Shown here in pieces: positions 1 to 64,000 of a stretch of 64,000 nt of DNA. How positions within the stretch are numbered: position 1 is the stretch's first letter; each line of letters starts with the position of its first letter. Made by a program: the position numbers and the translations under genes. The notes under the pieces were generated by a model, which worked only from the letters and a program-made list of their open reading frames with translations, had not been told where the DNA came from and made no database searches. The stretch covers positions 36,943 to 100,942 of the forward strand of contig JAWKNF010000008.1 of NCBI GenBank assembly GCA_041391825.1, given 5' to 3'. The DNA comes from Flavobacteriales bacterium (GTDB lineage: Bacteria > Bacteroidota > Bacteroidia > Flavobacteriales_F > PHOS-HE28).

Positions 1-1562
1 GCTTGGGCTTCTGCAGGGCATTGGCGTCCACACCGCCGCTCAGGATCTTTCCACTTGCTGGTTGTACGGTGTTGTACGCGCGTGCCAAGCGGGTGATCGA
101 GTCGAGCAGGATCACCACGTCATGGCCGCATTCCACCATGGCCTTGGCTTTTTCCAGTACGATGCCGGCCACCTGCACGTGCCGCGCAGCGGGTTCATCG
201 AAGGTGCTGGCGATCACTTCTGCATTCACACTGCGGGCCATGTCCGTCACTTCTTCCGGACGTTCATCGATCAACAGGACGATCAGGTAGGCCTCCGGGT
301 GGTTCGCGGCGATGGCGTTCGCCACGTCCTTCAGCAATACCGTCTTACCGGTCTTGGGCTGGGCCACGATCAATCCGCGCTGCCCTTTACCGATGGGGGC
401 GAAGAGGTCCAGAACACGCATGCTCACGTTGGCATCCTTTGCACACAGGTTGAACTTCTCGTCCGGGAAGAGCGGGGTCAGGAACTTGAAGGGAACGCGG
501 TCGCGCACCCATTCCGGATCGCGGCCGTTGATCGTTTCCACCTTGATGAGCGGGAAGAACTTATCGCCCTCACGCGGTGGGCGAACGTATCCGTGTACCG
601 TATCCCCCAGCTTCAATCCGTACTGCTTGATCTGCTGTTGGTTCACATACACATCATCCGGTGATGCGAGGTAGTTGTAATCGCTGCTGCGCAGGAATCC
701 ATAGCCCTCGGGCATCACTTCCAGCACGCCATCGGTCTCCACGAAGGCATCGAAGTTGAACACCTCGCGTTGCGGCCGGTTCTCCCCGCGTTGATCGCGG
801 TCCTGGCCTTGGCGTTGGTCCCTGTCCCGACGATCTCCTCGCTGGTCCCGCTCACCTCGCTGGTCACGATCGCCGCGGCCTTGGTCACGGTTCTGGTCCC
901 GAGGCTGGTCCTTCTGTTGGTCCTTGTTCTGATCACGGTTCTGGTCCCGATCATTCCCGCGCTGACGATCCTGTTGGCCACGCGGTTCACGGCCGTCCCG
1001 ATCACGTCTGTCCTTTCGTCCACGATCACGTGCATCACCGCCGGATCCTTGGCCCTCTGCCTGTGGTTGTTGACGGTCCTCACCACGCTCCCTCCGTTCG
1101 TTGCGTTGCTGGTGATCACTCTGGGGTCGTTCGCGGCCGTCGGCATTCGATGACCTCACCTCTCTGCTTTCTGCCGGCTTCTTTTCGGAACTTGCCGGAA
1201 CTGCTCCCGCGGCGTCCGCATCATCTGCGTCGTCGTCATCCTCGCCATCCTCGTCGTTATCATCGTCGTCGTCATCATCATCGTCGTCGTCCCCGTCCCC
1301 GAGGTTCAACGGCAATTCCGGTTCTGGATCTTCCTCGGGAACAACTTCGTCCGCGGTGCCCAAGGCGGTTATAGCATTCTCGTCCTCAACGAATTTGGGG
1401 CCGATCGGCTTACTGGGAGCGGGATCCGCAGGCTGGTTCTCCAGGATCTTGTTGATCAGGTCCTGCTTTTTCAGCGTATCGGCTTTCTTCAGGTTCATCT
1501 GGCGGGCAAGCTCCTTCAACTCGGAGAGCTTCATGCCGCTCAGTGCGTTCTGGTCGTACATG
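1..1562 (-). CDS. rho: Transcription termination factor Rho. The C-terminus is truncated at the window edge. A long acidic then RD/RG/Q-rich low-complexity insert lies between the N-terminal domain and the ATPase core.
   Basis: Reverse-strand translation reads [42 protein letters not shown]..., then a D-rich tract, RDQNRDQ-type repeats and an OB-fold region. It ends with the canonical [59 protein letters not shown]... P-loop and RNA-binding motifs. The frame is uninterrupted. Confidence 0.9.
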
Positions 1563-1817
1563 TACGTGAGAATGGTGTTGGGCGCGGAATTGACCGTTCG
1601 ATCGGTCCTAAGCGGTAAAAGCCGTTATGGCTTCGTTGTGGATGCCTGGATGTAGGGACGCAAGAGAGGACCTATTTGACGTGGAACGTCATTACGACGT
1701 CCGCCCGGTCCCAAGTGTAACGATGCAATGTTACGGGGATCCGTTGAAAGTGCCAACCGTAAATTCCCGATAGGCCCGGAACATGCGGAAGCCGACCAAG
1801 CTTATTTTCGCGGCCAG

Positions 1818-2291
1818 ATGTGGCAACGCAAACAAAGCTTATTCCTTTTCTTGGCAGCAGCGCTGTCCTTCGCGACCTGGGCCTTCCCGGTCGCCACCTA
1901 CGACCAAGGAGGAGCCGCCTATGAGTTCCGGACCACAGGCTTGTACGGGGCCGGGGGTATGGAACTGGTCGATGTGGGCATGAAGATCCCCTTTTCCATC
2001 ATCCTGAGCGTTCTAGGCCTGGCGCTGCTACTGACGATCGCACTGTACAAGAACCGGCCACGTCAAATGCGCTTCGTGCGAGGGACCTATTTGCTGATGC
2101 TGGGCGTGATCGCCTTTTTGTTCATCACGGATAATTCCATGCGGGCCTATCTGGAGCGTTCCGGGGAAGTGGTGGGCCATTATGGGCCGAGCTTCTACTT
2201 CCCAATGGTGATCCTCGTCCTCGCCTTCCTTGCGGAGCGCGGTATCCGTAAGGATGAGGATCTGGTGAGAAGCGTGGACCGCTTGCGCTGA
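1818..2291 (+). CDS. Small multi-pass membrane protein, DUF4293-like.
   Basis: Internal ATG gives MWQRKQSLFLFLAAALSF..., followed by 3-4 hydrophobic helices. The longer upstream extension of the ORF is not protein-like. Confidence 0.5.
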   Translation: MWQRKQSLFLFLAAALSFATWAFPVATYDQGGAAYEFRTTGLYGAGGMELVDVGMKIPFSIILSVLGLALLLTIALYKNRPRQMRFVRGTYLLMLGVIAFLFITDNSMRAYLERSGEVVGHYGPSFYFPMVILVLAFLAERGIRKDEDLVRSVDRLR

Positions 2292-3062
2292 TCAGCTTTT
2301 GGCCACTTGGGCCTTGAACTTCGCGATCGCCTCCCGGGTGAATTGGCTGAGGACCAATCGACCGCTTATCGCAGCGCGCTCTGCGAGCAGTTCATCCCAG
2401 TCCTCGGTCCCTCTCCATAGCACTTTTTTCAGGTCCGCCATGGCCTCGGGGCTGTATGCCGCCAATTCCTTGGTGTGAGCGTCGATCCGCTCGTCCAAAG
2501 CTTCCACGGTGGGAAAGGTCTCTGCGTATAGGCCGCGCTGTACACACCAGTCCGCTTCGCGCCTCAGGGCAGGCGTTGCGGAAAGTAGCCCGAAGGTACC
2601 GGAGCCGGTCTTTCGCTCCACCGCCGGACCGACCACGAACGGACCGATGCCGATGGCCAGCTCGCTCAAGCGGGCGCTTGCCTTGCTGTGTGCATAGGCG
2701 ATATCCACCGCACTGGCCAGCCCAACGCCGCCGCCTACCGTGTGCGCATGTATCCGACCGATGACAAGTACGGGTGCCTTCCGGATCGCGTTGATCACCA
2801 AGGCGAAGCCGCTGAAGAACACCAGACCTTGTTCCTCGTTCTCGATCGATACAAGTTCGTCAAAGCTGGCACCTGCACAGAAAGCACGGTCGCCCTCGCT
2901 GCGTAGCACGATCACGCGCACGGCCTTGTCCAGCCCCGCATTTTCGATCGCCTTGGCCATGTCACGCAGGATATGTCCAGGGAGGCTGTTGCTCTTCGGG
3001 TGGTGGAAGGTCACAGTGGCCACACCGTTCACGGTGGCGCTTTTCACATATCCGTCAGACAT
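2292..3062 (-). CDS. Enoyl-CoA hydratase/isomerase (crotonase-fold) family protein.
   Basis: MSDGYVKSATVNGVATVTFHHPKSNSL... AFCAGASFDEL ... GGGVGLASAVDIAYA matches the crotonase oxyanion-hole motifs. The start was chosen at MSDGY; an upstream extension is possible. Confidence 0.75.
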   Translation of the reverse strand: MSDGYVKSATVNGVATVTFHHPKSNSLPGHILRDMAKAIENAGLDKAVRVIVLRSEGDRAFCAGASFDELVSIENEEQGLVFFSGFALVINAIRKAPVLVIGRIHAHTVGGGVGLASAVDIAYAHSKASARLSELAIGIGPFVVGPAVERKTGSGTFGLLSATPALRREADWCVQRGLYAETFPTVEALDERIDAHTKELAAYSPEAMADLKKVLWRGTEDWDELLAERAAISGRLVLSQFTREAIAKFKAQVAKS

Positions 3063-3197
3063 GATGGGTGTTGCGTTGGATCGATCCGTATTCGGCGCAA
3101 AGATCGGCCACGGCCGGGGTACAAATGTCATGACATCCATTTCACCTAATGTGACCTGTTGAAGAAATGGCGTCCCAAGTACAAACCCTAACAAAAG

Positions 3198-3623
3198 ATG
3201 CTAGATCAGATACTCTCCTCCCTGAAGGACAAGGCAACGCCAGAACTCATGAACAAGCTCGGCTTGAATGCCGACCAAGCCAACGGTTCCGTTACGGCCG
3301 CCGCCGATAGTGTAAAGCAAGTGGTATCCGGTGGAGATGGCTTCGGCATGGATGATGCGCTCAGCTTGTTCAGCAGTGCGAAGAACAGCGCTGGTGCCGA
3401 TGGGATGATGGGCAAGATCGGAGAGGTCCTCATGGGCAAACTCACCGGTCAAGTGGGACTTGATGCCGGGAAAGCCAGCGGCGTATCCGCCATGCTGATG
3501 CCCATGGTCATGGACCTGGTCTCCAAGCATGTTGGCGGTGACGCGAAGAACCTTCAGGGCCTGCTTGGAGGCGGCGGTATCGCCGATGCCGCGAAAGGCA
3601 TGCTGGGAAAACTATTCAAGTAG
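3198..3623 (+). CDS. Hypothetical protein, Gly/Ala/Met-rich, possibly DUF937-like.
   Basis: A 141-aa ORF with protein-like composition and no recognisable catalytic motif. Confidence 0.45.
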   Translation: MLDQILSSLKDKATPELMNKLGLNADQANGSVTAAADSVKQVVSGGDGFGMDDALSLFSSAKNSAGADGMMGKIGEVLMGKLTGQVGLDAGKASGVSAMLMPMVMDLVSKHVGGDAKNLQGLLGGGGIADAAKGMLGKLFK

Positions 3624-3734
3624 TATTGCTCCGGGACGCCCGTGATCGAACGGCCTCTGATGCTGACCGCTGAAGGGGCCGTTCGTGTATCCTTTCGAAC
3701 GGCCGGAGGAATGCTTCGGACGGTAGCGCTCGGT

Positions 3735-4805
3735 TCAGGCAGCGATAGCGACGGGTTGGGGGCGCTCCGGAATAGGTGCTGTCCGGCTTTTCAAGAATGC
3801 GATCACGTCGTCGTTCGTTGGATAGCGACCATCGATATCCACGAAATGTTCGGCCAACAGGTCGTAGCGCTTACGCATCAGTCGAAAGAACACGTCCATG
3901 TAATTCAACCCGGCGAAAACGACAGCTTCATTCTCCGCGAAATCATTCACGTGCTTTTGGAAGTAGACCGGATGTTCGGTCCAATGCATGGTGGGGTCCA
4001 CATGATGGCTGATGTGGTAGCCATCGTTCCAGCACCTGTGGTTGAACTTCACGTTGATACAGGTGATGCTGTTCTTGAAATGATGCCCGGGTTCTTCTGC
4101 ATCCACGAAGGTGTGCTGCACCCAATTTCCGGCCATGGCCACGAGCCGAAAGATCAGGAACGGTATGATGAACACCGCTAAGGTCGCAGGAAGGTCCACG
4201 AAGCTCATCGCGATGCAAAAGCAAATGAAGAGCAGTTCACCGCGAATGACACCGATGAACAGCTTCTTTCGTTTTCGACGGAACAGGTACATGGCCAAAG
4301 TGGCGATCCCGGTGAACAGGAAACGGATGTAGTAATGAGCAAAGCCCCGAACCGAATCCCGCTGGTAGCTCATGGTACTGCTCTCGTCGGCTTCGAGGTT
4401 GTTCTCGGTATGGTGCATTCCCACGTGATGGGCCCGGTAGGTTTCCGGGCTTTGACCGAAGAACGGCGCCAGGACCCACGGGATGATCACGTTGAGCGCA
4501 CCATGGCCTTCCTTGTAAAGGGGGCGATGGGTGCTGCAGTGCATCATCAACCCGAAGGGGCCTTTGAAGTACACATTGTTCAAGTAGAAGTAGACCGCTG
4601 CGATGCCCACCCACGCCCAGCCGGAAATGAAGGGCATGTACAGCAATACGGCCAAGGGGACCATGAAGAAGGCCACCTGCAGCGTGAGGTAGGGGAAGGG
4701 AAGGTCCCTTTTGTCGCGAAGAAAACGGAGGAAGAACCGGTCGATGTAACCGTGTTCAACGTTCGGGTCGTATACAGGGTCCGTGATAACGGGGAGTCTG
4801 AGCAT
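3735..4805 (-). CDS. Membrane fatty-acid desaturase family protein.
   Basis: Histidine boxes HHVGMHH and HISHH lie within a multi-TM protein. Confidence 0.75.
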   Translation of the reverse strand: MLRLPVITDPVYDPNVEHGYIDRFFLRFLRDKRDLPFPYLTLQVAFFMVPLAVLLYMPFISGWAWVGIAAVYFYLNNVYFKGPFGLMMHCSTHRPLYKEGHGALNVIIPWVLAPFFGQSPETYRAHHVGMHHTENNLEADESSTMSYQRDSVRGFAHYYIRFLFTGIATLAMYLFRRKRKKLFIGVIRGELLFICFCIAMSFVDLPATLAVFIIPFLIFRLVAMAGNWVQHTFVDAEEPGHHFKNSITCINVKFNHRCWNDGYHISHHVDPTMHWTEHPVYFQKHVNDFAENEAVVFAGLNYMDVFFRLMRKRYDLLAEHFVDIDGRYPTNDDVIAFLKSRTAPIPERPQPVAIAA

Positions 4806-4973
4806 AGGGGGTTTCAGGGGCGCAAGCTAAGGCTATCCGGATGGTCCTGTTGATCGGTGCATTTCCTTGGGAATGCCGAACGTGCGGTCCAATATCAGGA
4901 TCGGGTTTGAGGATCGAAGGATCCAATGCACTTTGTATCGTCCGATGAAGAATGATTAAGAAGATCAGTTGGA

Positions 4974-7528
4974 ATGCTCGTTGAACGACTGATCGCGCAT
5001 GCCGTTACATTGAATGACCATGTCGCGGTCCGTTCGGTAACGGACAGGAGTACTCACGTATGGTGAGCTGCCACGGAGCTTCAGTGCGATCCGGGACTGG
5101 TTGCTGGATCGAGGGATCGAAGCTGGCGACCATGTTGGCATCGCCATGTCCAATGGCCCGGACCTGGCGATCGCTCTGCTTGGTACAGCCATGCATGCCA
5201 CTGTTACTCCGATGGATCCTGCACAGGTCCCCTTGGAATGGAGTTCCGTGCTTCGTCACGTAGGGGCGAAGGCTTTGATCACGGACCCGACCAACGAACA
5301 GGTCGCCCGTTCCGTGGGGCGTTCGTTGTCCATACCAGTTCACGTCATCCCATTTCTTCACGAAGGCCCTTTGGGTCGTTTGGCCGGTGTGGATAGGCCA
5401 GCGAAGGGATTCATGCCACCTGCTGAGGATCATATCCTGTTGATGCATCGAACCTCAGGTACCACGGGTACGAGCAAGCGCGTCCCACTGCGTATGGTGA
5501 ACATCGCTGCGCAGGCTTGCAATACGGCGGAAAGCCTGCTCTTAACCGCTGATGATCGCATTCTACAGGTGATGCCGCTGTTCCATATGCACGGCTTCGG
5601 ATACCTTACGGGTACGTTATGGAGCGGTGGTACAGTGGTCTGTACCCCGGGGCACGATGGAAGAAAGTACCCGGAGTGGTGCCGAGCGTTCCGTCCAACT
5701 TGGTTCTCTGCATCCCCGGCCATTCTTCAGGACATGGCACGGATACATGCGAAACATCCCGATCTCAAGGTCAGTTCACCCTTCCGGTTCGTCAGGTCCT
5801 TGTCCGCCGCCATTTCGGCACCATTGATCGAGGAGATCGAGAAAGTGACCGGCGCTCCGTTAGTGGAACAGTATGGACTGACCGAAGCGCTTTCTCCAGT
5901 GATTGCCAACAGGCCATTGGGTGGTGAACGGAAACGAGGTGCCATCGGCAAGCCTTTCCGCACCGAGGTCCGAATAGTCGATGGGAACGGAAAGGACGTG
6001 GCCGGTGGCTCCACTGGGGAGATCGTGCTTCGGGGGACCGGCGTCATACCTGCATATGCCGAGAGCGACGAGGTCAACACGCGTTCATGGTTCGGTGAAT
6101 GGTTCCGTACCGGGGACTTGGGAATGATCGACGAAGACGGCTTCGTTCATCTTTCGGGTCGCTTGAAGGAAGAGATCAATCGGGGCGGAGAGAAGATCGA
6201 CCCTTTGGAGGTCGAGAACGCCTTGATGGGTCATCCCGGCGTTCAAGCTGCCGCGGCCTTCGCTGTTCCGCACCCGACGCTTGGTGAGGATGTGGCTATT
6301 GCATACGTGCCTTCCGGGGTGCCGATACCGAGCAACGACTTGCGCAACTGGATGCAGGAGCGGATCTCGTTGCACAAGGTACCGAAGGTCTTCCATGCGT
6401 TGGAGGCGCTTCCGGTCACCGCAACCGGCAAGTTGAAACGCTTGGAATTGGCCAGCACCCTGCGATCAGGTTTGAACGGAGCGCTGACGCACGACCATTC
6501 GCTTGACAGTACGGAGGGGTATGAGCACGCCACTGACCGCGCACCGGTCCTGGCCAAACCGGAGCAAGCGGATCGCGCCCCGGATCTGCTCCCGGCCACG
6601 TACATAGAGCGGACCATCGCCATGGTCTGGGGTCAGGAATTGCGGCGTGATCGGATCTATTTGGATGATGACTTTTTCCAGATCGGGGGGGATAGCCTTT
6701 CCGGCGTGCGTACTTGTGCCCGCATCAGTGAAATGCTGGAGGCGAAGGTTGACCTGGCCCTGTTGTTCCGGCGACCTTCCCTGCGCGATTTTGCCGGTGC
6801 GCTGACCTCCAGTGACCGGGTGGACCATTGGCTGAACCTGACCCCGATCCGGCTTTCAGGCCCGTATACGCCATTCGTGTGCGTGCATGGCGATGAAGGG
6901 AACTACAACCTGCCTCGGCTTTTCAGCGACGATCGTCCGTTCATCGGGTTCATGCACCAAGGCGAGGATGGCAAGGGTATGCGGTACAAGACCATCCGTT
7001 CCATGGCACGGCACTATGTGAACGGAATTGCTCGAGGCACGACCCGAAGGGCCCTATATCCTGTCGGATTCAGTACGGGAGGATCCTGGCATTCGAGATG
7101 GCGCAACGCCTGGTTGCCATGGGAAAGAAGGTCCCACTGCTAGTCATGTTGGACACGCGTGGCCCGACCTTCAATTGGTGGCGCTATTCGCCACGAACGA
7201 AACTGGCCGATGCTACGCGGCGAATACCTGCGTCCGCGCTGTGAGCGGTACTTGCGCAAAGGCGTGCCCATCCCTTTCGATCTTCGCAATTTTTACATCA
7301 TCAACACCTACCGCAAGGCCGTGGGCCTACCGTCCGAAGCCCTATGCCGGTGAGGTACTATACATACGGAGCGCCCAACGAGCCGAAGAACTCATGGGTT
7401 GGGATGATCGTTGACCGGTCCGGTGCACGTGGAGGTGGTGGAAGGGAAGCACTTGGCATTATTCGCGAGCCCATGTTGCTGAGTTGGCTTCCGTATTGGA
7501 AAAGTTCATGGAGGACAAGGGGATATGA
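4974..7528 (+). pseudogene. NRPS-like adenylation (acyl/aryl-AMP ligase) + PCP + thioesterase gene. It is frameshifted at the 5' end (about 5045) and several times in the thioesterase domain (about 7030-7500).
   Basis: In-frame stop at 5037-5039; the N-terminus reads MLVERLIAHAVTLNDHVAVRSVTDRS, then shifts frame into TYGELPRSFSAIRDWLLDRG. About 2 kb of AMP-binding domain is intact (SGTTGTSKRV, YGLTE, GEIVLRG, KLKR). The PCP motif DDDFFQIGGDSL is present. The thioesterase pieces are spread over three frames: GYSTGG-like, ILAFEMAQRLVAMGKKVPLLVMLDTRGP and HVAELASVLEKFMEDKGI-stop. Confidence 0.7.
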
Positions 7529-7579
7529 TGCCTTTGGAGATCCGGGAATTCCGGCTCTGCGAATGCTGATGTCACTTCT

Positions 7580-8305
7580 TCATCGTCGTGCTGTCAACTC
7601 TCCTTCGATCTGTTCCATCAACACGAGGATCCGCTCCTCGAAGCCTTGATAGATCCGGACCATATGTCCCGCGTGAACACGTTCATGCGCACCACGCCTT
7701 TGAACGGGTTGTCGTCCATGAGCTACGGGATCGATGGGGTAGCCGCTCTTCCAAACGGTGTCCATCACCACCTTGGCGTAAATGTGCGGCCCAGATCGAC
7801 CAGGCTGAAGATGCGAATCGAATCCTTGTTCCACCTTGTTCAGGTAGGTGTAGCGTTCAGAATACAGCGTCGTGATGCTGCGTCGCAAACTATCGTTCCG
7901 GATCAGGTCGAAGCCGATGCTCTTCAGGTTGTCGAGGCCGATGTATTGGGTGTGAGCACCGTGCTCCCGAACAGGTTCCCGTAGTGGACCCGCAAGCGAA
8001 TCATGGAAGGGCGTACGGTCCTCCAAATGCTTCAACACGGCCACATTCCCATTCAACAGGCGTTGGTTCATGCCGATGTTGTACCGGCAATCCTGAAGGT
8101 CCGCCTCCAGGTTGCTGCGCATCTCGGCCAATAGCCCGATTTCCTTGGCGGCTTCCTTGCGCCCGGCGTTCCAGTTGTTCAGCTGCAGGGCCAGGAAGAT
8201 CCCGATCACCACCAGTAGGATCTCGCCTACGGCGTATGTGAGGTAGCGTGTAACGCGACCCTTGGCCAGTAGACCTTGGCGGATCTGGCGGAAGAGGCGG
8301 GTCAT
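7580..8305 (-). CDS. DUF6090-like single-pass membrane protein, paralog 1 of a tandem array.
   Basis: Internal start MTRLFRQIRQGLLAKGRVTRYLTYAVGEILLVVIGIFLALQLNNWN gives the conserved N-terminal anchor. The ATGA overlaps the next paralog. Confidence 0.65.
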   Translation of the reverse strand: MTRLFRQIRQGLLAKGRVTRYLTYAVGEILLVVIGIFLALQLNNWNAGRKEAAKEIGLLAEMRSNLEADLQDCRYNIGMNQRLLNGNVAVLKHLEDRTPFHDSLAGPLREPVREHGAHTQYIGLDNLKSIGFDLIRNDSLRRSITTLYSERYTYLNKVEQGFDSHLQPGRSGPHIYAKVVMDTVWKSGYPIDPVAHGRQPVQRRGAHERVHAGHMVRIYQGFEERILVLMEQIEGELTARR

Positions 8306-9081
8306 GGGTGTGACTGTATCTCGTGTTGCAGCGCCTGGACCAAAGTGTCCGAATGCTGTATCATCGTGTAGGCATGCCTGCGGTTCCGCTCGGTGGAACG
8401 GTGCGATCGGTGAAGTGCGGACTTCAGGTCGATGCATTCGCGGGACCTGCGGTCCAGGTACCACGGATGATCCTTCAATGCGGTACGGCCGTAAACCCGG
8501 TAGTCGTCGGCCAGGTCGTTGAAACCGTATTTGCATTCCTTCCAAGCGTTGTTGGCTTCTTCGTTCCACTCGATGACGTAGCGCTCTTCCCGGTCCAGCA
8601 GTTGATAATACTTCTGGATGCGTTTCATCAGGCTATCGGGACCCAGTGAATAGAAGCGGCCAGAACTGAGCATCTCACGGTATACGGCATTGCTCATGTT
8701 ATACAGGCTGCCGTCATACAATTCGCCTGCTTCCAGCATCCAGACCATGCGCTCCTCATCAAGGCCCTCCGTGATATATGCAATGGCCGTGTCGATACGG
8801 CCCAGCATGGGTGTCCAGCCCATTCGCACCTTCTGGAATGAATACATGGTATCCAAGTAGTGCAGTCGGTCGATGTTGATGGCGAGTTCGTCCTGCATGC
8901 GTTCCATGAGGCGCACATTGGTGCGCTCCTGTTTCCACTGTGCGCTGGTATCATTGACCTGCAGTGCGATGAGGATCCCGATCACCACCAGCACGATCTC
9001 GCCGATGGCATAGACCAGGTAGCGCGTCAGTCGATTCTCCTTCAAGAGGCGCTGCCGGATGGTGTTGAAAATGCGGGGCAT
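8302..9081 (-). CDS. DUF6090-like single-pass membrane protein, paralog 2.
   Basis: MPRIFNTIRQRLLKENRLTRYLVYAIGEIVLVVIGILIALQVN... Confidence 0.7.
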   Translation of the reverse strand: MPRIFNTIRQRLLKENRLTRYLVYAIGEIVLVVIGILIALQVNDTSAQWKQERTNVRLMERMQDELAINIDRLHYLDTMYSFQKVRMGWTPMLGRIDTAIAYITEGLDEERMVWMLEAGELYDGSLYNMSNAVYREMLSSGRFYSLGPDSLMKRIQKYYQLLDREERYVIEWNEEANNAWKECKYGFNDLADDYRVYGRTALKDHPWYLDRRSRECIDLKSALHRSHRSTERNRRHAYTMIQHSDTLVQALQHEIQSHP

Positions 9082-9084
9082 GGT

Positions 9085-9834
9085 TCAGTTTTCCTGGTGT
9101 TCCAGTTCAATGCGGATCCGTTCCCTGCACGCGGCCACCTTCTCCGCAAGGCCCCGGTAGTTGCTCAGCATGTACACGCGCAGATCAAGGTTCATGAGCA
9201 CGGCGTTCTTGAACAAGTCGTCGGTCTTCAGTGCACTGAAGTCTTTTGGGCGCCCCGAACTCAATGCCATGCGCTTGTCCACGCTCGGGTCGATCACCAT
9301 CCTATCGATCACTGCGGGTATGACCACAGCATATTGCAAGGCATGGTCGTCCTGCTTCTCGAAATCGATCACATTGTGATAGCTGAATGAGTAGAGTTGA
9401 GTGATCATCATACGCAGGGAGTCGTTGGAGATGATCTCCAGCCCACGTGACTTCAGCGTTTCGTAGGCGCTGTAGTTCATCACCGAGCGTGTGGTGTAAA
9501 GGAGGTTGCCGAAATACTGGTCCATGGTATCGGAATATGCTTCATGCTCCTCCAAGCTTTTCAGTACCATTTCCGCAGCGCGCCGCCGCACTTCGTTGAA
9601 ATCAATGTTGAATTGGATGTCCACGGAATCCGCCTGTAGGTTGTTGGCGATCTCCTTCAGGTACTTGATCTCCACCTGCTTCAACTGCTGTTCGTTGTTC
9701 CAGTTGTTCAGCTGCAGTGCGATGACGATCCCGATGACCACCAGCACGATCTCGCCGATGGCATACGCGAGGTACCGTGTGATGCGGCCCTTGGCCAGCA
9801 GGCTCTGGCGGATGCTGCGGAGGAATCGGATCAT
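9085..9834 (-). CDS. DUF6090-like single-pass membrane protein, paralog 3.
   Basis: MIRFLRSIRQSLLAKGRITRYLAYAIGEIVLVVIGIVIALQLNNWN. Confidence 0.7.
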   Translation of the reverse strand: MIRFLRSIRQSLLAKGRITRYLAYAIGEIVLVVIGIVIALQLNNWNNEQQLKQVEIKYLKEIANNLQADSVDIQFNIDFNEVRRRAAEMVLKSLEEHEAYSDTMDQYFGNLLYTTRSVMNYSAYETLKSRGLEIISNDSLRMMITQLYSFSYHNVIDFEKQDDHALQYAVVIPAVIDRMVIDPSVDKRMALSSGRPKDFSALKTDDLFKNAVLMNLDLRVYMLSNYRGLAEKVAACRERIRIELEHQEN

Positions 9835-10565
9835 GGGTCTTCGGTCTTGGCCAGTTCACGTTCGATCATGGCCATGAGGCGGCTTGTCTCCTTACGTGCT
9901 ATCTCATATTCACCGGCGATGTGGTTGTTGGTCACCGCCTTCCAGCGCACGGCCGTCTGGAACTCCAGGTCGTCCATAAGACCTTCATAGTCGTGGGGTG
10001 TGGAATCCCACCAAGGCCTGTTGATGCGAACGCGTTTCAGCACCACGGGGAGGATGTTGTGCACCTGGTCCTCGGACAGCATTTCCTTTTCCAGCTTGAG
10101 CAGGCGCGTGATGTCCAGGGAATACAGCTTGGTGATGGCGATGCGGATGCTGTCGTTCCGGATCAGGTCGAAGCCGATGCTCTTCAGGTTGTCGTACGCC
10201 GATGTGTTCAGCGTGGCTACGCCATGGATGAGGATCCGCCCGTAGTGCAGCGACATCGAGTTCTGCCAGGGTCTACGGGCCTCCAGTCCATTGACGATGT
10301 GATCGGCCGAGGCGCCGATGTCCAGGCTCCAGTCGCGGTTGCCCGCATGGTCCAACGAGTCCATGTGAAGGTTTCTGAGCAACTCCTTCAGGATCTTTTG
10401 CTCCTGCACGCTGCGCTTACGGCCCTCGTTCCAATTGTTCACCTGCAAGGCCAACAGGATGCCGATCATCACCAGGGCGATCTCACCAATGGCGTAGAGC
10501 AGGTAGCGGGTGAAGCGGTTCTCTTTAAGCATACGTTGACGGATATGTCGGAAGAACCTGATCAT
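9831..10565 (-). CDS. DUF6090-like single-pass membrane protein, paralog 4.
   Basis: MIRFFRHIRQRMLKENRFTRYLLYAIGEIALVMIGILLALQVNNWN. ATGA overlaps the neighbours on both sides. Confidence 0.7.
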   Translation of the reverse strand: MIRFFRHIRQRMLKENRFTRYLLYAIGEIALVMIGILLALQVNNWNEGRKRSVQEQKILKELLRNLHMDSLDHAGNRDWSLDIGASADHIVNGLEARRPWQNSMSLHYGRILIHGVATLNTSAYDNLKSIGFDLIRNDSIRIAITKLYSLDITRLLKLEKEMLSEDQVHNILPVVLKRVRINRPWWDSTPHDYEGLMDDLEFQTAVRWKAVTNNHIAGEYEIARKETSRLMAMIERELAKTEDP

Positions 10566-11302
10566 GGGGCCAGTTCCTTGTCGATCATTTCAATAACCTT
10601 TTCCGCCTGCCGGATACTGATCTCGAACTGCCTTTTGAACCAACCTTCGAGCTTCTGTTTCCGATGTGTGATCAGGTTCCTCAAGTGCTGGTCCCCGATC
10701 AGGCGTTCCGGGTCAACGGGTACGGCGGATCTGAAGAAATCGTATTCCTTCATTTCCTTTAAGTAGTAGTCTCCGAAAGTTTGATGGTCGAACTGGTATT
10801 CTGTGTCCATATACCCCTGCATGTAGTGATAGCGTCCTTCATACAGGTCGCTTAACGCGGCTCTGAGCGTGTCATTGGAGATCAGGTCGATGCCCGTTGC
10901 TTTCAGGTTCTCGTAGGCGGCTTTGTTCGGCGTGAAAACGCCCTGGGCAGGGACATTCCCGAAATGCACGTTCAAGGAGTCGTGATAGGGGATGGCACCG
11001 TCGATGAAGTCGATAAGGATGGCAGCGGAACGAGAAACGATGCCATAGATGCGCATGTCCTCCTTGAAGTCCTTGATGTCCACAAGGAGGTTGGTCCTTA
11101 GTTCCTTGAGCGTCGCTTCTTCCAGGCGCGCTCTTTTCCGGCTGTCGTTCCAGTTGTTCACCTGCAAGGCGAGCAGGATGCCGACCATCACCAGCACGAT
11201 CTCGCCGATGGCATACGCGAGGTACCGCGTGATGCGGCCCTGGGCCAGCAGGTTTTGGCGGATGGTGCGGAAGAACCTGATCATGGTGTTTGCGTTCGCC
11301 AA
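10562..11302 (-). CDS. DUF6090-like single-pass membrane protein, paralog 5. The true start is probably MIRFF at 11284.
   Basis: MANANTMIRFFRTIRQNLLAQGRITRYLAYAIGEIVLVMVGILLALQVNNWN. Confidence 0.7.
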   Translation of the reverse strand: MANANTMIRFFRTIRQNLLAQGRITRYLAYAIGEIVLVMVGILLALQVNNWNDSRKRARLEEATLKELRTNLLVDIKDFKEDMRIYGIVSRSAAILIDFIDGAIPYHDSLNVHFGNVPAQGVFTPNKAAYENLKATGIDLISNDTLRAALSDLYEGRYHYMQGYMDTEYQFDHQTFGDYYLKEMKEYDFFRSAVPVDPERLIGDQHLRNLITHRKQKLEGWFKRQFEISIRQAEKVIEMIDKELAP

Positions 11303-11317
11303 GATGGCAAAGAGAAA

Positions 11318-11352
11318 GGGAGGTCGAACATGAACCTCCCTTTCTTTTCATA
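11318..11352. terminator. Perfect 12-bp-stem hairpin (AGAAAGGGAGGT-N10-ACCTCCCTTTCT) with a flanking T-run. Candidate intrinsic terminator separating the lipoprotein gene from the DUF6090 array.
   Basis: Inverted repeat read directly from the sequence. TTTTCAT lies on the + side and only a weak U tract on the - side. Confidence 0.4.
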
Positions 11353-11378
11353 GGACGTCGGTCCTTGGCCACTCGACC

Positions 11379-11945
11379 TTACTTCTTCACCGCTGGAGCT
11401 GCAGGGGGGGTGGTGCCCAATTGATGGAACACGGAGAGGCGGTCAAAGTAGGTATAGCTCTTGGTGATCTTGCCGCCCTCGACGCGTGCATCGTAGAAGA
11501 AGGGCACCCTGTAAGGCTTGCCGGTGGCGTTGTCGGTCGCTGAGTAGGTGCCCCAGTAGTGTACCCAATCGCCAGCGTATTCGTTGCCATCCGCCACGGT
11601 GACACATTCGGCGAATACTCTCTCCATCCGCTGGTCACTGCGGGTGCTGTCGTTCTTCATCCAGCCTTCGATGACCCCTTCCACATCCGAGGAATCCGGT
11701 GGCGTGAACGTGTTGTTGGCGTAGTATCCCGGGGCCACGGCAGCGCGGATGGAAGCCTCATCGGCCTTGATCAGTGCATTCAAGTACGATTCCACCACAG
11801 CTATGTTCGCATCGGCCTCCTCGGGAATGGAGGATAGCGGATGTTCATAGTGTTCGGGAACAGGTGGGCAAGGCTCGGGTGCTGCACAAGAGAAAAGCAG
11901 CAGACCAGGGAGTGCTATCGCAAGTACTTTCTTCGTGGTGTTCAT
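11379..11945 (-). CDS. Lipoprotein with a SnoaL-like/NTF2-like domain.
   Basis: Signal peptide MNTTKKVLAIALPGLLLFSC (lipobox Cys). The rest of the protein has a SnoaL/ester-cyclase-like fold signature. Confidence 0.6.
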   Translation of the reverse strand: MNTTKKVLAIALPGLLLFSCAAPEPCPPVPEHYEHPLSSIPEEADANIAVVESYLNALIKADEASIRAAVAPGYYANNTFTPPDSSDVEGVIEGWMKNDSTRSDQRMERVFAECVTVADGNEYAGDWVHYWGTYSATDNATGKPYRVPFFYDARVEGGKITKSYTYFDRLSVFHQLGTTPPAAPAVKK

Positions 11946-12061
11946 GTGGTGGGGTTTTGGTTCGGATCAGGGTTCGGTCCAAAGGTGTTCCTTCAGGAGG
12001 ATCCGTCACCTCGTAGAAATACCGGTTTTCGGATCTGTATGGATCCGCCTACCTTCGAAAA

Positions 12062-12505
12062 ATGAACTGGACGAAAGTGTTAGGGTATGCTGAACAAGGA
12101 AATCCGGCGCCGGATGAACGGGTCGAACGGACAAAGGAGGAGTGGCGTTCCTTCTTGTCGGCAGAAGCTTACCGCGTGACCCGCGAGCACGGCACGGAGC
12201 GGGCATTCAGTTCGCAAATGTGCTCGCTTTTCGAACCGGGCGAGTATGCTTGTGTATGCTGCGGGACCACCCTGTTCGACGCTGCAACGAAGTTCGAGAG
12301 CGGTACCGGGTGGCCATCATTCACACTTCCCATCAAGGAGAACGTGGTCGCCTATAAGAAGGACGGTAGTTATGGCATGGTCCGTATCGAGGCCTTATGC
12401 AATACCTGCGATGCTCATTTGGGGCATGTGTTCCCTGATGGCCCCGCACCGAGCGGATTACGCTATTGCATGAACGCGGTGTCCTTGAAGAAGGCTGACG
12501 GGTGA
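12062..12505 (+). CDS. msrB: Peptide-methionine (R)-S-oxide reductase MsrB.
   Basis: Two CxxC pairs (CVCCG and CNTC), GTGWPSF and RYCMNAVSL, the SelR hallmark motifs. Confidence 0.85.
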   Translation: MNWTKVLGYAEQGNPAPDERVERTKEEWRSFLSAEAYRVTREHGTERAFSSQMCSLFEPGEYACVCCGTTLFDAATKFESGTGWPSFTLPIKENVVAYKKDGSYGMVRIEALCNTCDAHLGHVFPDGPAPSGLRYCMNAVSLKKADG

Positions 12506-12547
12506 TCGTGATATGCGCTGCTGGGGAAGGGTGAAGGCCGGTCCTGT

Positions 12548-13963
12548 TCAGCGTGTCAGTGCCTTCAGCATGCCGCTGAACACCATCCCGTGGAAGGGAT
12601 ATACGGCATACCAATAGATCCTGCCGCTGAGGCCCTTTGGTCGAAAGGTCGCCGTTTGCTGCAATCGGTCATCGACGAGCTTGAATTCGAGCCAAGCCTC
12701 TCCGGGTAGTTTCATTTCAGCGAAAAGGAGCAAGCGACCCTCTTCCTTGTTCGCGTACAGAACGCGCCAGAAGTCCACCGCGTCGCCCACATCCAGTCGG
12801 TCGTCATGTGTGCGCCCACGCCGCAGACCCACACCACCCATCAACTTGTCCATGAAACCTCTTATGCGCCAGAGCCAAGTGGCACTGTACCAACCGGTAT
12901 TGCCACCGATCCGCCAGATGCGCTCGATACACTGCGCACGATCCTTGAAGGTTCGAGATCGTTGGTCCACAAAGCAGCCGAAGCGTGGCACCTCGATGAA
13001 TTCCGATACCTCCGATTCGAATCGACCGCTGATCCGCGAATCCTTCCAACTGGAGATCACAGCGTTGCTCTCCACCTTCTGCAAGGTCCTGTGGAGCGCT
13101 TCTTCATATCCGATGGGGGTGATGTTCAGCAGTTCGGCCAGTGCATGATCACGACAGACCACCTCGATCTTCATGCTGTCCACCAGCGATGAGGCAAGCT
13201 TGTAGGAGGTGGAGGTGATGAAGTAGAGCCAATAGGAGGAAAGCTTCGGTGTCATCACCGGGACCACACCGATCCACCGTTTCAGCCCTCGGACCTTGGC
13301 GAAACCGAGCAACATCTCCTTGTACGAGAGAACGTCCGGTCCACCGATGTCGAAGCTTCTACCATAGGTTTCTGCACGCAGTAACGAGTGTCGGAGGAAG
13401 CGGACCACATCGGCGATCCCGATCGGTTGGCAAAGTGTATCGAGCCATCGGGGGGCGATCATGACAGGAAGCTTCTCGACCAGATCGCGAATGATCTCGA
13501 AAGAGGCGCTGCCGGAACCAATGATGATGCCCGCCCGCAAGGTGGTCAGCGGATGGTCGCCCAAGGCCAATTCGGTTTCCACATCCTTTCTCGAGGCAAG
13601 GTGTTCGCTCAATCCTTGCTCATTGACAATGCCGCTCAGGTAGATGACCTGCTGCAGTCCTCTTCCTTGCATCGCCTTCCGGAAGTTCCGTGCGCACCGC
13701 AGTTCCATTTCCCTGAAATCCTCCGATGCGGACATCGAGTGGATGAGGTAATAGGCCGCATCGATCCTCGCGGGAAGTTCACCAAGCGTTCGCTCGTCAA
13801 GAAAGTCCGCTTCAACGACCTCTAAGCTCGTACGAAGTGCTTCCGGTGGATGGAATCGATCCCGATTGCGCACACAGCAGACCACTGTATGCCCATCCTG
13901 GACCAATGCGGGCAGAAGACGTTGGGCGATGTATCCGGTGGCACCGGTCAGGAGGATCCGCAT
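12548..13963 (-). CDS. NAD(P)-binding atypical SDR/NmrA-like oxidoreductase fused to a DUF2867 domain.
   Basis: MRILLTGATGYIAQRLL Rossmann motif; C-terminal DUF2867-like tail ...YWYAVYPFHGMVFSGMLKAL. Confidence 0.7.
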   Translation of the reverse strand: MRILLTGATGYIAQRLLPALVQDGHTVVCCVRNRDRFHPPEALRTSLEVVEADFLDERTLGELPARIDAAYYLIHSMSASEDFREMELRCARNFRKAMQGRGLQQVIYLSGIVNEQGLSEHLASRKDVETELALGDHPLTTLRAGIIIGSGSASFEIIRDLVEKLPVMIAPRWLDTLCQPIGIADVVRFLRHSLLRAETYGRSFDIGGPDVLSYKEMLLGFAKVRGLKRWIGVVPVMTPKLSSYWLYFITSTSYKLASSLVDSMKIEVVCRDHALAELLNITPIGYEEALHRTLQKVESNAVISSWKDSRISGRFESEVSEFIEVPRFGCFVDQRSRTFKDRAQCIERIWRIGGNTGWYSATWLWRIRGFMDKLMGGVGLRRGRTHDDRLDVGDAVDFWRVLYANKEEGRLLLFAEMKLPGEAWLEFKLVDDRLQQTATFRPKGLSGRIYWYAVYPFHGMVFSGMLKALTR

Positions 13964-14049
13964 CTACTATCGTTCAATGGTCGGGCCGGGGTGATGGGTT
14001 CATGCCAGGATCGCACCCTCGGCATGGTCACCGAATACCTTGGCCAGAC

Positions 14050-14565
14050 CTAGTTGATGGCGATGCCCCACCAACCAACACAGCCAGGCATCGGCCTCGT
14101 GTCGGTCCTTGGGTGTTGGAGGAGGAGTTGGAACATACCTGCCATCAAACGTAGGTGATGCTGTGGGATGGACCGCCTGCCGGGTATCTTCAGATAATCC
14201 CATTCGATCCGCACCAATGCGGATGGATAGGCTTCGAACACTTCGATGCCAGACGATCGCCATTGCGACGCCGCCTGTATGGCACGTGCCGTAAGACCTC
14301 CAAGGAACATGGGGCTCATGCCGCCTGTTTCGCGGTCAGCACGTCTGAAGAAATGGTCGTTTCCCTTGCCGTAGTAGGCTGCCGGAAGCGTCAATGGCGC
14401 ATCCATGTAAATGGCTGCAGGTCCGATCCCCTTCACCCGTTCCATCATCCAGCTATCCGACTCTTGACCTTTCATGGACCGCTCGAAGCGGAACAGACCA
14501 CGATCACGGTAGCAGATGACCGTGGTACCTGCATACTGTGCGCCGTAGTCGATCCCGATGAACAT
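14050..14565 (-). CDS. Hypothetical protein, possibly an RNase H-like fold (DUF429-like).
   Basis: Internal start MFIGIDYGAQYAGTTVICY... The upstream extension of the ORF is not protein-like. Confidence 0.4.
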   Translation of the reverse strand: MFIGIDYGAQYAGTTVICYRDRGLFRFERSMKGQESDSWMMERVKGIGPAAIYMDAPLTLPAAYYGKGNDHFFRRADRETGGMSPMFLGGLTARAIQAASQWRSSGIEVFEAYPSALVRIEWDYLKIPGRRSIPQHHLRLMAGMFQLLLQHPRTDTRPMPGCVGWWGIAIN

Positions 14566-14651
14566 CACGCTCAGAACACCCCGCTTTGCGGAAGGTTCAT
14601 CGGGCCGTGCAGTTGTGCGAACAGGATGGCATGGGCGGCTGTTCAAGTTCC

Positions 14652-15343
14652 ATGAAACAAGCACCAGTTCTGATCATCGGCGCCACACGAGGCATTGGCC
14701 GTGCGATCGCCCAAGGTCTGATCGCAGATGGTCATGATGTGGTCTCTGCCAGCAGGGGAGTACAGGCACCGGAAGGGGTCCTGAAGCACATTCAATTCGA
14801 CTCCGTGGGCGCTGAATTGGACGTAAGTCTGCTGCCTGACGCGCTAGCAGGCTTGGTGTACTGTCCAGGAAGTATCGACCTCAAGCCGCTGCGATCGGTC
14901 CGTGCAGAGGAGGTACGGGATGCCTTCGACCTCAACGTGGTCGGAGCGCTGAACGTTGTTCGGGCGTGCGCCGATCGACTGAAACGGAGCCCGGGCTCCG
15001 GCATCGTGTTGTTCAGTACCGTGGCGGTCCAGCGTGGCTTGCCTTTCCATACGGGAGTGGCCGCCGTGAAAGGTGCAGTAGAAGGCATGGCACGGGCGAT
15101 GGCCGCAGAATTCGCCCCCACGGTCCGGGTGAATTGCATCGCGCCGGGGCTCACCCGCACGACACTTGCGGAAAAGCTGTTGAACACACCGGAGAAGGAA
15201 AAGGCTGCTGGCGACAGGCATCCGATGAAGCGCGTGGGTGAGCCGGAGGATGTCGCTGCCATGGCGCGGTTCCTGCTTTCCCCACAAGCTTCGTGGATCA
15301 CGGGCAGGTCATCGGAGTGGATGGAGGCATGAGCGCCATCTGA
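14652..15343 (+). CDS. Short-chain dehydrogenase/reductase (SDR) family oxidoreductase with a single-base frameshift near the 3' end (about 15300).
   Basis: MKQAPVLIIGATRGIGRAIA (TGxxxGIG). After ...SWITG the canonical C-terminus QVIGVDGGMSAI-stop is in the other frame. This is consistent with a one-base deletion in ACCGGG. Confidence 0.75.
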
Positions 15344-15423
15344 GCGCTCGCTCACCCGCTTGGACCGTTAGTGTCCGGACCACCTTCACATGGATACCTT
15401 ACCTTCAGTGCAAAGAACCGATC

Positions 15424-15642
15424 ATGAACGACACGAATGGTTCCAATGATCCGCTGAGCCCGGTCTACCAGCACGATCCAGGAAGAGTGCGGCCGGTGAA
15501 ACGCATCGGCAGCTTGGGTTCCAAACAGAACCTCGCTGTGCTGATCGTCATCGCCGCAGTGCTTCTAGCGCTCTTTGCCTTGGTGGGAGGAAGCGAAGAA
15601 GAACAGGTACCTGCAGAGCCGGTTCCGACCGAGGTCCAGTAG
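15424..15642 (+). CDS. Small membrane protein (72 aa, one TM helix).
   Basis: MNDTNGSNDP...NLAVLIVIAAVLLALFALVGG... starting at the internal ATG. Confidence 0.35.
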   Translation: MNDTNGSNDPLSPVYQHDPGRVRPVKRIGSLGSKQNLAVLIVIAAVLLALFALVGGSEEEQVPAEPVPTEVQ

Positions 15643-15648
15643 TGACTA

Positions 15649-16194
15649 TCACCGTAGTGCGATGTGCAGCTCCTCGGGGGTGATGCGCCACGCACCGTAG
15701 TGCTGGATCGTATGGGGTTCAACAGCACTGCAACGTTCGAATATCTTGACCAGAACAGCTAAGGTGTCAGGCATATGGATGTGCTCGATGGAGGTCCCTT
15801 GTTCGAAGTTGCAGGAGATGGAACGCGGTGCTCCCTGCTCCGCCGCGTGGTAGGCGCTGATCACTTGCGAACGTATTGCTTCGTTGCTGTCCTCGAGCTT
15901 GCGTTGGGGGATGTAGAGCGTGACGGTGGTCAAACCATCCTTGGTGTGGGTGAATTCGGAACATCCCTCAGGTTCAGGGACAATAGGATCCGATGATGGG
16001 GTCGATGTTGGGCGCATCACATCGATCCGGTCGATATCCTGCTCTCCGAAAGGATCCTGCATCGAGGGGTGCGGTTCCGGGGGAAGAGCGACCGTTGGAG
16101 TTTCCGCTACCACGCTCTGCACCCGATCACCTCGTTCATCTGTGCATGCCAACAGGAGCAAGAACAAGAAGGGTATTGCACGTGAGTTGCTCAT
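15649..16194 (-). CDS. Lipoprotein, hypothetical.
   Basis: MSNSRAIPFLFLLLLACTDE signal peptide with lipobox Cys. Confidence 0.5.
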   Translation of the reverse strand: MSNSRAIPFLFLLLLACTDERGDRVQSVVAETPTVALPPEPHPSMQDPFGEQDIDRIDVMRPTSTPSSDPIVPEPEGCSEFTHTKDGLTTVTLYIPQRKLEDSNEAIRSQVISAYHAAEQGAPRSISCNFEQGTSIEHIHMPDTLAVLVKIFERCSAVEPHTIQHYGAWRITPEELHIALR

Positions 16195-16333
16195 TGGAGC
16201 GGTCTGCAAGGCAAAAGAGCAGATCCCGCGCCAGATCGTTCGATCGGCGGTGATGGTGGGTGACTGGTGCCGGGCCTCGTTCGCTCGTGAAGGACATTCG
16301 CGTGCGATCGTTGATGGGGCTTAGGTTTACCCC

Positions 16334-17551
16334 GTGATCTCGGCGACCCGGGCATACCGCTACTACCTGGACTCCTTCAACGGCCTCAGCCGAGAGGTAT
16401 GGATCCTCGCGGGCATCACCTTCGTGAACAGGGCGGGAACGATGGTGATCCCCTTCCTCTCGCTCTACCTCACGATGGACATGGGTTTGAGCCTTCAGCA
16501 GGTAGGTTGGGTCATGAGCTCGTTCGGCGCGGGTTCCGTGCTTGGTTCATGGTTGGGCGGACGGTTGAGCGACAAGCTCGGGTTCTACGATGTGATGATC
16601 GGTGCGCTGCTCACCTCGGGATCGGCCTTCATCCTTCTGCAGTTCGTGCACGGCTTCCTTCCGTTCTGCGCGGGCGTTTTCGTGCTCATGCTGCTGTCCG
16701 ATGCCTTCCGACCGGCCATCTTTGTGGCGATCAGGGCCTATGCCAAACCGGAGAACCGCACGCGCGCGATCACCTTGATCCGTTTGGCGATCAACTTGGG
16801 CTTCAGCCTCGGTCCGGCCATCGGCGGTCTCATCATCGCCACGTGGAGTTATAGCGGCTTGTTCTGGGTGGACGGTCTTACCTGCTTCATTGCCGTTCTC
16901 TTGTTGATCCGCGGTCTGCCACGCAAGAAAGCGCGATCGGACGGCGACGCGGCACGGACCGATGCCAAGCGCTCCCCATACCGCGATGGTCCGTTCCTTT
17001 TCTTCCTGCTCACCACCGTGCTGATCACCATCCCTTTTCTGCAGTACTTCAGCACGATGCCGCTGTTCTACAACGAGGTCCACGGACTCAGCGAATTTCA
17101 GATCGGTGTGCTCTTGGGTATGAACGGGCTGCTGATCTTCTTGGTGGAGATGCCCTTGATCAAGTTCTGTGAGGACCGGGCCATCGACCGGTTCCGGATC
17201 CTTCGCTTCAGTGTGTTGCTCTTCGTGTTCAGTTTCGTGGTGCTGAACGTCTTTCCGACGATCGCCTTCCTCTGGATCGGCATGGTGCTGATGACCGTGG
17301 GAGAAATGCTCAATTTCCCGTTCATGAACCGTTTCGCCTACGATCGTTCCGACCACGGGCCACCCGGTGCGTACATGGCACTGTTCACCATTTCGTGGAG
17401 CGTTGCACACATCATCGGTCACACCTTGGGGCTGAACCTCGTGGCGCAATTCGGATTCGAGCTTACGTGGTGGTTGTTCGGGGGAATGCTCGTAGTGGCG
17501 ATCGGCATGCTGTTCCTTTTGGAACGCTTGGTAGGCCTCGAGGGTCCATAG
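16334..17551 (+). CDS. MFS transporter.
   Basis: Twelve predicted TM helices and a GxLxDKxG-like motif (GGRLSDKLG). Confidence 0.75.
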   Translation: MISATRAYRYYLDSFNGLSREVWILAGITFVNRAGTMVIPFLSLYLTMDMGLSLQQVGWVMSSFGAGSVLGSWLGGRLSDKLGFYDVMIGALLTSGSAFILLQFVHGFLPFCAGVFVLMLLSDAFRPAIFVAIRAYAKPENRTRAITLIRLAINLGFSLGPAIGGLIIATWSYSGLFWVDGLTCFIAVLLLIRGLPRKKARSDGDAARTDAKRSPYRDGPFLFFLLTTVLITIPFLQYFSTMPLFYNEVHGLSEFQIGVLLGMNGLLIFLVEMPLIKFCEDRAIDRFRILRFSVLLFVFSFVVLNVFPTIAFLWIGMVLMTVGEMLNFPFMNRFAYDRSDHGPPGAYMALFTISWSVAHIIGHTLGLNLVAQFGFELTWWLFGGMLVVAIGMLFLLERLVGLEGP

Positions 17552-17647
17552 CTGCGGTTCAAGGCTCCGACCTGTTCTCGACGATCGACGCTCAGCCAGC
17601 ATTGACCAAAGGTTGAAACCCTATTGCTGAATGCGCGTTCAAGGCCC

Positions 17648-19432
17648 ATGAAAATTGCGGCCGCTTCCTCGTGGATGTTCGCTATTGCCTTCCTGTTGTC
17701 AGCTTCGGCCGGGATGGGCCAGACCATTGGTCCCCGCAATCCGGGCACCACAGGGAACAACTCCGGTGTTGGTGCCACGAATTGGGCCAGCACCGGTAAC
17801 AGCATTTCCAGCGACAATAACTATTCGACGGTTTCGACCAAGGGCATCACCCGCTACTTGACCACCACCAATTATGGGTTCGCAATACCAACTCCTTCCG
17901 GTATCGCCGGGATCCAATTGGAAGTGGAGCGTAGCACCAATGCTCCAACGGCCGTGGCGCTGTTGAATGGTTGGAGCACAGGGACCACCAAGACCATTTC
18001 CGCTGGGACCGATCGTTGCCTGATCGTCACATACGTTCAGGAGAACGGCATCAATACGCGCGACATCACCGCGATGACGTACGGGGGACGGGCCATGACG
18101 CAAATAGCTGAACAAACAGCGGGCACAACTGGAGGGTTTTCGGCCCGTTTGGAAGTTTGGATGTTGCTCGAGGCGGATCTGTCCTTGGCCTCGTCCACCG
18201 CGATCGTTCCCACCTTCGGCTCGTATACGGCCTTGGAATACTGTGAGGCCTTCAGCTCTGCGGTCTTCCAGAACGTGGACCAGACCCAGCCCGTCGGGAG
18301 CGCGATCAGCACGGGCGCTTCGAACCCACCCAGCTCGGCCAATCCCCACCAATTGGGGACTCCGATCACGACCTTGGCAGGAAGCATGGCGATCAGTGTT
18401 GTCACCGAAGGGAACAATACCACACCGGCTATCACCGACGGAGGAACGAATACCTATACGATCAATTCAGGTTACACGGAAGGCACCGACCTCTATTTTG
18501 CCAATACCTCGGTAGCGCCGACTTCCGGCGCCTGTTTTCAGACCGCGCACAAGGCGATCGCCTCGAACGGTACCGAGCAGCCGAGCTGCACCTTCAATGG
18601 TAGTGTGAATCGGTGGGCGATGATCGCGTTCACGTTGCAACGATCGAACGAATTCGATCATCGTGTGCAATTGATAAAGGGAGGTGTGATCGGTGGTCTC
18701 GACCTATCGAATACCTCGCCTTGGCCAACAACGGATACCTACGCGACCTATGGTGGTCCGCTGGAGTTGTGGGGACGGAGTTGGACCACGGCGGAAATCA
18801 ATGCGAGCAATTTCGGGGCAGCGCTAGCAGCAAAAGTTGCGAACGGCACCGCCCGGGTGGACCACATGCGGGTCACGGTGTACTACTACAGCACCTTGCC
18901 AGTTGAGTTGCTTTACTTCCATGCAGAAGCGGATGGCCCTTCGGTCCGCTTGGAATGGGCGACGGCTACCGAGCGTGAGAATGATCACTTCATTGTTCAG
19001 CGGAGCAGTGATGGGTTCGTCTTTGAAGATGTGGCACGGATCCCGGGTGCGGGCGACTCGAATGTTGCACGTTTCTATTCGATCCACGACCCAAGACCGA
19101 ACATGGGCATCAGCTACTATCGATTGGTGCAGGTCGACAATGATGGGACGACCGATGAAAGCGCGATGGTACCTGTGGATATGATGAGTGCTGAACTTTT
19201 CATCTATCCGAACCCCGCGGAAGAGGTGCTTACGATCCGCGACCCTGAGGCACGTGCGGTCGAGGTCGGTGTCCATGATGGATCCATGCGCTTGGTGCGA
19301 TCCGCGAACATCCGATCGGAGGAGCCCATCCTCCTATTGAGTGGGCTTCCTGATGGCACGTACACATTATTGCTGCGCGCTGGTGATGATACTCAGGTTT
19401 CGCGCTTGGTCAAGGTATCGCGATCCAATTAG
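17648..19432 (+). CDS. Large secreted protein with a T9SS C-terminal sorting domain.
   Basis: Signal peptide MKIAAASSWMFAIAFLLSASA. An ELLYFHAEADGPSVRLEWATATERENDHFIVQRS domain is present. The CTD reads ELFIYPNPAEEVLTIRDP...GTYTLLLRAGDDTQVSRLVKV. Confidence 0.75.
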   Translation: MKIAAASSWMFAIAFLLSASAGMGQTIGPRNPGTTGNNSGVGATNWASTGNSISSDNNYSTVSTKGITRYLTTTNYGFAIPTPSGIAGIQLEVERSTNAPTAVALLNGWSTGTTKTISAGTDRCLIVTYVQENGINTRDITAMTYGGRAMTQIAEQTAGTTGGFSARLEVWMLLEADLSLASSTAIVPTFGSYTALEYCEAFSSAVFQNVDQTQPVGSAISTGASNPPSSANPHQLGTPITTLAGSMAISVVTEGNNTTPAITDGGTNTYTINSGYTEGTDLYFANTSVAPTSGACFQTAHKAIASNGTEQPSCTFNGSVNRWAMIAFTLQRSNEFDHRVQLIKGGVIGGLDLSNTSPWPTTDTYATYGGPLELWGRSWTTAEINASNFGAALAAKVANGTARVDHMRVTVYYYSTLPVELLYFHAEADGPSVRLEWATATERENDHFIVQRSSDGFVFEDVARIPGAGDSNVARFYSIHDPRPNMGISYYRLVQVDNDGTTDESAMVPVDMMSAELFIYPNPAEEVLTIRDPEARAVEVGVHDGSMRLVRSANIRSEEPILLLSGLPDGTYTLLLRAGDDTQVSRLVKVSRSN

Positions 19433-19635
19433 TTCGATCCGTTCAGGATCGCAAAGTTGTCAGATCCGGGGCCCGAGAAGACCTTCATTGCCTCTCGAAT
19501 GCCTTGTTCTCATACCGAAACGAGCTTTCGGCCCCCTGTGGATCGCTCCGTGCGGTATGATCAAGATCCGCAAGACGCTGCTGATCTCGGCATTGGTCCG
19601 GATCGAGCTTCCCATCTCTCGGGCATCGAGGATCA

Positions 19636-21081
19636 GATCTTATCCAAGGTCTCCAGCAAGAACCCCCAGAACTTCTGTACAGAGGGATTCTGGACGCGCT
19701 CATCGGGGAGTGTGCTCCCTTGATGTTCGGCCCAAAGGAGATCATTTCCATTTGCGGGTAGTTGGTGCCGAGAATTCCGCATTCCAATCCAGCGTGACAT
19801 GCCAGTACGTGAGGCTCACCATTGAAGCGCTTCCGGTAGATCTCGGACATCAATTTCACGATACCGGCCCCTGGACGAGGCGTCCAGCCTGGATAGGAGC
19901 CTGAGAATTCCACCTTTGCACCAGATCAGTTCGAACACCGCACGGATCGCCAGCGCTTCGTCCATCTTCTCGCTGTCCACCGAACTCCGTGTCAGGCACA
20001 TGGCGGTATAGTTGCCATCCTTCAGTTCAATGCGTGCCAGGTTGTTCGATGTTTGGGTAAGACCATCCACATCCGGGCTCATGCGGTAGATCCTGTTCGG
20101 ACAGGCCTGCACAGCACGCAGGAAACGAGCTTGATCTTCAGCGGCCATGCATTTGGCGGGCGTCTCCGCTGGACCGAGTTCGATCGATAGTTCCGGATCG
20201 GTGGAGAGGTATTCCGACTGGATCACACCTTTCAATTCCTCCAGTTCCGCTTTGAAGGTGTTCATCGTGGCTTCCGGTATAAGGATGGTGGCGACACTCT
20301 CGCGTGGTATCGCGTTCCGCAAGCTGCCGCCTTCGATCGCTGCCACTCGCAGGCGGTGGTGCTCACCGCTCAGCAGGATCCGGTTCATGATCTTGTTCGC
20401 ATTCCCCAGCCCCCGGTGGATATCCATGCCGGAATGGCCACCATTCAATCCGGAGACCACCAAGTTGAATGCCCTGAGGCCGTTGGGTGAGGCTTCCTCC
20501 TTGTATTTGCCCGAGGCAGTTACATCCACACCACCTGCGCAACCGATCGTCAACTCATCATCATCCTCGGTGTCAAGGTTCAGCATGATGCTGCCGTCAA
20601 GGAGCCCACCTTTCAGTTCGAACGCACCGGTCATCCCGGTCTCTTCATCGATCGTAAAGAGCGCCTCCAGCGGTGGGTGGGGGATCGCCGTGGAGGACAA
20701 CAGTGCCATGATCGCGGCCACTCCGATGCCATTGTCCGCACCGAGCGTTGTGCCTTCGGCCTTCACCCAATCCCCTTCCACCTTCATGCGGATGCCTTCT
20801 TCATCGAAGTCGAAGACCGTGTCGTTGTTCTTTTGGTGCACCATGTCCAGGTGGCTCTGCAGTACGACCGTTGTGGCCTTCTCCTTGCCCTTGGTACCGG
20901 GCTTCTTGATGATCACATTGCCGGCGTGGTCCACGTACGTTGATAGTCCGAGCCCTTCGCCGAATTCCTTGATGAATCGGATCACGCGCTCCTCTTTCTT
21001 GCTCGGCCGTGGCACGGCGTTGAGGTCGGCGAAGTGGTTCCAGAGGGCGGTGGGTTCGAGTGCGCGGATGGCTGCGTTCAA
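19636..21081 (-). CDS. pepD: Aminoacyl-histidine (Xaa-His) dipeptidase PepD, M20 family, interrupted by two single-base frameshifts (about 19690 and about 19900).
   Basis: HLDMV, GADNGIGVA, DEETGMTG, then in the shifted frame YPGWTPRPGAGIVKLMSEIY...AGLECGILGTNYPQMEMISFGPNIKGAHSP. The following DERVQNPSVQKFWGFLLETLDKI-stop needs one extra G at CCGAT. Confidence 0.75.
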
Positions 21082-21306
21082 AATGGTGGTGTTTCAGGTG
21101 ATATGATCCAGGCTCTCTTGCATGAGCGCCACTGTGCTTGCAAAGTAATCGCTGCGAAGGACATCGGCCGAACGAGGCCCGGATGGACCTGTGGGATGGT
21201 CGTGGTCGGAATGGTACAACTGTTCGTCACCGGCACCACTTCGCATCCCCGACGCGATCCCCCCCGGGCCTGGGCCCAGCTACTTTGGACCCGCCCCTCG
21301 AATCTC

Positions 21307-22554
21307 ATGGACCGTTCGATAGATCCCCGACCCGCGAAGAGGCGGAACCTGATCAGGTATGCCGGCATCGTCGTCCTCATGGTCATATTGAGTTGGTTGT
21401 TCGTGCGCGGATCAGGCACGGGTCGCGTTCGGGTCGAGGCAGCGAAAGTGCAGGTTGGCACGGTCGAAGAAGGCATGTTCCGCGAGTTCATCCCGGTGAC
21501 CGGAACAGTGCAGCCGATCCAGACCGTGTTCCTCGATGCGCCTGAGGGTGGCACGGTGAAGCACCGCTTCGTTGAGGATGGGCACATGGTACGGGCTGGG
21601 GAGCAGATCCTCGAATTGAGCAATCCACAACTCCACATGGACGCGATCAACCGCGAGGCACAATTGCTCGATCAACAGAACAATCTGCGCAACACGCGTC
21701 TCGCGATGGATCAGCAGACCACCCGCCTGAAGGATGAATTACTGGACCTGGACAAGGACCTTGTGCGACTGGAACGCGATGCGCGGATCGACGCGCGCTT
21801 GATGAAGGACTCGCTGATCGCGAAGAACACCTTCTTGAGCAACCAGGAACACCTGCACTACATGCGCGAGAAGCGCAAACTGCTGGCTCAGAACCTACGG
21901 ACCGATTCGATCTTCAGGCTTTCGCAGGTGGGGCAGATCGGTAGTTCCTTGGAGCTGATCCAGCAGAACCTGCAATTCCTGCGCGATAACTTGCAGAACC
22001 TGGTGATAAAGGCACCGATCGATGGCCAGCTCAGCGGCTTGAACGTAGAGATCGGCCAGACCAAGCAACGCGGGGAGCGGATCGGACAGATCGATGTGCT
22101 TGACGGTTTCAAGGTGCGCGCCAGGATACCGGAGCATTACGTAAGTCGTGTAAGCACCGGGCAGCGTGGAACGTTCGTACATGCCGGTAAGGAGCATGTG
22201 ATCGAGGTATTCAAGGTATTCCCCGAAGTGAGCAACGGGGAATTCGATGTGGACCTGCGGTTCGTCGGCGATATGCCCACGGATTTCCGGAGGGGACAGT
22301 CCTTCCAGGTGCGCTTGCAATTGAGCGAGGACCTCAAGGCCGTGATGCTGCCTCGTGGGCCGTTCTTCCAGGACACCGGGGGGCAATGGGTATATGTGAT
22401 CGATGCGGAAGGCACGGCCGTGAAGCGCGACGTGAAGCTTGGACGACAGAACCCTGACATGTACGAGGTGCTGGAAGGACTGCGACCAGGGGATCGCGTG
22501 GTGACCGGTCGATACTCCGCTTACAATAACGCCGACGAACTCATCATCAAGTAA
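21307..22554 (+). CDS. HlyD-family membrane fusion protein (MacA-like periplasmic adaptor).
   Basis: N-terminal TM helix, coiled-coil region and beta-barrel/lipoyl motifs. Lies directly upstream of the ABC ATPase. Confidence 0.75.
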   Translation: MDRSIDPRPAKRRNLIRYAGIVVLMVILSWLFVRGSGTGRVRVEAAKVQVGTVEEGMFREFIPVTGTVQPIQTVFLDAPEGGTVKHRFVEDGHMVRAGEQILELSNPQLHMDAINREAQLLDQQNNLRNTRLAMDQQTTRLKDELLDLDKDLVRLERDARIDARLMKDSLIAKNTFLSNQEHLHYMREKRKLLAQNLRTDSIFRLSQVGQIGSSLELIQQNLQFLRDNLQNLVIKAPIDGQLSGLNVEIGQTKQRGERIGQIDVLDGFKVRARIPEHYVSRVSTGQRGTFVHAGKEHVIEVFKVFPEVSNGEFDVDLRFVGDMPTDFRRGQSFQVRLQLSEDLKAVMLPRGPFFQDTGGQWVYVIDAEGTAVKRDVKLGRQNPDMYEVLEGLRPGDRVVTGRYSAYNNADELIIK

Positions 22555-22592
22555 GGCCTATCCCAGCATCGAACGAACCAAGACCAAGAACC

Positions 22593-23288
22593 ATGAACCT
22601 CCTGAGAACGCAACAGCTTTCCAAGGTCTACCGCACGGATACCGTGGAGACCACCGCTCTGAACAACGTGGACATCGAGATCGCGCAAGGGGAGTTCGTG
22701 GCGATCATGGGTCCCAGCGGTTGTGGCAAATCCACGCTCCTGAACATCATCGGATTGCTCGATGCCCCTAGCAGTGGAAATTACTTCGTGAGCGGCGAGG
22801 ATGTCAGCGCATACAACGAGCGTAGGCGGGCCGAGCTCAGGAAGAACACCATCGGTTTCGTGTTCCAAAGCTTCAATCTGATCGATGAGCTGACCGTTGA
22901 GGAGAACATCGAGTTGCCATTGATCTACACGGACCTACCGAAGGCCGAACGCAAACTGCGGACCGAGGAGGTGATGCAGCGGATGAACATCACCGCACGT
23001 GCCAAACACTTCCCGCAGCAACTCAGCGGTGGCCAGCAGCAGCGTGTGGCCATCGCGCGAGCGGTGGTGAACCGTCCGAAGCTCATCCTTGCTGATGAGC
23101 CCACCGGTAATCTGGACAGTGCGATGGGCGAGGAGGTGATGGACCTGCTCGCTGAACTGAACAAGGCCGGCACCACCATCGTGATCGTGACCCATAGCAT
23201 GCGCGATGCCGGCTACGCACAGCGGACGATCAAACTGCTAGATGGACGGATCGTGGATGCTTCCGTACCCACGAGCGCACTGCTGTGA
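22593..23288 (+). CDS. ABC transporter ATP-binding protein (MacB/LolD-type).
   Basis: Walker A GPSGCGKST, signature LSGGQQQRVAIARA, Walker B ILADEPTGNLD. Confidence 0.9.
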   Translation: MNLLRTQQLSKVYRTDTVETTALNNVDIEIAQGEFVAIMGPSGCGKSTLLNIIGLLDAPSSGNYFVSGEDVSAYNERRRAELRKNTIGFVFQSFNLIDELTVEENIELPLIYTDLPKAERKLRTEEVMQRMNITARAKHFPQQLSGGQQQRVAIARAVVNRPKLILADEPTGNLDSAMGEEVMDLLAELNKAGTTIVIVTHSMRDAGYAQRTIKLLDGRIVDASVPTSALL

Positions 23289-23338
23289 AGAAGAGGGAAT
23301 TGGAACCCGATGGATGCTAGCAACGGAACCCGAACATC

Positions 23339-25774
23339 ATGCTTCGCAATTACATCCTGATCGCTTGGCGCACGCTGATGCGTGACAAGCTATTCGCGGC
23401 CCTCAACATCATCGGGCTGGCGATCGGTATCGTGGCGTGCATGCTCATCTATATCCATGTGCAGGATGAACTCAGCTTTGATGCGCACCACACGAAAGCC
23501 GATCGCATATACCGTATTCAGGCGCATTACAAGTTCGGTGATACGGAGGATGACTTCGGGATCACGCCCTTCCCGATCATGGAAGCCCTGCTGGCGGATT
23601 ACCCGGACATCGAACAGGGCGTGTCCCTCCTGCAACTTGGTAACACCACCTTGGAGTATGAAGGAAAACCTTATGTCGCCGAGGACGCATACAATGCTGA
23701 TACGAGCACTTTCCGGGTCTTCGATTTTACTTGGGTGAAAGGTGGTCCAGAGGCCTTGGACGAGCCGGACAACATCGTGATCATGCAGGAGATGGCCACG
23801 CGCATGTTCGGCGCGGAAGACCCGATCGGCAAACTTGTAACGCGCAACGGTCGTAGCTTGAAGGTGGCCGGAGTTATCGATGAGATGGCGGAGAACACGC
23901 ACATTCCCATGGGTGTGTTCATGAGCCGCTTGGGCATGTCCCCTGAGGCCAGGGAGCAACTCGGCCAGAGCTGGGGCAACAACAGTTGCTACAACTACCT
24001 GGTGCTGGGCGCCGGTGTGGACGAGGTCGCTTTCCAGGGCAAGATGGATGCGTTCGTGAGCAAGTACATCGTGCCGCAATGGGGTGGCGAGGACTTCCAT
24101 GGTGACATCCGCTTCAACCTCGAGCCCCTGCGTGAAGTGCACTTCAACAACGACCTGATCTACGATACACCGAAGAAGGGGAACAAGGCGTATGTGACCC
24201 TCTTTGCCATCGTGGCATTCCTGATCCTTGCCATCGCTTGCATCAATTACATCAACATGAGCACCGCCGATGCCACACGTCGCGCCAAGGAAGTGGCCTT
24301 GCGGAAGGTGAGCGGCGCCCAGCGGGGACAGCTCGTCGCGCAGTTCATCGGCGGCAGCGTGATGATCGCCGTGATCGCGATCCTTGTCGCCCTGGTGCTG
24401 CTGTGGCTGCTACTGCCGGCCTTCAATGGTCTGACAGGCAAGGAGGTCGGCATGGACCATCTGTTGCGTGGAGGTTTCGTTGGCGTCGTTCTCTTGATCG
24501 TGCTGGTGATCGGTGTGCTTGCGGGTAGCTATCCGGCATTCTTCCTGAGCCGGTTCAGTCCGCAAATACTCTTGAAGGAAGGGGTGATCGGTGGAGCCGG
24601 GAAGGGCAGGGTCCGAAAGGTCCTGATGGGTGTTCAATTCGGAATAGCGCTGTTCATGGTCGTGGGCACGCTGGCGGTCTTCGCCCAGTTGCATTGGTTG
24701 CGTACCTCGGATATGGGCTTTCGCAAGGAGAATCTGCTCAACATAAGAATGCCACTGCCGCAGGGGCCGGATACCCTTGCTTGGGACGCGTTGCGTACGG
24801 TGAAGACCGAACTGATGCGTGAGAGTTTCGTCATCGGCGCATCGTTCACGCAGAACCTCCCCGGGCAGAGCGGAGGACGATGGGTGTTGCAGGCCAACAC
24901 TCCTGAGGGTCGGATCGACAAGCCCATGCCTACCATGAGCACTGATGCCGACTTCCCCGCATTGCTCGACGTGGAACTCGTGACCGGCCGGTACTTCGAT
25001 CCCGCGATACCGAGCGACGCGAACAACGCCGTGATGGTGAATGAAAGCGCGGTCCGAGCCTTCGGATGGATCGATCCGCTGGCCGAAAAGATCTTTGTCG
25101 GTGGTGACGAAGAAGCCGATCCACCGCAACCAGAGCAGGAACTCGCCGTGATCGGCGTTGTGAAGGACTTCCACTACACGAGCCTGCACACACCGATCGA
25201 ACCATTGGTGATGTTCCAAAGCAGTCAGCGCTATGGTGCGCAGAATTTGGTGCTGCGCCTAAGTCCCGGGGACGTCCAAGCTCAGTTGACCACTTTACAA
25301 GCCGACTGGAAGCGTTTGTTCCCGAACGATGATTGGGAGGCCGTGTTCCTGACGGACAGCATCGCGAGGTTGTATGAAACTGAGGACAAGTTGTTCCGTG
25401 TGTTCACCGCCTTCGCCGTGCTAACCATACTGCTCACCGTAATGGGCCTTTATGGTCTTGCTTACTTCACGGCGGAACAACGCACACGGGAGATCGGCAT
25501 CAGGCGGGTCATGGGAGCGCCGCTCTTGGACATCGTGCGGCGGATGAACCGGGATTTCGTCGTCCTTCTTGTGCTGGCCACCATCGTCGCGTTTCCTCTC
25601 GCGGTGTATGCGATCGGACGTTGGCTGGAGAGCTTCGCTTATCACGCGACGATCTCACCGCTGCTCTACCTCGCTGCCTTCCTGATCACCTTGTTGGTCA
25701 CCGTCGTAACCGTCACCATTCAAGCATACAAGGCCGCGATCGCCGACCCCGTCAAAGCGCTTCGACATGAATGA
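23339..25774 (+). CDS. ABC transporter permease, FtsX/MacB-type (DUF214), 811 aa.
   Basis: MacB_PCD-like N-terminal region and two FtsX 4-TM modules. The frame is uninterrupted. Confidence 0.85.
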   Translation: MLRNYILIAWRTLMRDKLFAALNIIGLAIGIVACMLIYIHVQDELSFDAHHTKADRIYRIQAHYKFGDTEDDFGITPFPIMEALLADYPDIEQGVSLLQLGNTTLEYEGKPYVAEDAYNADTSTFRVFDFTWVKGGPEALDEPDNIVIMQEMATRMFGAEDPIGKLVTRNGRSLKVAGVIDEMAENTHIPMGVFMSRLGMSPEAREQLGQSWGNNSCYNYLVLGAGVDEVAFQGKMDAFVSKYIVPQWGGEDFHGDIRFNLEPLREVHFNNDLIYDTPKKGNKAYVTLFAIVAFLILAIACINYINMSTADATRRAKEVALRKVSGAQRGQLVAQFIGGSVMIAVIAILVALVLLWLLLPAFNGLTGKEVGMDHLLRGGFVGVVLLIVLVIGVLAGSYPAFFLSRFSPQILLKEGVIGGAGKGRVRKVLMGVQFGIALFMVVGTLAVFAQLHWLRTSDMGFRKENLLNIRMPLPQGPDTLAWDALRTVKTELMRESFVIGASFTQNLPGQSGGRWVLQANTPEGRIDKPMPTMSTDADFPALLDVELVTGRYFDPAIPSDANNAVMVNESAVRAFGWIDPLAEKIFVGGDEEADPPQPEQELAVIGVVKDFHYTSLHTPIEPLVMFQSSQRYGAQNLVLRLSPGDVQAQLTTLQADWKRLFPNDDWEAVFLTDSIARLYETEDKLFRVFTAFAVLTILLTVMGLYGLAYFTAEQRTREIGIRRVMGAPLLDIVRRMNRDFVVLLVLATIVAFPLAVYAIGRWLESFAYHATISPLLYLAAFLITLLVTVVTVTIQAYKAAIADPVKALRHE

Positions 25775-25786
25775 TCCCTGGTCGCC

Positions 25787-28195
25787 ATGCTGAAGAACAT
25801 CCTCCTGACAGGCCTGCGCAACTTGGCGCGCAACAAGCTCTACACGCTCATCAACCTGTTGGGTCTGGCCACGGGCATCGCCTGTTTCGTGCTCATCGGG
25901 CTTTATGTCCGGTATGAACGGAGCTATGATCGCTTCGTACCGCATGCGGATCGGGTGCATCGCGTGGTGGGCGAGATCGAGATGGAAGGGCAGGGGGAGC
26001 ACAGTAGCAGCATGGTCTTCGGCCTGGGGCCCACCTTGCTACTGGACCATCCCGAACTCATCGATACGTACTGCCGTTGGTTCGATTTCCAGGATCCGCA
26101 ACACTCCCTGAAAGTGGGTGATAGCCTCAGCACGAACAAGCTATTCACCGAGACCGGACTGTATCTGGTGGACAGTACCGTATTCGAATTGTTCGGTTAC
26201 CCGTTGAAGATCGGCGACCCGAACAGTGCCCTTGCCCGACCGGGGAGCATCGTGCTTAGCGAAGCGCTCGCGAAGAAGTACTTCGGCGATGAGGATCCGA
26301 TGGGGCAATTGATGAAATGGGACGGCACCATGGATGTGCAGGTCACGGGCATCTTGGGTGAGGTCCCGACCAATTCACACATCCGATTCGAAGGCCTTGT
26401 CAGCATGGGTACCATTCTTCAGTATTGGCAGAACATAGAGAAGAACAACTGGGTATGGAACCCGTGCTGGACCTATGTGCGCCTACAGGAGAACGTCAGC
26501 GTTGCGGAAGTGGATCGCATCTTCCCTTCATTCATCCAGAAATACTATCCGGACTTCCTCAAGGACCAGGTCGGTCACCAACTGCAAGCCATCACGGATA
26601 TCCACCTCACGTCGAAGCTTGATTTTGAAATGCACCAGAACGGCGATGCAGGCAGTGTGAACATCCTTTGGGCCATCGGCTTTTTCATCCTCATCCTTGC
26701 CGGCGTGAATTTCATGAACTTGGCCACCGCGCGCAGCGCTTACCGTGCACGCGAGGTGGGTGTGCGCAAAGCGGCCGGAGCGACGCGAGGGCAGCTGATC
26801 GCCCAATTCCTGCTGGAGAGCATGTTTATGAGCGTGATCGCCGCAGTGGTCGCTTTGCTGTTGATCAAGTTGCTGATGCCGGCATTCAATGTCCTTGCCG
26901 GGGAAGCGATCACCTGGCCTGCGATGGTGGTCCCGGTCGTGCTTGGCATCGCATTGGTGCTGGGAGTGTTGAGCGGGGTATACCCGGCCTTCTTTCTTTC
27001 TTCGTTCCGGCCGGCCTTGGTGCTGAAGGGGAACACAGGAAGCAGTACGCGCGGGCAGGCGCTGCGCAGGGGGTTGGTCGTGGTGCAATTCGCCATTGCG
27101 CTGGTGCTGATCATCGGAACTGTGTTCGTTCATAAGCAGCACGACCATTTGATGCAGGTCGATCTGGGGTTCGACAAGGAGCAGGTGATGCTGATCCCTG
27201 TTCGCGCGCCCATGGCGAATGTGTACACAGCGATCTTCCCGGAACTGAAGAACATCAGCGGTGTCAAAGCGGTCTCTTGGGCGAACGACATCCTCGGCAA
27301 GAAGCACAACACGCACGAATTCAATTGGGGTGTCATGGAGCAGGGCAAGTGGACCTACCTGCCGGCGCTTTACGTGAACGAGGACTTCAATGATGTGGCC
27401 CATATCGACCTGCTGGCTGGCCGCTGGTTCTCACGTGACTACCCCGGTGACGATTCCCTGAGCGTGATCGTGAATGAGACCTTTGCGCGACAGACACACC
27501 CCGACGATCCAGCCAAGGCCATCGGCGATCGCATGGATACACCGCATGGCGAAGAGCGTATCATCGGTGTGGCGCGGGACTTCGCCTTCGATCCCTTGTT
27601 CAAGGCCGTGCAACCTTTCGTGTTCGACATGTGCCAGCCGAACGATCGTGGTCAATGGATCCGTTACATCTATCTGCGCTTGGAGGCGGGTGACCCGACA
27701 CCGGTCATCGCTGCGGCACGCGAAGAGTGGAATGCACGTACAACCGAGTTCCCCTTCGAGTACCAGTTCTTGGATGAGCAATTGAACATGCAGTATGCCG
27801 CACAAGGGCGGCTGGCGCAGCTCATCGGGCTCTTTTCTTTGCTGGCTGTGTTCATCGCATGCCTGGGACTGTTCGCCCTGGCGAGTTGGACGGCTGAAAA
27901 GCGGACACGAGAGATCGGTATCCGCAAGGTGATGGGCGCTGACACGTTGCAGGTCACCTATCTGGTGACCCGGGACTTCCTGTTGCTCGTTCTCATCGGT
28001 GCGGTGCTGGCCATTCCACTGGCCTGGTTCGGTGTAGGCCGTTGGCTTGAGAATTTCGCATTCCGCACGGCTATCGATCCAATGGTATTCATCGGCGCGG
28101 CCTTGGTCGTGCTCTTGATCGCTGCATTCACGGTCAGCTTTCGGGCCGTTCAAGCAGCGCGGACCGATCCTGTTCGGGCGCTAAGGCATGAGTGA
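25787..28195 (+). CDS. ABC transporter permease, FtsX/MacB-type (DUF214), 802 aa; paralog of the preceding gene.
   Basis: Same architecture as the preceding gene. It ends with the same DPVRALRHE motif. Confidence 0.85.
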   Translation: MLKNILLTGLRNLARNKLYTLINLLGLATGIACFVLIGLYVRYERSYDRFVPHADRVHRVVGEIEMEGQGEHSSSMVFGLGPTLLLDHPELIDTYCRWFDFQDPQHSLKVGDSLSTNKLFTETGLYLVDSTVFELFGYPLKIGDPNSALARPGSIVLSEALAKKYFGDEDPMGQLMKWDGTMDVQVTGILGEVPTNSHIRFEGLVSMGTILQYWQNIEKNNWVWNPCWTYVRLQENVSVAEVDRIFPSFIQKYYPDFLKDQVGHQLQAITDIHLTSKLDFEMHQNGDAGSVNILWAIGFFILILAGVNFMNLATARSAYRAREVGVRKAAGATRGQLIAQFLLESMFMSVIAAVVALLLIKLLMPAFNVLAGEAITWPAMVVPVVLGIALVLGVLSGVYPAFFLSSFRPALVLKGNTGSSTRGQALRRGLVVVQFAIALVLIIGTVFVHKQHDHLMQVDLGFDKEQVMLIPVRAPMANVYTAIFPELKNISGVKAVSWANDILGKKHNTHEFNWGVMEQGKWTYLPALYVNEDFNDVAHIDLLAGRWFSRDYPGDDSLSVIVNETFARQTHPDDPAKAIGDRMDTPHGEERIIGVARDFAFDPLFKAVQPFVFDMCQPNDRGQWIRYIYLRLEAGDPTPVIAAAREEWNARTTEFPFEYQFLDEQLNMQYAAQGRLAQLIGLFSLLAVFIACLGLFALASWTAEKRTREIGIRKVMGADTLQVTYLVTRDFLLLVLIGAVLAIPLAWFGVGRWLENFAFRTAIDPMVFIGAALVVLLIAAFTVSFRAVQAARTDPVRALRHE

Positions 28196-28227
28196 GCGAT
28201 CCGGCATGTTCCATTGATCCGCCGCGG

Positions 28228-29052
28228 TCATCTGTCGAAAGTGGACAGCGGTGTCTGGGCCCCGGTATCACCTACCGTGCCGAGGTCCTTGCGGAGCAGG
28301 CGTTGAATGTTACGGGAGCGTTCGATGAGCTTTTCTTGCTCTTCCGCCACCCACCACACCCCAGCATAATAGGTGGCCAATAGATTACCCAGTTCGATCT
28401 TCAAGGGGTGCGAGGCCGGAAGGTCCCAGAACGGTAGGGGTGGACGTTTGACCACGTGCAGGCCGGTGAGCGAAGGTGGTGCCCAATCGCTCAGGATCCG
28501 GATGTTGTCCAAGTGCGTGTTCACGAAGGGCGTGTAGAGGTCGGTCCATTGGTCCGTGACACCGATGGCCTCGATGCTGTTCACCAGATCCACCGAAGCG
28601 TAGAAGTCAACGATCGCTCTTTTCACGGAGTCGTTCCGCAGGAGCTTCAGGTTGCCCGATGACTCCATCTCCTTGTAGATATTGGACGTCAGCACGGTAG
28701 TGACGATGGTCATCGTTCGCGCGAGGTCGAAGTGCATGGTGTCCATGTTCGAGCCACCTGGTCCCTTTGCCAGTTCGGCAATGATCCGGTTCGCGGCCTT
28801 CAGCGCCTCGCGGTTCGAAACGGCCAAGCCTGCAAGTACCCTTGAATTGAGTTGGCTTTCTTCCAAGAGCGCGGTCATGTATTCGCGTTCCTCAGCCCGC
28901 GCCAGTCGGTCCGCGTTCCAGTTGTTCAATTGCAGCGCGATCAATATCCCGATCACGACCAGCACGATCTCACCGACCGCGTAAAGCAGATATCGGGAGA
29001 ACGTGTTCCGGGAAAGCAAGCGCTGGCGGATGGATCGGAAGAAGCGGATCAT
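28228..29052 (-). CDS. DUF6090-like single-pass membrane protein, paralog 6 (unlinked copy).
   Basis: MIRFFRSIRQRLLSRNTFSRYLLYAVGEIVLVVIGILIALQLNNWN. Confidence 0.7.
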   Translation of the reverse strand: MIRFFRSIRQRLLSRNTFSRYLLYAVGEIVLVVIGILIALQLNNWNADRLARAEEREYMTALLEESQLNSRVLAGLAVSNREALKAANRIIAELAKGPGGSNMDTMHFDLARTMTIVTTVLTSNIYKEMESSGNLKLLRNDSVKRAIVDFYASVDLVNSIEAIGVTDQWTDLYTPFVNTHLDNIRILSDWAPPSLTGLHVVKRPPLPFWDLPASHPLKIELGNLLATYYAGVWWVAEEQEKLIERSRNIQRLLRKDLGTVGDTGAQTPLSTFDR

Positions 29053-29175
29053 GGTGGGCAACACAAGATGCGAGATCGGCTTGGAAGATGGACAATTGGC
29101 GATCAGTACTTGCTGTAGGGGATGACATGCTCAGGGCTCCATGCGTTTTCGCTTCCCTGTCCGTATTTTGCTGTC

Positions 29176-29619
29176 ATGCCGACTGATACGGAGATCTTCA
29201 CCAGCAAGGTCGCATTGCGCTGGGCGGACATCGATGCGAACTTCCATGTGCGCCATACGGTCTTCTATGACTTGGGGTCGGAGCAACGCATCCGGTTGTT
29301 GGGTGAGCTTGGAGCGCCCTTGAGCGACATGCAGTTGAACGGTTACGGTCCGGTGCTCTTCCGAGAGGAATGCCGCTTCCTCAAGGAGGTGAAGCTGGAG
29401 GACAGTGTACAGATCACCGTCTCCATTCGTGGGTTGAGCAAGGACCATCGGAAGTTCGGATGGCGCCACGTGCTCGAGCGCAACGGTGAGACCTGTGCGA
29501 TCGTGGAGGTGGACGGCGCATGGTTCGATAGCCGTACGCGGAAGGTCTTCGTACCACCGCAACAAGTGGTTGATGCCATGGATCGCTTTCCGCGCTCCGA
29601 GGATTTCGTTTGGATCTAG
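29176..29619 (+). CDS. Acyl-CoA thioesterase, hotdog fold (4HBT-like).
   Basis: MPTDTEIFTSKVALRWADIDANFHVRHTVFYDL... matches the YbgC/4HBT pattern. Confidence 0.65.
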   Translation: MPTDTEIFTSKVALRWADIDANFHVRHTVFYDLGSEQRIRLLGELGAPLSDMQLNGYGPVLFREECRFLKEVKLEDSVQITVSIRGLSKDHRKFGWRHVLERNGETCAIVEVDGAWFDSRTRKVFVPPQQVVDAMDRFPRSEDFVWI

Positions 29620-29643
29620 CTGCGATCGATCACCTGCGCCGGA

Positions 29644-30213
29644 TCACCAGACCAGGTCCGACCCGTAGGGCGCGGTGGCGATCACGTGCACGGAAACGTA
29701 CTGCGTGAGCGGGTCCACATCGACCCTGAACGCGGTCAGGGTGTACGCTTCCGTCGTTCCCGTACGGGCTATGAAGGTCGAATAGCGCAGGTCGGGTGGC
29801 GGGGCCTGTATCCCGCGGGCCGCACCGCCATAGGCCCTGAATGTTGCCAGCACTTCGCCGAAGATCCAGCGCCGGTCCGTGTGATGCGGGTCCTCTTCCA
29901 GCGCACTGTGCAACAGTGTGCCATGTGCACCGAGCTGCGCGGGGATTTCGGCCTCGCCGCTGTTGTCCGAACGCATCAGCAGCGTGCCGGCAGCGCATTG
30001 TACCACCGTGCTGCAATGCCCGCTACTGCTCGGAACATCATCCGTGCCTTCCGATCGGCCGGTGATGATCAGGTCCGGGATATGGTCACCGGTCAGGTCG
30101 ACTTCGAGGTAGGGAAGGACGCCACATGGATCCATGAGGTACAGATCGTCGCCCGGTTGTGCACAGAGCAGTGTACACCAGATGGATCCGATCAAGAGGA
30201 ATGTCGTTCTCAT
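29644..30213 (-). CDS. Secreted hypothetical protein.
   Basis: Signal peptide MRTTFLLIGSIWCTLLCAQ. The ATGA overlaps the upstream gene. Confidence 0.5.
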   Translation of the reverse strand: MRTTFLLIGSIWCTLLCAQPGDDLYLMDPCGVLPYLEVDLTGDHIPDLIITGRSEGTDDVPSSSGHCSTVVQCAAGTLLMRSDNSGEAEIPAQLGAHGTLLHSALEEDPHHTDRRWIFGEVLATFRAYGGAARGIQAPPPDLRYSTFIARTGTTEAYTLTAFRVDVDPLTQYVSVHVIATAPYGSDLVW

Positions 30214-30731
30214 CGTCGTGCCAATGGAATATCGATCACGGTAAAAGGCGCCTCGTTCGCGTCCATGTGGTAGGCTTCATGGTCGTATCTGCCGCAAAGC
30301 GAATAAGGGATGCCCATCGGTATCGGCATGATCGTCTGAACGAATACGGTACCGCTTCGCCAATTACGTTCATCCTGTACCAGAATGGAACAGCCGCGTA
30401 GGTCCGTGCCCAGGCCGATCACCAGTACGTAGTTATCCTGAGCGATCGGGAAGAGCCTATCGCCGTGCCGCGGGCGGTGGTTCACACCAAGTGCGTCGAA
30501 GGCATCCGGGTCGTTGTTCCTGAAAAATGGTGGGAACGGACGACCACCGTAGGTCATGGGTACATTGTTGCTGTCCAGCAAGGTGATGCGCAGGTCCTTG
30601 AGCACCGTACCATCACCGGTAGCGTGTGGCCGCACAACGAGGAGCGCTGCACCGCAATACCCACAATGCTGTGCGGGGAGAAAGTGGCCGAAAAGGCAAA
30701 GAAGGAGGAATGGAACGATGCGCATGATCAT
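30210..30731 (-). CDS. Secreted hypothetical protein.
   Basis: Signal peptide MIMRIVPFLLLCLFGHFLPAQ. Confidence 0.5.
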   Translation of the reverse strand: MIMRIVPFLLLCLFGHFLPAQHCGYCGAALLVVRPHATGDGTVLKDLRITLLDSNNVPMTYGGRPFPPFFRNNDPDAFDALGVNHRPRHGDRLFPIAQDNYVLVIGLGTDLRGCSILVQDERNWRSGTVFVQTIMPIPMGIPYSLCGRYDHEAYHMDANEAPFTVIDIPLARR

Positions 30732-30778
30732 CTGTACACGCCACCGCTCAGGAGGTTCGATCGCCCACGGGAGGATCC

Positions 30779-31665
30779 TCAGTCAACCGACATGCGATAC
30801 CGCTCTTCCTCCGTAGCACGTCCACTGGGGACCAAAGCCTTCCCATCCCAGCGCAGGTATTCGCGCCGCACGAAGCGTGTGATGTAGGACGTGTCCTCGT
30901 CCTCAGGCGCGTCCTGATAGTCGCTGGTCACGCGGATGATGGTGCTCGCGATGCCCTCCATGTCGCTTGGATGGATGAAGGACACGTTGGTGCTGAACGC
31001 ACCGTCGGGCGAACCCATCAGGTCGGCCACATGGTGGAACTTTCCACCGCTCCAGAACACAACGACCTCGCCGGTCGTGCATCCGCAACCACCGATGCAT
31101 GGAACGCGCAGGGTGATGATGTCATCCACCAAGGGCACGCCAAGATCGCCCTGGTTGTTCACTTCATCGAAGCCATGGGCGAAGCTCCGCACCACGATGC
31201 GGTCCAGTTCCTTTCCGTTCTGTAAGGCCACGATCCGGTATCCATGGTCAGTGACCCCGGTATCGGATGGGGTGATGTGGTCAATGCCTCCGACGAATTT
31301 CACCGTTGCATCGGCCGTGCTGCCGAAGCTGCGCTGCGCGATATGACCGCCCCATACCCAACCGTTGTCTTCGATCCCGCTATTACGCGGTACCACGCGC
31401 TGGTCAAACCGTGGAGGCGGAGTTCTTCCGGGCTACGCTCCTCGATCGAGACCGGTGTGCCGGCTGACAGTGTGGCCACGAGACCGGCTTGGACGAAGGG
31501 TGCGCTGCGCATCGCCACATCGCCTCGGAGGATGTATTCTCGCTGTGTTTCCTGCGGAAAGAGGTAATTGCCCCTGGGCGTGTGGTGCACGGTAGGTACT
31601 TCCTCCTGTGCCACGATGAACGAAGGCAACAGGACAAGGACCTGGATCGACTTAAGTCGTCGCAT
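30779..31665 (-). CDS. Secreted hypothetical protein, apparently frameshifted near 31300-31396.
   Basis: Two overlapping minus-strand ORFs. The upstream one starts with signal peptide MRRLKSIQVLVLLPSFIVAQ and runs into the downstream ORF. Confidence 0.4.
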
Positions 31666-31913
31666 TGCCTCCAAGGGGTTCATGGCCCGCACTGCGCCAT
31701 GTTCCAAAGGTAGCGCCATGTGCAGGGGAGTGGATGCGGTTTCACCCGGTTCGGCACACACTCCCGCGAGATCACATCATCCACGTACGATACATCGCGC
31801 ATGACAGGAGTCCACTTCGGGCCCGGATCAGATCATGCGGCAATGTCGTTGTAATACCGGGAACATGCCACTTGCACGAGACACGTGAACAAGGAACTTA
31901 TAGGAGTGGATCA

Positions 31914-32655
31914 TCAGCGCATCAGCATCACCGGATGCATACGTCGACTGTTCCGGCCCATCGCCTCCACCCATGCCACCGAAGTGCCAACAGGGATCTG
32001 CTGCACATCAAGCGGGATGATGCGTTCCTCACCAGCCGACATGTCGGCGTCCATCAATACGTGGGACCGACGGCCCAAGGCATCCACTACGGTGATGCGC
32101 ACACGTTGTGCCGTGGTGCTGCGTACACGCACACTCGCCACCTCGCTCATCGGATTGGGCGAAACCACCAGTTGCAGGTCATCGTCGCTGGCGATGCTGT
32201 CCGCGGCAACGGGCTCACAAGCACCCAATAGGCAACCGTGCGCCAAGTGGGCCGGCACACCGTTCGCGCTGATGCAGATCGTATGCGCATTCGCGGGGTT
32301 CCCGGGTGGTATGTGACAGACCGCCACCTTGTTTCCGTTGTTGCCGCAATGCACATCCACTACGTTCACGAAAACGGAATCCGAGGCCATGCATAAGGTG
32401 TCGTCCGTCAGCGTCACCACGTACCATCCACTGGTCGTATCACACACGGTAATGGAAGCCCCTGTGGAACCGTTGCTCCAGAGCAGCGCTGCGGGTTGCG
32501 CAGCGGTCACATCAGGGACTGAGGGTGGCACAGGCCAGCGGTTCATAGCCCCAGTAGATGGTAACGGTGTCCGCAGGAAGGTCCACACTGCACTGGGCAT
32601 GTGCGAAGGTGGTGGCCAGAAGAAGGGCGGTGGAAAGCGCGTAGCGTTGGATCAT
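31914..32655 (-). CDS. Small secreted Cys-rich protein with a CHIPPGNP motif and a T9SS-like C-terminal domain; frameshifted near 32500.
   Basis: Signal peptide MIQRYALSTALLLATTFAHAQ in one frame, with the body in the next frame. Conserved block KVAVCHIPPGNPANAHTICISANGVPAHLAHGCLLGAC. C-terminal LQLVVSPNPMSEVASVRV... Confidence 0.5.
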
Positions 32656-33186
32656 ATGCCCTCAAGTTAGGTCCGTTTTGTTCCTGTTGTCAAGGCTGAT
32701 ACCGAAGTGGGGACCCGTTCCAGGATGCTAAGGACCGGGTGGTCGTTCGTGTGTACCGCATGCAAATGCGTCCTGCAACCCTTGTTCGATCAACGCTTCT
32801 CAGCAATAAAGCCATCGCACAACCCGGCGGGCAGGGCATGGACGTGCATTTCGATGTTCAGGATGAAGGCGTTCATCAGGCCTTGGATCACGAGAATGCA
32901 GATCGGGCGACCGCGTACCGATCCAAGCTGATCGATCGGCGGACGGAGGAGGGTTTCGACACCATTATCCGGCACCGTACGAGCCACACGGAGGACCTGC
33001 GCTCCTTTGAGGAATACATATGGTGCGTTATTTCGGAGATCGCCAAGCCATGCCCTTCCTAGGCCCCCAGCATGGATCGCACGAACAGTCGTAGATCTGG
33101 TGGCTCCGAACTTCAGGTATGACGTAAATTGTGGTGTACGGTGCAGGCCATGAGCAAGGTGGCTCGCACTGAAAGATATCCGATCG

Positions 33187-33963
33187 ATGAAGCAAACTCC
33201 TTTTCCTCTTGGGTTTCTACCCGCTTCGGGTGCATTCGCACAGCTCCCCAACGGGAGCACGGCACCAGACTTCACCCTCACCGACTACTACGGCACCACG
33301 CACAACCTGTATGCCTACTTGGATGCGGACAAGACCGTGTTCGTGGAGATCTTCGCTGCCCATTGCCCCACGTGCTGGGCCTACCATCAGACGCACCGGC
33401 TGAAGAACATCTACGAGCAGTACGGCCCCGATGGTACGGATGAATTGATGGTGCTGGCCTTGGAGCACGATCCCTGGAACGACTCCACCGCCTTCACCGG
33501 GAACCATGAACCGTGGGTAACGGCAGGGGATTGGTTGACAAGTACCCCATACCCGATCTTCAACGTGGAGGATCCGGATCGCGGGGTGTTCACGGACTAC
33601 AACGTCACCTACTACCCGGTGATCTACAAGATCTGTCCGGACCGGATCCTGGAGCGTGTGTTCCCCTCCGAAACGGAAACACAGCTCTACCAGAAAGTGG
33701 AGGAATGCCAGTTGTTCGCCGCGATCGAAGAGGGGCCGGACCTGGGCCTGATCCGCGTCGATCCGCTCTCGCGCAGCCTGATCATCGATCGTTACCAGGA
33801 GGTGCAGGGGCTGGAGGTGATGGACCTGCAAGGGAGGACCATCCGAAGCATCGGGGCCATCAACAGCTCGACCATACCGCTGGGTGAGCTTCGGACCGGG
33901 GTTTATCTGTTCCGCATCCGAACGGAGCGCGGGCCTGTGGTGAAACGCTTCGTGTTGGAGTAG
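33187..33963 (+). CDS. Thioredoxin-like (TlpA/redoxin family) thiol-disulfide oxidoreductase with a T9SS C-terminal sorting domain.
   Basis: Signal peptide; APDFTLTDYYGTTHNL...KTVFVEIFAAHCPTCW has the CxxC motif. The CTD reads GLEVMDLQGRTIRSIG...LGELRTGVYLFRIRTERGPVVKRFV. Confidence 0.75.
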   Translation: MKQTPFPLGFLPASGAFAQLPNGSTAPDFTLTDYYGTTHNLYAYLDADKTVFVEIFAAHCPTCWAYHQTHRLKNIYEQYGPDGTDELMVLALEHDPWNDSTAFTGNHEPWVTAGDWLTSTPYPIFNVEDPDRGVFTDYNVTYYPVIYKICPDRILERVFPSETETQLYQKVEECQLFAAIEEGPDLGLIRVDPLSRSLIIDRYQEVQGLEVMDLQGRTIRSIGAINSSTIPLGELRTGVYLFRIRTERGPVVKRFVLE

Positions 33964-33992
33964 GAGGACGGCCCTGCGGTCGGAGCGGCCTG

Positions 33993-35569
33993 CTACTGAA
34001 CGATCAACTTCTTCGCGAAGGAGCCATGGTCCGTACTGACCCGCACGAAATAGATGCCATGTTTCAGATCGGAAAGGTCGATCGACCCCCGATCCTGTTG
34101 CAGCACGAAGGACCGCAGTTCGTTGCCGAGCAGGTCCACTACTTGCACCATTGGTCGGGTCATACCGCTGAAGCGCGGGTAGTACAGCACCGTGCGGTCT
34201 TGGGCCGGGTTCGGGTACAGCGCGAAGGCATCTTCCGCATCCGACATGTCCGGACCCAGCGTTGTGTTTGTGTTGATCGTGACCGCTTGGGAGAAGTTGT
34301 TGGAGCAGTTCGAAGCATTGGTGTTGTTCACGACCACGTTCACAGTGCCGATCGGACCAGCACCCCAGTTGACATCGATGCTGTTGGTGGAGGAGGAGCC
34401 CGTTCCGCCGTCAACGATCCATGCATAGGTGTAGCTGGCGACCAGTGGAACACTGTATGTGGCCGACTGACTGCGCAACAGTGGCAGGGCCATCGATCAT
34501 CATGGAAGGTCGCGGAGCGCTGCCCAGAAGGCGTTGAAGTTGGCCCTGTTGGAAATTGCCCACGTACACGGTGTCGCTGGCGACATGGATCGCTTGTACG
34601 GTGCTCCACACGTTCGACGCACGAGGCGTTCTAACAGGTGGCCTGCGCGCATTGCTGATCCTGGATCTGCGTACACATAGCGTTTGTCCGCCCAGGAGGT
34701 AGGAGTTAAGCGCCACCCAGATGTAGTCGCCATCCGGTAGAGGCTCAGTGTTTCAAAGCTGCTGTTGTTCGGAGCGAAAGGGTCACGTTGCCGCTGAGGT
34801 CATAGGCCGCAACGCCTTGACGAGGTACCCCACCGACCATGTCGAAATCGCCACCCACGCAGAGGTGGTCGTTCGTGGCGCACGATGGCCGTGACCCTGA
34901 AGCGAGCCATCAATGGTCCGGACAGGTGGCTGTCCAAGGCCCCGGTGAGCTTGTCGAAACGACAGAGGTCGCCGTACACGAGGCTGGTACAAGCTGAACT
35001 GCCCACCCACGTACACATGGTCATCGCCCACATGCACGGCATTGATGTTCGGCCCGCCGGCACTGAAATCCGGGGAGCCTCTGCCATCCGGTGGCCAAGC
35101 CTGTGGCATCCACGGCAACGAGCCTCGAAGGGTTCAGCTTGCAGTAACAGAAGGTGCTGTCTTCCACACCAACGCCTTGCCTCCAGGAAATGAAATTCGC
35201 ACTGTCGTCTACCTGTTCTGTTGCCCGTGGCCAGGTCGAACATGCAAATGCCCAGTCTGGGCTGGCTGTTCACGGTCTGGAATGGATTCCACCGACCATC
35301 AGTTTGTCCGCCACCCCGTTGATGGAGGTGACCGTGTTCGTGATATCCGTCGGGCTCCAGGCATCGAGTTCGTTGGTGGTGGCGCTGGAAGGGCCAGGCC
35401 AGCGCGGAACGCCATCGACCATGCTGAATTGCTCACCGATGTAAACGGTATTGCCGACCTTCTCGATGGCGTACACATCCGTGTTCGGTACAGGCCCGCC
35501 GAGCAGGGTTTGCGAGGGCGGCAAATGAGAGGGAACAGAGCAGGAGGGTAAGGAGGGTCTGGCGTGCAT
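33993..35569 (-). pseudogene. T9SS cargo protein with beta-propeller-type repeats and an Ig-like region, broken by many frameshifts.
   Basis: N-terminal signal peptide MHARPSLPSCSVPS... then VYAIEKVGNTVYIGEQFS, with NAVHVGDDHVYVGGQFS repeats in other frames. The C-terminal piece carries YAWIVDGGTGSSSTNSIDVNWGAGPIGTVNVVVNN and the T9SS CTD ALYPNPAQDRTVLYYP...GIYFVRVSTDHGSFAKKLIV. At least five frame changes are seen. Confidence 0.55.
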
Positions 35570-35707
35570 GGAGCCTGTACGTGCAAGACGGGCAATGGAG
35601 GATGGTTGTGCGGGCGGCCACGCCTTAGTCGCGCTTCTTCACACCCTGATAGAGGCCCAGCAGCTCGTCAAGCACTCAGATAGGGAATGCGCCAACGCAC
35701 AAGGCCA

Positions 35708-35790
35708 GCGCATTTTGCAAGACCAACCTATGTCCCGGCGCAGCCGACCACAGCGCGCATTTGCATAGGCTGTGACAGTCTTGCAGCACA
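35708..35790. repeat. Hairpin (inverted-repeat) element TTTTGCAAGAC...TGCATAGG...GACAGTCTTGCA, copy 1 of 3.
   Basis: Shares the TTTGCAAGAC-(C)CTATGTCC...GCATTTGCATAGG...GACAGTCTTGCA skeleton with copies at 44596-44680 and 45160-45235. Confidence 0.6.
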
Positions 35791-36499
35791 CAACCCATCA
35801 ACACCTCCCATCGCGATGCACCCCACTGGTCCCGCTCACCTCGTCCTGAGCTTCTTCACCGCTGCTGCAAGCACGCCTCAGGTCGAATTCGCCCGCGTTC
35901 AGCGCGTCCAAGCGAAGTGTAGCGCAAGGGCCAGCGTGCCGAGGTCCTCGTAGGGGCCACTGCTCACCCTCTCCATGGCGCGATTCTGACCGTCATTTTG
36001 ATGAGTACCCATTTGCCCTGGGTAAGTCCCGCCAGCTGTATCAGGCGCAATCGATACTTCCAGTTCCGTGCGGGTCATGGCGGTGCGGATCCTTCAAAGG
36101 ACGAGAACGCGGCTTTGTTGCGGATAAGGCGCCGTTGCTGCCGTCGTAGACCGACCGCGCTTATCGCATGTTCTAACCGTCGTGCGCTATGTGCAAGTAG
36201 CATCACGCATTGCACATACACAGCTACATCATGCGCCAGTCGTCGGCAGGTGGCCGCAAAGCGGGGATGTCCACGATCAGCGCGGCCGCGTCCGGCTCGG
36301 GGTCTTGTGCTGCGAGCCAGTGCGAGCTTGGACTGGCTTTGGTAGCCTGCCCCGGGCCCGACTCCGGGGTGGCGCCTTTTTTGATGGAAGCCCTGGCAGA
36401 ATTGATGCGGGGCCGGCGAAGCAAAAGGTGAAGACAATAGCGGACACCAAACTGCAGGCATTGCCCACACAGCATTGTCATCCATCACCAAGCATGCGG

Positions 36500-36915
36500 A
36501 TGCACTGTCACTTCGCACTGCTTGGTCCGCCACGTAGCACTGTTGGGTCCGTCACGTAGCACGTGGTGCTCCGTCACTTAGCACTGGTTGGTCAATCACT
36601 TACACTGCATCCATCAGGCAGCACTGGGTGGTCCATCACTTAAGCACTGGGTGGTCCACCACTTAGCACTAGGTGGTCAGGGACCACTCTACACTGGGTG
36701 GTCCACCACTTGAAGACTGGGTGTCCACCACTTAGCACTGGGCAATGCACCACTCAGCACTGGGTGGTCCATCACTTAGCACTGGGTGGTCCACCACTTA
36801 CACTCAGGTGGACCACTTAGCACTGGGTGGTCCACCATCAGTATTGGTGGTCGACCACTTAGCACCGGGGTGGTCCATCACTTAGCACTGGGTGGTCCAT
36901 CACTTAGGCCTGTAT
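36500..36915. repeat. Tandem array of about 18 imperfect 22-bp units, consensus CACTTAGCACTGGGTGGTCCAY.
   Basis: Read directly: ...cacttagcactgggtggtccat cacttagcactgggtggtccac cacttagcact... Copies are more degenerate at the left end. No ORF is present and the unit length is not a multiple of 3. Confidence 0.85.
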
Positions 36916-37975
36916 GCCGCCGTGCACGCCCCCGCTTATGGTAGTTTCCGATAGCATTATAGGACTTTCCAGTTACCGTATCGGCAACGGCGATAGGCCG
37001 CATGTCCTGTGCACGAGCGCCGCGCGAGGGACGCCATGGAATTCACCAGCGGCCGAAAAACCAAGAACGCCATGAGAGCGAACATCAAGACGGACTTGCC
37101 AACATGCTGCCCCCAGCCTTGCTGGCCTTCTTCAACCACATCATCGCGAAGCTCACCGGCAATCGCGACGTTCCTCAATCCGCCCATGTCCATAGTGGAT
37201 ATGACCACCCGGAAGTTGCCGCAGACTGCCATCTCCGCCGCCATCGATGGCAACAGCACCGACCGCGCCCACCGCAACGCCGTGGTGAAGGAGGTGCAGG
37301 ACGTGCTGCGCATCACGGCGGGGATCATGCGCGCGCCGAATGCGAGCGGCGACGCCGAGCCTGCTCACCACCGGCGGCTACCCTGGCCAAACAGCCCGAG
37401 ACGTACACGGAGTGTGGCATCCCCAAGAACGCAGCGCCAGTGCCACTGATGTAAGCGGCGAGGGTGAAGCTGTGGTGGGCTGCACGCAGGCCGCGCGCAT
37501 GTTCCGCATCGAACAGGCTTTCACCAGTGACCCCACCCTGGGCGAGACCACCCAGCCAACGTAGCAGGGGTGAGCCGCCAGCGCGTTTCACCGTTCCGGT
37601 CCTCTACGCCTGGCAGCTACTTCTAATTCCGCATCATCGCCATGGGCATCGACAGAAGGCCTACTGGCTGACGGCACTGGGCTGCCCCAGATAGCTCGGT
37701 ACCCCAGTCCTGACATGCCAGCCCCGGCACCGAAGAGGAATGCGGAGGTGGCGGGGTTATTGCGTTAGCTGCAATACCCACGCCAGCCTGCCGTAGCCAA
37801 TGGCCTTTAACCCGCCGGGCGTCTGTTGGTGACGAATGCCTGTATGGACGTTACAAAAAGCTTATGCAAGAAGAAGCATTATCGGTTGTAGTGTTGTAGT
37901 GGCTTGTCAGTAACTGTGTGGAAAGGCTTTGTATTTGGGATATTACTAGCGAACATTTGTCTCCATCTTAGCGCA

Positions 37976-39322
37976 ATGCGCTTTGTCGATTTATTCGCCG
38001 GTCTAGTGGCTCACGTTGGGCTCGAACGACTTGGACACGAGTGTGTCTTCGCGAGTGAGTTGGACCTGATGTTACAGGACGTGTCTATGAAAAGAATCAT
38101 GGTATTCGTCCAGTAGGTGATATTCGAAAGGTGAAATCTGGGCGATGTGCCCGAACACGACATTCTATGTATGCTTCCATGCCAACCATTTTCTAAGGCG
38201 GGAGAACAAGCTGGATCTGATTGTCTACGAACGGCTCACTTCGATGAAGTTCATCGGGTAATCCGATACCGTAAGCCTGAGTACGTCATCCTTGAGAATG
38301 TCCCGAATCTGCGGCACTCACGATGATGGGCGTACATGGGCATCAATCAAACAGAGCCTTGAGTAGGCTCGGATACGCGGTTGCAGAATGTATCTACTCG
38401 CCGCATGAGTTTGGCATAATTCTGATCTGAAAGCGACTGCCGCCCGTTGCTAAGCGAGACGAAGGGTTCTGCTGGCCGAAGCGACCTGTGAACCTGTCGT
38501 CGTTGCGCAACATTCTTGACAAGGAGCCAATTGGTGCCCGACCACTCAGCCCCAGTTGTAGACTGTCTGGAAGTATGGCAGGACTTCTTGAATCGAATAC
38601 CCAAGGACGCCCCATTTTCCAGTCATGGTCGATGGAGTTCGGTGCGACGTACCCTTCGAGGAGCAGACGCTGTTCTCTAGGCAGCGAAGGGCTTAGGCAT
38701 ATCGAGGGGCGCAAGGTATGAGACTTGACAGAAGAGATATTCCAGATGCGTTCGAGGCGCTGCTATCTTATGCGCGCACTGAGGACGACCAGTTCCCAGC
38801 TTGGGAAGCGAGCGTTCATAAGGCCGAACCGAGCGTTCTATCAGAAACACAAACGAGAACTGAAATCGTGGTTGCTGGAGATCCTCCGCTTCCCACCGTC
38901 GCCGCAGAAGTTCGAGTGGAATTGTAAGGGAGGTGAGCGCGATGTTTGAAGTATGATCCAGTTTCGGCCTAGGCGCGTGCAACGACCTGACACGAGTCCT
39001 TCATTGGTCGCAATGATCACTACACAGGTTCATCATCGGCTGGGAACGCTACATGACCACTAATGAATGCGCTCAATTACAATCGTTTGGACTGCTGAAG
39101 CATCTGCCCTCCACTGGAACGAAAGCCTTTAAGGCGTTTGGCAATGCGGTGAATGCAAGGTTGGTGGCCAACGCTGGCGAACTTCTTGATGCCCATCAGG
39201 ATGCTGCACCATCCGCTACGAAGCCAATCAGGCAGAGCACCACTTACTGCTCGCTTGATATGTATCTTCTTTACTATGGACGTCAATATCCGCCCAGGGG
39301 TCAATATTCTTTCTGTACTTAA
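37976..39322 (+). pseudogene. C5 cytosine-specific DNA methyltransferase (Dcm-type), heavily frameshifted and stop-interrupted, inside a low-GC segment.
   Basis: Motif I MRFVDLFAGL...GLERLGHECVFASELD; motif IV QPFSKAGEQAGSD in a shifted frame; motif VI ILENVPNL; motif X LTTNECAQLQSFGLLKHLP...AFKAFGNAVNARLVA. No single frame stays open for more than about 90 aa. Confidence 0.7.
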
Positions 39323-39344
39323 TACCTGAGCTATAAGCATTGGT

Positions 39345-40481
39345 ATGCTCGGCGAGTTCGTCGACAATGCAGTCAACAGCGGCATAGAGCGCAATTGGAA
39401 TCGACTGCAATCGATGCATGGTCAAGGTTACAAGCTGCGCGTGGACATTGAGACGATAAGAACGACGGTGTGTCGCATCGTTATCTGCGACAATGCTGCT
39501 GGCATCGCTTCTGTCGACTACCAACGTGCTTTTCGGACCGCAGAGATACCAATTGATCGTACTGGTTTCTCTGAGTTCGGGATGGGGATGAAGAGTGCTG
39601 GCTTCTGGTTCACCAACACATGGACTGTCCGCACAAAAGCCATTGGTGAGAACCGTGCAGGCAAGATTTATTTGATCTAGCCAGGGCATCATGGATGGTG
39701 GTCTTGAGACTCTGCCGGTGGAAGAGGAGCTCGCGAAAATGGAGGAGCATCATCGAGTTGGTACTTCTTTCGGCCAGCTAAGATGGTCAAGAGACCATTG
39801 GAAAGATTTCAAGGAGCATCTCACGAGCATCGCCAGTTCCTCAATGTGAGGGGAAGCTGGAGATATATTATGACGGCGAGTTGCTCCACTATGAAGAACT
39901 TAAAATTCTGGAAGCGGCTAATCCCAGAGACCCCGGGCAAAGTGGTCGTCTGAAGAAGCAAGTGGACGTCCGACTTGCAGGCAACAAGCGCATACACGGG
40001 TTCGTAGCGATTCGCGAGGAAGCGAAGCTGTCGTGGAGGCTTGGATTGGCCTTGTTCCGTCGCGGTCGGTCGATCTTGGGGAGCGGGGATGGCTATCGAC
40101 TCCACTTCCGTGTTCGGACAACCTAACAGTTAGTCGCTATCAACGGCATTCAAGAACTACACGTCGAAGGCTTTGGAGTAAGCCATACAAAGGATGTTAT
40201 CCAGTGGGAACATTCCCGAAGAGGACTTCGTTGGTTCTCAGGAAGTGATTGATGCAGAGCCGTTGCCGATTTTGAAGATGGCGGAAGAATACCGCGCACG
40301 AACAAGGACCACGAGCATTGTCCGAGCAGCACAATCTGCAGCAGCGTCAACGGCGCAAGCTTCTGGCGCGGCGCAAGCGATCATCGATGGCCAGCGACAT
40401 GAGCAAAAGCTGTTCCTAGCCCACTGCCAGTATCGCTTCCTTTGTCAGTTGAGATACCTGCAACCAAAGAGTTCAAATTGA
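39345..40481 (+). pseudogene. GHKL-type ATPase (HATPase_c_3/MORC-like), frameshifted after about 110 aa.
   Basis: N-box EFVDNAVNSG, G1 box ICDNAAGI, G2 box FGMGMKSAG in the first 111 aa. Downstream pieces continue in other frames. Confidence 0.55.
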
Positions 40482-40815
40482 CTTTTCTCGTATCAGGAGT
40501 GGCTCGTCACTATCGATCTGGCGAACGATTCTGCAATAGAGGACTGGCTGGATATATCGCAGAACCAAAGGAGCGATAGGCAGCGCCAATTGAAAATTCG
40601 CGTGAACCTTCGCGCATCCGTTCATGCAACGGTTCAGTGGGGCATCCGGGGAACAGATCGAGCTCATGTTGCGCGTTGCGGGCTGCGTTAGCCATTGCAG
40701 AGACTATTGCTCGATGTTGGGGTTCGACAAGCGGGTACTATCAGACAGCATAAACGAGTTGCCCAGAAGTTGCCCTTATGCGCCGAGCGAGACGAACGAC
40801 TAACAGGTGGCATGA

Positions 40816-42400
40816 GTGATATTCAACTTGATTGAACCAAACATGGCATCTTCTGGTGTTGGCTGGGTACCTGCAATTGGGCAGGAGACCGAAGATCTTC
40901 TTGAACACTTCAAGGGGAAGTTGGACGAAGTGCAGGGAGCGAGAACCTCATTGAATCAACGACTCGGATTTCGGCCAATGCGCTCTAACAGTTGGCCCTG
41001 CAGACAACAGCAACCGGTCTGGTAGCTGGATATGTTCAGAGCGGCAAGACGATGTCCTTTACGACCGTGGCTGCGATGGCAGTGGACAACGGCTATCCAG
41101 TGGTAATTGTAATAACTGGCACGTCCAACGACCTATATCGACAGTCCGCACAGCGACTTGAACAAGACCTCTGCCTTCATTCGCGCTTTGACCGCAAGTG
41201 GCAACATCTGCAAGAACCAAGACAGAACGAAGGTGACCGCATCAGCAGGATACTCCAGATTGAGGACCCTAGCGTGCCAATTCCTTGATCGACAGATACT
41301 TTGTTACAATCAAGAAGAACTGGAGTGTGCTACGGAGGCTGATCACTTTGCTGCGCCAATGCGACCTGAACGGAATTCCTGCTTTGATCATCGATGACGA
41401 GGCGGATCAGGCGAGCTTGAACACTAGAGTGAACGATGACGATGAGAGCGCTACTTACGCCCGTATTCGTGGGCTCCGAGGTTTATTCCCCTGTCAAGCA
41501 CCTTTCTGCAGTACACTGCTACGCCGCAAGCCAATCTACTCATCAACATCCTTGATAGCCTTTCTCCCGACTTTGTTGAGTTGCCAACACCCGGTGAAGA
41601 CTACTCCGGTGGTATCGAGTTTTTCGGTGATGACTCCAGGTCTCGTTCGCGATATACCCGTGAACGAACTACCTGCGCGGAACAACCCTGCACCTGAGGT
41701 TCCTGAAACCTTGATGGAAGCGATGCGTGTGTTCTTCCCGCTGGTGTGGCTATCGGCACATTAAGGGTGAGGCGCGTCAGGGCAAGAACCGCAGCATGTT
41801 GGTACATCCATCTCGAGAAACCAATCCACAGGGGTACTATGCACAATGGGTCAGGCATCTCAAGCGCCACTGGAAGCGGACTCTTTCTCAGCCGGAGGGC
41901 ACCAGGACGATAGGAGTTACTCGAGGACTTCAAGTCGGCGTTTGATGATATCGCCCAGACTGTTCCCGAGGACTGCCGACATGGGAGGAAGTCTCCAATG
42001 CATTGTGCCGGGCGATTGCAAAGACCGATAGCGGGGAAGTGAACTCAACCACGCGTTTGGTGGCTGATACCAATTACATCAGACTATGCGCGGATACTCA
42101 TTGGCGGCTACACTCGATCGGCTTCACAATTGAAGGTCTAACGGTGACTCATATGCCGCGAGGACTTGGGTCTATGGAACTGCTGACACGCTGCAACAGC
42201 GTGCTCGCTTCTTTGGTTATAAACGGAGCTATTTGGGGTATTGCAGGCTGTACTTGGATGCTGGCGTCCGAGATGCCTTCATTGACTACGTGGAGCACGA
42301 GGAGAGCATACGAAGAATTGAATGACCTCAGAACGCGACAAGTGCCGTTGAAGCAATGGCGGCGGGCGTTCATCTGTCTCTCCTGATTGCAAACTCACGC
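40816..42400 (+). pseudogene. Z1-domain-like P-loop NTPase, the kind of protein typically linked to C5-MTase genes; multiply frameshifted.
   Basis: LQTTATGLVAGYVQSGKTMSFTTVAAMAVDNGYPVVIVITGTSNDLYRQSAQRLEQDL is a Z1-type Walker A segment. It is followed by ...GIPALIIDDEADQASLNT (Walker B/DEAD-like) in another frame. Confidence 0.5.
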
Positions 42401-44504
42401 GGAGAAACGTTCTTTCGTTGACCATCTCCGTGATGGCGGCGACCGGTGGTTCTGGGTGAAGGCTCCGCATGCATCTATGGACTTGTGTGGCGAACCGAAT
42501 TGCATTCGACTTTTACCGACCGGCACAGTTTCTGGAACCACCTCGGCGATCTTTCGGTGCTGCTGCCACGCGGTACATGGGGTTGCTGGATTGGCGCTCA
42601 GTGACGTTTGCGAGCAGCTTCTTTTCTCAGAGGCGTTCCGAACCTGAAGAGAATCAGAAGTACGGGGTGCCTTCCAGATTGATAGGTTCCTCAGAGAGCA
42701 TCCGCATGAGCTATGCGATGTCTACATCATCTGACCGGACGATAGTGCACGATGCCGCTAACGACAAGCAGGAGATCGATAACATTTTTCAGCTCGAATA
42801 GACAGGAAGGTGATCCGCAGTACTACCTTGGTGACAGAGAAATTCACGCAGAGAGATTGACTATTCAATTGCGGCGCTTGACATTGACCCAGAACGGGGC
42901 AGAGATCAAGCACAGACATTCCGGTGCTGGCAATCTGGGTGCCTGGTTCTATGGAGCAGCAATGGCTTGTTCAATGACTAGTTGATGAAGGAGTTGCTCA
43001 AAGCGTTTGAGTTCCCTTCCTGCCTGCGTGATTCTTCTGCGGGGTTGTTCGCATTTCATACCCTCCTTGCTCTTTCCCAAGGCCCGGTTCCTCATTGCGA
43101 AGACAACTTCTTGTGTGAGGCATGCATGCTCATAGGTACGGCTGCATCCTTGGCTACACTTCCACCGCCTTTACGGTTAGAGAATCCTCACCGTTCAGCA
43201 TGTACTGACGGTCGAGTTCATAAGTTATATGGCTGCGGGTACATTCTCTGTGGTTCTTCGCAATAGCCAGCGTTCATTGGTAGAGATGTTCGTCAGGTTT
43301 TGCGGTTGTTGCTACGCATCAACTTCCTGGGACCCCATAGCGGCTGATGCGGCTTCCCACATCCAGAGGCTCGTCCTCTTCGCTTCTTCAGCACCTGCGC
43401 AAGCCAAGCACCAAGACCATTCAAGGGCTTTGAGTGAACTCTTTCTATCGCTACACGAGATAACCCTGAACGGGTCAATGGATGGCATGTGCATCCAATG
43501 GGCCTGCACGATTTCATCTTGAAGAAATTCGCTGAGGCTAACATGCCTCATAAGGTTAGTCGCATCGCTTTTCGCACAATCAACTTTCTCCACCAAGGGG
43601 GGGCATCGCTCTTCGTAGCGTCAGTGCTAATGGAACGATCCGGTCAGGGTATATCAGTGTTCGACCTGCCGAGAGGGCGCATGCACGCCTTTCTCCCAAT
43701 GCCTCACTTCTTCTTGATAGCACGCATCAATAATTTCAACGCTTGGTCTCGACTACGTGAAGTGTTGGCGGAAATCACCTGACGCTGCCTGCGCAGCAGA
43801 CTCCACTCCTCTTCTTTCCTTGGATGTGGTGCCACGCCTGTCCGCTGACACTCCCGAGCGGGTTACTGAGCATCTCCTACACCGTCAGATTATTTGACTT
43901 GACGGCGAGCCGGATTTGGTCGTTGCGTGAGCGACCGCAGCGAAAATCCCGCAAGCGTCCAGTATATTTAGGCGCGCCCAAACCTTTAAAATGTTGCCCG
44001 TGTCCAGTCACTTCAATTTTGGTCCATACCTTCCGCACCATCGTCAGCATCGCAGCAATAGCCACCGTCTCGCCGGCTGTAAAGTCGTTTATTCAGGAAT
44101 CTGTTCTTGCCAGTAGTGCAGGTGCTCCTTATAGCCGTTCCTTTCAGGGTGTTCCAAGTCCAGCATCCGCCTAGCGCCGCATCAAACGCCGCCAACTGTT
44201 CGCTTTGCACAACTCGATGAGTCTTCGTAAAGAGCATACTCGCCGTAGAGATGGAAGATGGTGTTGCCGAAGGTCCTGTCAGCTGCCCCTTGCTGACTGG
44301 TCTCGAGGCTGCAGTCCGCGAGTTCAGTTTTCAGCCATCCGGCATCGTTGTGGAGCATAGGAATCGTCGCTTGAGCAATGCTTCGGAAATGGGCATAGGT
44401 TCCGATGTCAACGAGCACGCTTCTCATCGATCTCCTCAACGCTCGCGGACCTTGCGTTTGAGGTTAAAGACGACGACATCCCACCATATCGTGCAGTCAG
44501 TTTT

Positions 44505-44770
44505 GGATAGAGCTTTCACCATGGTCAAGATCGTCGCTGTCGCCACCGTCTCCCGGTCTCATCCACATAAGAATGCTTCCGCGCATGCGGCCCGCGCTTT
44601 TTGCAAGACTGTCCTATGTCCTATGCAGCCCACCACGGGGTTCGCATTTGCATAGGACATCAGACAGTCTTTGCATCGTACAACATCAGCGCCGATCGAG
44701 TTTCCGGACCATGGTAAGAATAGTGGCAATGGCAACCGTCTCCCTGTTTCATCCACCACATCCACCAGCC
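44505..44770. repeat. About 260-bp repeat block, copy A. It contains the hairpin element and two copies of the sub-motif GCGATGGCAACCGTCTCCC-GTTTCATCCAC.
   Basis: Direct comparison with 45085-45350 shows the same order of sub-motifs at roughly 80% identity. A further partial sub-motif copy lies at about 44055. Confidence 0.7.
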
Positions 44771-45084
44771 ACTTCATGAGCCCTTGGTCTTATAGTTGAA
44801 CTTCTCACTAACAGGACCATGGTCACGAGGAAGTGAGTCCCGATGGCAATTAACAAATAGAACCACCACACAAGTGCATTGCCTCTCGAAAGAGCGAACA
44901 GTCCGTACAGAAGAGGAGTTAATTGTACAGTGCCAGGATGACCAGATGGCGGAAGATGGTTGTTTCGACTCCTGCTGCGTGCGGCGAGTGCGAAAACTGC
45001 CGCCCTCAGCAATAGATAGCCGACGAGTAGCCGACCAGGTCATCCCCGCATGGTCTCATCCGTTCTGATCCAACTTCCCCACCG

Positions 45085-45350
45085 TCGTCAAGACGTCGCA
45101 ATGGCCACCGTCTCCCGGTCTCATCCACAAAAGAAGAAGCCCGCGCACAAGGCTCAGTAAGCGTAAGACTGTACCATGTCCTATGCGCCCAGCATGGGGC
45201 TCAGATTTGTATATAGACACCGGACAGTCTTGGTATCGTACTGCTCATCGCCCTCCGATCGAGCTTCCGGACCATGGTAAGAATAGAAGGCGATGGCAAC
45301 GGTCTTCCAGTTTCGTCAACACATCCACCAGGAACTTCACAATGCCTGTC
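45085..45350. repeat. About 260-bp repeat block, copy B.
   Basis: See copy A. Confidence 0.7.
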
Positions 45351-45399
45351 GCGATGTCTGCACCTCCTTAGGGGCTGTCCTCGGTCTTCGGCTTCTTCT

Positions 45400-47250
45400 C
45401 CCGATCCACCTCTCTTTCACCGTGAACTTCACTTGATCACGGCGCCGGGGTATACTGGCTTGCGAAGCGGGCTTCCTCGACGCCGTAGTTCAGCAGCACC
45501 GGCCCTTTGGCGCATCCACGAAGAGCATGCGCGGCTGAGGATGAAGTGCTGTGCGCCACACGTCCGGTGAAGATGGTGCCGTCCAGGCGTTCTCGTCCAT
45601 GTGGGCGTAGAACTTGTCGCGCACGAGGTCCGCGAAGTTGTTGATGTCGTCCAGCGTCACGGTGTGCTTCTCGCCATCACGGTATCGCCCACCCGCACCG
45701 AAGTGCAATGCGGAAGGTGTGCTTCGGTGTAATCGTTTGCTTGGCACTTGTTGGTACTGTTGCGTGAGCGCGGTGATGGTGGTGGGGCTGCTCGATGGCG
45801 GTGTTGCAGTGCAGCACGCCGCGCTTGCCGCCCATCTCCTGGCCGCCACCCGCGCGACCAGGACCGCCGTGGCCAGCGTGGCCAAGGGTGAGCTTTCGTG
45901 GCCGGTGTTCTCCTTCGCCATGTCGCGGTCGATCACCAGCATGCGGCCGTGGTGGCTCGCAGCACCCCACACGAACTGCTGTGCGATGCTGTCGTCGTAG
46001 GTCGCGATGCCGGTACAGAGGCTCTTGCCGAGCTTGGTGAGGGCCACGGCATCGTCGATGTCCTTGTAGGGCATCAAGGTGCTCACCGACCGAAGGCCTC
46101 GATGTTGTGGCTTCGCTGGTTCTTCCACGGGTCCTTGTTCAGCAGCAGGGATGGGGCTCGCGGCTGCACCTTCGCCGCATCGGCACCGGTCACTCTACGT
46201 TTTTCGGGTCGCCGTACACCGTACCGCCGCCCTTCATCAGTTCGGCGAGGCTGTCGCGCATCAGCAGTGTTGCGTCTGTCCGGCGAGGGCACTCATGGCG
46301 CACGCCTTCGGCACGCGGGTCACCGATCACCGTGCCGAGGCGCTTGCCCAGCGACCTGCACATCCTCCACCAGGTTCTCGGGCACCCGCGATGCGCCGCG
46401 CACCGGTGCAGCGCTGGCCGCACTTCGTCATCTCCTTGCCGACCTCCTCTGATGAAGAGCGTGAACTCCTCGGTATCCGGCGTGGCATCGGGACCGAGCA
46501 CGATGCTGTTCAAACTGTCGGCCTCCATGCCGGTGCCACGCTCTCGGCGATGATGCGCGGGTGGCTTTCAGCATGCGGCCGGTCTTCGCACTACCGGTAA
46601 AGGTGACGACGTCCTGGCTTTCGACACGATCGAGCAGATCACCGCACTACCCACTTCATCAGCTGCAACGCCCCTTCGGGCAAGGGATCTGCTTTCGACG
46701 ATCGCCTTCGCCATCGCTTCGCGAGGTAGCTCGTCACGGTAGCGGGCTTCACCACGGCGGGCATCCCGGCCATCCAATTCACGGCGCACTTCTCCAGCAT
46801 GCCCCAGATAGGGAAGCGAACGCGTTGATGTGCACGGCCACGCCCTCCTTCGGCACCATGATGGTGGCCCATGAACGTCCCGCCGGCGGCTGGTGAGCAC
46901 CGGTGGTCCATCCACATAGAAGGGCATGCTGAGCCTGCTTGCGCAAGCTGGCGTTGGCGAACACGTTGCCGATGCCGCCCTCGATGTCCACCTGCACTCG
47001 TCGGCCTTGGTGGCGCCGGTGGTAGGCCGCATCTTGTAGAACTCGTCCTTGCGGTCCATGAGGTAGAGCGCGAGGGCCTTCACATGCGGCCGCTCCGGGA
47101 AGGTCATCTTGCGCAGGGGAGGACCGGCCCACTTCGCGGGCGTAAGTGAGCATGGCGCCGAAGTCCAGGCCGCTGCTTGACGTTGTGGCGATGAGTTGCC
47201 GGTGGAGGCGTCCACCAATTCACTTTATTGCCGGTGCCGGCACCCAGTGG
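45400..47250 (-). pseudogene. PaaZ-like bifunctional aldehyde dehydrogenase / MaoC-hotdog hydratase gene, high GC, riddled with frameshifts.
   Basis: Minus-strand fragments: ALDH motifs FPIWGMLEKCAVNWMAGMPAVVKPATVTSYL, ...MAKAIVES... and GDPRAEGV. The C-terminal MaoC piece reads HTVTLDDINNFADLVRDKFYAHMDENAW. The pieces are spread over all three frames. Confidence 0.5.
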
Positions 47251-47339
47251 CCGGCGATGTAGTTCTGTAGCTGCATTGGTGCTAAGGTCGGGAGGAATCG
47301 GGGAACGGCAGAGGAATGCGAATACATCCGCGATCACGT

Positions 47340-48795
47340 AGAGAGCACTTCGCTACCGCTCGTGGGTGGGGATGGTCGGGAATACATCCATAGACACAGA
47401 CGCTCTTGCCAACGCTCGTGGTGCTGGATGGTCGGCCGTGACCGCCGATTACGTTGATGTAGGTATTCTGCTACCGCTCGTGGGTGGGGATGGTCGGGAA
47501 TACATCCACAGATGTCACATCACTTCGCTAACGCTCGTGTGCTGGGATGAGTTGAATGTAGATCCGCCAACATGTTGATGCACTCGCTACTGCCGTGCGG
47601 CGTTGCCGGGCAACTCATCAGGAAAGGCTGCCGTTAGGCAAGCGATCTGCGTAATCTGCATCAGTTCTTTCCTTGACCATCCACAGATGTCGCTGCATCA
47701 CTTCGCCAACGCCCGTGTGCTGGGATGGTTGGGGAACACATCCGCGGATTACGCAGAGGTACTCGCTACCGCTCGTGGGTGGGGATGGTCGGGAATACAT
47801 CCACAGATGTCACGCATCACTTCGCTAACGCTTGTGTGTTGGGTTGGTAGGGAATATATCCGCGGATTACGCAGGACCTGTCCTGCCTAGTGGGAGGCAC
47901 CGCTACCGCTCGTGTGGCATTGCAGGGTATCTCTTATCAGCAAAGGTTGCCGTTAGCAAGCCATTCGCGTAATCTGCGATCAGTCTCTTTCCTTGACCAT
48001 CCACAGATAACACAGATCACTTCGCTAACGCCGTGTGCTGGGATGGTTGGGAATACATCCGCGGATTACGCAGAGGTATCGCTACTGCTCGTGGGTGGGG
48101 ATGGTCGGGAATACATCCACGGATGTCACGCATCACTTCGCTAACGCTTTCGTGTGTTGGGCTGGTAGGGAATACATCCGCGGATTACGTAGAGTAGACT
48201 CGCTACCGCTCGTGGGTGGGGATGGTCGTAAATACATCCACAGATGTCATTGCATCACTAACGCTCGTGTGCTGGGATGGTCGGGTCGTAGATCCGCCGA
48301 TTGCGCTGATGCACTCGCTACCGCTCGTGTGGCATTGCAGGGCATCTCATCAGGACAAGGCTGCCGTTAGGCAAGCCATCTGTGTCATCTGTGGATCGTT
48401 CTTATTCTTCCTTGATCATCCACAAATGTCACGGATCACTTCGCCAACGCTCGTGTGCTGGGATGGTCGGGTCGTAGATCCGCCGATTACGCTGATGCAC
48501 TCGCTACCGCTCGTGGGTGGGGATGGTCGGGAATACATCCACAGATGTCACGGATCACTTCGCTAACGCTCGTGTGCTGGGATGGTTGGGGAATACATCC
48601 GCGGATTACGCAGAGGTACTCGCTACCGCTCGTGTGGCGTTGCCGGGCAACTCATCAGGAAAAGGCTGCCGTTAGGCAAGCCATCTGCGTGATCCCGATT
48701 CTCGGGACAGGTCCTGCGGATCGTTTCTTTTTCCTTGACCATCCACAGATGTCACGGATCACTTCGCTAGTGCTCGTGGCTGGGATGCGTTGAAC
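47340..48795. repeat. Complex higher-order tandem repeat of about 1.45 kb. It alternates about 59-bp X and Y units (CGCTCGTG..GGGATGGTCGGGAATACATCC...) with interspersed about 125-bp Z units.
   Basis: More than 20 units read directly from the sequence. Each unit has the GGATG-N10-CATCC mini-hairpin. Y units carry the palindrome TCCGCGGA. Z units share GGCATTGCAGGGCATCTCATCAGGA-AAGGCTGCCGTTAGGCAAGCCATCTG. There is no consistent reading frame. Confidence 0.85.
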
Positions 48796-48828
48796 GTAGC
48801 GGCCTCCGGGCGTGCGGATGATGGGGCG

Positions 48829-49805
48829 TCACTCGATGAGCAACGATACTGCTGCGACCGTGCCGTTGCGGCCATCGGTCAAGCGCATTTCGTAGACCCC
48901 GGAGGAAGCGGGGGAGCTGGATGGATCGGCCTTGTACTGGCTTGATGGACCACACGGCCCGAACCGGAGAAGAGTTGCACCATGCAGCCGCTCGCATCCA
49001 CGGACAAGTGGACCTCCTGATCGTGGGTCACCGGGTTCGGGCATATGGGTGAAGGTGTCCGGTGCTTCCAGCATGACCGCCACGACGCGGGAAGTGGTGG
49101 AGCCTGCCGTCCAGGTCCGTCTGCCGCAAACGGTAGTAGGTGGTGCCGACGATCGGCCCGGTGTCGGATACGTTGTAGCGTTGGCAGGCTGGAGCTATGC
49201 TCCACGGCTTCGCCACACATGCAACAGGTCCTGGAAGGTGGTCCCATCGGTACTCCGTTCCACGGTGAAATGGTCGTTGTCCGTTTCGCTTGCCGTGCTC
49301 CACTCCAGGTCCACGGCGTTCGTGCCGGGGCTTGCTGTGAAGGAGACCAGTTCGATGGGCAACACGGAGATGGTGCAGGGAATGGTGCTGATCGGTGAGC
49401 GATGGACCGCTGATGCGGATGTTGACGGTGTTGCGCCCAACGCGGTGGGGCTGGCCGTGGTATACAGTCGGTACGGGTGGTCCAGGCATTGGAAGTGAGC
49501 ACGGTACCCGATCCACCGTTGTTGGGCAAGTCGAAATAGATACTGCTCGACCAGGAAATGTATCCCTGCACAGGGTACATGCTGCCTGGTGCGTTCGGTC
49601 CGGATGAACGCGATGTCATAAGCCATGTGCGCACCACGTAATTGTAGCCGCCCGCAGTTGTCCGTTGCAGGGACGTGATGGCCACGGGCCGCACGTTCAG
49701 GAACACGGTGTACCTGTTGGTGGAATTGACGGAGCACATCGCTTGGCACACCGGACCGGGGAGCAGGGATAGGATGAAGAGGGAGAGGATGGATCGGAGC
49801 ATGAC
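48829..49805 (-). pseudogene. Secreted T9SS-type protein, frameshifted.
   Basis: Signal peptide MLRSILSLFILSLLPGPV. The domain LPIELVSFTASPGTNAVDLEWSTASETDNDHFTVERSTDGTTF, and YNVSDTGPIVGTTYYRLRQTDLDG in another frame, parallel the intact gene at 17648-19432. Confidence 0.5.
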
Positions 49806-49867
49806 AGGATGTGAGCGACCTTCTACGCGCCTGCACGGCTTCCCGTTACGATGCTGTGTGCCGCGGT

Positions 49868-50367
49868 TCAACGCCGCATGGCGCAGATCAGCTCGTCCTC
49901 CGTACGACCGTTCTTGGAAGAACGTGCCTGCATGCGCGCTTCCAGCACGAAGCCTGCCTTTTCCAACACCCGCTGCGAAGCGGTGTTGCTGCCGTATGGT
50001 CGCAGCATCCGGCATCTCCGGCAGCAGCTTGAACCACGTGCCACCGCTTGCTGGATGGCAGGTGCCATGATGCCCTTGCCCTGATGCTGCTTGCCATCCA
50101 GTAGCCCAGCCTCGCAATGGTGGCGATAGACGTCGCCTTGCGGAGCTGATGCCTACGGCGCCCACTGCTTCGCTGTCCACATCAATGGCCAGCAATGGTA
50201 CCTGCGGTCCGCGCTACGAAGCGGGCGAGGAATGCTTTGCCGTGTTCCTCGGTGTACGGGTGTGGAAAGGCATCCGCGAGATTATCGGCCACCGTGGCGT
50301 CGCTGGCGTGTTCCACCAGTGCAGGCAGGTCGGCCATGGTCCACGGGCGAAGCGTGAAGTGCGTCAT
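49868..50367 (-). pseudogene. GNAT-family N-acetyltransferase (RimJ/RimL-like), frameshifted mid-gene.
   Basis: N-terminal MTHFTLRPWTMADLPALVEHASD...; C-terminal piece RPYGSNTASQRVLEKAGFVLEARMQARSSKNGR in a different frame. Confidence 0.5.
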
Positions 50368-50371
50368 TCGA

Positions 50372-51769
50372 TCACCAGCTTTTCACGCTGCGCGATCCTT
50401 CGTGCGCCATGCATCGCATACGCACCGGGTGCGATACCGCCGCCAAGAGCCTGAAGGCGATGATACCCGTGCTTTGTGCGCTACGAAGCAAGCGCCCTTG
50501 TGCGTCGAACAACTTCATCAGTGCTCCCGCAGGTGCAGCGATGTGGACAAGACCTTGCACTGGTTGGGCCGCATCCGCTATATCTTGTCCGACCTTCCGG
50601 CATGCTCGTGGTGCAGGTCTCGAAGGCGCTGGCATCGAGCAGCGCATGCTGGCAGCGCACGGTGCGACCCGTGGGTGTACGTATTCGTCCCATGCCACCA
50701 AGGCATAGCCGCTGTTCGAATACCCGGCGGGGATCCCGCGGTTGTGGGCCGGTGAGGCGTTGTCGATGTGGTAGTCGTAGTTGTTCGGGTCGGCGAAGCC
50801 GATGAGGGCGAAGACGGGTTCCTTCAGATTGCCAGCGGTGTCGGTTTGCAGCGGAAAGAAGTTCGCCACGAACTGTCCTTGGCCGGCCAGGATGTTGCTG
50901 TAGGCCTTGAAGGCCGTCGCGCTGTTCATGCTGAAGAAGCTGCCCACCGTGCGTTCGTTCACCAGCGTGTTGTTGATGGCGAACAGTTCGTGCGGGCCGG
51001 GGTTGCTCATGCTCTCCAGCCCAAAGCCGATCATATTGCTGTTCTGCCCTTGTTGGCCTTGGTGCAGCACGTTGCCGATCAGGTAGGCCTGTCCGCCATC
51101 GGGCAGGTCGATCTCGCGGCTGGCGTTGCCGTTCTGTTCGTTGCTGAAGCGGTTGTATTCGATGACGTTCACATGCGCGCGGCTCTTGAGCTCGTGGCCC
51201 ACATTGGTGTGGTGGCTGTAGTTGTAGCGGAACCACAAGGTGTCGGTGTGGTTGATGTAGAGGTTGTGCGAGAAGCCATCGCCGAAGCCGTTGTGCGCGA
51301 ACTCGCAGTGCTCGATGGTGATGTTGCTCGGGCTGGCGTTCGGCGTGCCGGCCAGGATGCCGTTCTCGTTATAATGGAAGTAGCAGTGCCGCACGGTGAG
51401 GTGCTTCCCTTCCATGCGGATGCCGGCACCGTTGTGGTCGGGCACGCTGCACTCGCTGAATTCGATCCATTCCACCGTGGTGCGGTCCCCTTGGATCACC
51501 CAGATCCCCTTGTTGCCCCAGGCGTTGCCATTGCTCTCCAAGTGTGCTCTGCCACCGACGCCACGCAGCAGCAGGTCATCGGCGGTCCAGTTAGTGACAT
51601 CGGATGGATACACGCCGGCGGCGATGTTCACCGTATCGCCATTACCCACCAAGGCCGCCACTTGGCTCGGCGCCGTGTAGGCTTCGCCGGGACCGACGGA
51701 CCACTGGGTGGCCTGCATGGCAAGGCTGGTGGTTGCAGCGAGAAGAAAGAGGAGCGATCGGTCGCGCAT
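50372..51769 (-). CDS. Secreted right-handed beta-helix (pectate-lyase-like) protein with a T9SS-like C-terminal tail; possible frameshift near 50480-50560.
   Basis: Signal peptide MRDRSLLFLLAATTSLAMQA. Repeated NxxGxxI/HNxF beta-helix rungs (HCYFHYNENGI, EHCEFAHNGFGDG...). C-terminal ...KLFDAQGRLLRSAQSTG CTD-like segment follows a low-complexity stretch. Confidence 0.6.
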   Translation of the reverse strand: MRDRSLLFLLAATTSLAMQATQWSVGPGEAYTAPSQVAALVGNGDTVNIAAGVYPSDVTNWTADDLLLRGVGGRAHLESNGNAWGNKGIWVIQGDRTTVEWIEFSECSVPDHNGAGIRMEGKHLTVRHCYFHYNENGILAGTPNASPSNITIEHCEFAHNGFGDGFSHNLYINHTDTLWFRYNYSHHTNVGHELKSRAHVNVIEYNRFSNEQNGNASREIDLPDGGQAYLIGNVLHQGQQGQNSNMIGFGLESMSNPGPHELFAINNTLVNERTVGSFFSMNSATAFKAYSNILAGQGQFVANFFPLQTDTAGNLKEPVFALIGFADPNNYDYHIDNASPAHNRGIPAGYSNSGYALVAWDEYVHPRVAPCAASMRCSMPAPSRPAPRACRKVGQDIADAAQPVQGLVHIAAPAGALMKLFDAQGRLLRSAQSTGIIAFRLLAAVSHPVRMRCMAHEGSRSVKSW

Positions 51770-51787
51770 ACGACCAAAGTTATCAGA

Positions 51788-52669
51788 TCACTCCGCGGGG
51801 CCCGATGGCTCCTGCTCCGAGGGGTCGGGCGGTGCTGCTCTTCGCTTTGGCGGCTCGGGCATTTCCGCACCACAACGGCGGCAATACCGGGCATCGGGCA
51901 AATGGCCGGTGGCGTGGCAGCTCATGCACTCCTGGCCGGCGTCCACGTTCTTCACGATCTCGCCGCTCACGATGCCGGTGGGTACCGCGATGATGCCGTA
52001 ACCGAGGATCATGATGAAGGAGGCCAGCGCCTGCCCGACCACTGTTTGCGGGGCGATATCGCCATAACCAACAGTGGTAAGGGTGACGATCGCCCAATAG
52101 ATGCTGCGCGGTATGCTGGTGAAACCCGCCTCGGGGGTCTCCACCATGTACATGATGGTGCCGAACACGATGGTGATGGCGAACACGCCGAGCAGGAACA
52201 CCGAGATCTTCTGGCGACTGGCCATGAGCGCACGTCCGATCACGCCGGCCTCGGTGACGTAGCGGGCCAGTTTCAGGATCCGGAAGATCCGCAACAGGCG
52301 CAGCGATCGGATGACCATGAGGGAATGTGCACCACCGAAGATCAGCCCGAGGTAGGTGGGAAGGATGGAGAGCAGGTCCACGATACCGAAGAAGCTCAAG
52401 GCATAACGCATGGGACGCCTGATGCTCCATAGGCGTAGGCCATACTCGATGGTGAACAACGTGGTGAAGCCCAGTTCAGCGTAGTACAACGCACGGCCAT
52501 ATTCGGCCTTGATCTCCGACACGCTTTCCAGCATGACCAGCAACACGCTGATGACGATGGCCCACAGCAGGATCACATCGAACAGCTTGCCCATGGGCGT
52601 GGTGGTCCCGAAGATGATCCGGAACACCTCTTGCCGCAGGTCGCCTTTGGCCGGCTTATCGTAGGACAT
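51788..52669 (-). CDS. Voltage-gated (Kv-like, 6-TM) potassium channel with a C-terminal CxxC-x12-CxxC zinc-ribbon tail.
   Basis: S4 segment RSLRLLRIFRILKLAR with Arg at every third position. Selectivity filter TLTTVGYGD. Tail reads QECMSCHATGHLPDARYCRRCG. Confidence 0.8.
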   Translation of the reverse strand: MSYDKPAKGDLRQEVFRIIFGTTTPMGKLFDVILLWAIVISVLLVMLESVSEIKAEYGRALYYAELGFTTLFTIEYGLRLWSIRRPMRYALSFFGIVDLLSILPTYLGLIFGGAHSLMVIRSLRLLRIFRILKLARYVTEAGVIGRALMASRQKISVFLLGVFAITIVFGTIMYMVETPEAGFTSIPRSIYWAIVTLTTVGYGDIAPQTVVGQALASFIMILGYGIIAVPTGIVSGEIVKNVDAGQECMSCHATGHLPDARYCRRCGAEMPEPPKRRAAPPDPSEQEPSGPAE

Positions 52670-52693
52670 GTGGCAAAGGAAGCGGAAAGTCGA

Positions 52694-54460
52694 TCAAATG
52701 ATCAAGCGCACACCGCCGAGGTCCGCAACGCGGTACGGGAAGCGATCGCCCGGCGAGCCGATGAACATGAAGTTGGTGGGGATCCTCCACTCCGCGCTCA
52801 GGCGTTCCACCAGTTCAGGACCGAATGTCCCTTGCAGTTGGATGAATTCCACATGGAGCTCCGGGTACGCGCGGTCCAGCACGTTCAGGTCGGAAAGGAA
52901 GCTCGCTGACACGGATCCACCTTCCTTCAGCACGGTGACGATGCGCAACTTCGCTGTGATCTCGTTCTCGGTCACGTAGATCATGACCTGGTTCAGGACG
53001 GCGATGTCATCGCCTTTGGTGAAGAAGATGAATTCCTGCTCCTTGAGCTGACGGATCACGCGCGAAAGGCGCATCCGGCTGAATTTGGCCAGCGCCTGCA
53101 TGGAATCCAGGAAGCTCGAGACCACCACCACGAGGTATTCGAGGATGACATTGCGTTTCAGGAAGAGGTAGATCACCAGGATCGTGGGGATGAAATACTG
53201 GAGGAACACGACCAAGTGTTCGGGATGGAGCTTGACATTGCCGTACAGGGCTGTGACCACCGCCACCAGGGCCAGGAACACCACGAAGGGTGTGGCCGAT
53301 TCGGGGCGTGGCAGACGTGCCCGTTTGATCTTCAGGAGGAAATTCCCGAAGGCGAAGAAGGCCATCACGATGAGGAAGGAAATGGTGTACACCCCTGCCA
53401 GTGCGCCGAGTTCGCCGGCGGTGATGAACAACACCGAGATGCACAAGGCATAGAACACGATGAGGATGCGTGGCGAGCTTCCGCGCTTGTTCTCTTTCAG
53501 CAGGAATTGCGGCAGCACGCGGTCCAGGGTCATGCGCTTGATCAGGCCGCTGACGCCCACGAAACTGGTGAGTACGGCACCGCAGAGCACCAGCACGGCA
53601 TCCACCGAGATCAGTGTGCCGAGCCAAGCCCCGCCGACCTCCATGCCCATGAAGGAGAGCAATGCCTCGCGATGTTCGCCCACCTGCGCGATGGGGATCA
53701 CCATGATGGCCAGCAGGGCCATGAGCGGGTTGATGATCGTAACGGCCAACCACATGTTGCGGAGGGTGAGGCGGAAGACACCGGGTGCCTGTTCCTCCAC
53801 GAAGTTGGCCGAGCTCTCGAAGCCGCTCACGCCGAGCATCGCCGTACTGAAGCCGAAGAAAATGGCCGCCGCCATTCCGCCAGCGGGCAGTGGGGAGGAG
53901 AAGTTCAGCGCACCGACCTCCAGTCCGTTCATGGCAACGTACAGGCCCCCGCCGATGATCAGGATGGCCATGCTGGAAAGGTGCACGATGAAGATGACCA
54001 CGGCCACAACGGACGATTCGCCGATGCCCGCCATGGTGAGCATGAGAAAGAGCGAGAGCACCACCACCGTGGCGATCATTACAGGGAGCGAGGGCACCAG
54101 GTGGTTCAGGTAGTGCATGGCCTCATTGCCACTGATCACCGCCGTGGCCATGTAGCTGAGGATGGTAAGACAGGCAGCTACACTGGCGTTGGTCTTGTTC
54201 GTTGTGTTCAGCAGCACGTTGTAGGCACCACCGTTCAACGGGAGCGCGCCCACCACTTCGCCATAGATCTTCCGGTAGAGGAACAGCACGCCGGCCACGA
54301 GCAAAAGCGCGACGAAAGCCCAAGGCCCGGCGTACCCGATGGTGAGCGCGCTCACATAGAGACAGCTGCTGGTGATGTCATTACCGCAGATGGCCGTGGC
54401 GGCCAGCTGTCCCAGTTTCTTCGGGTGGTGCTTATGAGGGCTGAGGGATGATGTGGACAT
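52694..54460 (-). CDS. APC-superfamily amino acid/polyamine permease with a roughly 170-aa C-terminal soluble domain.
   Basis: Twelve TM helices starting MSTSSLSPHKHHPKKLGQLAATAICGNDITSS. The first 46 codons of the ORF overlap mscS and are not protein-like, so the start was set at the internal Met. Confidence 0.75.
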   Translation of the reverse strand: MSTSSLSPHKHHPKKLGQLAATAICGNDITSSCLYVSALTIGYAGPWAFVALLLVAGVLFLYRKIYGEVVGALPLNGGAYNVLLNTTNKTNASVAACLTILSYMATAVISGNEAMHYLNHLVPSLPVMIATVVVLSLFLMLTMAGIGESSVVAVVIFIVHLSSMAILIIGGGLYVAMNGLEVGALNFSSPLPAGGMAAAIFFGFSTAMLGVSGFESSANFVEEQAPGVFRLTLRNMWLAVTIINPLMALLAIMVIPIAQVGEHREALLSFMGMEVGGAWLGTLISVDAVLVLCGAVLTSFVGVSGLIKRMTLDRVLPQFLLKENKRGSSPRILIVFYALCISVLFITAGELGALAGVYTISFLIVMAFFAFGNFLLKIKRARLPRPESATPFVVFLALVAVVTALYGNVKLHPEHLVVFLQYFIPTILVIYLFLKRNVILEYLVVVVSSFLDSMQALAKFSRMRLSRVIRQLKEQEFIFFTKGDDIAVLNQVMIYVTENEITAKLRIVTVLKEGGSVSASFLSDLNVLDRAYPELHVEFIQLQGTFGPELVERLSAEWRIPTNFMFIGSPGDRFPYRVADLGGVRLII

Positions 54461-55268
54461 CGCGCTGTGGGTAGGGTATCTGGATACCTGCCTCGCGGAA
54501 GCGTTCGCGGATGGCGAAGCGGATCTCGCTCTTGGTCTGTTCGATGCTGAAGATATTGCGGCTCCAGAAGAGGATCTCGAAGTCCAGCGAGCTATCACCG
54601 AAATTGATGAGCCGTGTGACCACGGGGTGTTCCGGGTCGTTGGTGATCACCATGGGGTGGGACAATGCGCAAGCATCGAGGATCCGCTGCACGGTGCGCT
54701 CATCCGATCCATAGGCCACCCCCACGTTCAACCGGAACCGCGTTTCCAATGAGTTATGCGACCAGTTCACCACGTTCTCGTTGATGAAGCGATGATTGGG
54801 GACGATCACGTTCATTCCATCGCGGGAATACACGGTGGATGTCCGCAGGTTGATGGTCGTAACGCGACCCACTAGACCTTCGACCTCCAGCACGTCGCCC
54901 ACGCGAATGGTGCCTTCAGCAAGGATGATGATCCCCGACACCACATCATTGAAGGTCTGCTGTAGACCCAAGCCAAGACCGACGAGCAATGCGGCCGACC
55001 CGGCGATGAGAAAAGTGATGTTGAAGCCGAGCAGTTCCAGGCAGGTCACCAACACGCCCACCCACACGCAGTACTTCAGGAGCAGGAATGCGGAGTGCAG
55101 ACGGGAGGCTTGATCCGGATGCGCTCGCGCCCGGTGGTCCAGGATCCCTCGAACAACGCGTAGGAGGATCATTGCCGCCAACAGGACCAGCAAGGCGTAG
55201 AACGCGCTTCCGAAGGTGACCGTATGGTCTCCCAGTTTCACCAGGGTCTCGTTGAGCAATGCACGCAT
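54432..55268 (-). CDS. Small-conductance mechanosensitive channel (MscS family).
   Basis: Three TM helices followed by the conserved beta-domain (...GDVLEVEGLVGRVTTINLRTSTVYSRDGMNVIVPNHRFINENVVNWS...). Confidence 0.8.
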   Translation of the reverse strand: MRALLNETLVKLGDHTVTFGSAFYALLVLLAAMILLRVVRGILDHRARAHPDQASRLHSAFLLLKYCVWVGVLVTCLELLGFNITFLIAGSAALLVGLGLGLQQTFNDVVSGIIILAEGTIRVGDVLEVEGLVGRVTTINLRTSTVYSRDGMNVIVPNHRFINENVVNWSHNSLETRFRLNVGVAYGSDERTVQRILDACALSHPMVITNDPEHPVVTRLINFGDSSLDFEILFWSRNIFSIEQTKSEIRFAIRERFREAGIQIPYPQRDVHIIPQPS

Positions 55269-55450
55269 GGAAGCAATTCCGGACAGGTATGGGTAGGCCC
55301 TGCGGGAACGTCGTAAAGCTAGGGCACTGTGGTAAGGGAACCAGTGAGCAACGTGGAAGGTGGTTCCCGCGTGGCGGTTGACAAAGAATGATGAACGTGG
55401 ATCGCTAAGGCCGGTTCCTTCCCATCTTCGTACCCTTACTCGTCGAGACC

Positions 55451-56800
55451 ATGACGCTGGATCAGATCCTGAACTACTTGCGCCTGGGTCCGGATGCGGA
55501 GGATCCGCACTTGGCCATGGAGTCCATCGAGAAGGGGGTGGTGTTCCGGGGTACCAATCTGCTGATCCTGGTGTTCGCCATCCTCATCGCCTCGGTGGGT
55601 CTGAATGTCAATTCGACCGCTGTCGTGATCGGTGCCATGCTGATATCGCCGCTGATGGGTCCCATCGTGGGTGTCGGTGCCGGCATGGGGGTGATGGACC
55701 TCTCCTTGGTCCGAAGGGCATTGAAGAACCTGGGTTTCGCGGTGGGCGCAAGTTTGATCACCTCCACCTTGTACTTCCTCATCAGCCCTCTGGGCGATGC
55801 CTATTCGGAGATCTTGGCGCGTACGTCACCGACGATCTGGGATGTGCTCATCGCCACAGCTGGTGGTTTCGCGGGTATCATCGCCACAGCGAGCAAGGAG
55901 CGGACCAGAGGGAATGTGGTGCCCGGTGTGGCCATCGCTACGGCGCTCATGCCACCGTTATGCACTGCCGGTTATGGCCTTGCCCATTTGAATTGGTCCT
56001 TCTTCATCGGTGCACTATACCTCTTCCTCATCAATTCGGTGTTCATCAGCATCTCGGCCCTTTTCACGGTTCGTTGGTTGGGCTACCCGACCAAGGTCAT
56101 GGAGGATGAACGGATGAGAACACGGATCCGGAGATTCACGACGATGATCGTTTTCGTGACCGTGGCCCCCAGCGTGTTCATGGCCTACCGGCTTGTGCGC
56201 CAGAATGCCTTTTTGAACAATGCCAGCAAGTTCGTGGCGAACGAGACCACCGTTCCCGAGAATTTTCTGGTGGACCATTCCATCGATGCACCGGTGCGAA
56301 AGATCACATTGGTGTATATGGGCAATGGTATACCTGCCGAAAAGGAGGCGGAAATGCGAGCGCGCCTCGCTTCGTACAGCATTCCCAATGCGATGTTGGA
56401 GATACGGACCGGACTATCGCTCTCGGAATTGGGAAGCAAGCAACGGATGGTGAACGAAGGCCTCCAGCGCCAAGTGGATGAAGGTCGTGCGGTCATGGCG
56501 CGCCTATCCTCCTTGAACGACAGTCTCGCTTCCGCTAAGCTTCAACGGGATAGGCTCTTGGATGAAGCTCGGGCCGAGCATCCGGGGCTGCATTGGCTGG
56601 TGGTCAATGATCTTCCGCGTAACGCCCTAGGTGCCGATACGTTGGATAAGGTAGTGACGGCACATTTCACGAGTGTGCCGGACAGCGCAGAACTGCGGCG
56701 CTTGGAGCGGTGGCTCTTGGTCAAGCTGGACGGGAGCCGCCACACGCTTGCGGTGACCAGCGAAGAGCCGCAGGTCACCGCATCGCGCGAGCGCCGCTGA
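55451..56800 (+). CDS. DUF389 (TIGR00341) family membrane protein.
   Basis: Characteristic repeated hydrophobic pairs with the LISPLMGPIVG and LMPPLCTAGYGLA motifs. Confidence 0.7.
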   Translation: MTLDQILNYLRLGPDAEDPHLAMESIEKGVVFRGTNLLILVFAILIASVGLNVNSTAVVIGAMLISPLMGPIVGVGAGMGVMDLSLVRRALKNLGFAVGASLITSTLYFLISPLGDAYSEILARTSPTIWDVLIATAGGFAGIIATASKERTRGNVVPGVAIATALMPPLCTAGYGLAHLNWSFFIGALYLFLINSVFISISALFTVRWLGYPTKVMEDERMRTRIRRFTTMIVFVTVAPSVFMAYRLVRQNAFLNNASKFVANETTVPENFLVDHSIDAPVRKITLVYMGNGIPAEKEAEMRARLASYSIPNAMLEIRTGLSLSELGSKQRMVNEGLQRQVDEGRAVMARLSSLNDSLASAKLQRDRLLDEARAEHPGLHWLVVNDLPRNALGADTLDKVVTAHFTSVPDSAELRRLERWLLVKLDGSRHTLAVTSEEPQVTASRERR

Positions 56801-56857
56801 AGGCGGCATCCCAACAACGGTACCTTTGCAAGCGGTCACTTGATCGAGGACCCTGTC

Positions 56858-58393
56858 ATGAGCAAGAAAAAGAAAGAGACCGCGAAGAAGGTGGAGGTGC
56901 GTCCATTGGAAATGGCCACCTACGAGGATTTCGTTGAGGCGATGAAAGCGGCTTATCCGGACATGAGCGGAGTGCTGTGGAGGAAGGCCACGATCCAGAA
57001 GCTGATCGCCATGTTCCCCGAAGGCCAACTCGGGGTGTTCGTCAGTGGTAAGTTGGCGGGTTGCGCGCTATCGATCATCGTGGATATCGAGAAGATCGGT
57101 CTGGACCATGACTACATGAAGGTCACCGGCGCGTACTCCTTCAATACCCACGATCCGGCTGGAAATACGCTTTACGGCATCGAGGTGTTCGTGCACCCGG
57201 AGTTCCGGGGCATGCGCTTGGGCCGGCGCTTGTACGAGGCACGCAAGGAACTGTGCGAACAGATGAACTTGCGTTCGGTGATGTTCGGCGGACGGATACC
57301 GAACTACCACAAATACGCGGCCAAGATGAGCCCGAAGGAATACATCCGGAAGGTGCGCGAGAAGGAGATCTATGATCCGGTCCTGTCCTTCCAGATCTCC
57401 AATGAATTCCACGTCATGAAGCTCCTGAAAGGCTACATGCCGGAGGACACGGGGTCATTGGAGTACGCCACGTTGATGGAGTGGGACAACATCTACCACA
57501 ACGAGGACAACTACGGCAGGAGTTGGGAGCGGAACGTGCGTCTTGGGCTGATCCAATGGCAAATGCGTTCCTACAAGGACAGGGACGAATTGTTCGATCA
57601 ATTGGACTACTTCCTGGAGGTGGTGAGCGGCTACAACAGCGACTTCGCGGTGCTGCCGGAGTTCTTCAATGCGCCCTTGATGGCGGCGTACAATGATAGG
57701 AGCGAGGCAGAGGCCATTCGTTGCTTGGCCGAACACACCGATGCGATCCGTGATCACCTGGTGGCCCGGGCCGTGAAGTACAATGTGAACGTTGTTTCCG
57801 GTAGCATGCCCATGATCGATGATGGGAAACTGTACAACGTCGGCTTTCTCTGCCGTCGGGATGGCACTTGGGAGCGTTACGAGAAGATCCACATCACACC
57901 GAACGAGCGGGGTGCATGGGGCATACAAGGTGGCCGTGAGGTGAAGGTGTTCGACACCGATTGCGGACGCGTCGGGGTCCTGATCTGCTACGATTGCGAA
58001 TTTCCCGAACTCGTGCGGATCATGGCGTTGAAAGGGATGCAGATCCTTTTCGTGCCCTTCCATACGGATACACAGACGGCCTTCTCACGCGTGCGGCACT
58101 GTGCGCAGGCGCGCGCCATCGAGAACGAATGCTTCGTGGCGATCGCCGGTAGCGTGGGCAACCTGCCTCGGGTGAGCAACATGGACATCCAGTTCGCGCA
58201 GAGCGCCGTGTTCACACCATGCGACCATGCATTCCCTTCCACCGGTATCAAAGGCGAAGCGACCACGAACACGGAAATGGTATTGGTGGTCGATGTGGAC
58301 CTGAGCCTCTTGAAGGACCTGCACCACAACGGCAGCGTACAGAACCTGAAGGACAGGCGGCCGGATCTTTACCGGCTCGAACTGGTCACGTGA
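56858..58393 (+). CDS. Bifunctional N-terminal GNAT acetyltransferase / C-terminal carbon-nitrogen hydrolase (nitrilase superfamily).
   Basis: GNAT motif VFVHPEFRGMRLGRRLYEA. CN-hydrolase catalytic triad context: E (AVLPEFFNAP), K (YEKIHI), C (GVLICYDCEFPE). Confidence 0.8.
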   Translation: MSKKKKETAKKVEVRPLEMATYEDFVEAMKAAYPDMSGVLWRKATIQKLIAMFPEGQLGVFVSGKLAGCALSIIVDIEKIGLDHDYMKVTGAYSFNTHDPAGNTLYGIEVFVHPEFRGMRLGRRLYEARKELCEQMNLRSVMFGGRIPNYHKYAAKMSPKEYIRKVREKEIYDPVLSFQISNEFHVMKLLKGYMPEDTGSLEYATLMEWDNIYHNEDNYGRSWERNVRLGLIQWQMRSYKDRDELFDQLDYFLEVVSGYNSDFAVLPEFFNAPLMAAYNDRSEAEAIRCLAEHTDAIRDHLVARAVKYNVNVVSGSMPMIDDGKLYNVGFLCRRDGTWERYEKIHITPNERGAWGIQGGREVKVFDTDCGRVGVLICYDCEFPELVRIMALKGMQILFVPFHTDTQTAFSRVRHCAQARAIENECFVAIAGSVGNLPRVSNMDIQFAQSAVFTPCDHAFPSTGIKGEATTNTEMVLVVDVDLSLLKDLHHNGSVQNLKDRRPDLYRLELVT

Positions 58394-59618
58394 TCTGCTC
58401 GGGTGGAAGGGTGCCCACGTCGATCGGTCCATCTTCCTCCGGACCCTTTATCAAGGGCCTGTCACCGAGAAGGCCGAAAGCCATGATCAAGCAGGTGCCC
58501 AGCACCATCAGGAACAACAGTCCAAGGCCGACGCCCGGCATCTTCAGTTCCGGGGGTAGTGAGAAGTAGAGCAGGATACTGATCAACCCACGCGGGGTCA
58601 CGTACACCAACGGTCGGAGGTCCATGCGCAGGACGGCCTTCAAGAACAGCGCACGCACCACATAGGTCGCTGCGAGCAGGATCATACCGACAAGGATGAC
58701 GGTCCGGTCGGCGAGTTGCATCAGGATCACGGTGTAGCCGAAGACCACGAAGAAGAAGGTGCGGATCAGGAACGCACTTTCACCGGAAAGGGAATGGAAC
58801 TGTTCCAGGTCCCGTTTGAAGTCCGGATAAATGAAGCGTTTCTTGAACCATTCGAACGGCAGCTGTTCCGCGTTGGCCAGGAACATGCCGAAGGCCAACA
58901 CCACCACCAGTGAGGAAAGGTGGAACTGCTTGCCCACCGCGTACACGAGCACAAGGATCGCCATGATCAGGAAGAACTTCACCTTGTGCTTGATCCGCCC
59001 AAGGATCCACAGCAGCGCCATGGAGAAGAGGGCGCTCAGGATCAACACGCTCAGGATCTCCCCGCCCAATCGGCTGAATGCCCCGAGACCGAAGCTGTCA
59101 TTGCTTACGATGAAATTGAAGAACACGATGCCGAGGATGTCCGAGAATGACGACTCGTACACGACGAACTCCTTCCGCTCCATGGGTTGCCCGGAAACCG
59201 AAGGGATCGCCACGGCACTGCTGATCACGCTGAGAGGTATGGCATTCGCCACGCATATGATCCACTCCGTTCCTGTGATGTAGTGCAAAAGGCCGGCGAT
59301 GGCAGCGCTCGTGATCAGCAGAATGAGCAACGCGGATAGGAAAGCCTTACCGATGATGGTGCGTTTCTCGGGTCTGTATTCCAGGTCCAAGGCCCCTTCC
59401 AACACGATCAGGATCAGGCCCACGTTCCCTAGTGTCGGAAGGATCAACTGCATGTCCATGACCCGGAAGCTCCATGCATCCGCGATCACGCGTAGGACGA
59501 TACCGAGACCGAGAAGCAGCAGCACGGCCGGCACGCTCGTCCGCCTCGCGAACAGGTCGAAGAGGTAGCTGAAGATGACCAGCCCACTGAGGAAGATGAG
59601 GATGCTATAGGTATCCAT
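58386..59618 (-). CDS. Cation:proton antiporter (CPA/Na+-H+ exchanger family).
   Basis: Eleven to twelve TM helices. Start chosen at MDTYSILIFLSGLVIF. Confidence 0.7.
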   Translation of the reverse strand: MDTYSILIFLSGLVIFSYLFDLFARRTSVPAVLLLLGLGIVLRVIADAWSFRVMDMQLILPTLGNVGLILIVLEGALDLEYRPEKRTIIGKAFLSALLILLITSAAIAGLLHYITGTEWIICVANAIPLSVISSAVAIPSVSGQPMERKEFVVYESSFSDILGIVFFNFIVSNDSFGLGAFSRLGGEILSVLILSALFSMALLWILGRIKHKVKFFLIMAILVLVYAVGKQFHLSSLVVVLAFGMFLANAEQLPFEWFKKRFIYPDFKRDLEQFHSLSGESAFLIRTFFFVVFGYTVILMQLADRTVILVGMILLAATYVVRALFLKAVLRMDLRPLVYVTPRGLISILLYFSLPPELKMPGVGLGLLFLMVLGTCLIMAFGLLGDRPLIKGPEEDGPIDVGTLPPEQIT

Positions 59619-59752
59619 GTCCGGATGCCGAAGATGCGGAGAATGTTCGAGGATGTGGCCCGGGCCTGCGCGGTCGGCGTTCCAGCGAACACGGGAACCT
59701 GGCATCGACCAATGGTCATGGTCTGTCCAGGTCCGTCGGTGCTGAGCTCAGC

Positions 59753-61915
59753 CTACTTCACCGGATAGGTCGGTGTGAAGCCCACGTTGTGGAAGAAGAA
59801 GGCCCACTTATCGGCCTGCTGCTCAATGATCATGCTGGTCGGCATCCCCGCACCGTGTCCGGCCTGTGTCTGAACACGTATCAATACCGGATCATCGCCT
59901 TGTTGTGCGGGTTGCAGGGTGCTGATGAACTTGAAGCTATGCGCGGGCACCACCCGATCATCGTGGTCAGCGGTCATCACCATCGTTGCCGGATACTTCG
60001 CCGGCTTGATGTTGTGCAAGGGCGAGTAGGCCATGAGGTAGTCGAGTTCCTCCTTGCTGTTGTCGGCATTTCCATATTCGGGCACCCAACCGAAGCCGGC
60101 CGTGAATTTCTGGTAGCGCAGCATGTCCAATACGCCCACCTCCGGGAAGCATACGCCGAACAGCTCCGGACGCTGCGTCATGACCGCACCGATCAATAGA
60201 CCGCCGTTGCTGCCTCCGTTCACGCCGAGATGATCACGGTCGGTCCATTTCATGGCGACGAGGTATTCCGCCGCTGCGATGAAATCGTCGAACACGTTCT
60301 GTTTCTTCTCCTTCATGCCTGCACGGTGCCAGTCCTCGCCGTATTCACCACCTCCGCGCAGGTTGGCCAATGCGAACACACCACCCTGTTCCAGGAGCAG
60401 CATGCGGCTGGTGCTGAAGCTGGGGGAGAGGCTGACGTTGAATCCACCATAAGCATACAGCAGCGTCGGGTTCTTGCCGTTCGGGGTAACGTCCTTCCGG
60501 TGTACGATGAACATGGGCACCTTGGTGCCGTCCTTGCTCGGGTAGAACACCTGTTCGGTCGTGTACTGCTCCGGGTCGAACTTCAACTCCGGACGATAGA
60601 AGACCTCACTGGCACCCGTGGCGTAGTCGTACTTGAAGATCGTGCCGGGATCGGTGAAGCTTGTGAAGCTGTAGAAACCGAATGTTGCATCGCGCTTTCC
60701 GCCGAAGCCGCCGGCACTTCCGAAACCGTCACCGGGCAACTCGATGAGCTGTTCCCCGGTACCATCCATGTTGAAGCGGATGATGCGCGTCGTTGCATCC
60801 TTCAGGTAGCTGGCGAAGAGGTTGCCGCCGCCCGAGCTTACGCCTTCCAGAAGCTCTTTCCGTTCGGGTATCACGTCCTTCCAATTCTCTTTGGCCGGGG
60901 CCTTCGGGTCCACTTCCACCAAGCGGTAGTTCGGTGCATCCACCTCGGTCATCACCAGGAATTTCCCGGTGGCGGGTACGTAGTCCGTGATGCTCGTCTT
61001 GTGCTCGAAGCCCTGTTGCAAGGGGATCCATTTTGTGGTCGGGGTGGGGATGCCGCCTGAGCGTAGGTCGTGGAAATACATCTCGAAGCCATCGGTCCCG
61101 GTGCTCACGTACAGAGTGGCGTATTCCTCGCCTTCGGTGACGCCTGCACCGACGTAGAGATCGCCGTTCACCTTGTTCTCCCACACGAGCACATCCTTGT
61201 CCTGTGGGTCGCCCAACTTGTGGTAGTAGACCTTTTGGAATTTGCTGGCAGCGCTCAATTCGGTGCCTTTCGTCGGCGCTGGGTAGCGACTGTAGAAGAA
61301 GCCGTCCTTGTACCACGCCACACCGCTGAACTTCGCCCACTTCATCACATCGGGCAGTTGTTTCATGGTGCTCAGGTCCCACACGGTGATGTCCTGCCAG
61401 TCGCTGCCGGCCTTTTGCACGCTTACGGCCATGTATCGGTCGTCGGTACTGGCACCCATGAGACCGAAGGTGGTGGTGCCTTCCGGGTCGATCGCGTTCG
61501 GGTCGATGAAGACCTGGTCCTCACCGTCCAAGCCCTTGCGGTAGTTGATCACGAACTGGTTCTGCAGCCCGCTGTTCTTGCTGATGAAGTACAGGTCGCC
61601 GACCTTGTAGGGTGCACCCACCTTCGGGAAGTTGTAGAGTTCTTCATAGCGCTTGGCGAGCGCGTCACGGAAGGGGATCTTCTCCAGGTACGTCTGGGTC
61701 ACCGCGTTCTGGGCCTTCACCCATTCCGCCGTCTCCGCACTTGTGTCGTTCTCCAGCCAGCGGTACGGGTCAGCTACGAAGGTGCCGTGCAAGCTGTCTC
61801 CGGCCAGGGTATCCCGGCGGGTCTCTGGGTATTCCATTCGGGTCGTTTCGGTCGGTTCGGTGGTTCCGCAAGCGACGATGAGCAGCAGTGCTGCCAAAGG
61901 GAAGGTCCGCTTCAT
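59753..61915 (-). CDS. Prolyl oligopeptidase (S9A family) lipoprotein.
   Basis: Lipoprotein signal MKRTFPLAALLLIVACG. Beta-propeller N-terminal domain. Catalytic GGSNGGLL (Ser), DHDDRV (Asp) and a His region. Confidence 0.9.
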   Translation of the reverse strand: MKRTFPLAALLLIVACGTTEPTETTRMEYPETRRDTLAGDSLHGTFVADPYRWLENDTSAETAEWVKAQNAVTQTYLEKIPFRDALAKRYEELYNFPKVGAPYKVGDLYFISKNSGLQNQFVINYRKGLDGEDQVFIDPNAIDPEGTTTFGLMGASTDDRYMAVSVQKAGSDWQDITVWDLSTMKQLPDVMKWAKFSGVAWYKDGFFYSRYPAPTKGTELSAASKFQKVYYHKLGDPQDKDVLVWENKVNGDLYVGAGVTEGEEYATLYVSTGTDGFEMYFHDLRSGGIPTPTTKWIPLQQGFEHKTSITDYVPATGKFLVMTEVDAPNYRLVEVDPKAPAKENWKDVIPERKELLEGVSSGGGNLFASYLKDATTRIIRFNMDGTGEQLIELPGDGFGSAGGFGGKRDATFGFYSFTSFTDPGTIFKYDYATGASEVFYRPELKFDPEQYTTEQVFYPSKDGTKVPMFIVHRKDVTPNGKNPTLLYAYGGFNVSLSPSFSTSRMLLLEQGGVFALANLRGGGEYGEDWHRAGMKEKKQNVFDDFIAAAEYLVAMKWTDRDHLGVNGGSNGGLLIGAVMTQRPELFGVCFPEVGVLDMLRYQKFTAGFGWVPEYGNADNSKEELDYLMAYSPLHNIKPAKYPATMVMTADHDDRVVPAHSFKFISTLQPAQQGDDPVLIRVQTQAGHGAGMPTSMIIEQQADKWAFFFHNVGFTPTYPVK

Positions 61916-62016
61916 AATGCATGACGTGCGCCTTGGGGCGAACGGCGCAAAAGTAGCGGACTATCGATCGGGGCCGATGAAAGGTGGGCCGAACGGGGTC
62001 TTTGGCGATCGGCGGT

Positions 62017-63333
62017 TCAAGCGCGCTTGCGCCGTTCTTCGCGGATGCTCTCGAGTTCGTACACGGTGCCGGGCCCGGGAACGAGTTCGATACTGGTGTC
62101 CAACTGACCGGCCAAGGTGCGGATCAGGTCCATCCCCAAGCTCTTCGGTCGATCCCAATTCGTGCGGTCCGGTAGTCCCACGCCATCGTCACCGATGCGC
62201 AGGTGGATGCCACCTTCGTCAGAGCCGTCCAAGTGCACCATGATCGTGCCCTTGCTCCGCCCTTTGAAGGCGTATTTCAGCGAGTTGGAGATGACCTCGT
62301 TGATGATCAATCCCAAGGGGATCAGGGTGTCCACGCTCAAGGTGGGTACGTTGATCCGGATATCAAGGTCCAGCTTGATGTCGATGGTGTAGGCGTAGCA
62401 CAGGTCGCGCGTCAGATGGGCGAGGTAGGCGTTCACGTCGATGTTCGCCAGGTCCTTGCTCAAGTATGTTTGTTCGTGTACAAGGGCCATCGCCGCCACG
62501 CGGTTCACACATTCATTGAACAGTTCCATGGTCGCCGGGTCCTTCACCTGGTCCATCTGGAAGCGGATCAAGCTCTTCACGATCTGAAGATTGTTCTTCA
62601 CCCGGTGGTGGATCTCCTTCAACATGACTTCTTTCTCTTCCTTGCTCAGCATGGTCTCGCGCAACTCTTGATTGGTGCGCTCGAGCTTCATCTTGGCGTG
62701 ATCGAGCTGTTGGCTCCGGAATTCACTTTGTTGGCGAAGGTTATTGCTGACATAGACCAGCCAAGCAAAGACGATCGCGAGCAGACAGGATACGATCAAT
62801 AGGAACTGTGCTTCATCCCAACTGCCGGACAAGCTGCTGGTATGCGCGCCGAGCCCTTGTTCGTGCACGCTTCGCGAGGTCCGATCAACGGCCTTTTGCG
62901 CGCGTTGCAACATGAATTGGAACACCGCTTCGGTCGGGCGCTTGGCGCTCCAAACACCCTGATGCGCCATGGCATCGCGGTGCAAGGAGTCGGTCTGGTG
63001 AAGCAGCACATCGAGGGTGCCGGGCAGCTCGTCCATACCTGGGGACCTGGCATATTTGTCGTCGATCTTGGCAATGCGCTCATGCACCTTTTCAAGTTCA
63101 TTGTGCCAGAGGTACTGTCGCGTACCCACGTCCATGCGATGGGTCAGTCCGAGCTGATGCAGGGCGTCGTTCAGTTGGTTCAATTCATCCAATAGGTGCA
63201 CCTCCCTATCGATCGTGCGCTGCAGGTCGCGGGATCGCGAGACGAGAAGGAGCCCATAGCCGATGAAGGCGGCCATGAGGACGGTGGCCACCATGGGCCA
63301 AGAGCGGAAGAATGTTCGTTTCGAGGTGGGCAT
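62017..63333 (-). CDS. Sensor histidine kinase, HisKA_2/HWE-like type with HATPase_c_2; one N-terminal TM helix and a second TM helix near residue 200.
   Basis: H-box EIHHRVKNNLQIVKSLI. ATPase motifs LIINEVISNSLKYAF, GDDGVGLP, GMDLIRTLAGQL. Confidence 0.8.
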   Translation of the reverse strand: MPTSKRTFFRSWPMVATVLMAAFIGYGLLLVSRSRDLQRTIDREVHLLDELNQLNDALHQLGLTHRMDVGTRQYLWHNELEKVHERIAKIDDKYARSPGMDELPGTLDVLLHQTDSLHRDAMAHQGVWSAKRPTEAVFQFMLQRAQKAVDRTSRSVHEQGLGAHTSSLSGSWDEAQFLLIVSCLLAIVFAWLVYVSNNLRQQSEFRSQQLDHAKMKLERTNQELRETMLSKEEKEVMLKEIHHRVKNNLQIVKSLIRFQMDQVKDPATMELFNECVNRVAAMALVHEQTYLSKDLANIDVNAYLAHLTRDLCYAYTIDIKLDLDIRINVPTLSVDTLIPLGLIINEVISNSLKYAFKGRSKGTIMVHLDGSDEGGIHLRIGDDGVGLPDRTNWDRPKSLGMDLIRTLAGQLDTSIELVPGPGTVYELESIREERRKRA

Positions 63334-63381
63334 GGACGTGCCCTTTCAACGAGCCCGAGGCGCTCCGGGTTACGCTGGTGG

Positions 63382-63954
63382 CTACGGTTCCAAATTGGCC
63401 CGAATGCGGGACTCCATGGTCCGCAGCAAGGTCTCTATCCGAGCGGTAGCGCTCTCCCGCAGATCGGCATGCAGTGCGACCGTATTCCCATGCCCCAGTC
63501 CACGCACGGTCGTGATCGATGACTCATCGCGGAGCAAGCGGCCCATGCTGATACCGCCACGCGAGGTGGTGGTGTTCCCGGTGTGGATGAATTGCGACAC
63601 CACCACGCGGCATTCACCGGCCCGCACTTGGATGTGGATGGTATAGCCGATCGTTCCCATCGTCTCCTCCCGCCCGGTCAACATTTTCGAACGGAAGTTC
63701 ACGCGGGCAGCGCCCTCCACAACGCCTTCCTCACGGCTGGAACGGATCAATTTGGCCCCCGGCTCTTTTCCGAAGGTCCATGTCCAAGCCTCCATCACTT
63801 GATCGTAGAGTTGCACACCGTTCAACGGGATGCTCATTGAACGTGTGATCCCGAGCGGCTGAAGGGCGGTCTCAGGTTCTTGGGCCGCCGCTGGCCCACA
63901 TGTAAGCACCATAAGGATTATGTGGAGCAGGGGTCGGCGCATTCGAGGTCGCAA
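63382..63954 (-). CDS. Secreted hypothetical protein (DUF4468-like).
   Basis: Signal peptide MRPRMRRPLLHIILMVLTCGPAAAQ. No catalytic motif. Confidence 0.45.
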   Translation of the reverse strand: MRPRMRRPLLHIILMVLTCGPAAAQEPETALQPLGITRSMSIPLNGVQLYDQVMEAWTWTFGKEPGAKLIRSSREEGVVEGAARVNFRSKMLTGREETMGTIGYTIHIQVRAGECRVVVSQFIHTGNTTTSRGGISMGRLLRDESSITTVRGLGHGNTVALHADLRESATARIETLLRTMESRIRANLEP

Positions 63955-64000
63955 GTTAGTCCCGGGGCTTGCATCAAGGGGCTAACTTCGTGGTCTTATC

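Follow-up and report, generated by a model that had tools for sequence, protein, structure and literature searches.

What kind of element fills a bacterial intergenic gap with some 1.5 kb of ordered repeats, and does it serve the cell in any way? The question is raised by a 64-kb stretch of DNA, referred to below as the window. Its host is an uncultured high-GC member of the Flavobacteriales; the isolate names of the MAGs to which it is kin suggest activated sludge.

Architecture of the array

The satellite-like array described in an earlier note was located by TRF, by autocorrelation and by dissection into units, and consists of head-to-tail repeats of ~60 nt in the place where it had been reported. 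One degenerate unit and ten dimers make up its 21 slots, all in direct orientation. Each dimer is composed of an A-type unit (X, 59 nt, or Z, ~120 nt) and a B-type unit (Y or Y', 60 nt), and the alternation of the two types is strict along the array. The features are as follows:

47297-48828, plus strand: whole tandem array, 21 direct slots, spanning the complete intergenic gap
47297-47355, plus strand: Y0, leftmost unit, of B type and degenerate, with only the tail GAATACATCCGCGATCACGTAGAGAGCACTTCGCTA recognisable
47356-47590, plus strand: dimers 1-2, the most degenerate copies (X1 47356-47411; Y'1 47412-47473; X2 47474-47530; Y'2 47531-47590)
47591-47905, plus strand: higher-order copy Z1-Y1-X3-Y2 (Z1 47591-47708; Y1 47709-47768; X3 47769-47827; Y2 47828-47905)
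47906-48205, plus strand: higher-order copy Z2-Y3-X4-Y4 (Z2 47906-48027; Y3 48028-48084; X4 48085-48143; Y4 48144-48205)
48206-48506, plus strand: block X5-Y'3-Z3-Y'4 (X5 48206-48260; Y'3 48261-48320; Z3 48321-48446; Y'4 48447-48506)
48507-48828, plus strand: block X6-Y5-Z4-Y'5 (X6 48507-48565; Y5 48566-48625; Z4 48626-48765; Y'5, degenerate, 48766-48828)

TRF, which had been proposed as a check, returned periods of 59/60, 119-121 and 305 nt over 47700-48694, and the autocorrelation of the array peaked at lags of 119, 60 and 305. The higher-order X+Y period with additional longer Z units was thus confirmed, at 119 nt. The unit core GGGATGGTCGGGAATACATCC was present in nine copies at up to three mismatches (0.00 expected from shuffles), with none in the rest of the window, the Z core in three to four copies (0 expected) and the unit junction in eight copies within the array (0.07 expected). 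Within a type, units agree to 97-100% over the central and right-hand parts, and the left edge is degenerate; distinct types are separated by at least 12 substitutions, each type recurring as several near-identical copies. With its 21 slots the array falls under the definition of a minisatellite (at least four head-to-tail copies of a 10-270-nt unit). Its units abut without spacers, whereas a CRISPR array is made of identical repeats and unique spacers of similar length.

The claim that more than 20 units begin with CGCTCGTG has to be scaled down: this start is exact in 13 units and found with at most one mismatch at ~17 unit starts. The mini-hairpin GGATG-N10-CATCC, ascribed to the same units, is indeed present, exactly in seven units and with a loop of N9-12 in nine, and the GGATG/CATCC inverted repeat is retained at 93%. 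This retention and the strict 59/60 alternation are uninformative and carry no weight against a function. The palindrome TCCGCGGA was correctly assigned to the Y units; it occurs in exactly five units, all of them Y.

The Z units are longer and distinct, as had been stated, but they are not inserted between periods: the strict alternation of X/Z with Y/Y' makes Z a variant form of X. The four copies (118, 122, 126 and 140 nt) each correspond to about two 60-nt slots and consist of an X unit in which an X/Y tail, copied in inverted orientation, and a small GC hairpin take the place of the middle. Y2 holds a 20-nt palindromic insertion, beginning GGACCTGTCC, and Z4 holds the inverted form of the same insertion. 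Two features illustrate the make-up of Z:

48365-48449, strand not assigned: inverted repeat inside a Z unit (example), arm CGTTAGGCAAGCCATCTGTGTCATCTGTGGAT being the reverse complement of ATCCACAAATGTCACGGATCACTTCGCCAACG, which is the X tail plus junction
48661-48682, minus strand: Z core as a GC hairpin, 7-bp stem GGCUUGCC-UAAC-GGCAGCC, with a short U run behind it

This minus-strand hairpin is weakly terminator-like and is found in all four Z units, of which Z4 alone passed the terminator scan.

Genomic setting, sequence quality and coding potential

The array makes up the whole gap of ~1.55 kb between the stop codon of a gene for a T9SS-secreted protein and the start of paaZ, both encoded on the minus strand:

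45254-47274, minus strand: paaZ (aldehyde dehydrogenase plus MaoC dehydratase), broken here by 48 small indels
47275-47296, minus strand: conserved paaZ leader, ATTCCTCCCGACCTTAGCACCA before ATG, at which homology with relatives stops and the array starts
48829-49400, minus strand: 3' end of the upstream gene, frameshifted, with its stop codon at 48829-48831

The end of the upstream gene, ...SSGVYEMRLTDGRNGTVAAVSLLIE*, looks by eye like a T9SS C-terminal sorting tail, and paaZ is intact in relatives (688-690 aa). Both junctions with the flanking genes are clean. Both flanks are core genes that are neighbours in relatives as well; the array lies between these two instead of at the right edge of an island, where it had been placed. 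A low-GC restriction/defence island is situated 2-9 kb to the left, with paaZ intervening; derivation of the island from a phage or plasmid was rejected (no phage match; one weak plasmid match, to a gene with a Z1 domain), and a Pfam scan of its ten longest ORFs gave no match.

The tract at 34.6-50.4 kb, previously described as decayed, carries deletion-biased 1-nt indels without an excess of substitutions. This pattern suggests poor consensus quality, so that unit lengths are uncertain by ~1 nt, and the decay resembles a sequence-quality problem at least in part. In paaZ, 36 deletions and 12 insertions specific to the lineage were counted, 48 indels in all, against 0-1 in two intact orthologues, again with no excess of substitutions, and the indel-corrected gene reads through with a single stop. 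The array units share the deletion bias of the tract (deletions to insertions 10:3), and in a relative with 95% identity the short-read contigs end before the array is reached. The "decayed island" is probably poorly polished, and pseudogene calls and repeat lengths to within ±1 nt are not to be trusted there. All these observations would also fit an array that is itself an artefact of assembly or consensus, its copy number or unit order being wrong in a tract derived from poorly polished long reads. This is nevertheless considered very unlikely: unit types at least 12 substitutions apart, each in several near-identical copies, are set in an ordered higher-order pattern with shared rearrangements, which consensus errors do not create, and the junctions on both sides are clean.

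The array is most probably non-coding, as had been claimed. Over 526 codons, 10-17 stops were found in each plus-strand frame and 20-21 in each minus-strand frame, and the variation by codon position (0.16, 0.27 and 0.27) displayed no third-position excess. The longest ORF of the array comprises 116 aa; no homologue of an array ORF was found among 5.8 billion proteins, and a Pfam search with real and frame-corrected translations gave no match beyond artefacts of the repeated query. The additional argument that the unit lengths are not multiples of three holds for the modal lengths (X 59, Y 60) and is otherwise weakened, because the many 1-nt indels of the tract resemble consensus errors. A plus-strand protein with a 20-residue repeat (ARVLGWLGNTSADYAEVLAT-like), masked by single-base deletions, was weighed against these data. 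The tract is rich in indels, one frame stays open through Y and Y', where two changes look synonymous, and X enters that frame if its GGG run gains one G. The proposal was rejected as highly improbable on account of the stops in that frame within the Z units, the codon-position variation and the Pfam and homologue searches; furthermore, a start context is absent, the strand is opposite to that of both neighbours, and the X+Y period of 119 nt and the length of 59 nt in all three indel-free X copies are not those of a coding repeat.

Related elements and candidate functions

Public collections were scanned with the unit-core pattern GGGATGGTNGGG(N)AAYACATCC. No match was obtained in 185,579 species-representative genomes; four single matches in metagenome contigs and one in viral contigs were dismissed as chance, the similarity being confined to the 21-26-nt pattern itself. 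At the syntenic site of 15 related loci, where the gaps upstream of paaZ measure 185-760 nt, no array was found. The search of other genomes of the lineage, recommended in the earlier note, thus returned only short single elements in the closest relatives, built from 9-mers NCRCNGATK and located, among other places, in the syntenic gap upstream of paaZ. These elements were scored by local alignment against 400 shuffles, with the following results: L006, 21/23 (z 9.4); L009, at the syntenic site, 15/15 exact (z 6.7); L010, 19/22 (z 6.0); and the syntenic gap of L095, z 3.8. Across 1.5 Mb of loci, nine occurrences of the motif NCRCNGATK were counted, and the four closest relatives account for eight of them; this enrichment is partly circular, as the pattern was set after the hits had been seen.

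The shared elements, one of which lies in a Cytophagales genome, are 85-90% identical, against ~75-80% for the genomes overall; such identity could reflect constraint on the 9-mer motif, for example as a protein-binding site. Their orientation relative to genes is inconsistent. In this clade, the gap upstream of paaZ is a place of recurrent duplications and microsatellites (a duplicated leader plus (AAGACAC)15, a hairpin, 5' duplicates), and in L009 a hairpin with 29-nt arms stands among the single related elements. Two further links were rejected: descent of the unit head from the paaZ leader (z 0.9-1.4 when aligned locally with the gaps of L088 and L094, not significant) and the kinship of a 96-nt array in L010 with the window units (direct alignment z 2.6, not significant; linked only via the 9-mers).

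A small-RNA or repeat-RNA locus had been proposed. At the gathering threshold, Rfam gave no match in the window; the best match of a permissive search was mir-2009, a miRNA model, with 26 bits against a threshold of 90. X, Y and X+Y folded at the level of shuffles (z -0.5 to +1.6). No compensatory change was found in the GGATG/CATCC helix, and an alternative helix was likewise at shuffle level, both with low power, the units being recent copies. The Bacteroidota-type promoter motif TAnnTTTG is absent from the array, sigma-70-like sites are not above shuffles, and the array contains a single terminator-like site on its minus strand, with no terminators per unit. The structure and covariance check suggested for X+Y (z about 0, no compensatory changes, same low power) therefore did not bear out the proposal. 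Transcription into a sponge or tandem small RNAs from the GGA-rich plus strand, or into a minus-strand read-through leader of paaZ, would be in keeping with the Z units, which fold somewhat better than shuffles (Z3, z -2.6 to -3.2), with the GC hairpin and U run of the minus-strand Z core, and with the fact that any read-through from the upstream gene must traverse the array. The four Z copies, however, share no common fold, and in view of the other negative results we regard a repeat RNA as quite unlikely. A CsrA-type GGA sponge was set aside on the inconsistent orientation of the related elements; to our knowledge, no CsrA is known in this phylum.

That the units serve as docking sites for a DNA-binding protein, whether a nucleoid-associated one, a titrated regulator or one acting at a sopC-like centromere, is unlikely, and the evidence on it is divided. 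Such a protein would recognise either the 9-mer sub-repeats or the palindromes ATCCGCGGAT / ACATC-N4-GATGT. A palindrome does lie at a constant position of the unit (ATCCGCGGAT in five Y units, ACATCCACAGATGT in X), the 9-mers are common to the relatives' elements and conserved above the genome average, and such a role has been proposed for bacterial tandem repeats by Subirana and Messeguer (PMC8161180). On the other hand, the palindrome differs between X and Y and is broken in Y' (ATCCGCCGAT), the unit of 59.5 nt is a non-integer number of helical turns, the related elements are inconsistently oriented, and the flanks are core metabolic and secreted-protein genes with no binding-protein, par or rep gene nearby.

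The further suggestion of a replication or partition site, for instance an iteron origin that is a relic of a plasmid or an integrated element, appears extremely improbable and is largely ruled out by the gene context already. Direct repeats with internal inverted repeats do have the form of sopC or iteron arrays, ATCCACA, the 7-nt DnaA-box core, occurs ten times in the array, and the restriction/defence island is close. That island is separated from the array by the core gene paaZ, however, both flanks are syntenic core in relatives, and neither rep nor par genes were detected. Of the ten sites, only one matches TTATCCACA with at most one mismatch, the number of DnaA-box matches across the window is at chance level, and the array (GC 0.57-0.58) contains neither an AT-rich stretch nor a skew change. 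A DnaA-box cluster, oriC or datA-like locus was rejected on the same GC content and chance-level matches.

The reading that we favour, with a probability of roughly 0.6, is that of a non-coding minisatellite, private to the lineage and organised in higher-order repeats, that was amplified in situ and evolves neutrally. A short pre-existing intergenic element would have been amplified in place by slipped-strand mispairing and unequal recombination; one inverted duplication may then have rearranged the array to give the Z unit, with re-amplification afterwards in blocks of ~300 nt (Z-Y-X-Y), and concerted evolution would keep the array homogeneous. A selected sequence-specific function most likely does not exist. 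Neutrality we infer from missing signals, and function is judged unlikely because no Rfam, X/Y fold, compensatory, promoter, codon or protein-homologue signal was obtained. As a probable side effect, paaZ would have been parted from whatever lay upstream, and a minus-strand read-through transcript would gain a long untranslated C-rich stretch. If this minisatellite reading holds, the locus offers a clean case of satellite-style evolution in a bacterium (alternation, a fixed inverted duplication, block re-amplification) that originated at an intergenic hot spot, with likely progenitor elements still visible in relatives; it would be a useful curiosity for research on how repeats change and perhaps a strain marker, and no model is changed by it. 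Alternatively, the array may be the expanded form of an undescribed Bacteroidota family of short intergenic elements (tandem NCRCNGATK), bound by a protein or RNA factor and serving as a high-capacity platform or sponge that controls paaZ or local nucleoid structure. Little probability is assigned to this alternative, which, if true, would provide a functional bacterial satellite organised in genuine higher-order repeats.

Comparison with known repeat systems

MIRU-type VNTRs of mycobacteria are tandem units of 40-100 bp between co-directional genes, their size changing by slippage or recombination; a genome has tens of such loci, dispersed and mostly with few copies each, and the units often contain short ORFs coupled to the genes beside them. 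The minisatellite resembles them as a set of tandem units in a gap between co-directional genes and differs in being confined to one locus in 64 kb, in having 21 slots and in maintaining no frame. In sopC of the F plasmid, many direct repeats, each with a small inverted repeat, lie beside sopAB, and in NsiR1 of Anabaena, repeated units of ~60-100 nt upstream of a gene each carry their own promoter and terminator. The formal likeness to both (an inverted repeat per direct repeat, repeats upstream of a gene) is not matched by a sopAB-like plasmid context or by a promoter and terminator per unit.

REP elements (REPINs, BIMEs) are short imperfect palindromic extragenic elements with a GTAG/CGTC tag, high copy number and a RAYT gene as hallmarks. 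BIMEs alternate in orientation and are dispersed at high copy as palindromic units of 20-40 nt, whereas the array units are all direct and no copies occur elsewhere in the 64-kb window. The single elements of relatives, for example the L009 hairpin, are REP-like, and given their dispersal in other genomes a distant kinship with REP/BIME is conceivable.

BrickBuilt of Porphyromonas gingivalis, a minisatellite embedded in a MITE (PMC4596501), is likewise a set of spacer-less, intergenic direct repeats of limited host range in the Bacteroidota. It is built of 23-nt units with leader and tail subunits and terminal inverted repeats, occurs in 19 copies per genome and has demonstrated promoter activity (PMC4596501); the present array lacks flanking terminal inverted repeats and promoter motifs and is the only copy in the window.

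The "bacterial satellites" of Subirana and Messeguer are non-coding, intergenic head-to-tail arrays of at least four units of 10-270 nt, with species-restricted sequences, short characteristic motifs and a function that is not known; their constant size classes are 20-23 nt or 52 nt (PMC8161180). A second tandem array in the window, detected by TRF at 36509-36907 with a unit of 22 nt, fits the 20-23-nt class. The array upstream of paaZ departs from these classes in its 59/60-nt units, two-unit alternation, double-length variants and ~305-nt period, and is like the bacterial satellites in its head-to-tail order, its non-coding, intergenic nature and its restricted sequence.

Anatomy of the array

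As the earlier note had claimed, the repeats at about 47.3–48.8 kb form a real tandem array. TRF returned overlapping rows with periods of 59/60, 119–121, and 305 nt, and the base-identity autocorrelation across the array peaked at lags of 119, 60, and 305. The unit core GGGATGGTCGGGAATACATCC occurred nine times at ≤3 mismatches (0.00 expected), and over-representation was as strong for the Z core and for the unit junction; elsewhere in the 64 kb window none of the three was found, except for one 3-mismatch chance match. The array was dissected by cuts at the CGCTCGTG anchors, followed by alignment of the pieces. It comprises 21 slots (47297–48828): a degenerate Y-like remnant and then ten dimers, in each of which an A-type unit precedes a B-type unit, in the order X-Y', X-Y', Z-Y, X-Y, Z-Y, X-Y, X-Y', Z-Y', X-Y, Z-Y' (degenerate).

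Table. Unit types and lengths.
A-type, X: modal length 59 nt
A-type, Z: 118, 122, 126, and 140 nt
B-type, Y or Y': modal length 60 nt

The alternation of X and Y reported from the sequence is thus borne out as strict dimers, and the palindrome TCCGCGGA of the Y units was found in five units. In a description that otherwise holds, two counts were slightly generous: CGCTCGTG, said to begin more than 20 units, is exact in 13 and present with ≤1 mismatch at about 17 unit starts, and GGATG-N10-CATCC, although present, is exact in seven units. The Z units are not insertions between periods, as had been thought; Z sits in an X position and has both the X head (CCGCTCGTGTGGC) and the X tail (CATCCACAGATGTCACGGATCACTTCGCTA). 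Within its middle, either the X-tail/junction or the Y tail recurs in inverted form (CGTTAGGCAAGCCATCTGTGTCATCTGTGGAT matches ATCCACAGATGTCACGGATCACTTCGCTAACG, and TCTGCGTAATCTGC matches GCGGATTACGCAGA), and a 14 nt insertion motif of Y2, CGCAGGACCTGTCC, recurs inverted in Z4. These inverted copies and the shared insertion therefore point to an array shaped by inverted duplication and by re-amplification of whole blocks. The blocks are visible as Z1-Y1-X3-Y2, as Z2-Y3-X4-Y4, and in the 305 nt TRF period. Same-type copies in the centre and right of the array are 97–100 % alike, and those at its left edge are degenerate.

Flanking genes and sequence quality

The window is chromosomal Bacteroidota sequence, with genes for a Por_Secre_tail protein, MacB/FtsX and HlyD-type transport proteins, a prolyl oligopeptidase, and the like. 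The closest relatives of the neighbouring ion-channel gene are from uncultured Flavobacteriales MAGs (78–86 % amino acid identity), several with isolate names suggestive of activated sludge. The features next to the array, and the cassette further left, are as follows:

45254–47297, minus strand: paaZ, 76–79 % identical over 2.1 kb to the intact gene of the related loci L009 and L011 (688–690 aa)
47274–47272, minus strand: paaZ ATG, preceded by a conserved leader about 22 nt long
48829–48831, minus strand: stop of the right-hand gene, ending ...GVYEMRLTDGRNGTVAAVSLLIE*
38806–42310, plus strand: frameshifted cassette of dcm (cytosine-5 methyltransferase), an ATP-binding protein, and a Z1-domain protein

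With the paaZ ATG on its left and this stop on its right, the array fills the entire 1.55 kb gap between two co-directional genes. Judged by eye, the right-hand gene ends in what resembles a T9SS C-terminal sorting tail. In L095 and L097 (86 % identity) the ion channel, a GNAT acetyltransferase, a beta-helix T9SS protein, and paaZ share one neighbourhood; the array is therefore bordered by core genome on both sides and does not mark the limit of a foreign element. The array had been placed at the right edge of a decayed island, but the island proper lies to the left of paaZ, in a low-GC stretch (52 % GC, 38–45 kb). The gene order of its cassette matches that of the Hymenobacter cellulosilyticus plasmid NZ_CP095048.1, and the cassette constitutes a restriction/defence island.

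Two further observations concern these flanks. Two independent short-read Logan contigs of the closest relative (L086 and L087; ion-channel protein 95 % identical) stop at one point, 330 nt beyond the ion-channel gene and within the beta-helix gene, which hints at a repeat or strain-variable boundary there. Downstream of paaZ lie three short minus-strand copies of a paaZ/MaoC-type 3' end (45056–45127, 44516–44565, and 44030–44076; ...DETGETVAIATILTMVRKLDQ*), with similar fragments in L011 (18165–18224 and 18557–18630); these are either tail fragments from paralogous dehydratase genes or partial duplications that arose repeatedly.

The array lies in a sharply bounded tract (34600–50370) that is dense in indels. 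In this tract paaZ is scattered across all three frames, the GNAT homologue (50358–49863) is likewise broken across three, and no ORF of ≥200 aa was found at 34.6–45.5 kb. Real biological decay is one possible reading of this tract. In a three-way alignment the paaZ of the window carried 48 specific indels (36 deletions and 12 insertions, mostly of 1–2 nt), as against none in L009 and one in L011, without an excess of substitutions (212, against 212 for L009; substitution identity to the orthologues 0.82–0.85, and 0.83 between the two intact orthologues). After indel correction paaZ reads through with one internal stop and is 78 % identical to the L011 PaaZ and 84 % identical to the best database match. 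Since substitutions and stops are far fewer than expected of a long-dead pseudogene, the profile fits a poorly polished long-read consensus. The tract as a whole looks like such a consensus rather than biological decay, and the "decayed" framing probably reflects a quality artefact. The array shares the deletion bias of paaZ (12 well-formed units against their type consensus: 22 substitutions, 10 deletions, and 3 insertions), and unit-length differences of ±1 nt were therefore taken as unreliable. Modal values were relied on instead; the indel-free lengths are 59 nt (three X copies) and 60 nt (five Y/Y' copies).

Coding, RNA, and origin readings

Because the tract is rich in indels, coding was re-examined. 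One plus-strand frame translates Y as ARVLGWLGNTSADYAEVLAT and Y' as ARVLGWSGRRSADYADALAT, and X would enter this frame given one extra G. A protein-coding repeat was nevertheless rejected: 526 codons contain 10–17 stops per plus frame and 20–21 per minus frame, Z units carry stops in the Y/Y' frame, and the three codon positions of Y-type units vary by 0.16, 0.27, and 0.27, with no excess at the third. Pfam searches with real and idealised translations gave no family beyond repeated-query artefacts, and an ORF from the array had no homologue in a collection of 5.8 billion proteins. The non-coding character proposed earlier is thereby supported.

No Rfam family reached threshold over the window; the sole match under permissive settings was a miRNA model (26 bits, threshold 90). 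X, Y, and X+Y did not fold beyond dinucleotide shuffles on either strand, except for minus-strand Y (z=−2.4). Z3 folded better than shuffles (z=−2.6 and −3.2) because of its inverted duplication, and no fold was shared among the four Z copies. In an alignment of 14 short units, the GGATG/CATCC helix was paired in 93 % of cells, equal to shuffles, and showed no compensatory changes; the overlapping ACATC/GATGT helix (72 %) was not above shuffles. The Bacteroidota −7 motif TAnnTTTG was absent from array and flanks, and sigma-70-like and terminator-like sites were not in excess over shuffles. The minus-strand Z core is a 7 bp GC hairpin with a short U run; among the Z units only Z4 passed the terminator scan, and energies were modest.

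The 7-mer ATCCACA occurs ten times in the array, solely as a unit component. Only one of these sites matches TTATCCACA at ≤1 mismatch, and the window-wide count is that of chance. No AT-rich region, skew change, or rep or par gene was seen. No signal of selection for RNA, protein, promoter array, replication, or partition function was found; the satellite-like, non-coding description is upheld, and the RNA-locus and replication/partition functions suggested with it are without support.

Relatives, origin, and comparison with known systems

The unit pattern was absent from 185 579 species-representative genomes, and metagenome and viral contigs gave isolated pattern-length matches only. The array was missing from all 80 related loci, and TRF found nothing comparable in L006, L009, and L011. 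Upstream of paaZ, the closest loci have gaps of just 185–235 nt (L088–L094) or of 760 nt (L095). What the closest relatives do contain is short elements of array-like sequence, present singly; each was scored against 400 shuffles.

Table. Short elements in related loci.
L006: GCCATCTGCGTCATCTGCGGATC against Z3 GCCATCTGTGTCATCTGTGGATC, 21/23, z=9.4
L009: hairpin directly upstream of paaZ, containing CATCTGTGTCATCTG, 15/15, z=6.7
L010: ...CCGCCGATTACGCAGA against the Y tail, 19/22, z=6.0, nhmmer E-value 0.003
L095: Z-core match in the syntenic gap, same orientation relative to paaZ, z=3.8
L034 (Cytophagales): short element match, z=3.6

Their shared core is two to four tandem 9-mers, NCRCNGATK. 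Across the 1.5 Mb of loci retrieved this pattern has nine occurrences, eight of them in the four nearest relatives, an enrichment that is partly circular as the pattern was defined post hoc. The L009 element (17857–17935) is an imperfect hairpin with 29 nt arms (ATCCACAGATGGCGCCGATGTCACAGAT and ATCTGTGTCATCTGCGCCATCGGCGGAT), built from the 9-mers of the array and lying 25–110 nt upstream of the paaZ start. L010 carries a 96 nt tandem unit (9510–9865, 3.8 copies, 90 % matching) just after a tRNA gene (9259–9342) and upstream of the ion-channel gene, and each unit contains a 7–9 bp hairpin and three 9-mers. Neither these elements nor the L010 repeat fall within an Rfam family. The short elements are better conserved than the genomic background, in favour of the alternative that the array may have a protein-binding role.

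Across the clade the gap upstream of paaZ is a repeat hot spot. In L095 (14770–14990), L094 (3580–3750), and L097 the leader of paaZ occurs twice together with the first codons, and an (AAGACAC)n microsatellite (15 copies in L095) separates the two; with a 7 nt unit between two start regions, copy number could shift the frame. The L009 gap holds, beside its hairpin, a degenerate duplicate of the paaZ 5' coding part, and in L011 a copy of the paaZ 5' part lies 0.5 kb upstream. The window holds another non-coding tandem array (36509–36907; about 18 copies of a partly palindromic 22 nt unit, CACTTAGCACTGGGTGGTCCAC), which is absent from every fetched locus; it falls in the size class of 20–23 nt bacterial tandem repeats (PMC8161180) and also fits that of the 23 nt BrickBuilt minisatellite (PMC4596501).

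The anatomy of the array fits a minisatellite amplified in situ from a short intergenic element. An element already present would have been amplified, a single inverted duplication would have given rise to Z, and amplification would then have proceeded in blocks of about 300 nt, with concerted evolution homogenising the central copies while edge copies decayed. The effect is probably passive: the array likely distances paaZ by 1.5 kb from its former upstream sequence, and any read-through transcript would gain a long C-rich untranslated stretch.

The array belongs with the non-coding bacterial tandem repeats, which include MIRU-type VNTRs. It failed the defining tests of CRISPR, REP/BIME, a BrickBuilt-type MITE, an iteron or sopC-like site, and a tandem sRNA array. 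As a non-coding tandem repeat it resembles the "bacterial satellites" of Subirana and Messeguer (PMC8161180) and the BrickBuilt minisatellite of P. gingivalis (PMC4596501). From bacterial satellites, MIRU-type VNTRs, and BrickBuilt alike it differs in unit size, in the alternation of two units, and in its higher-order period.
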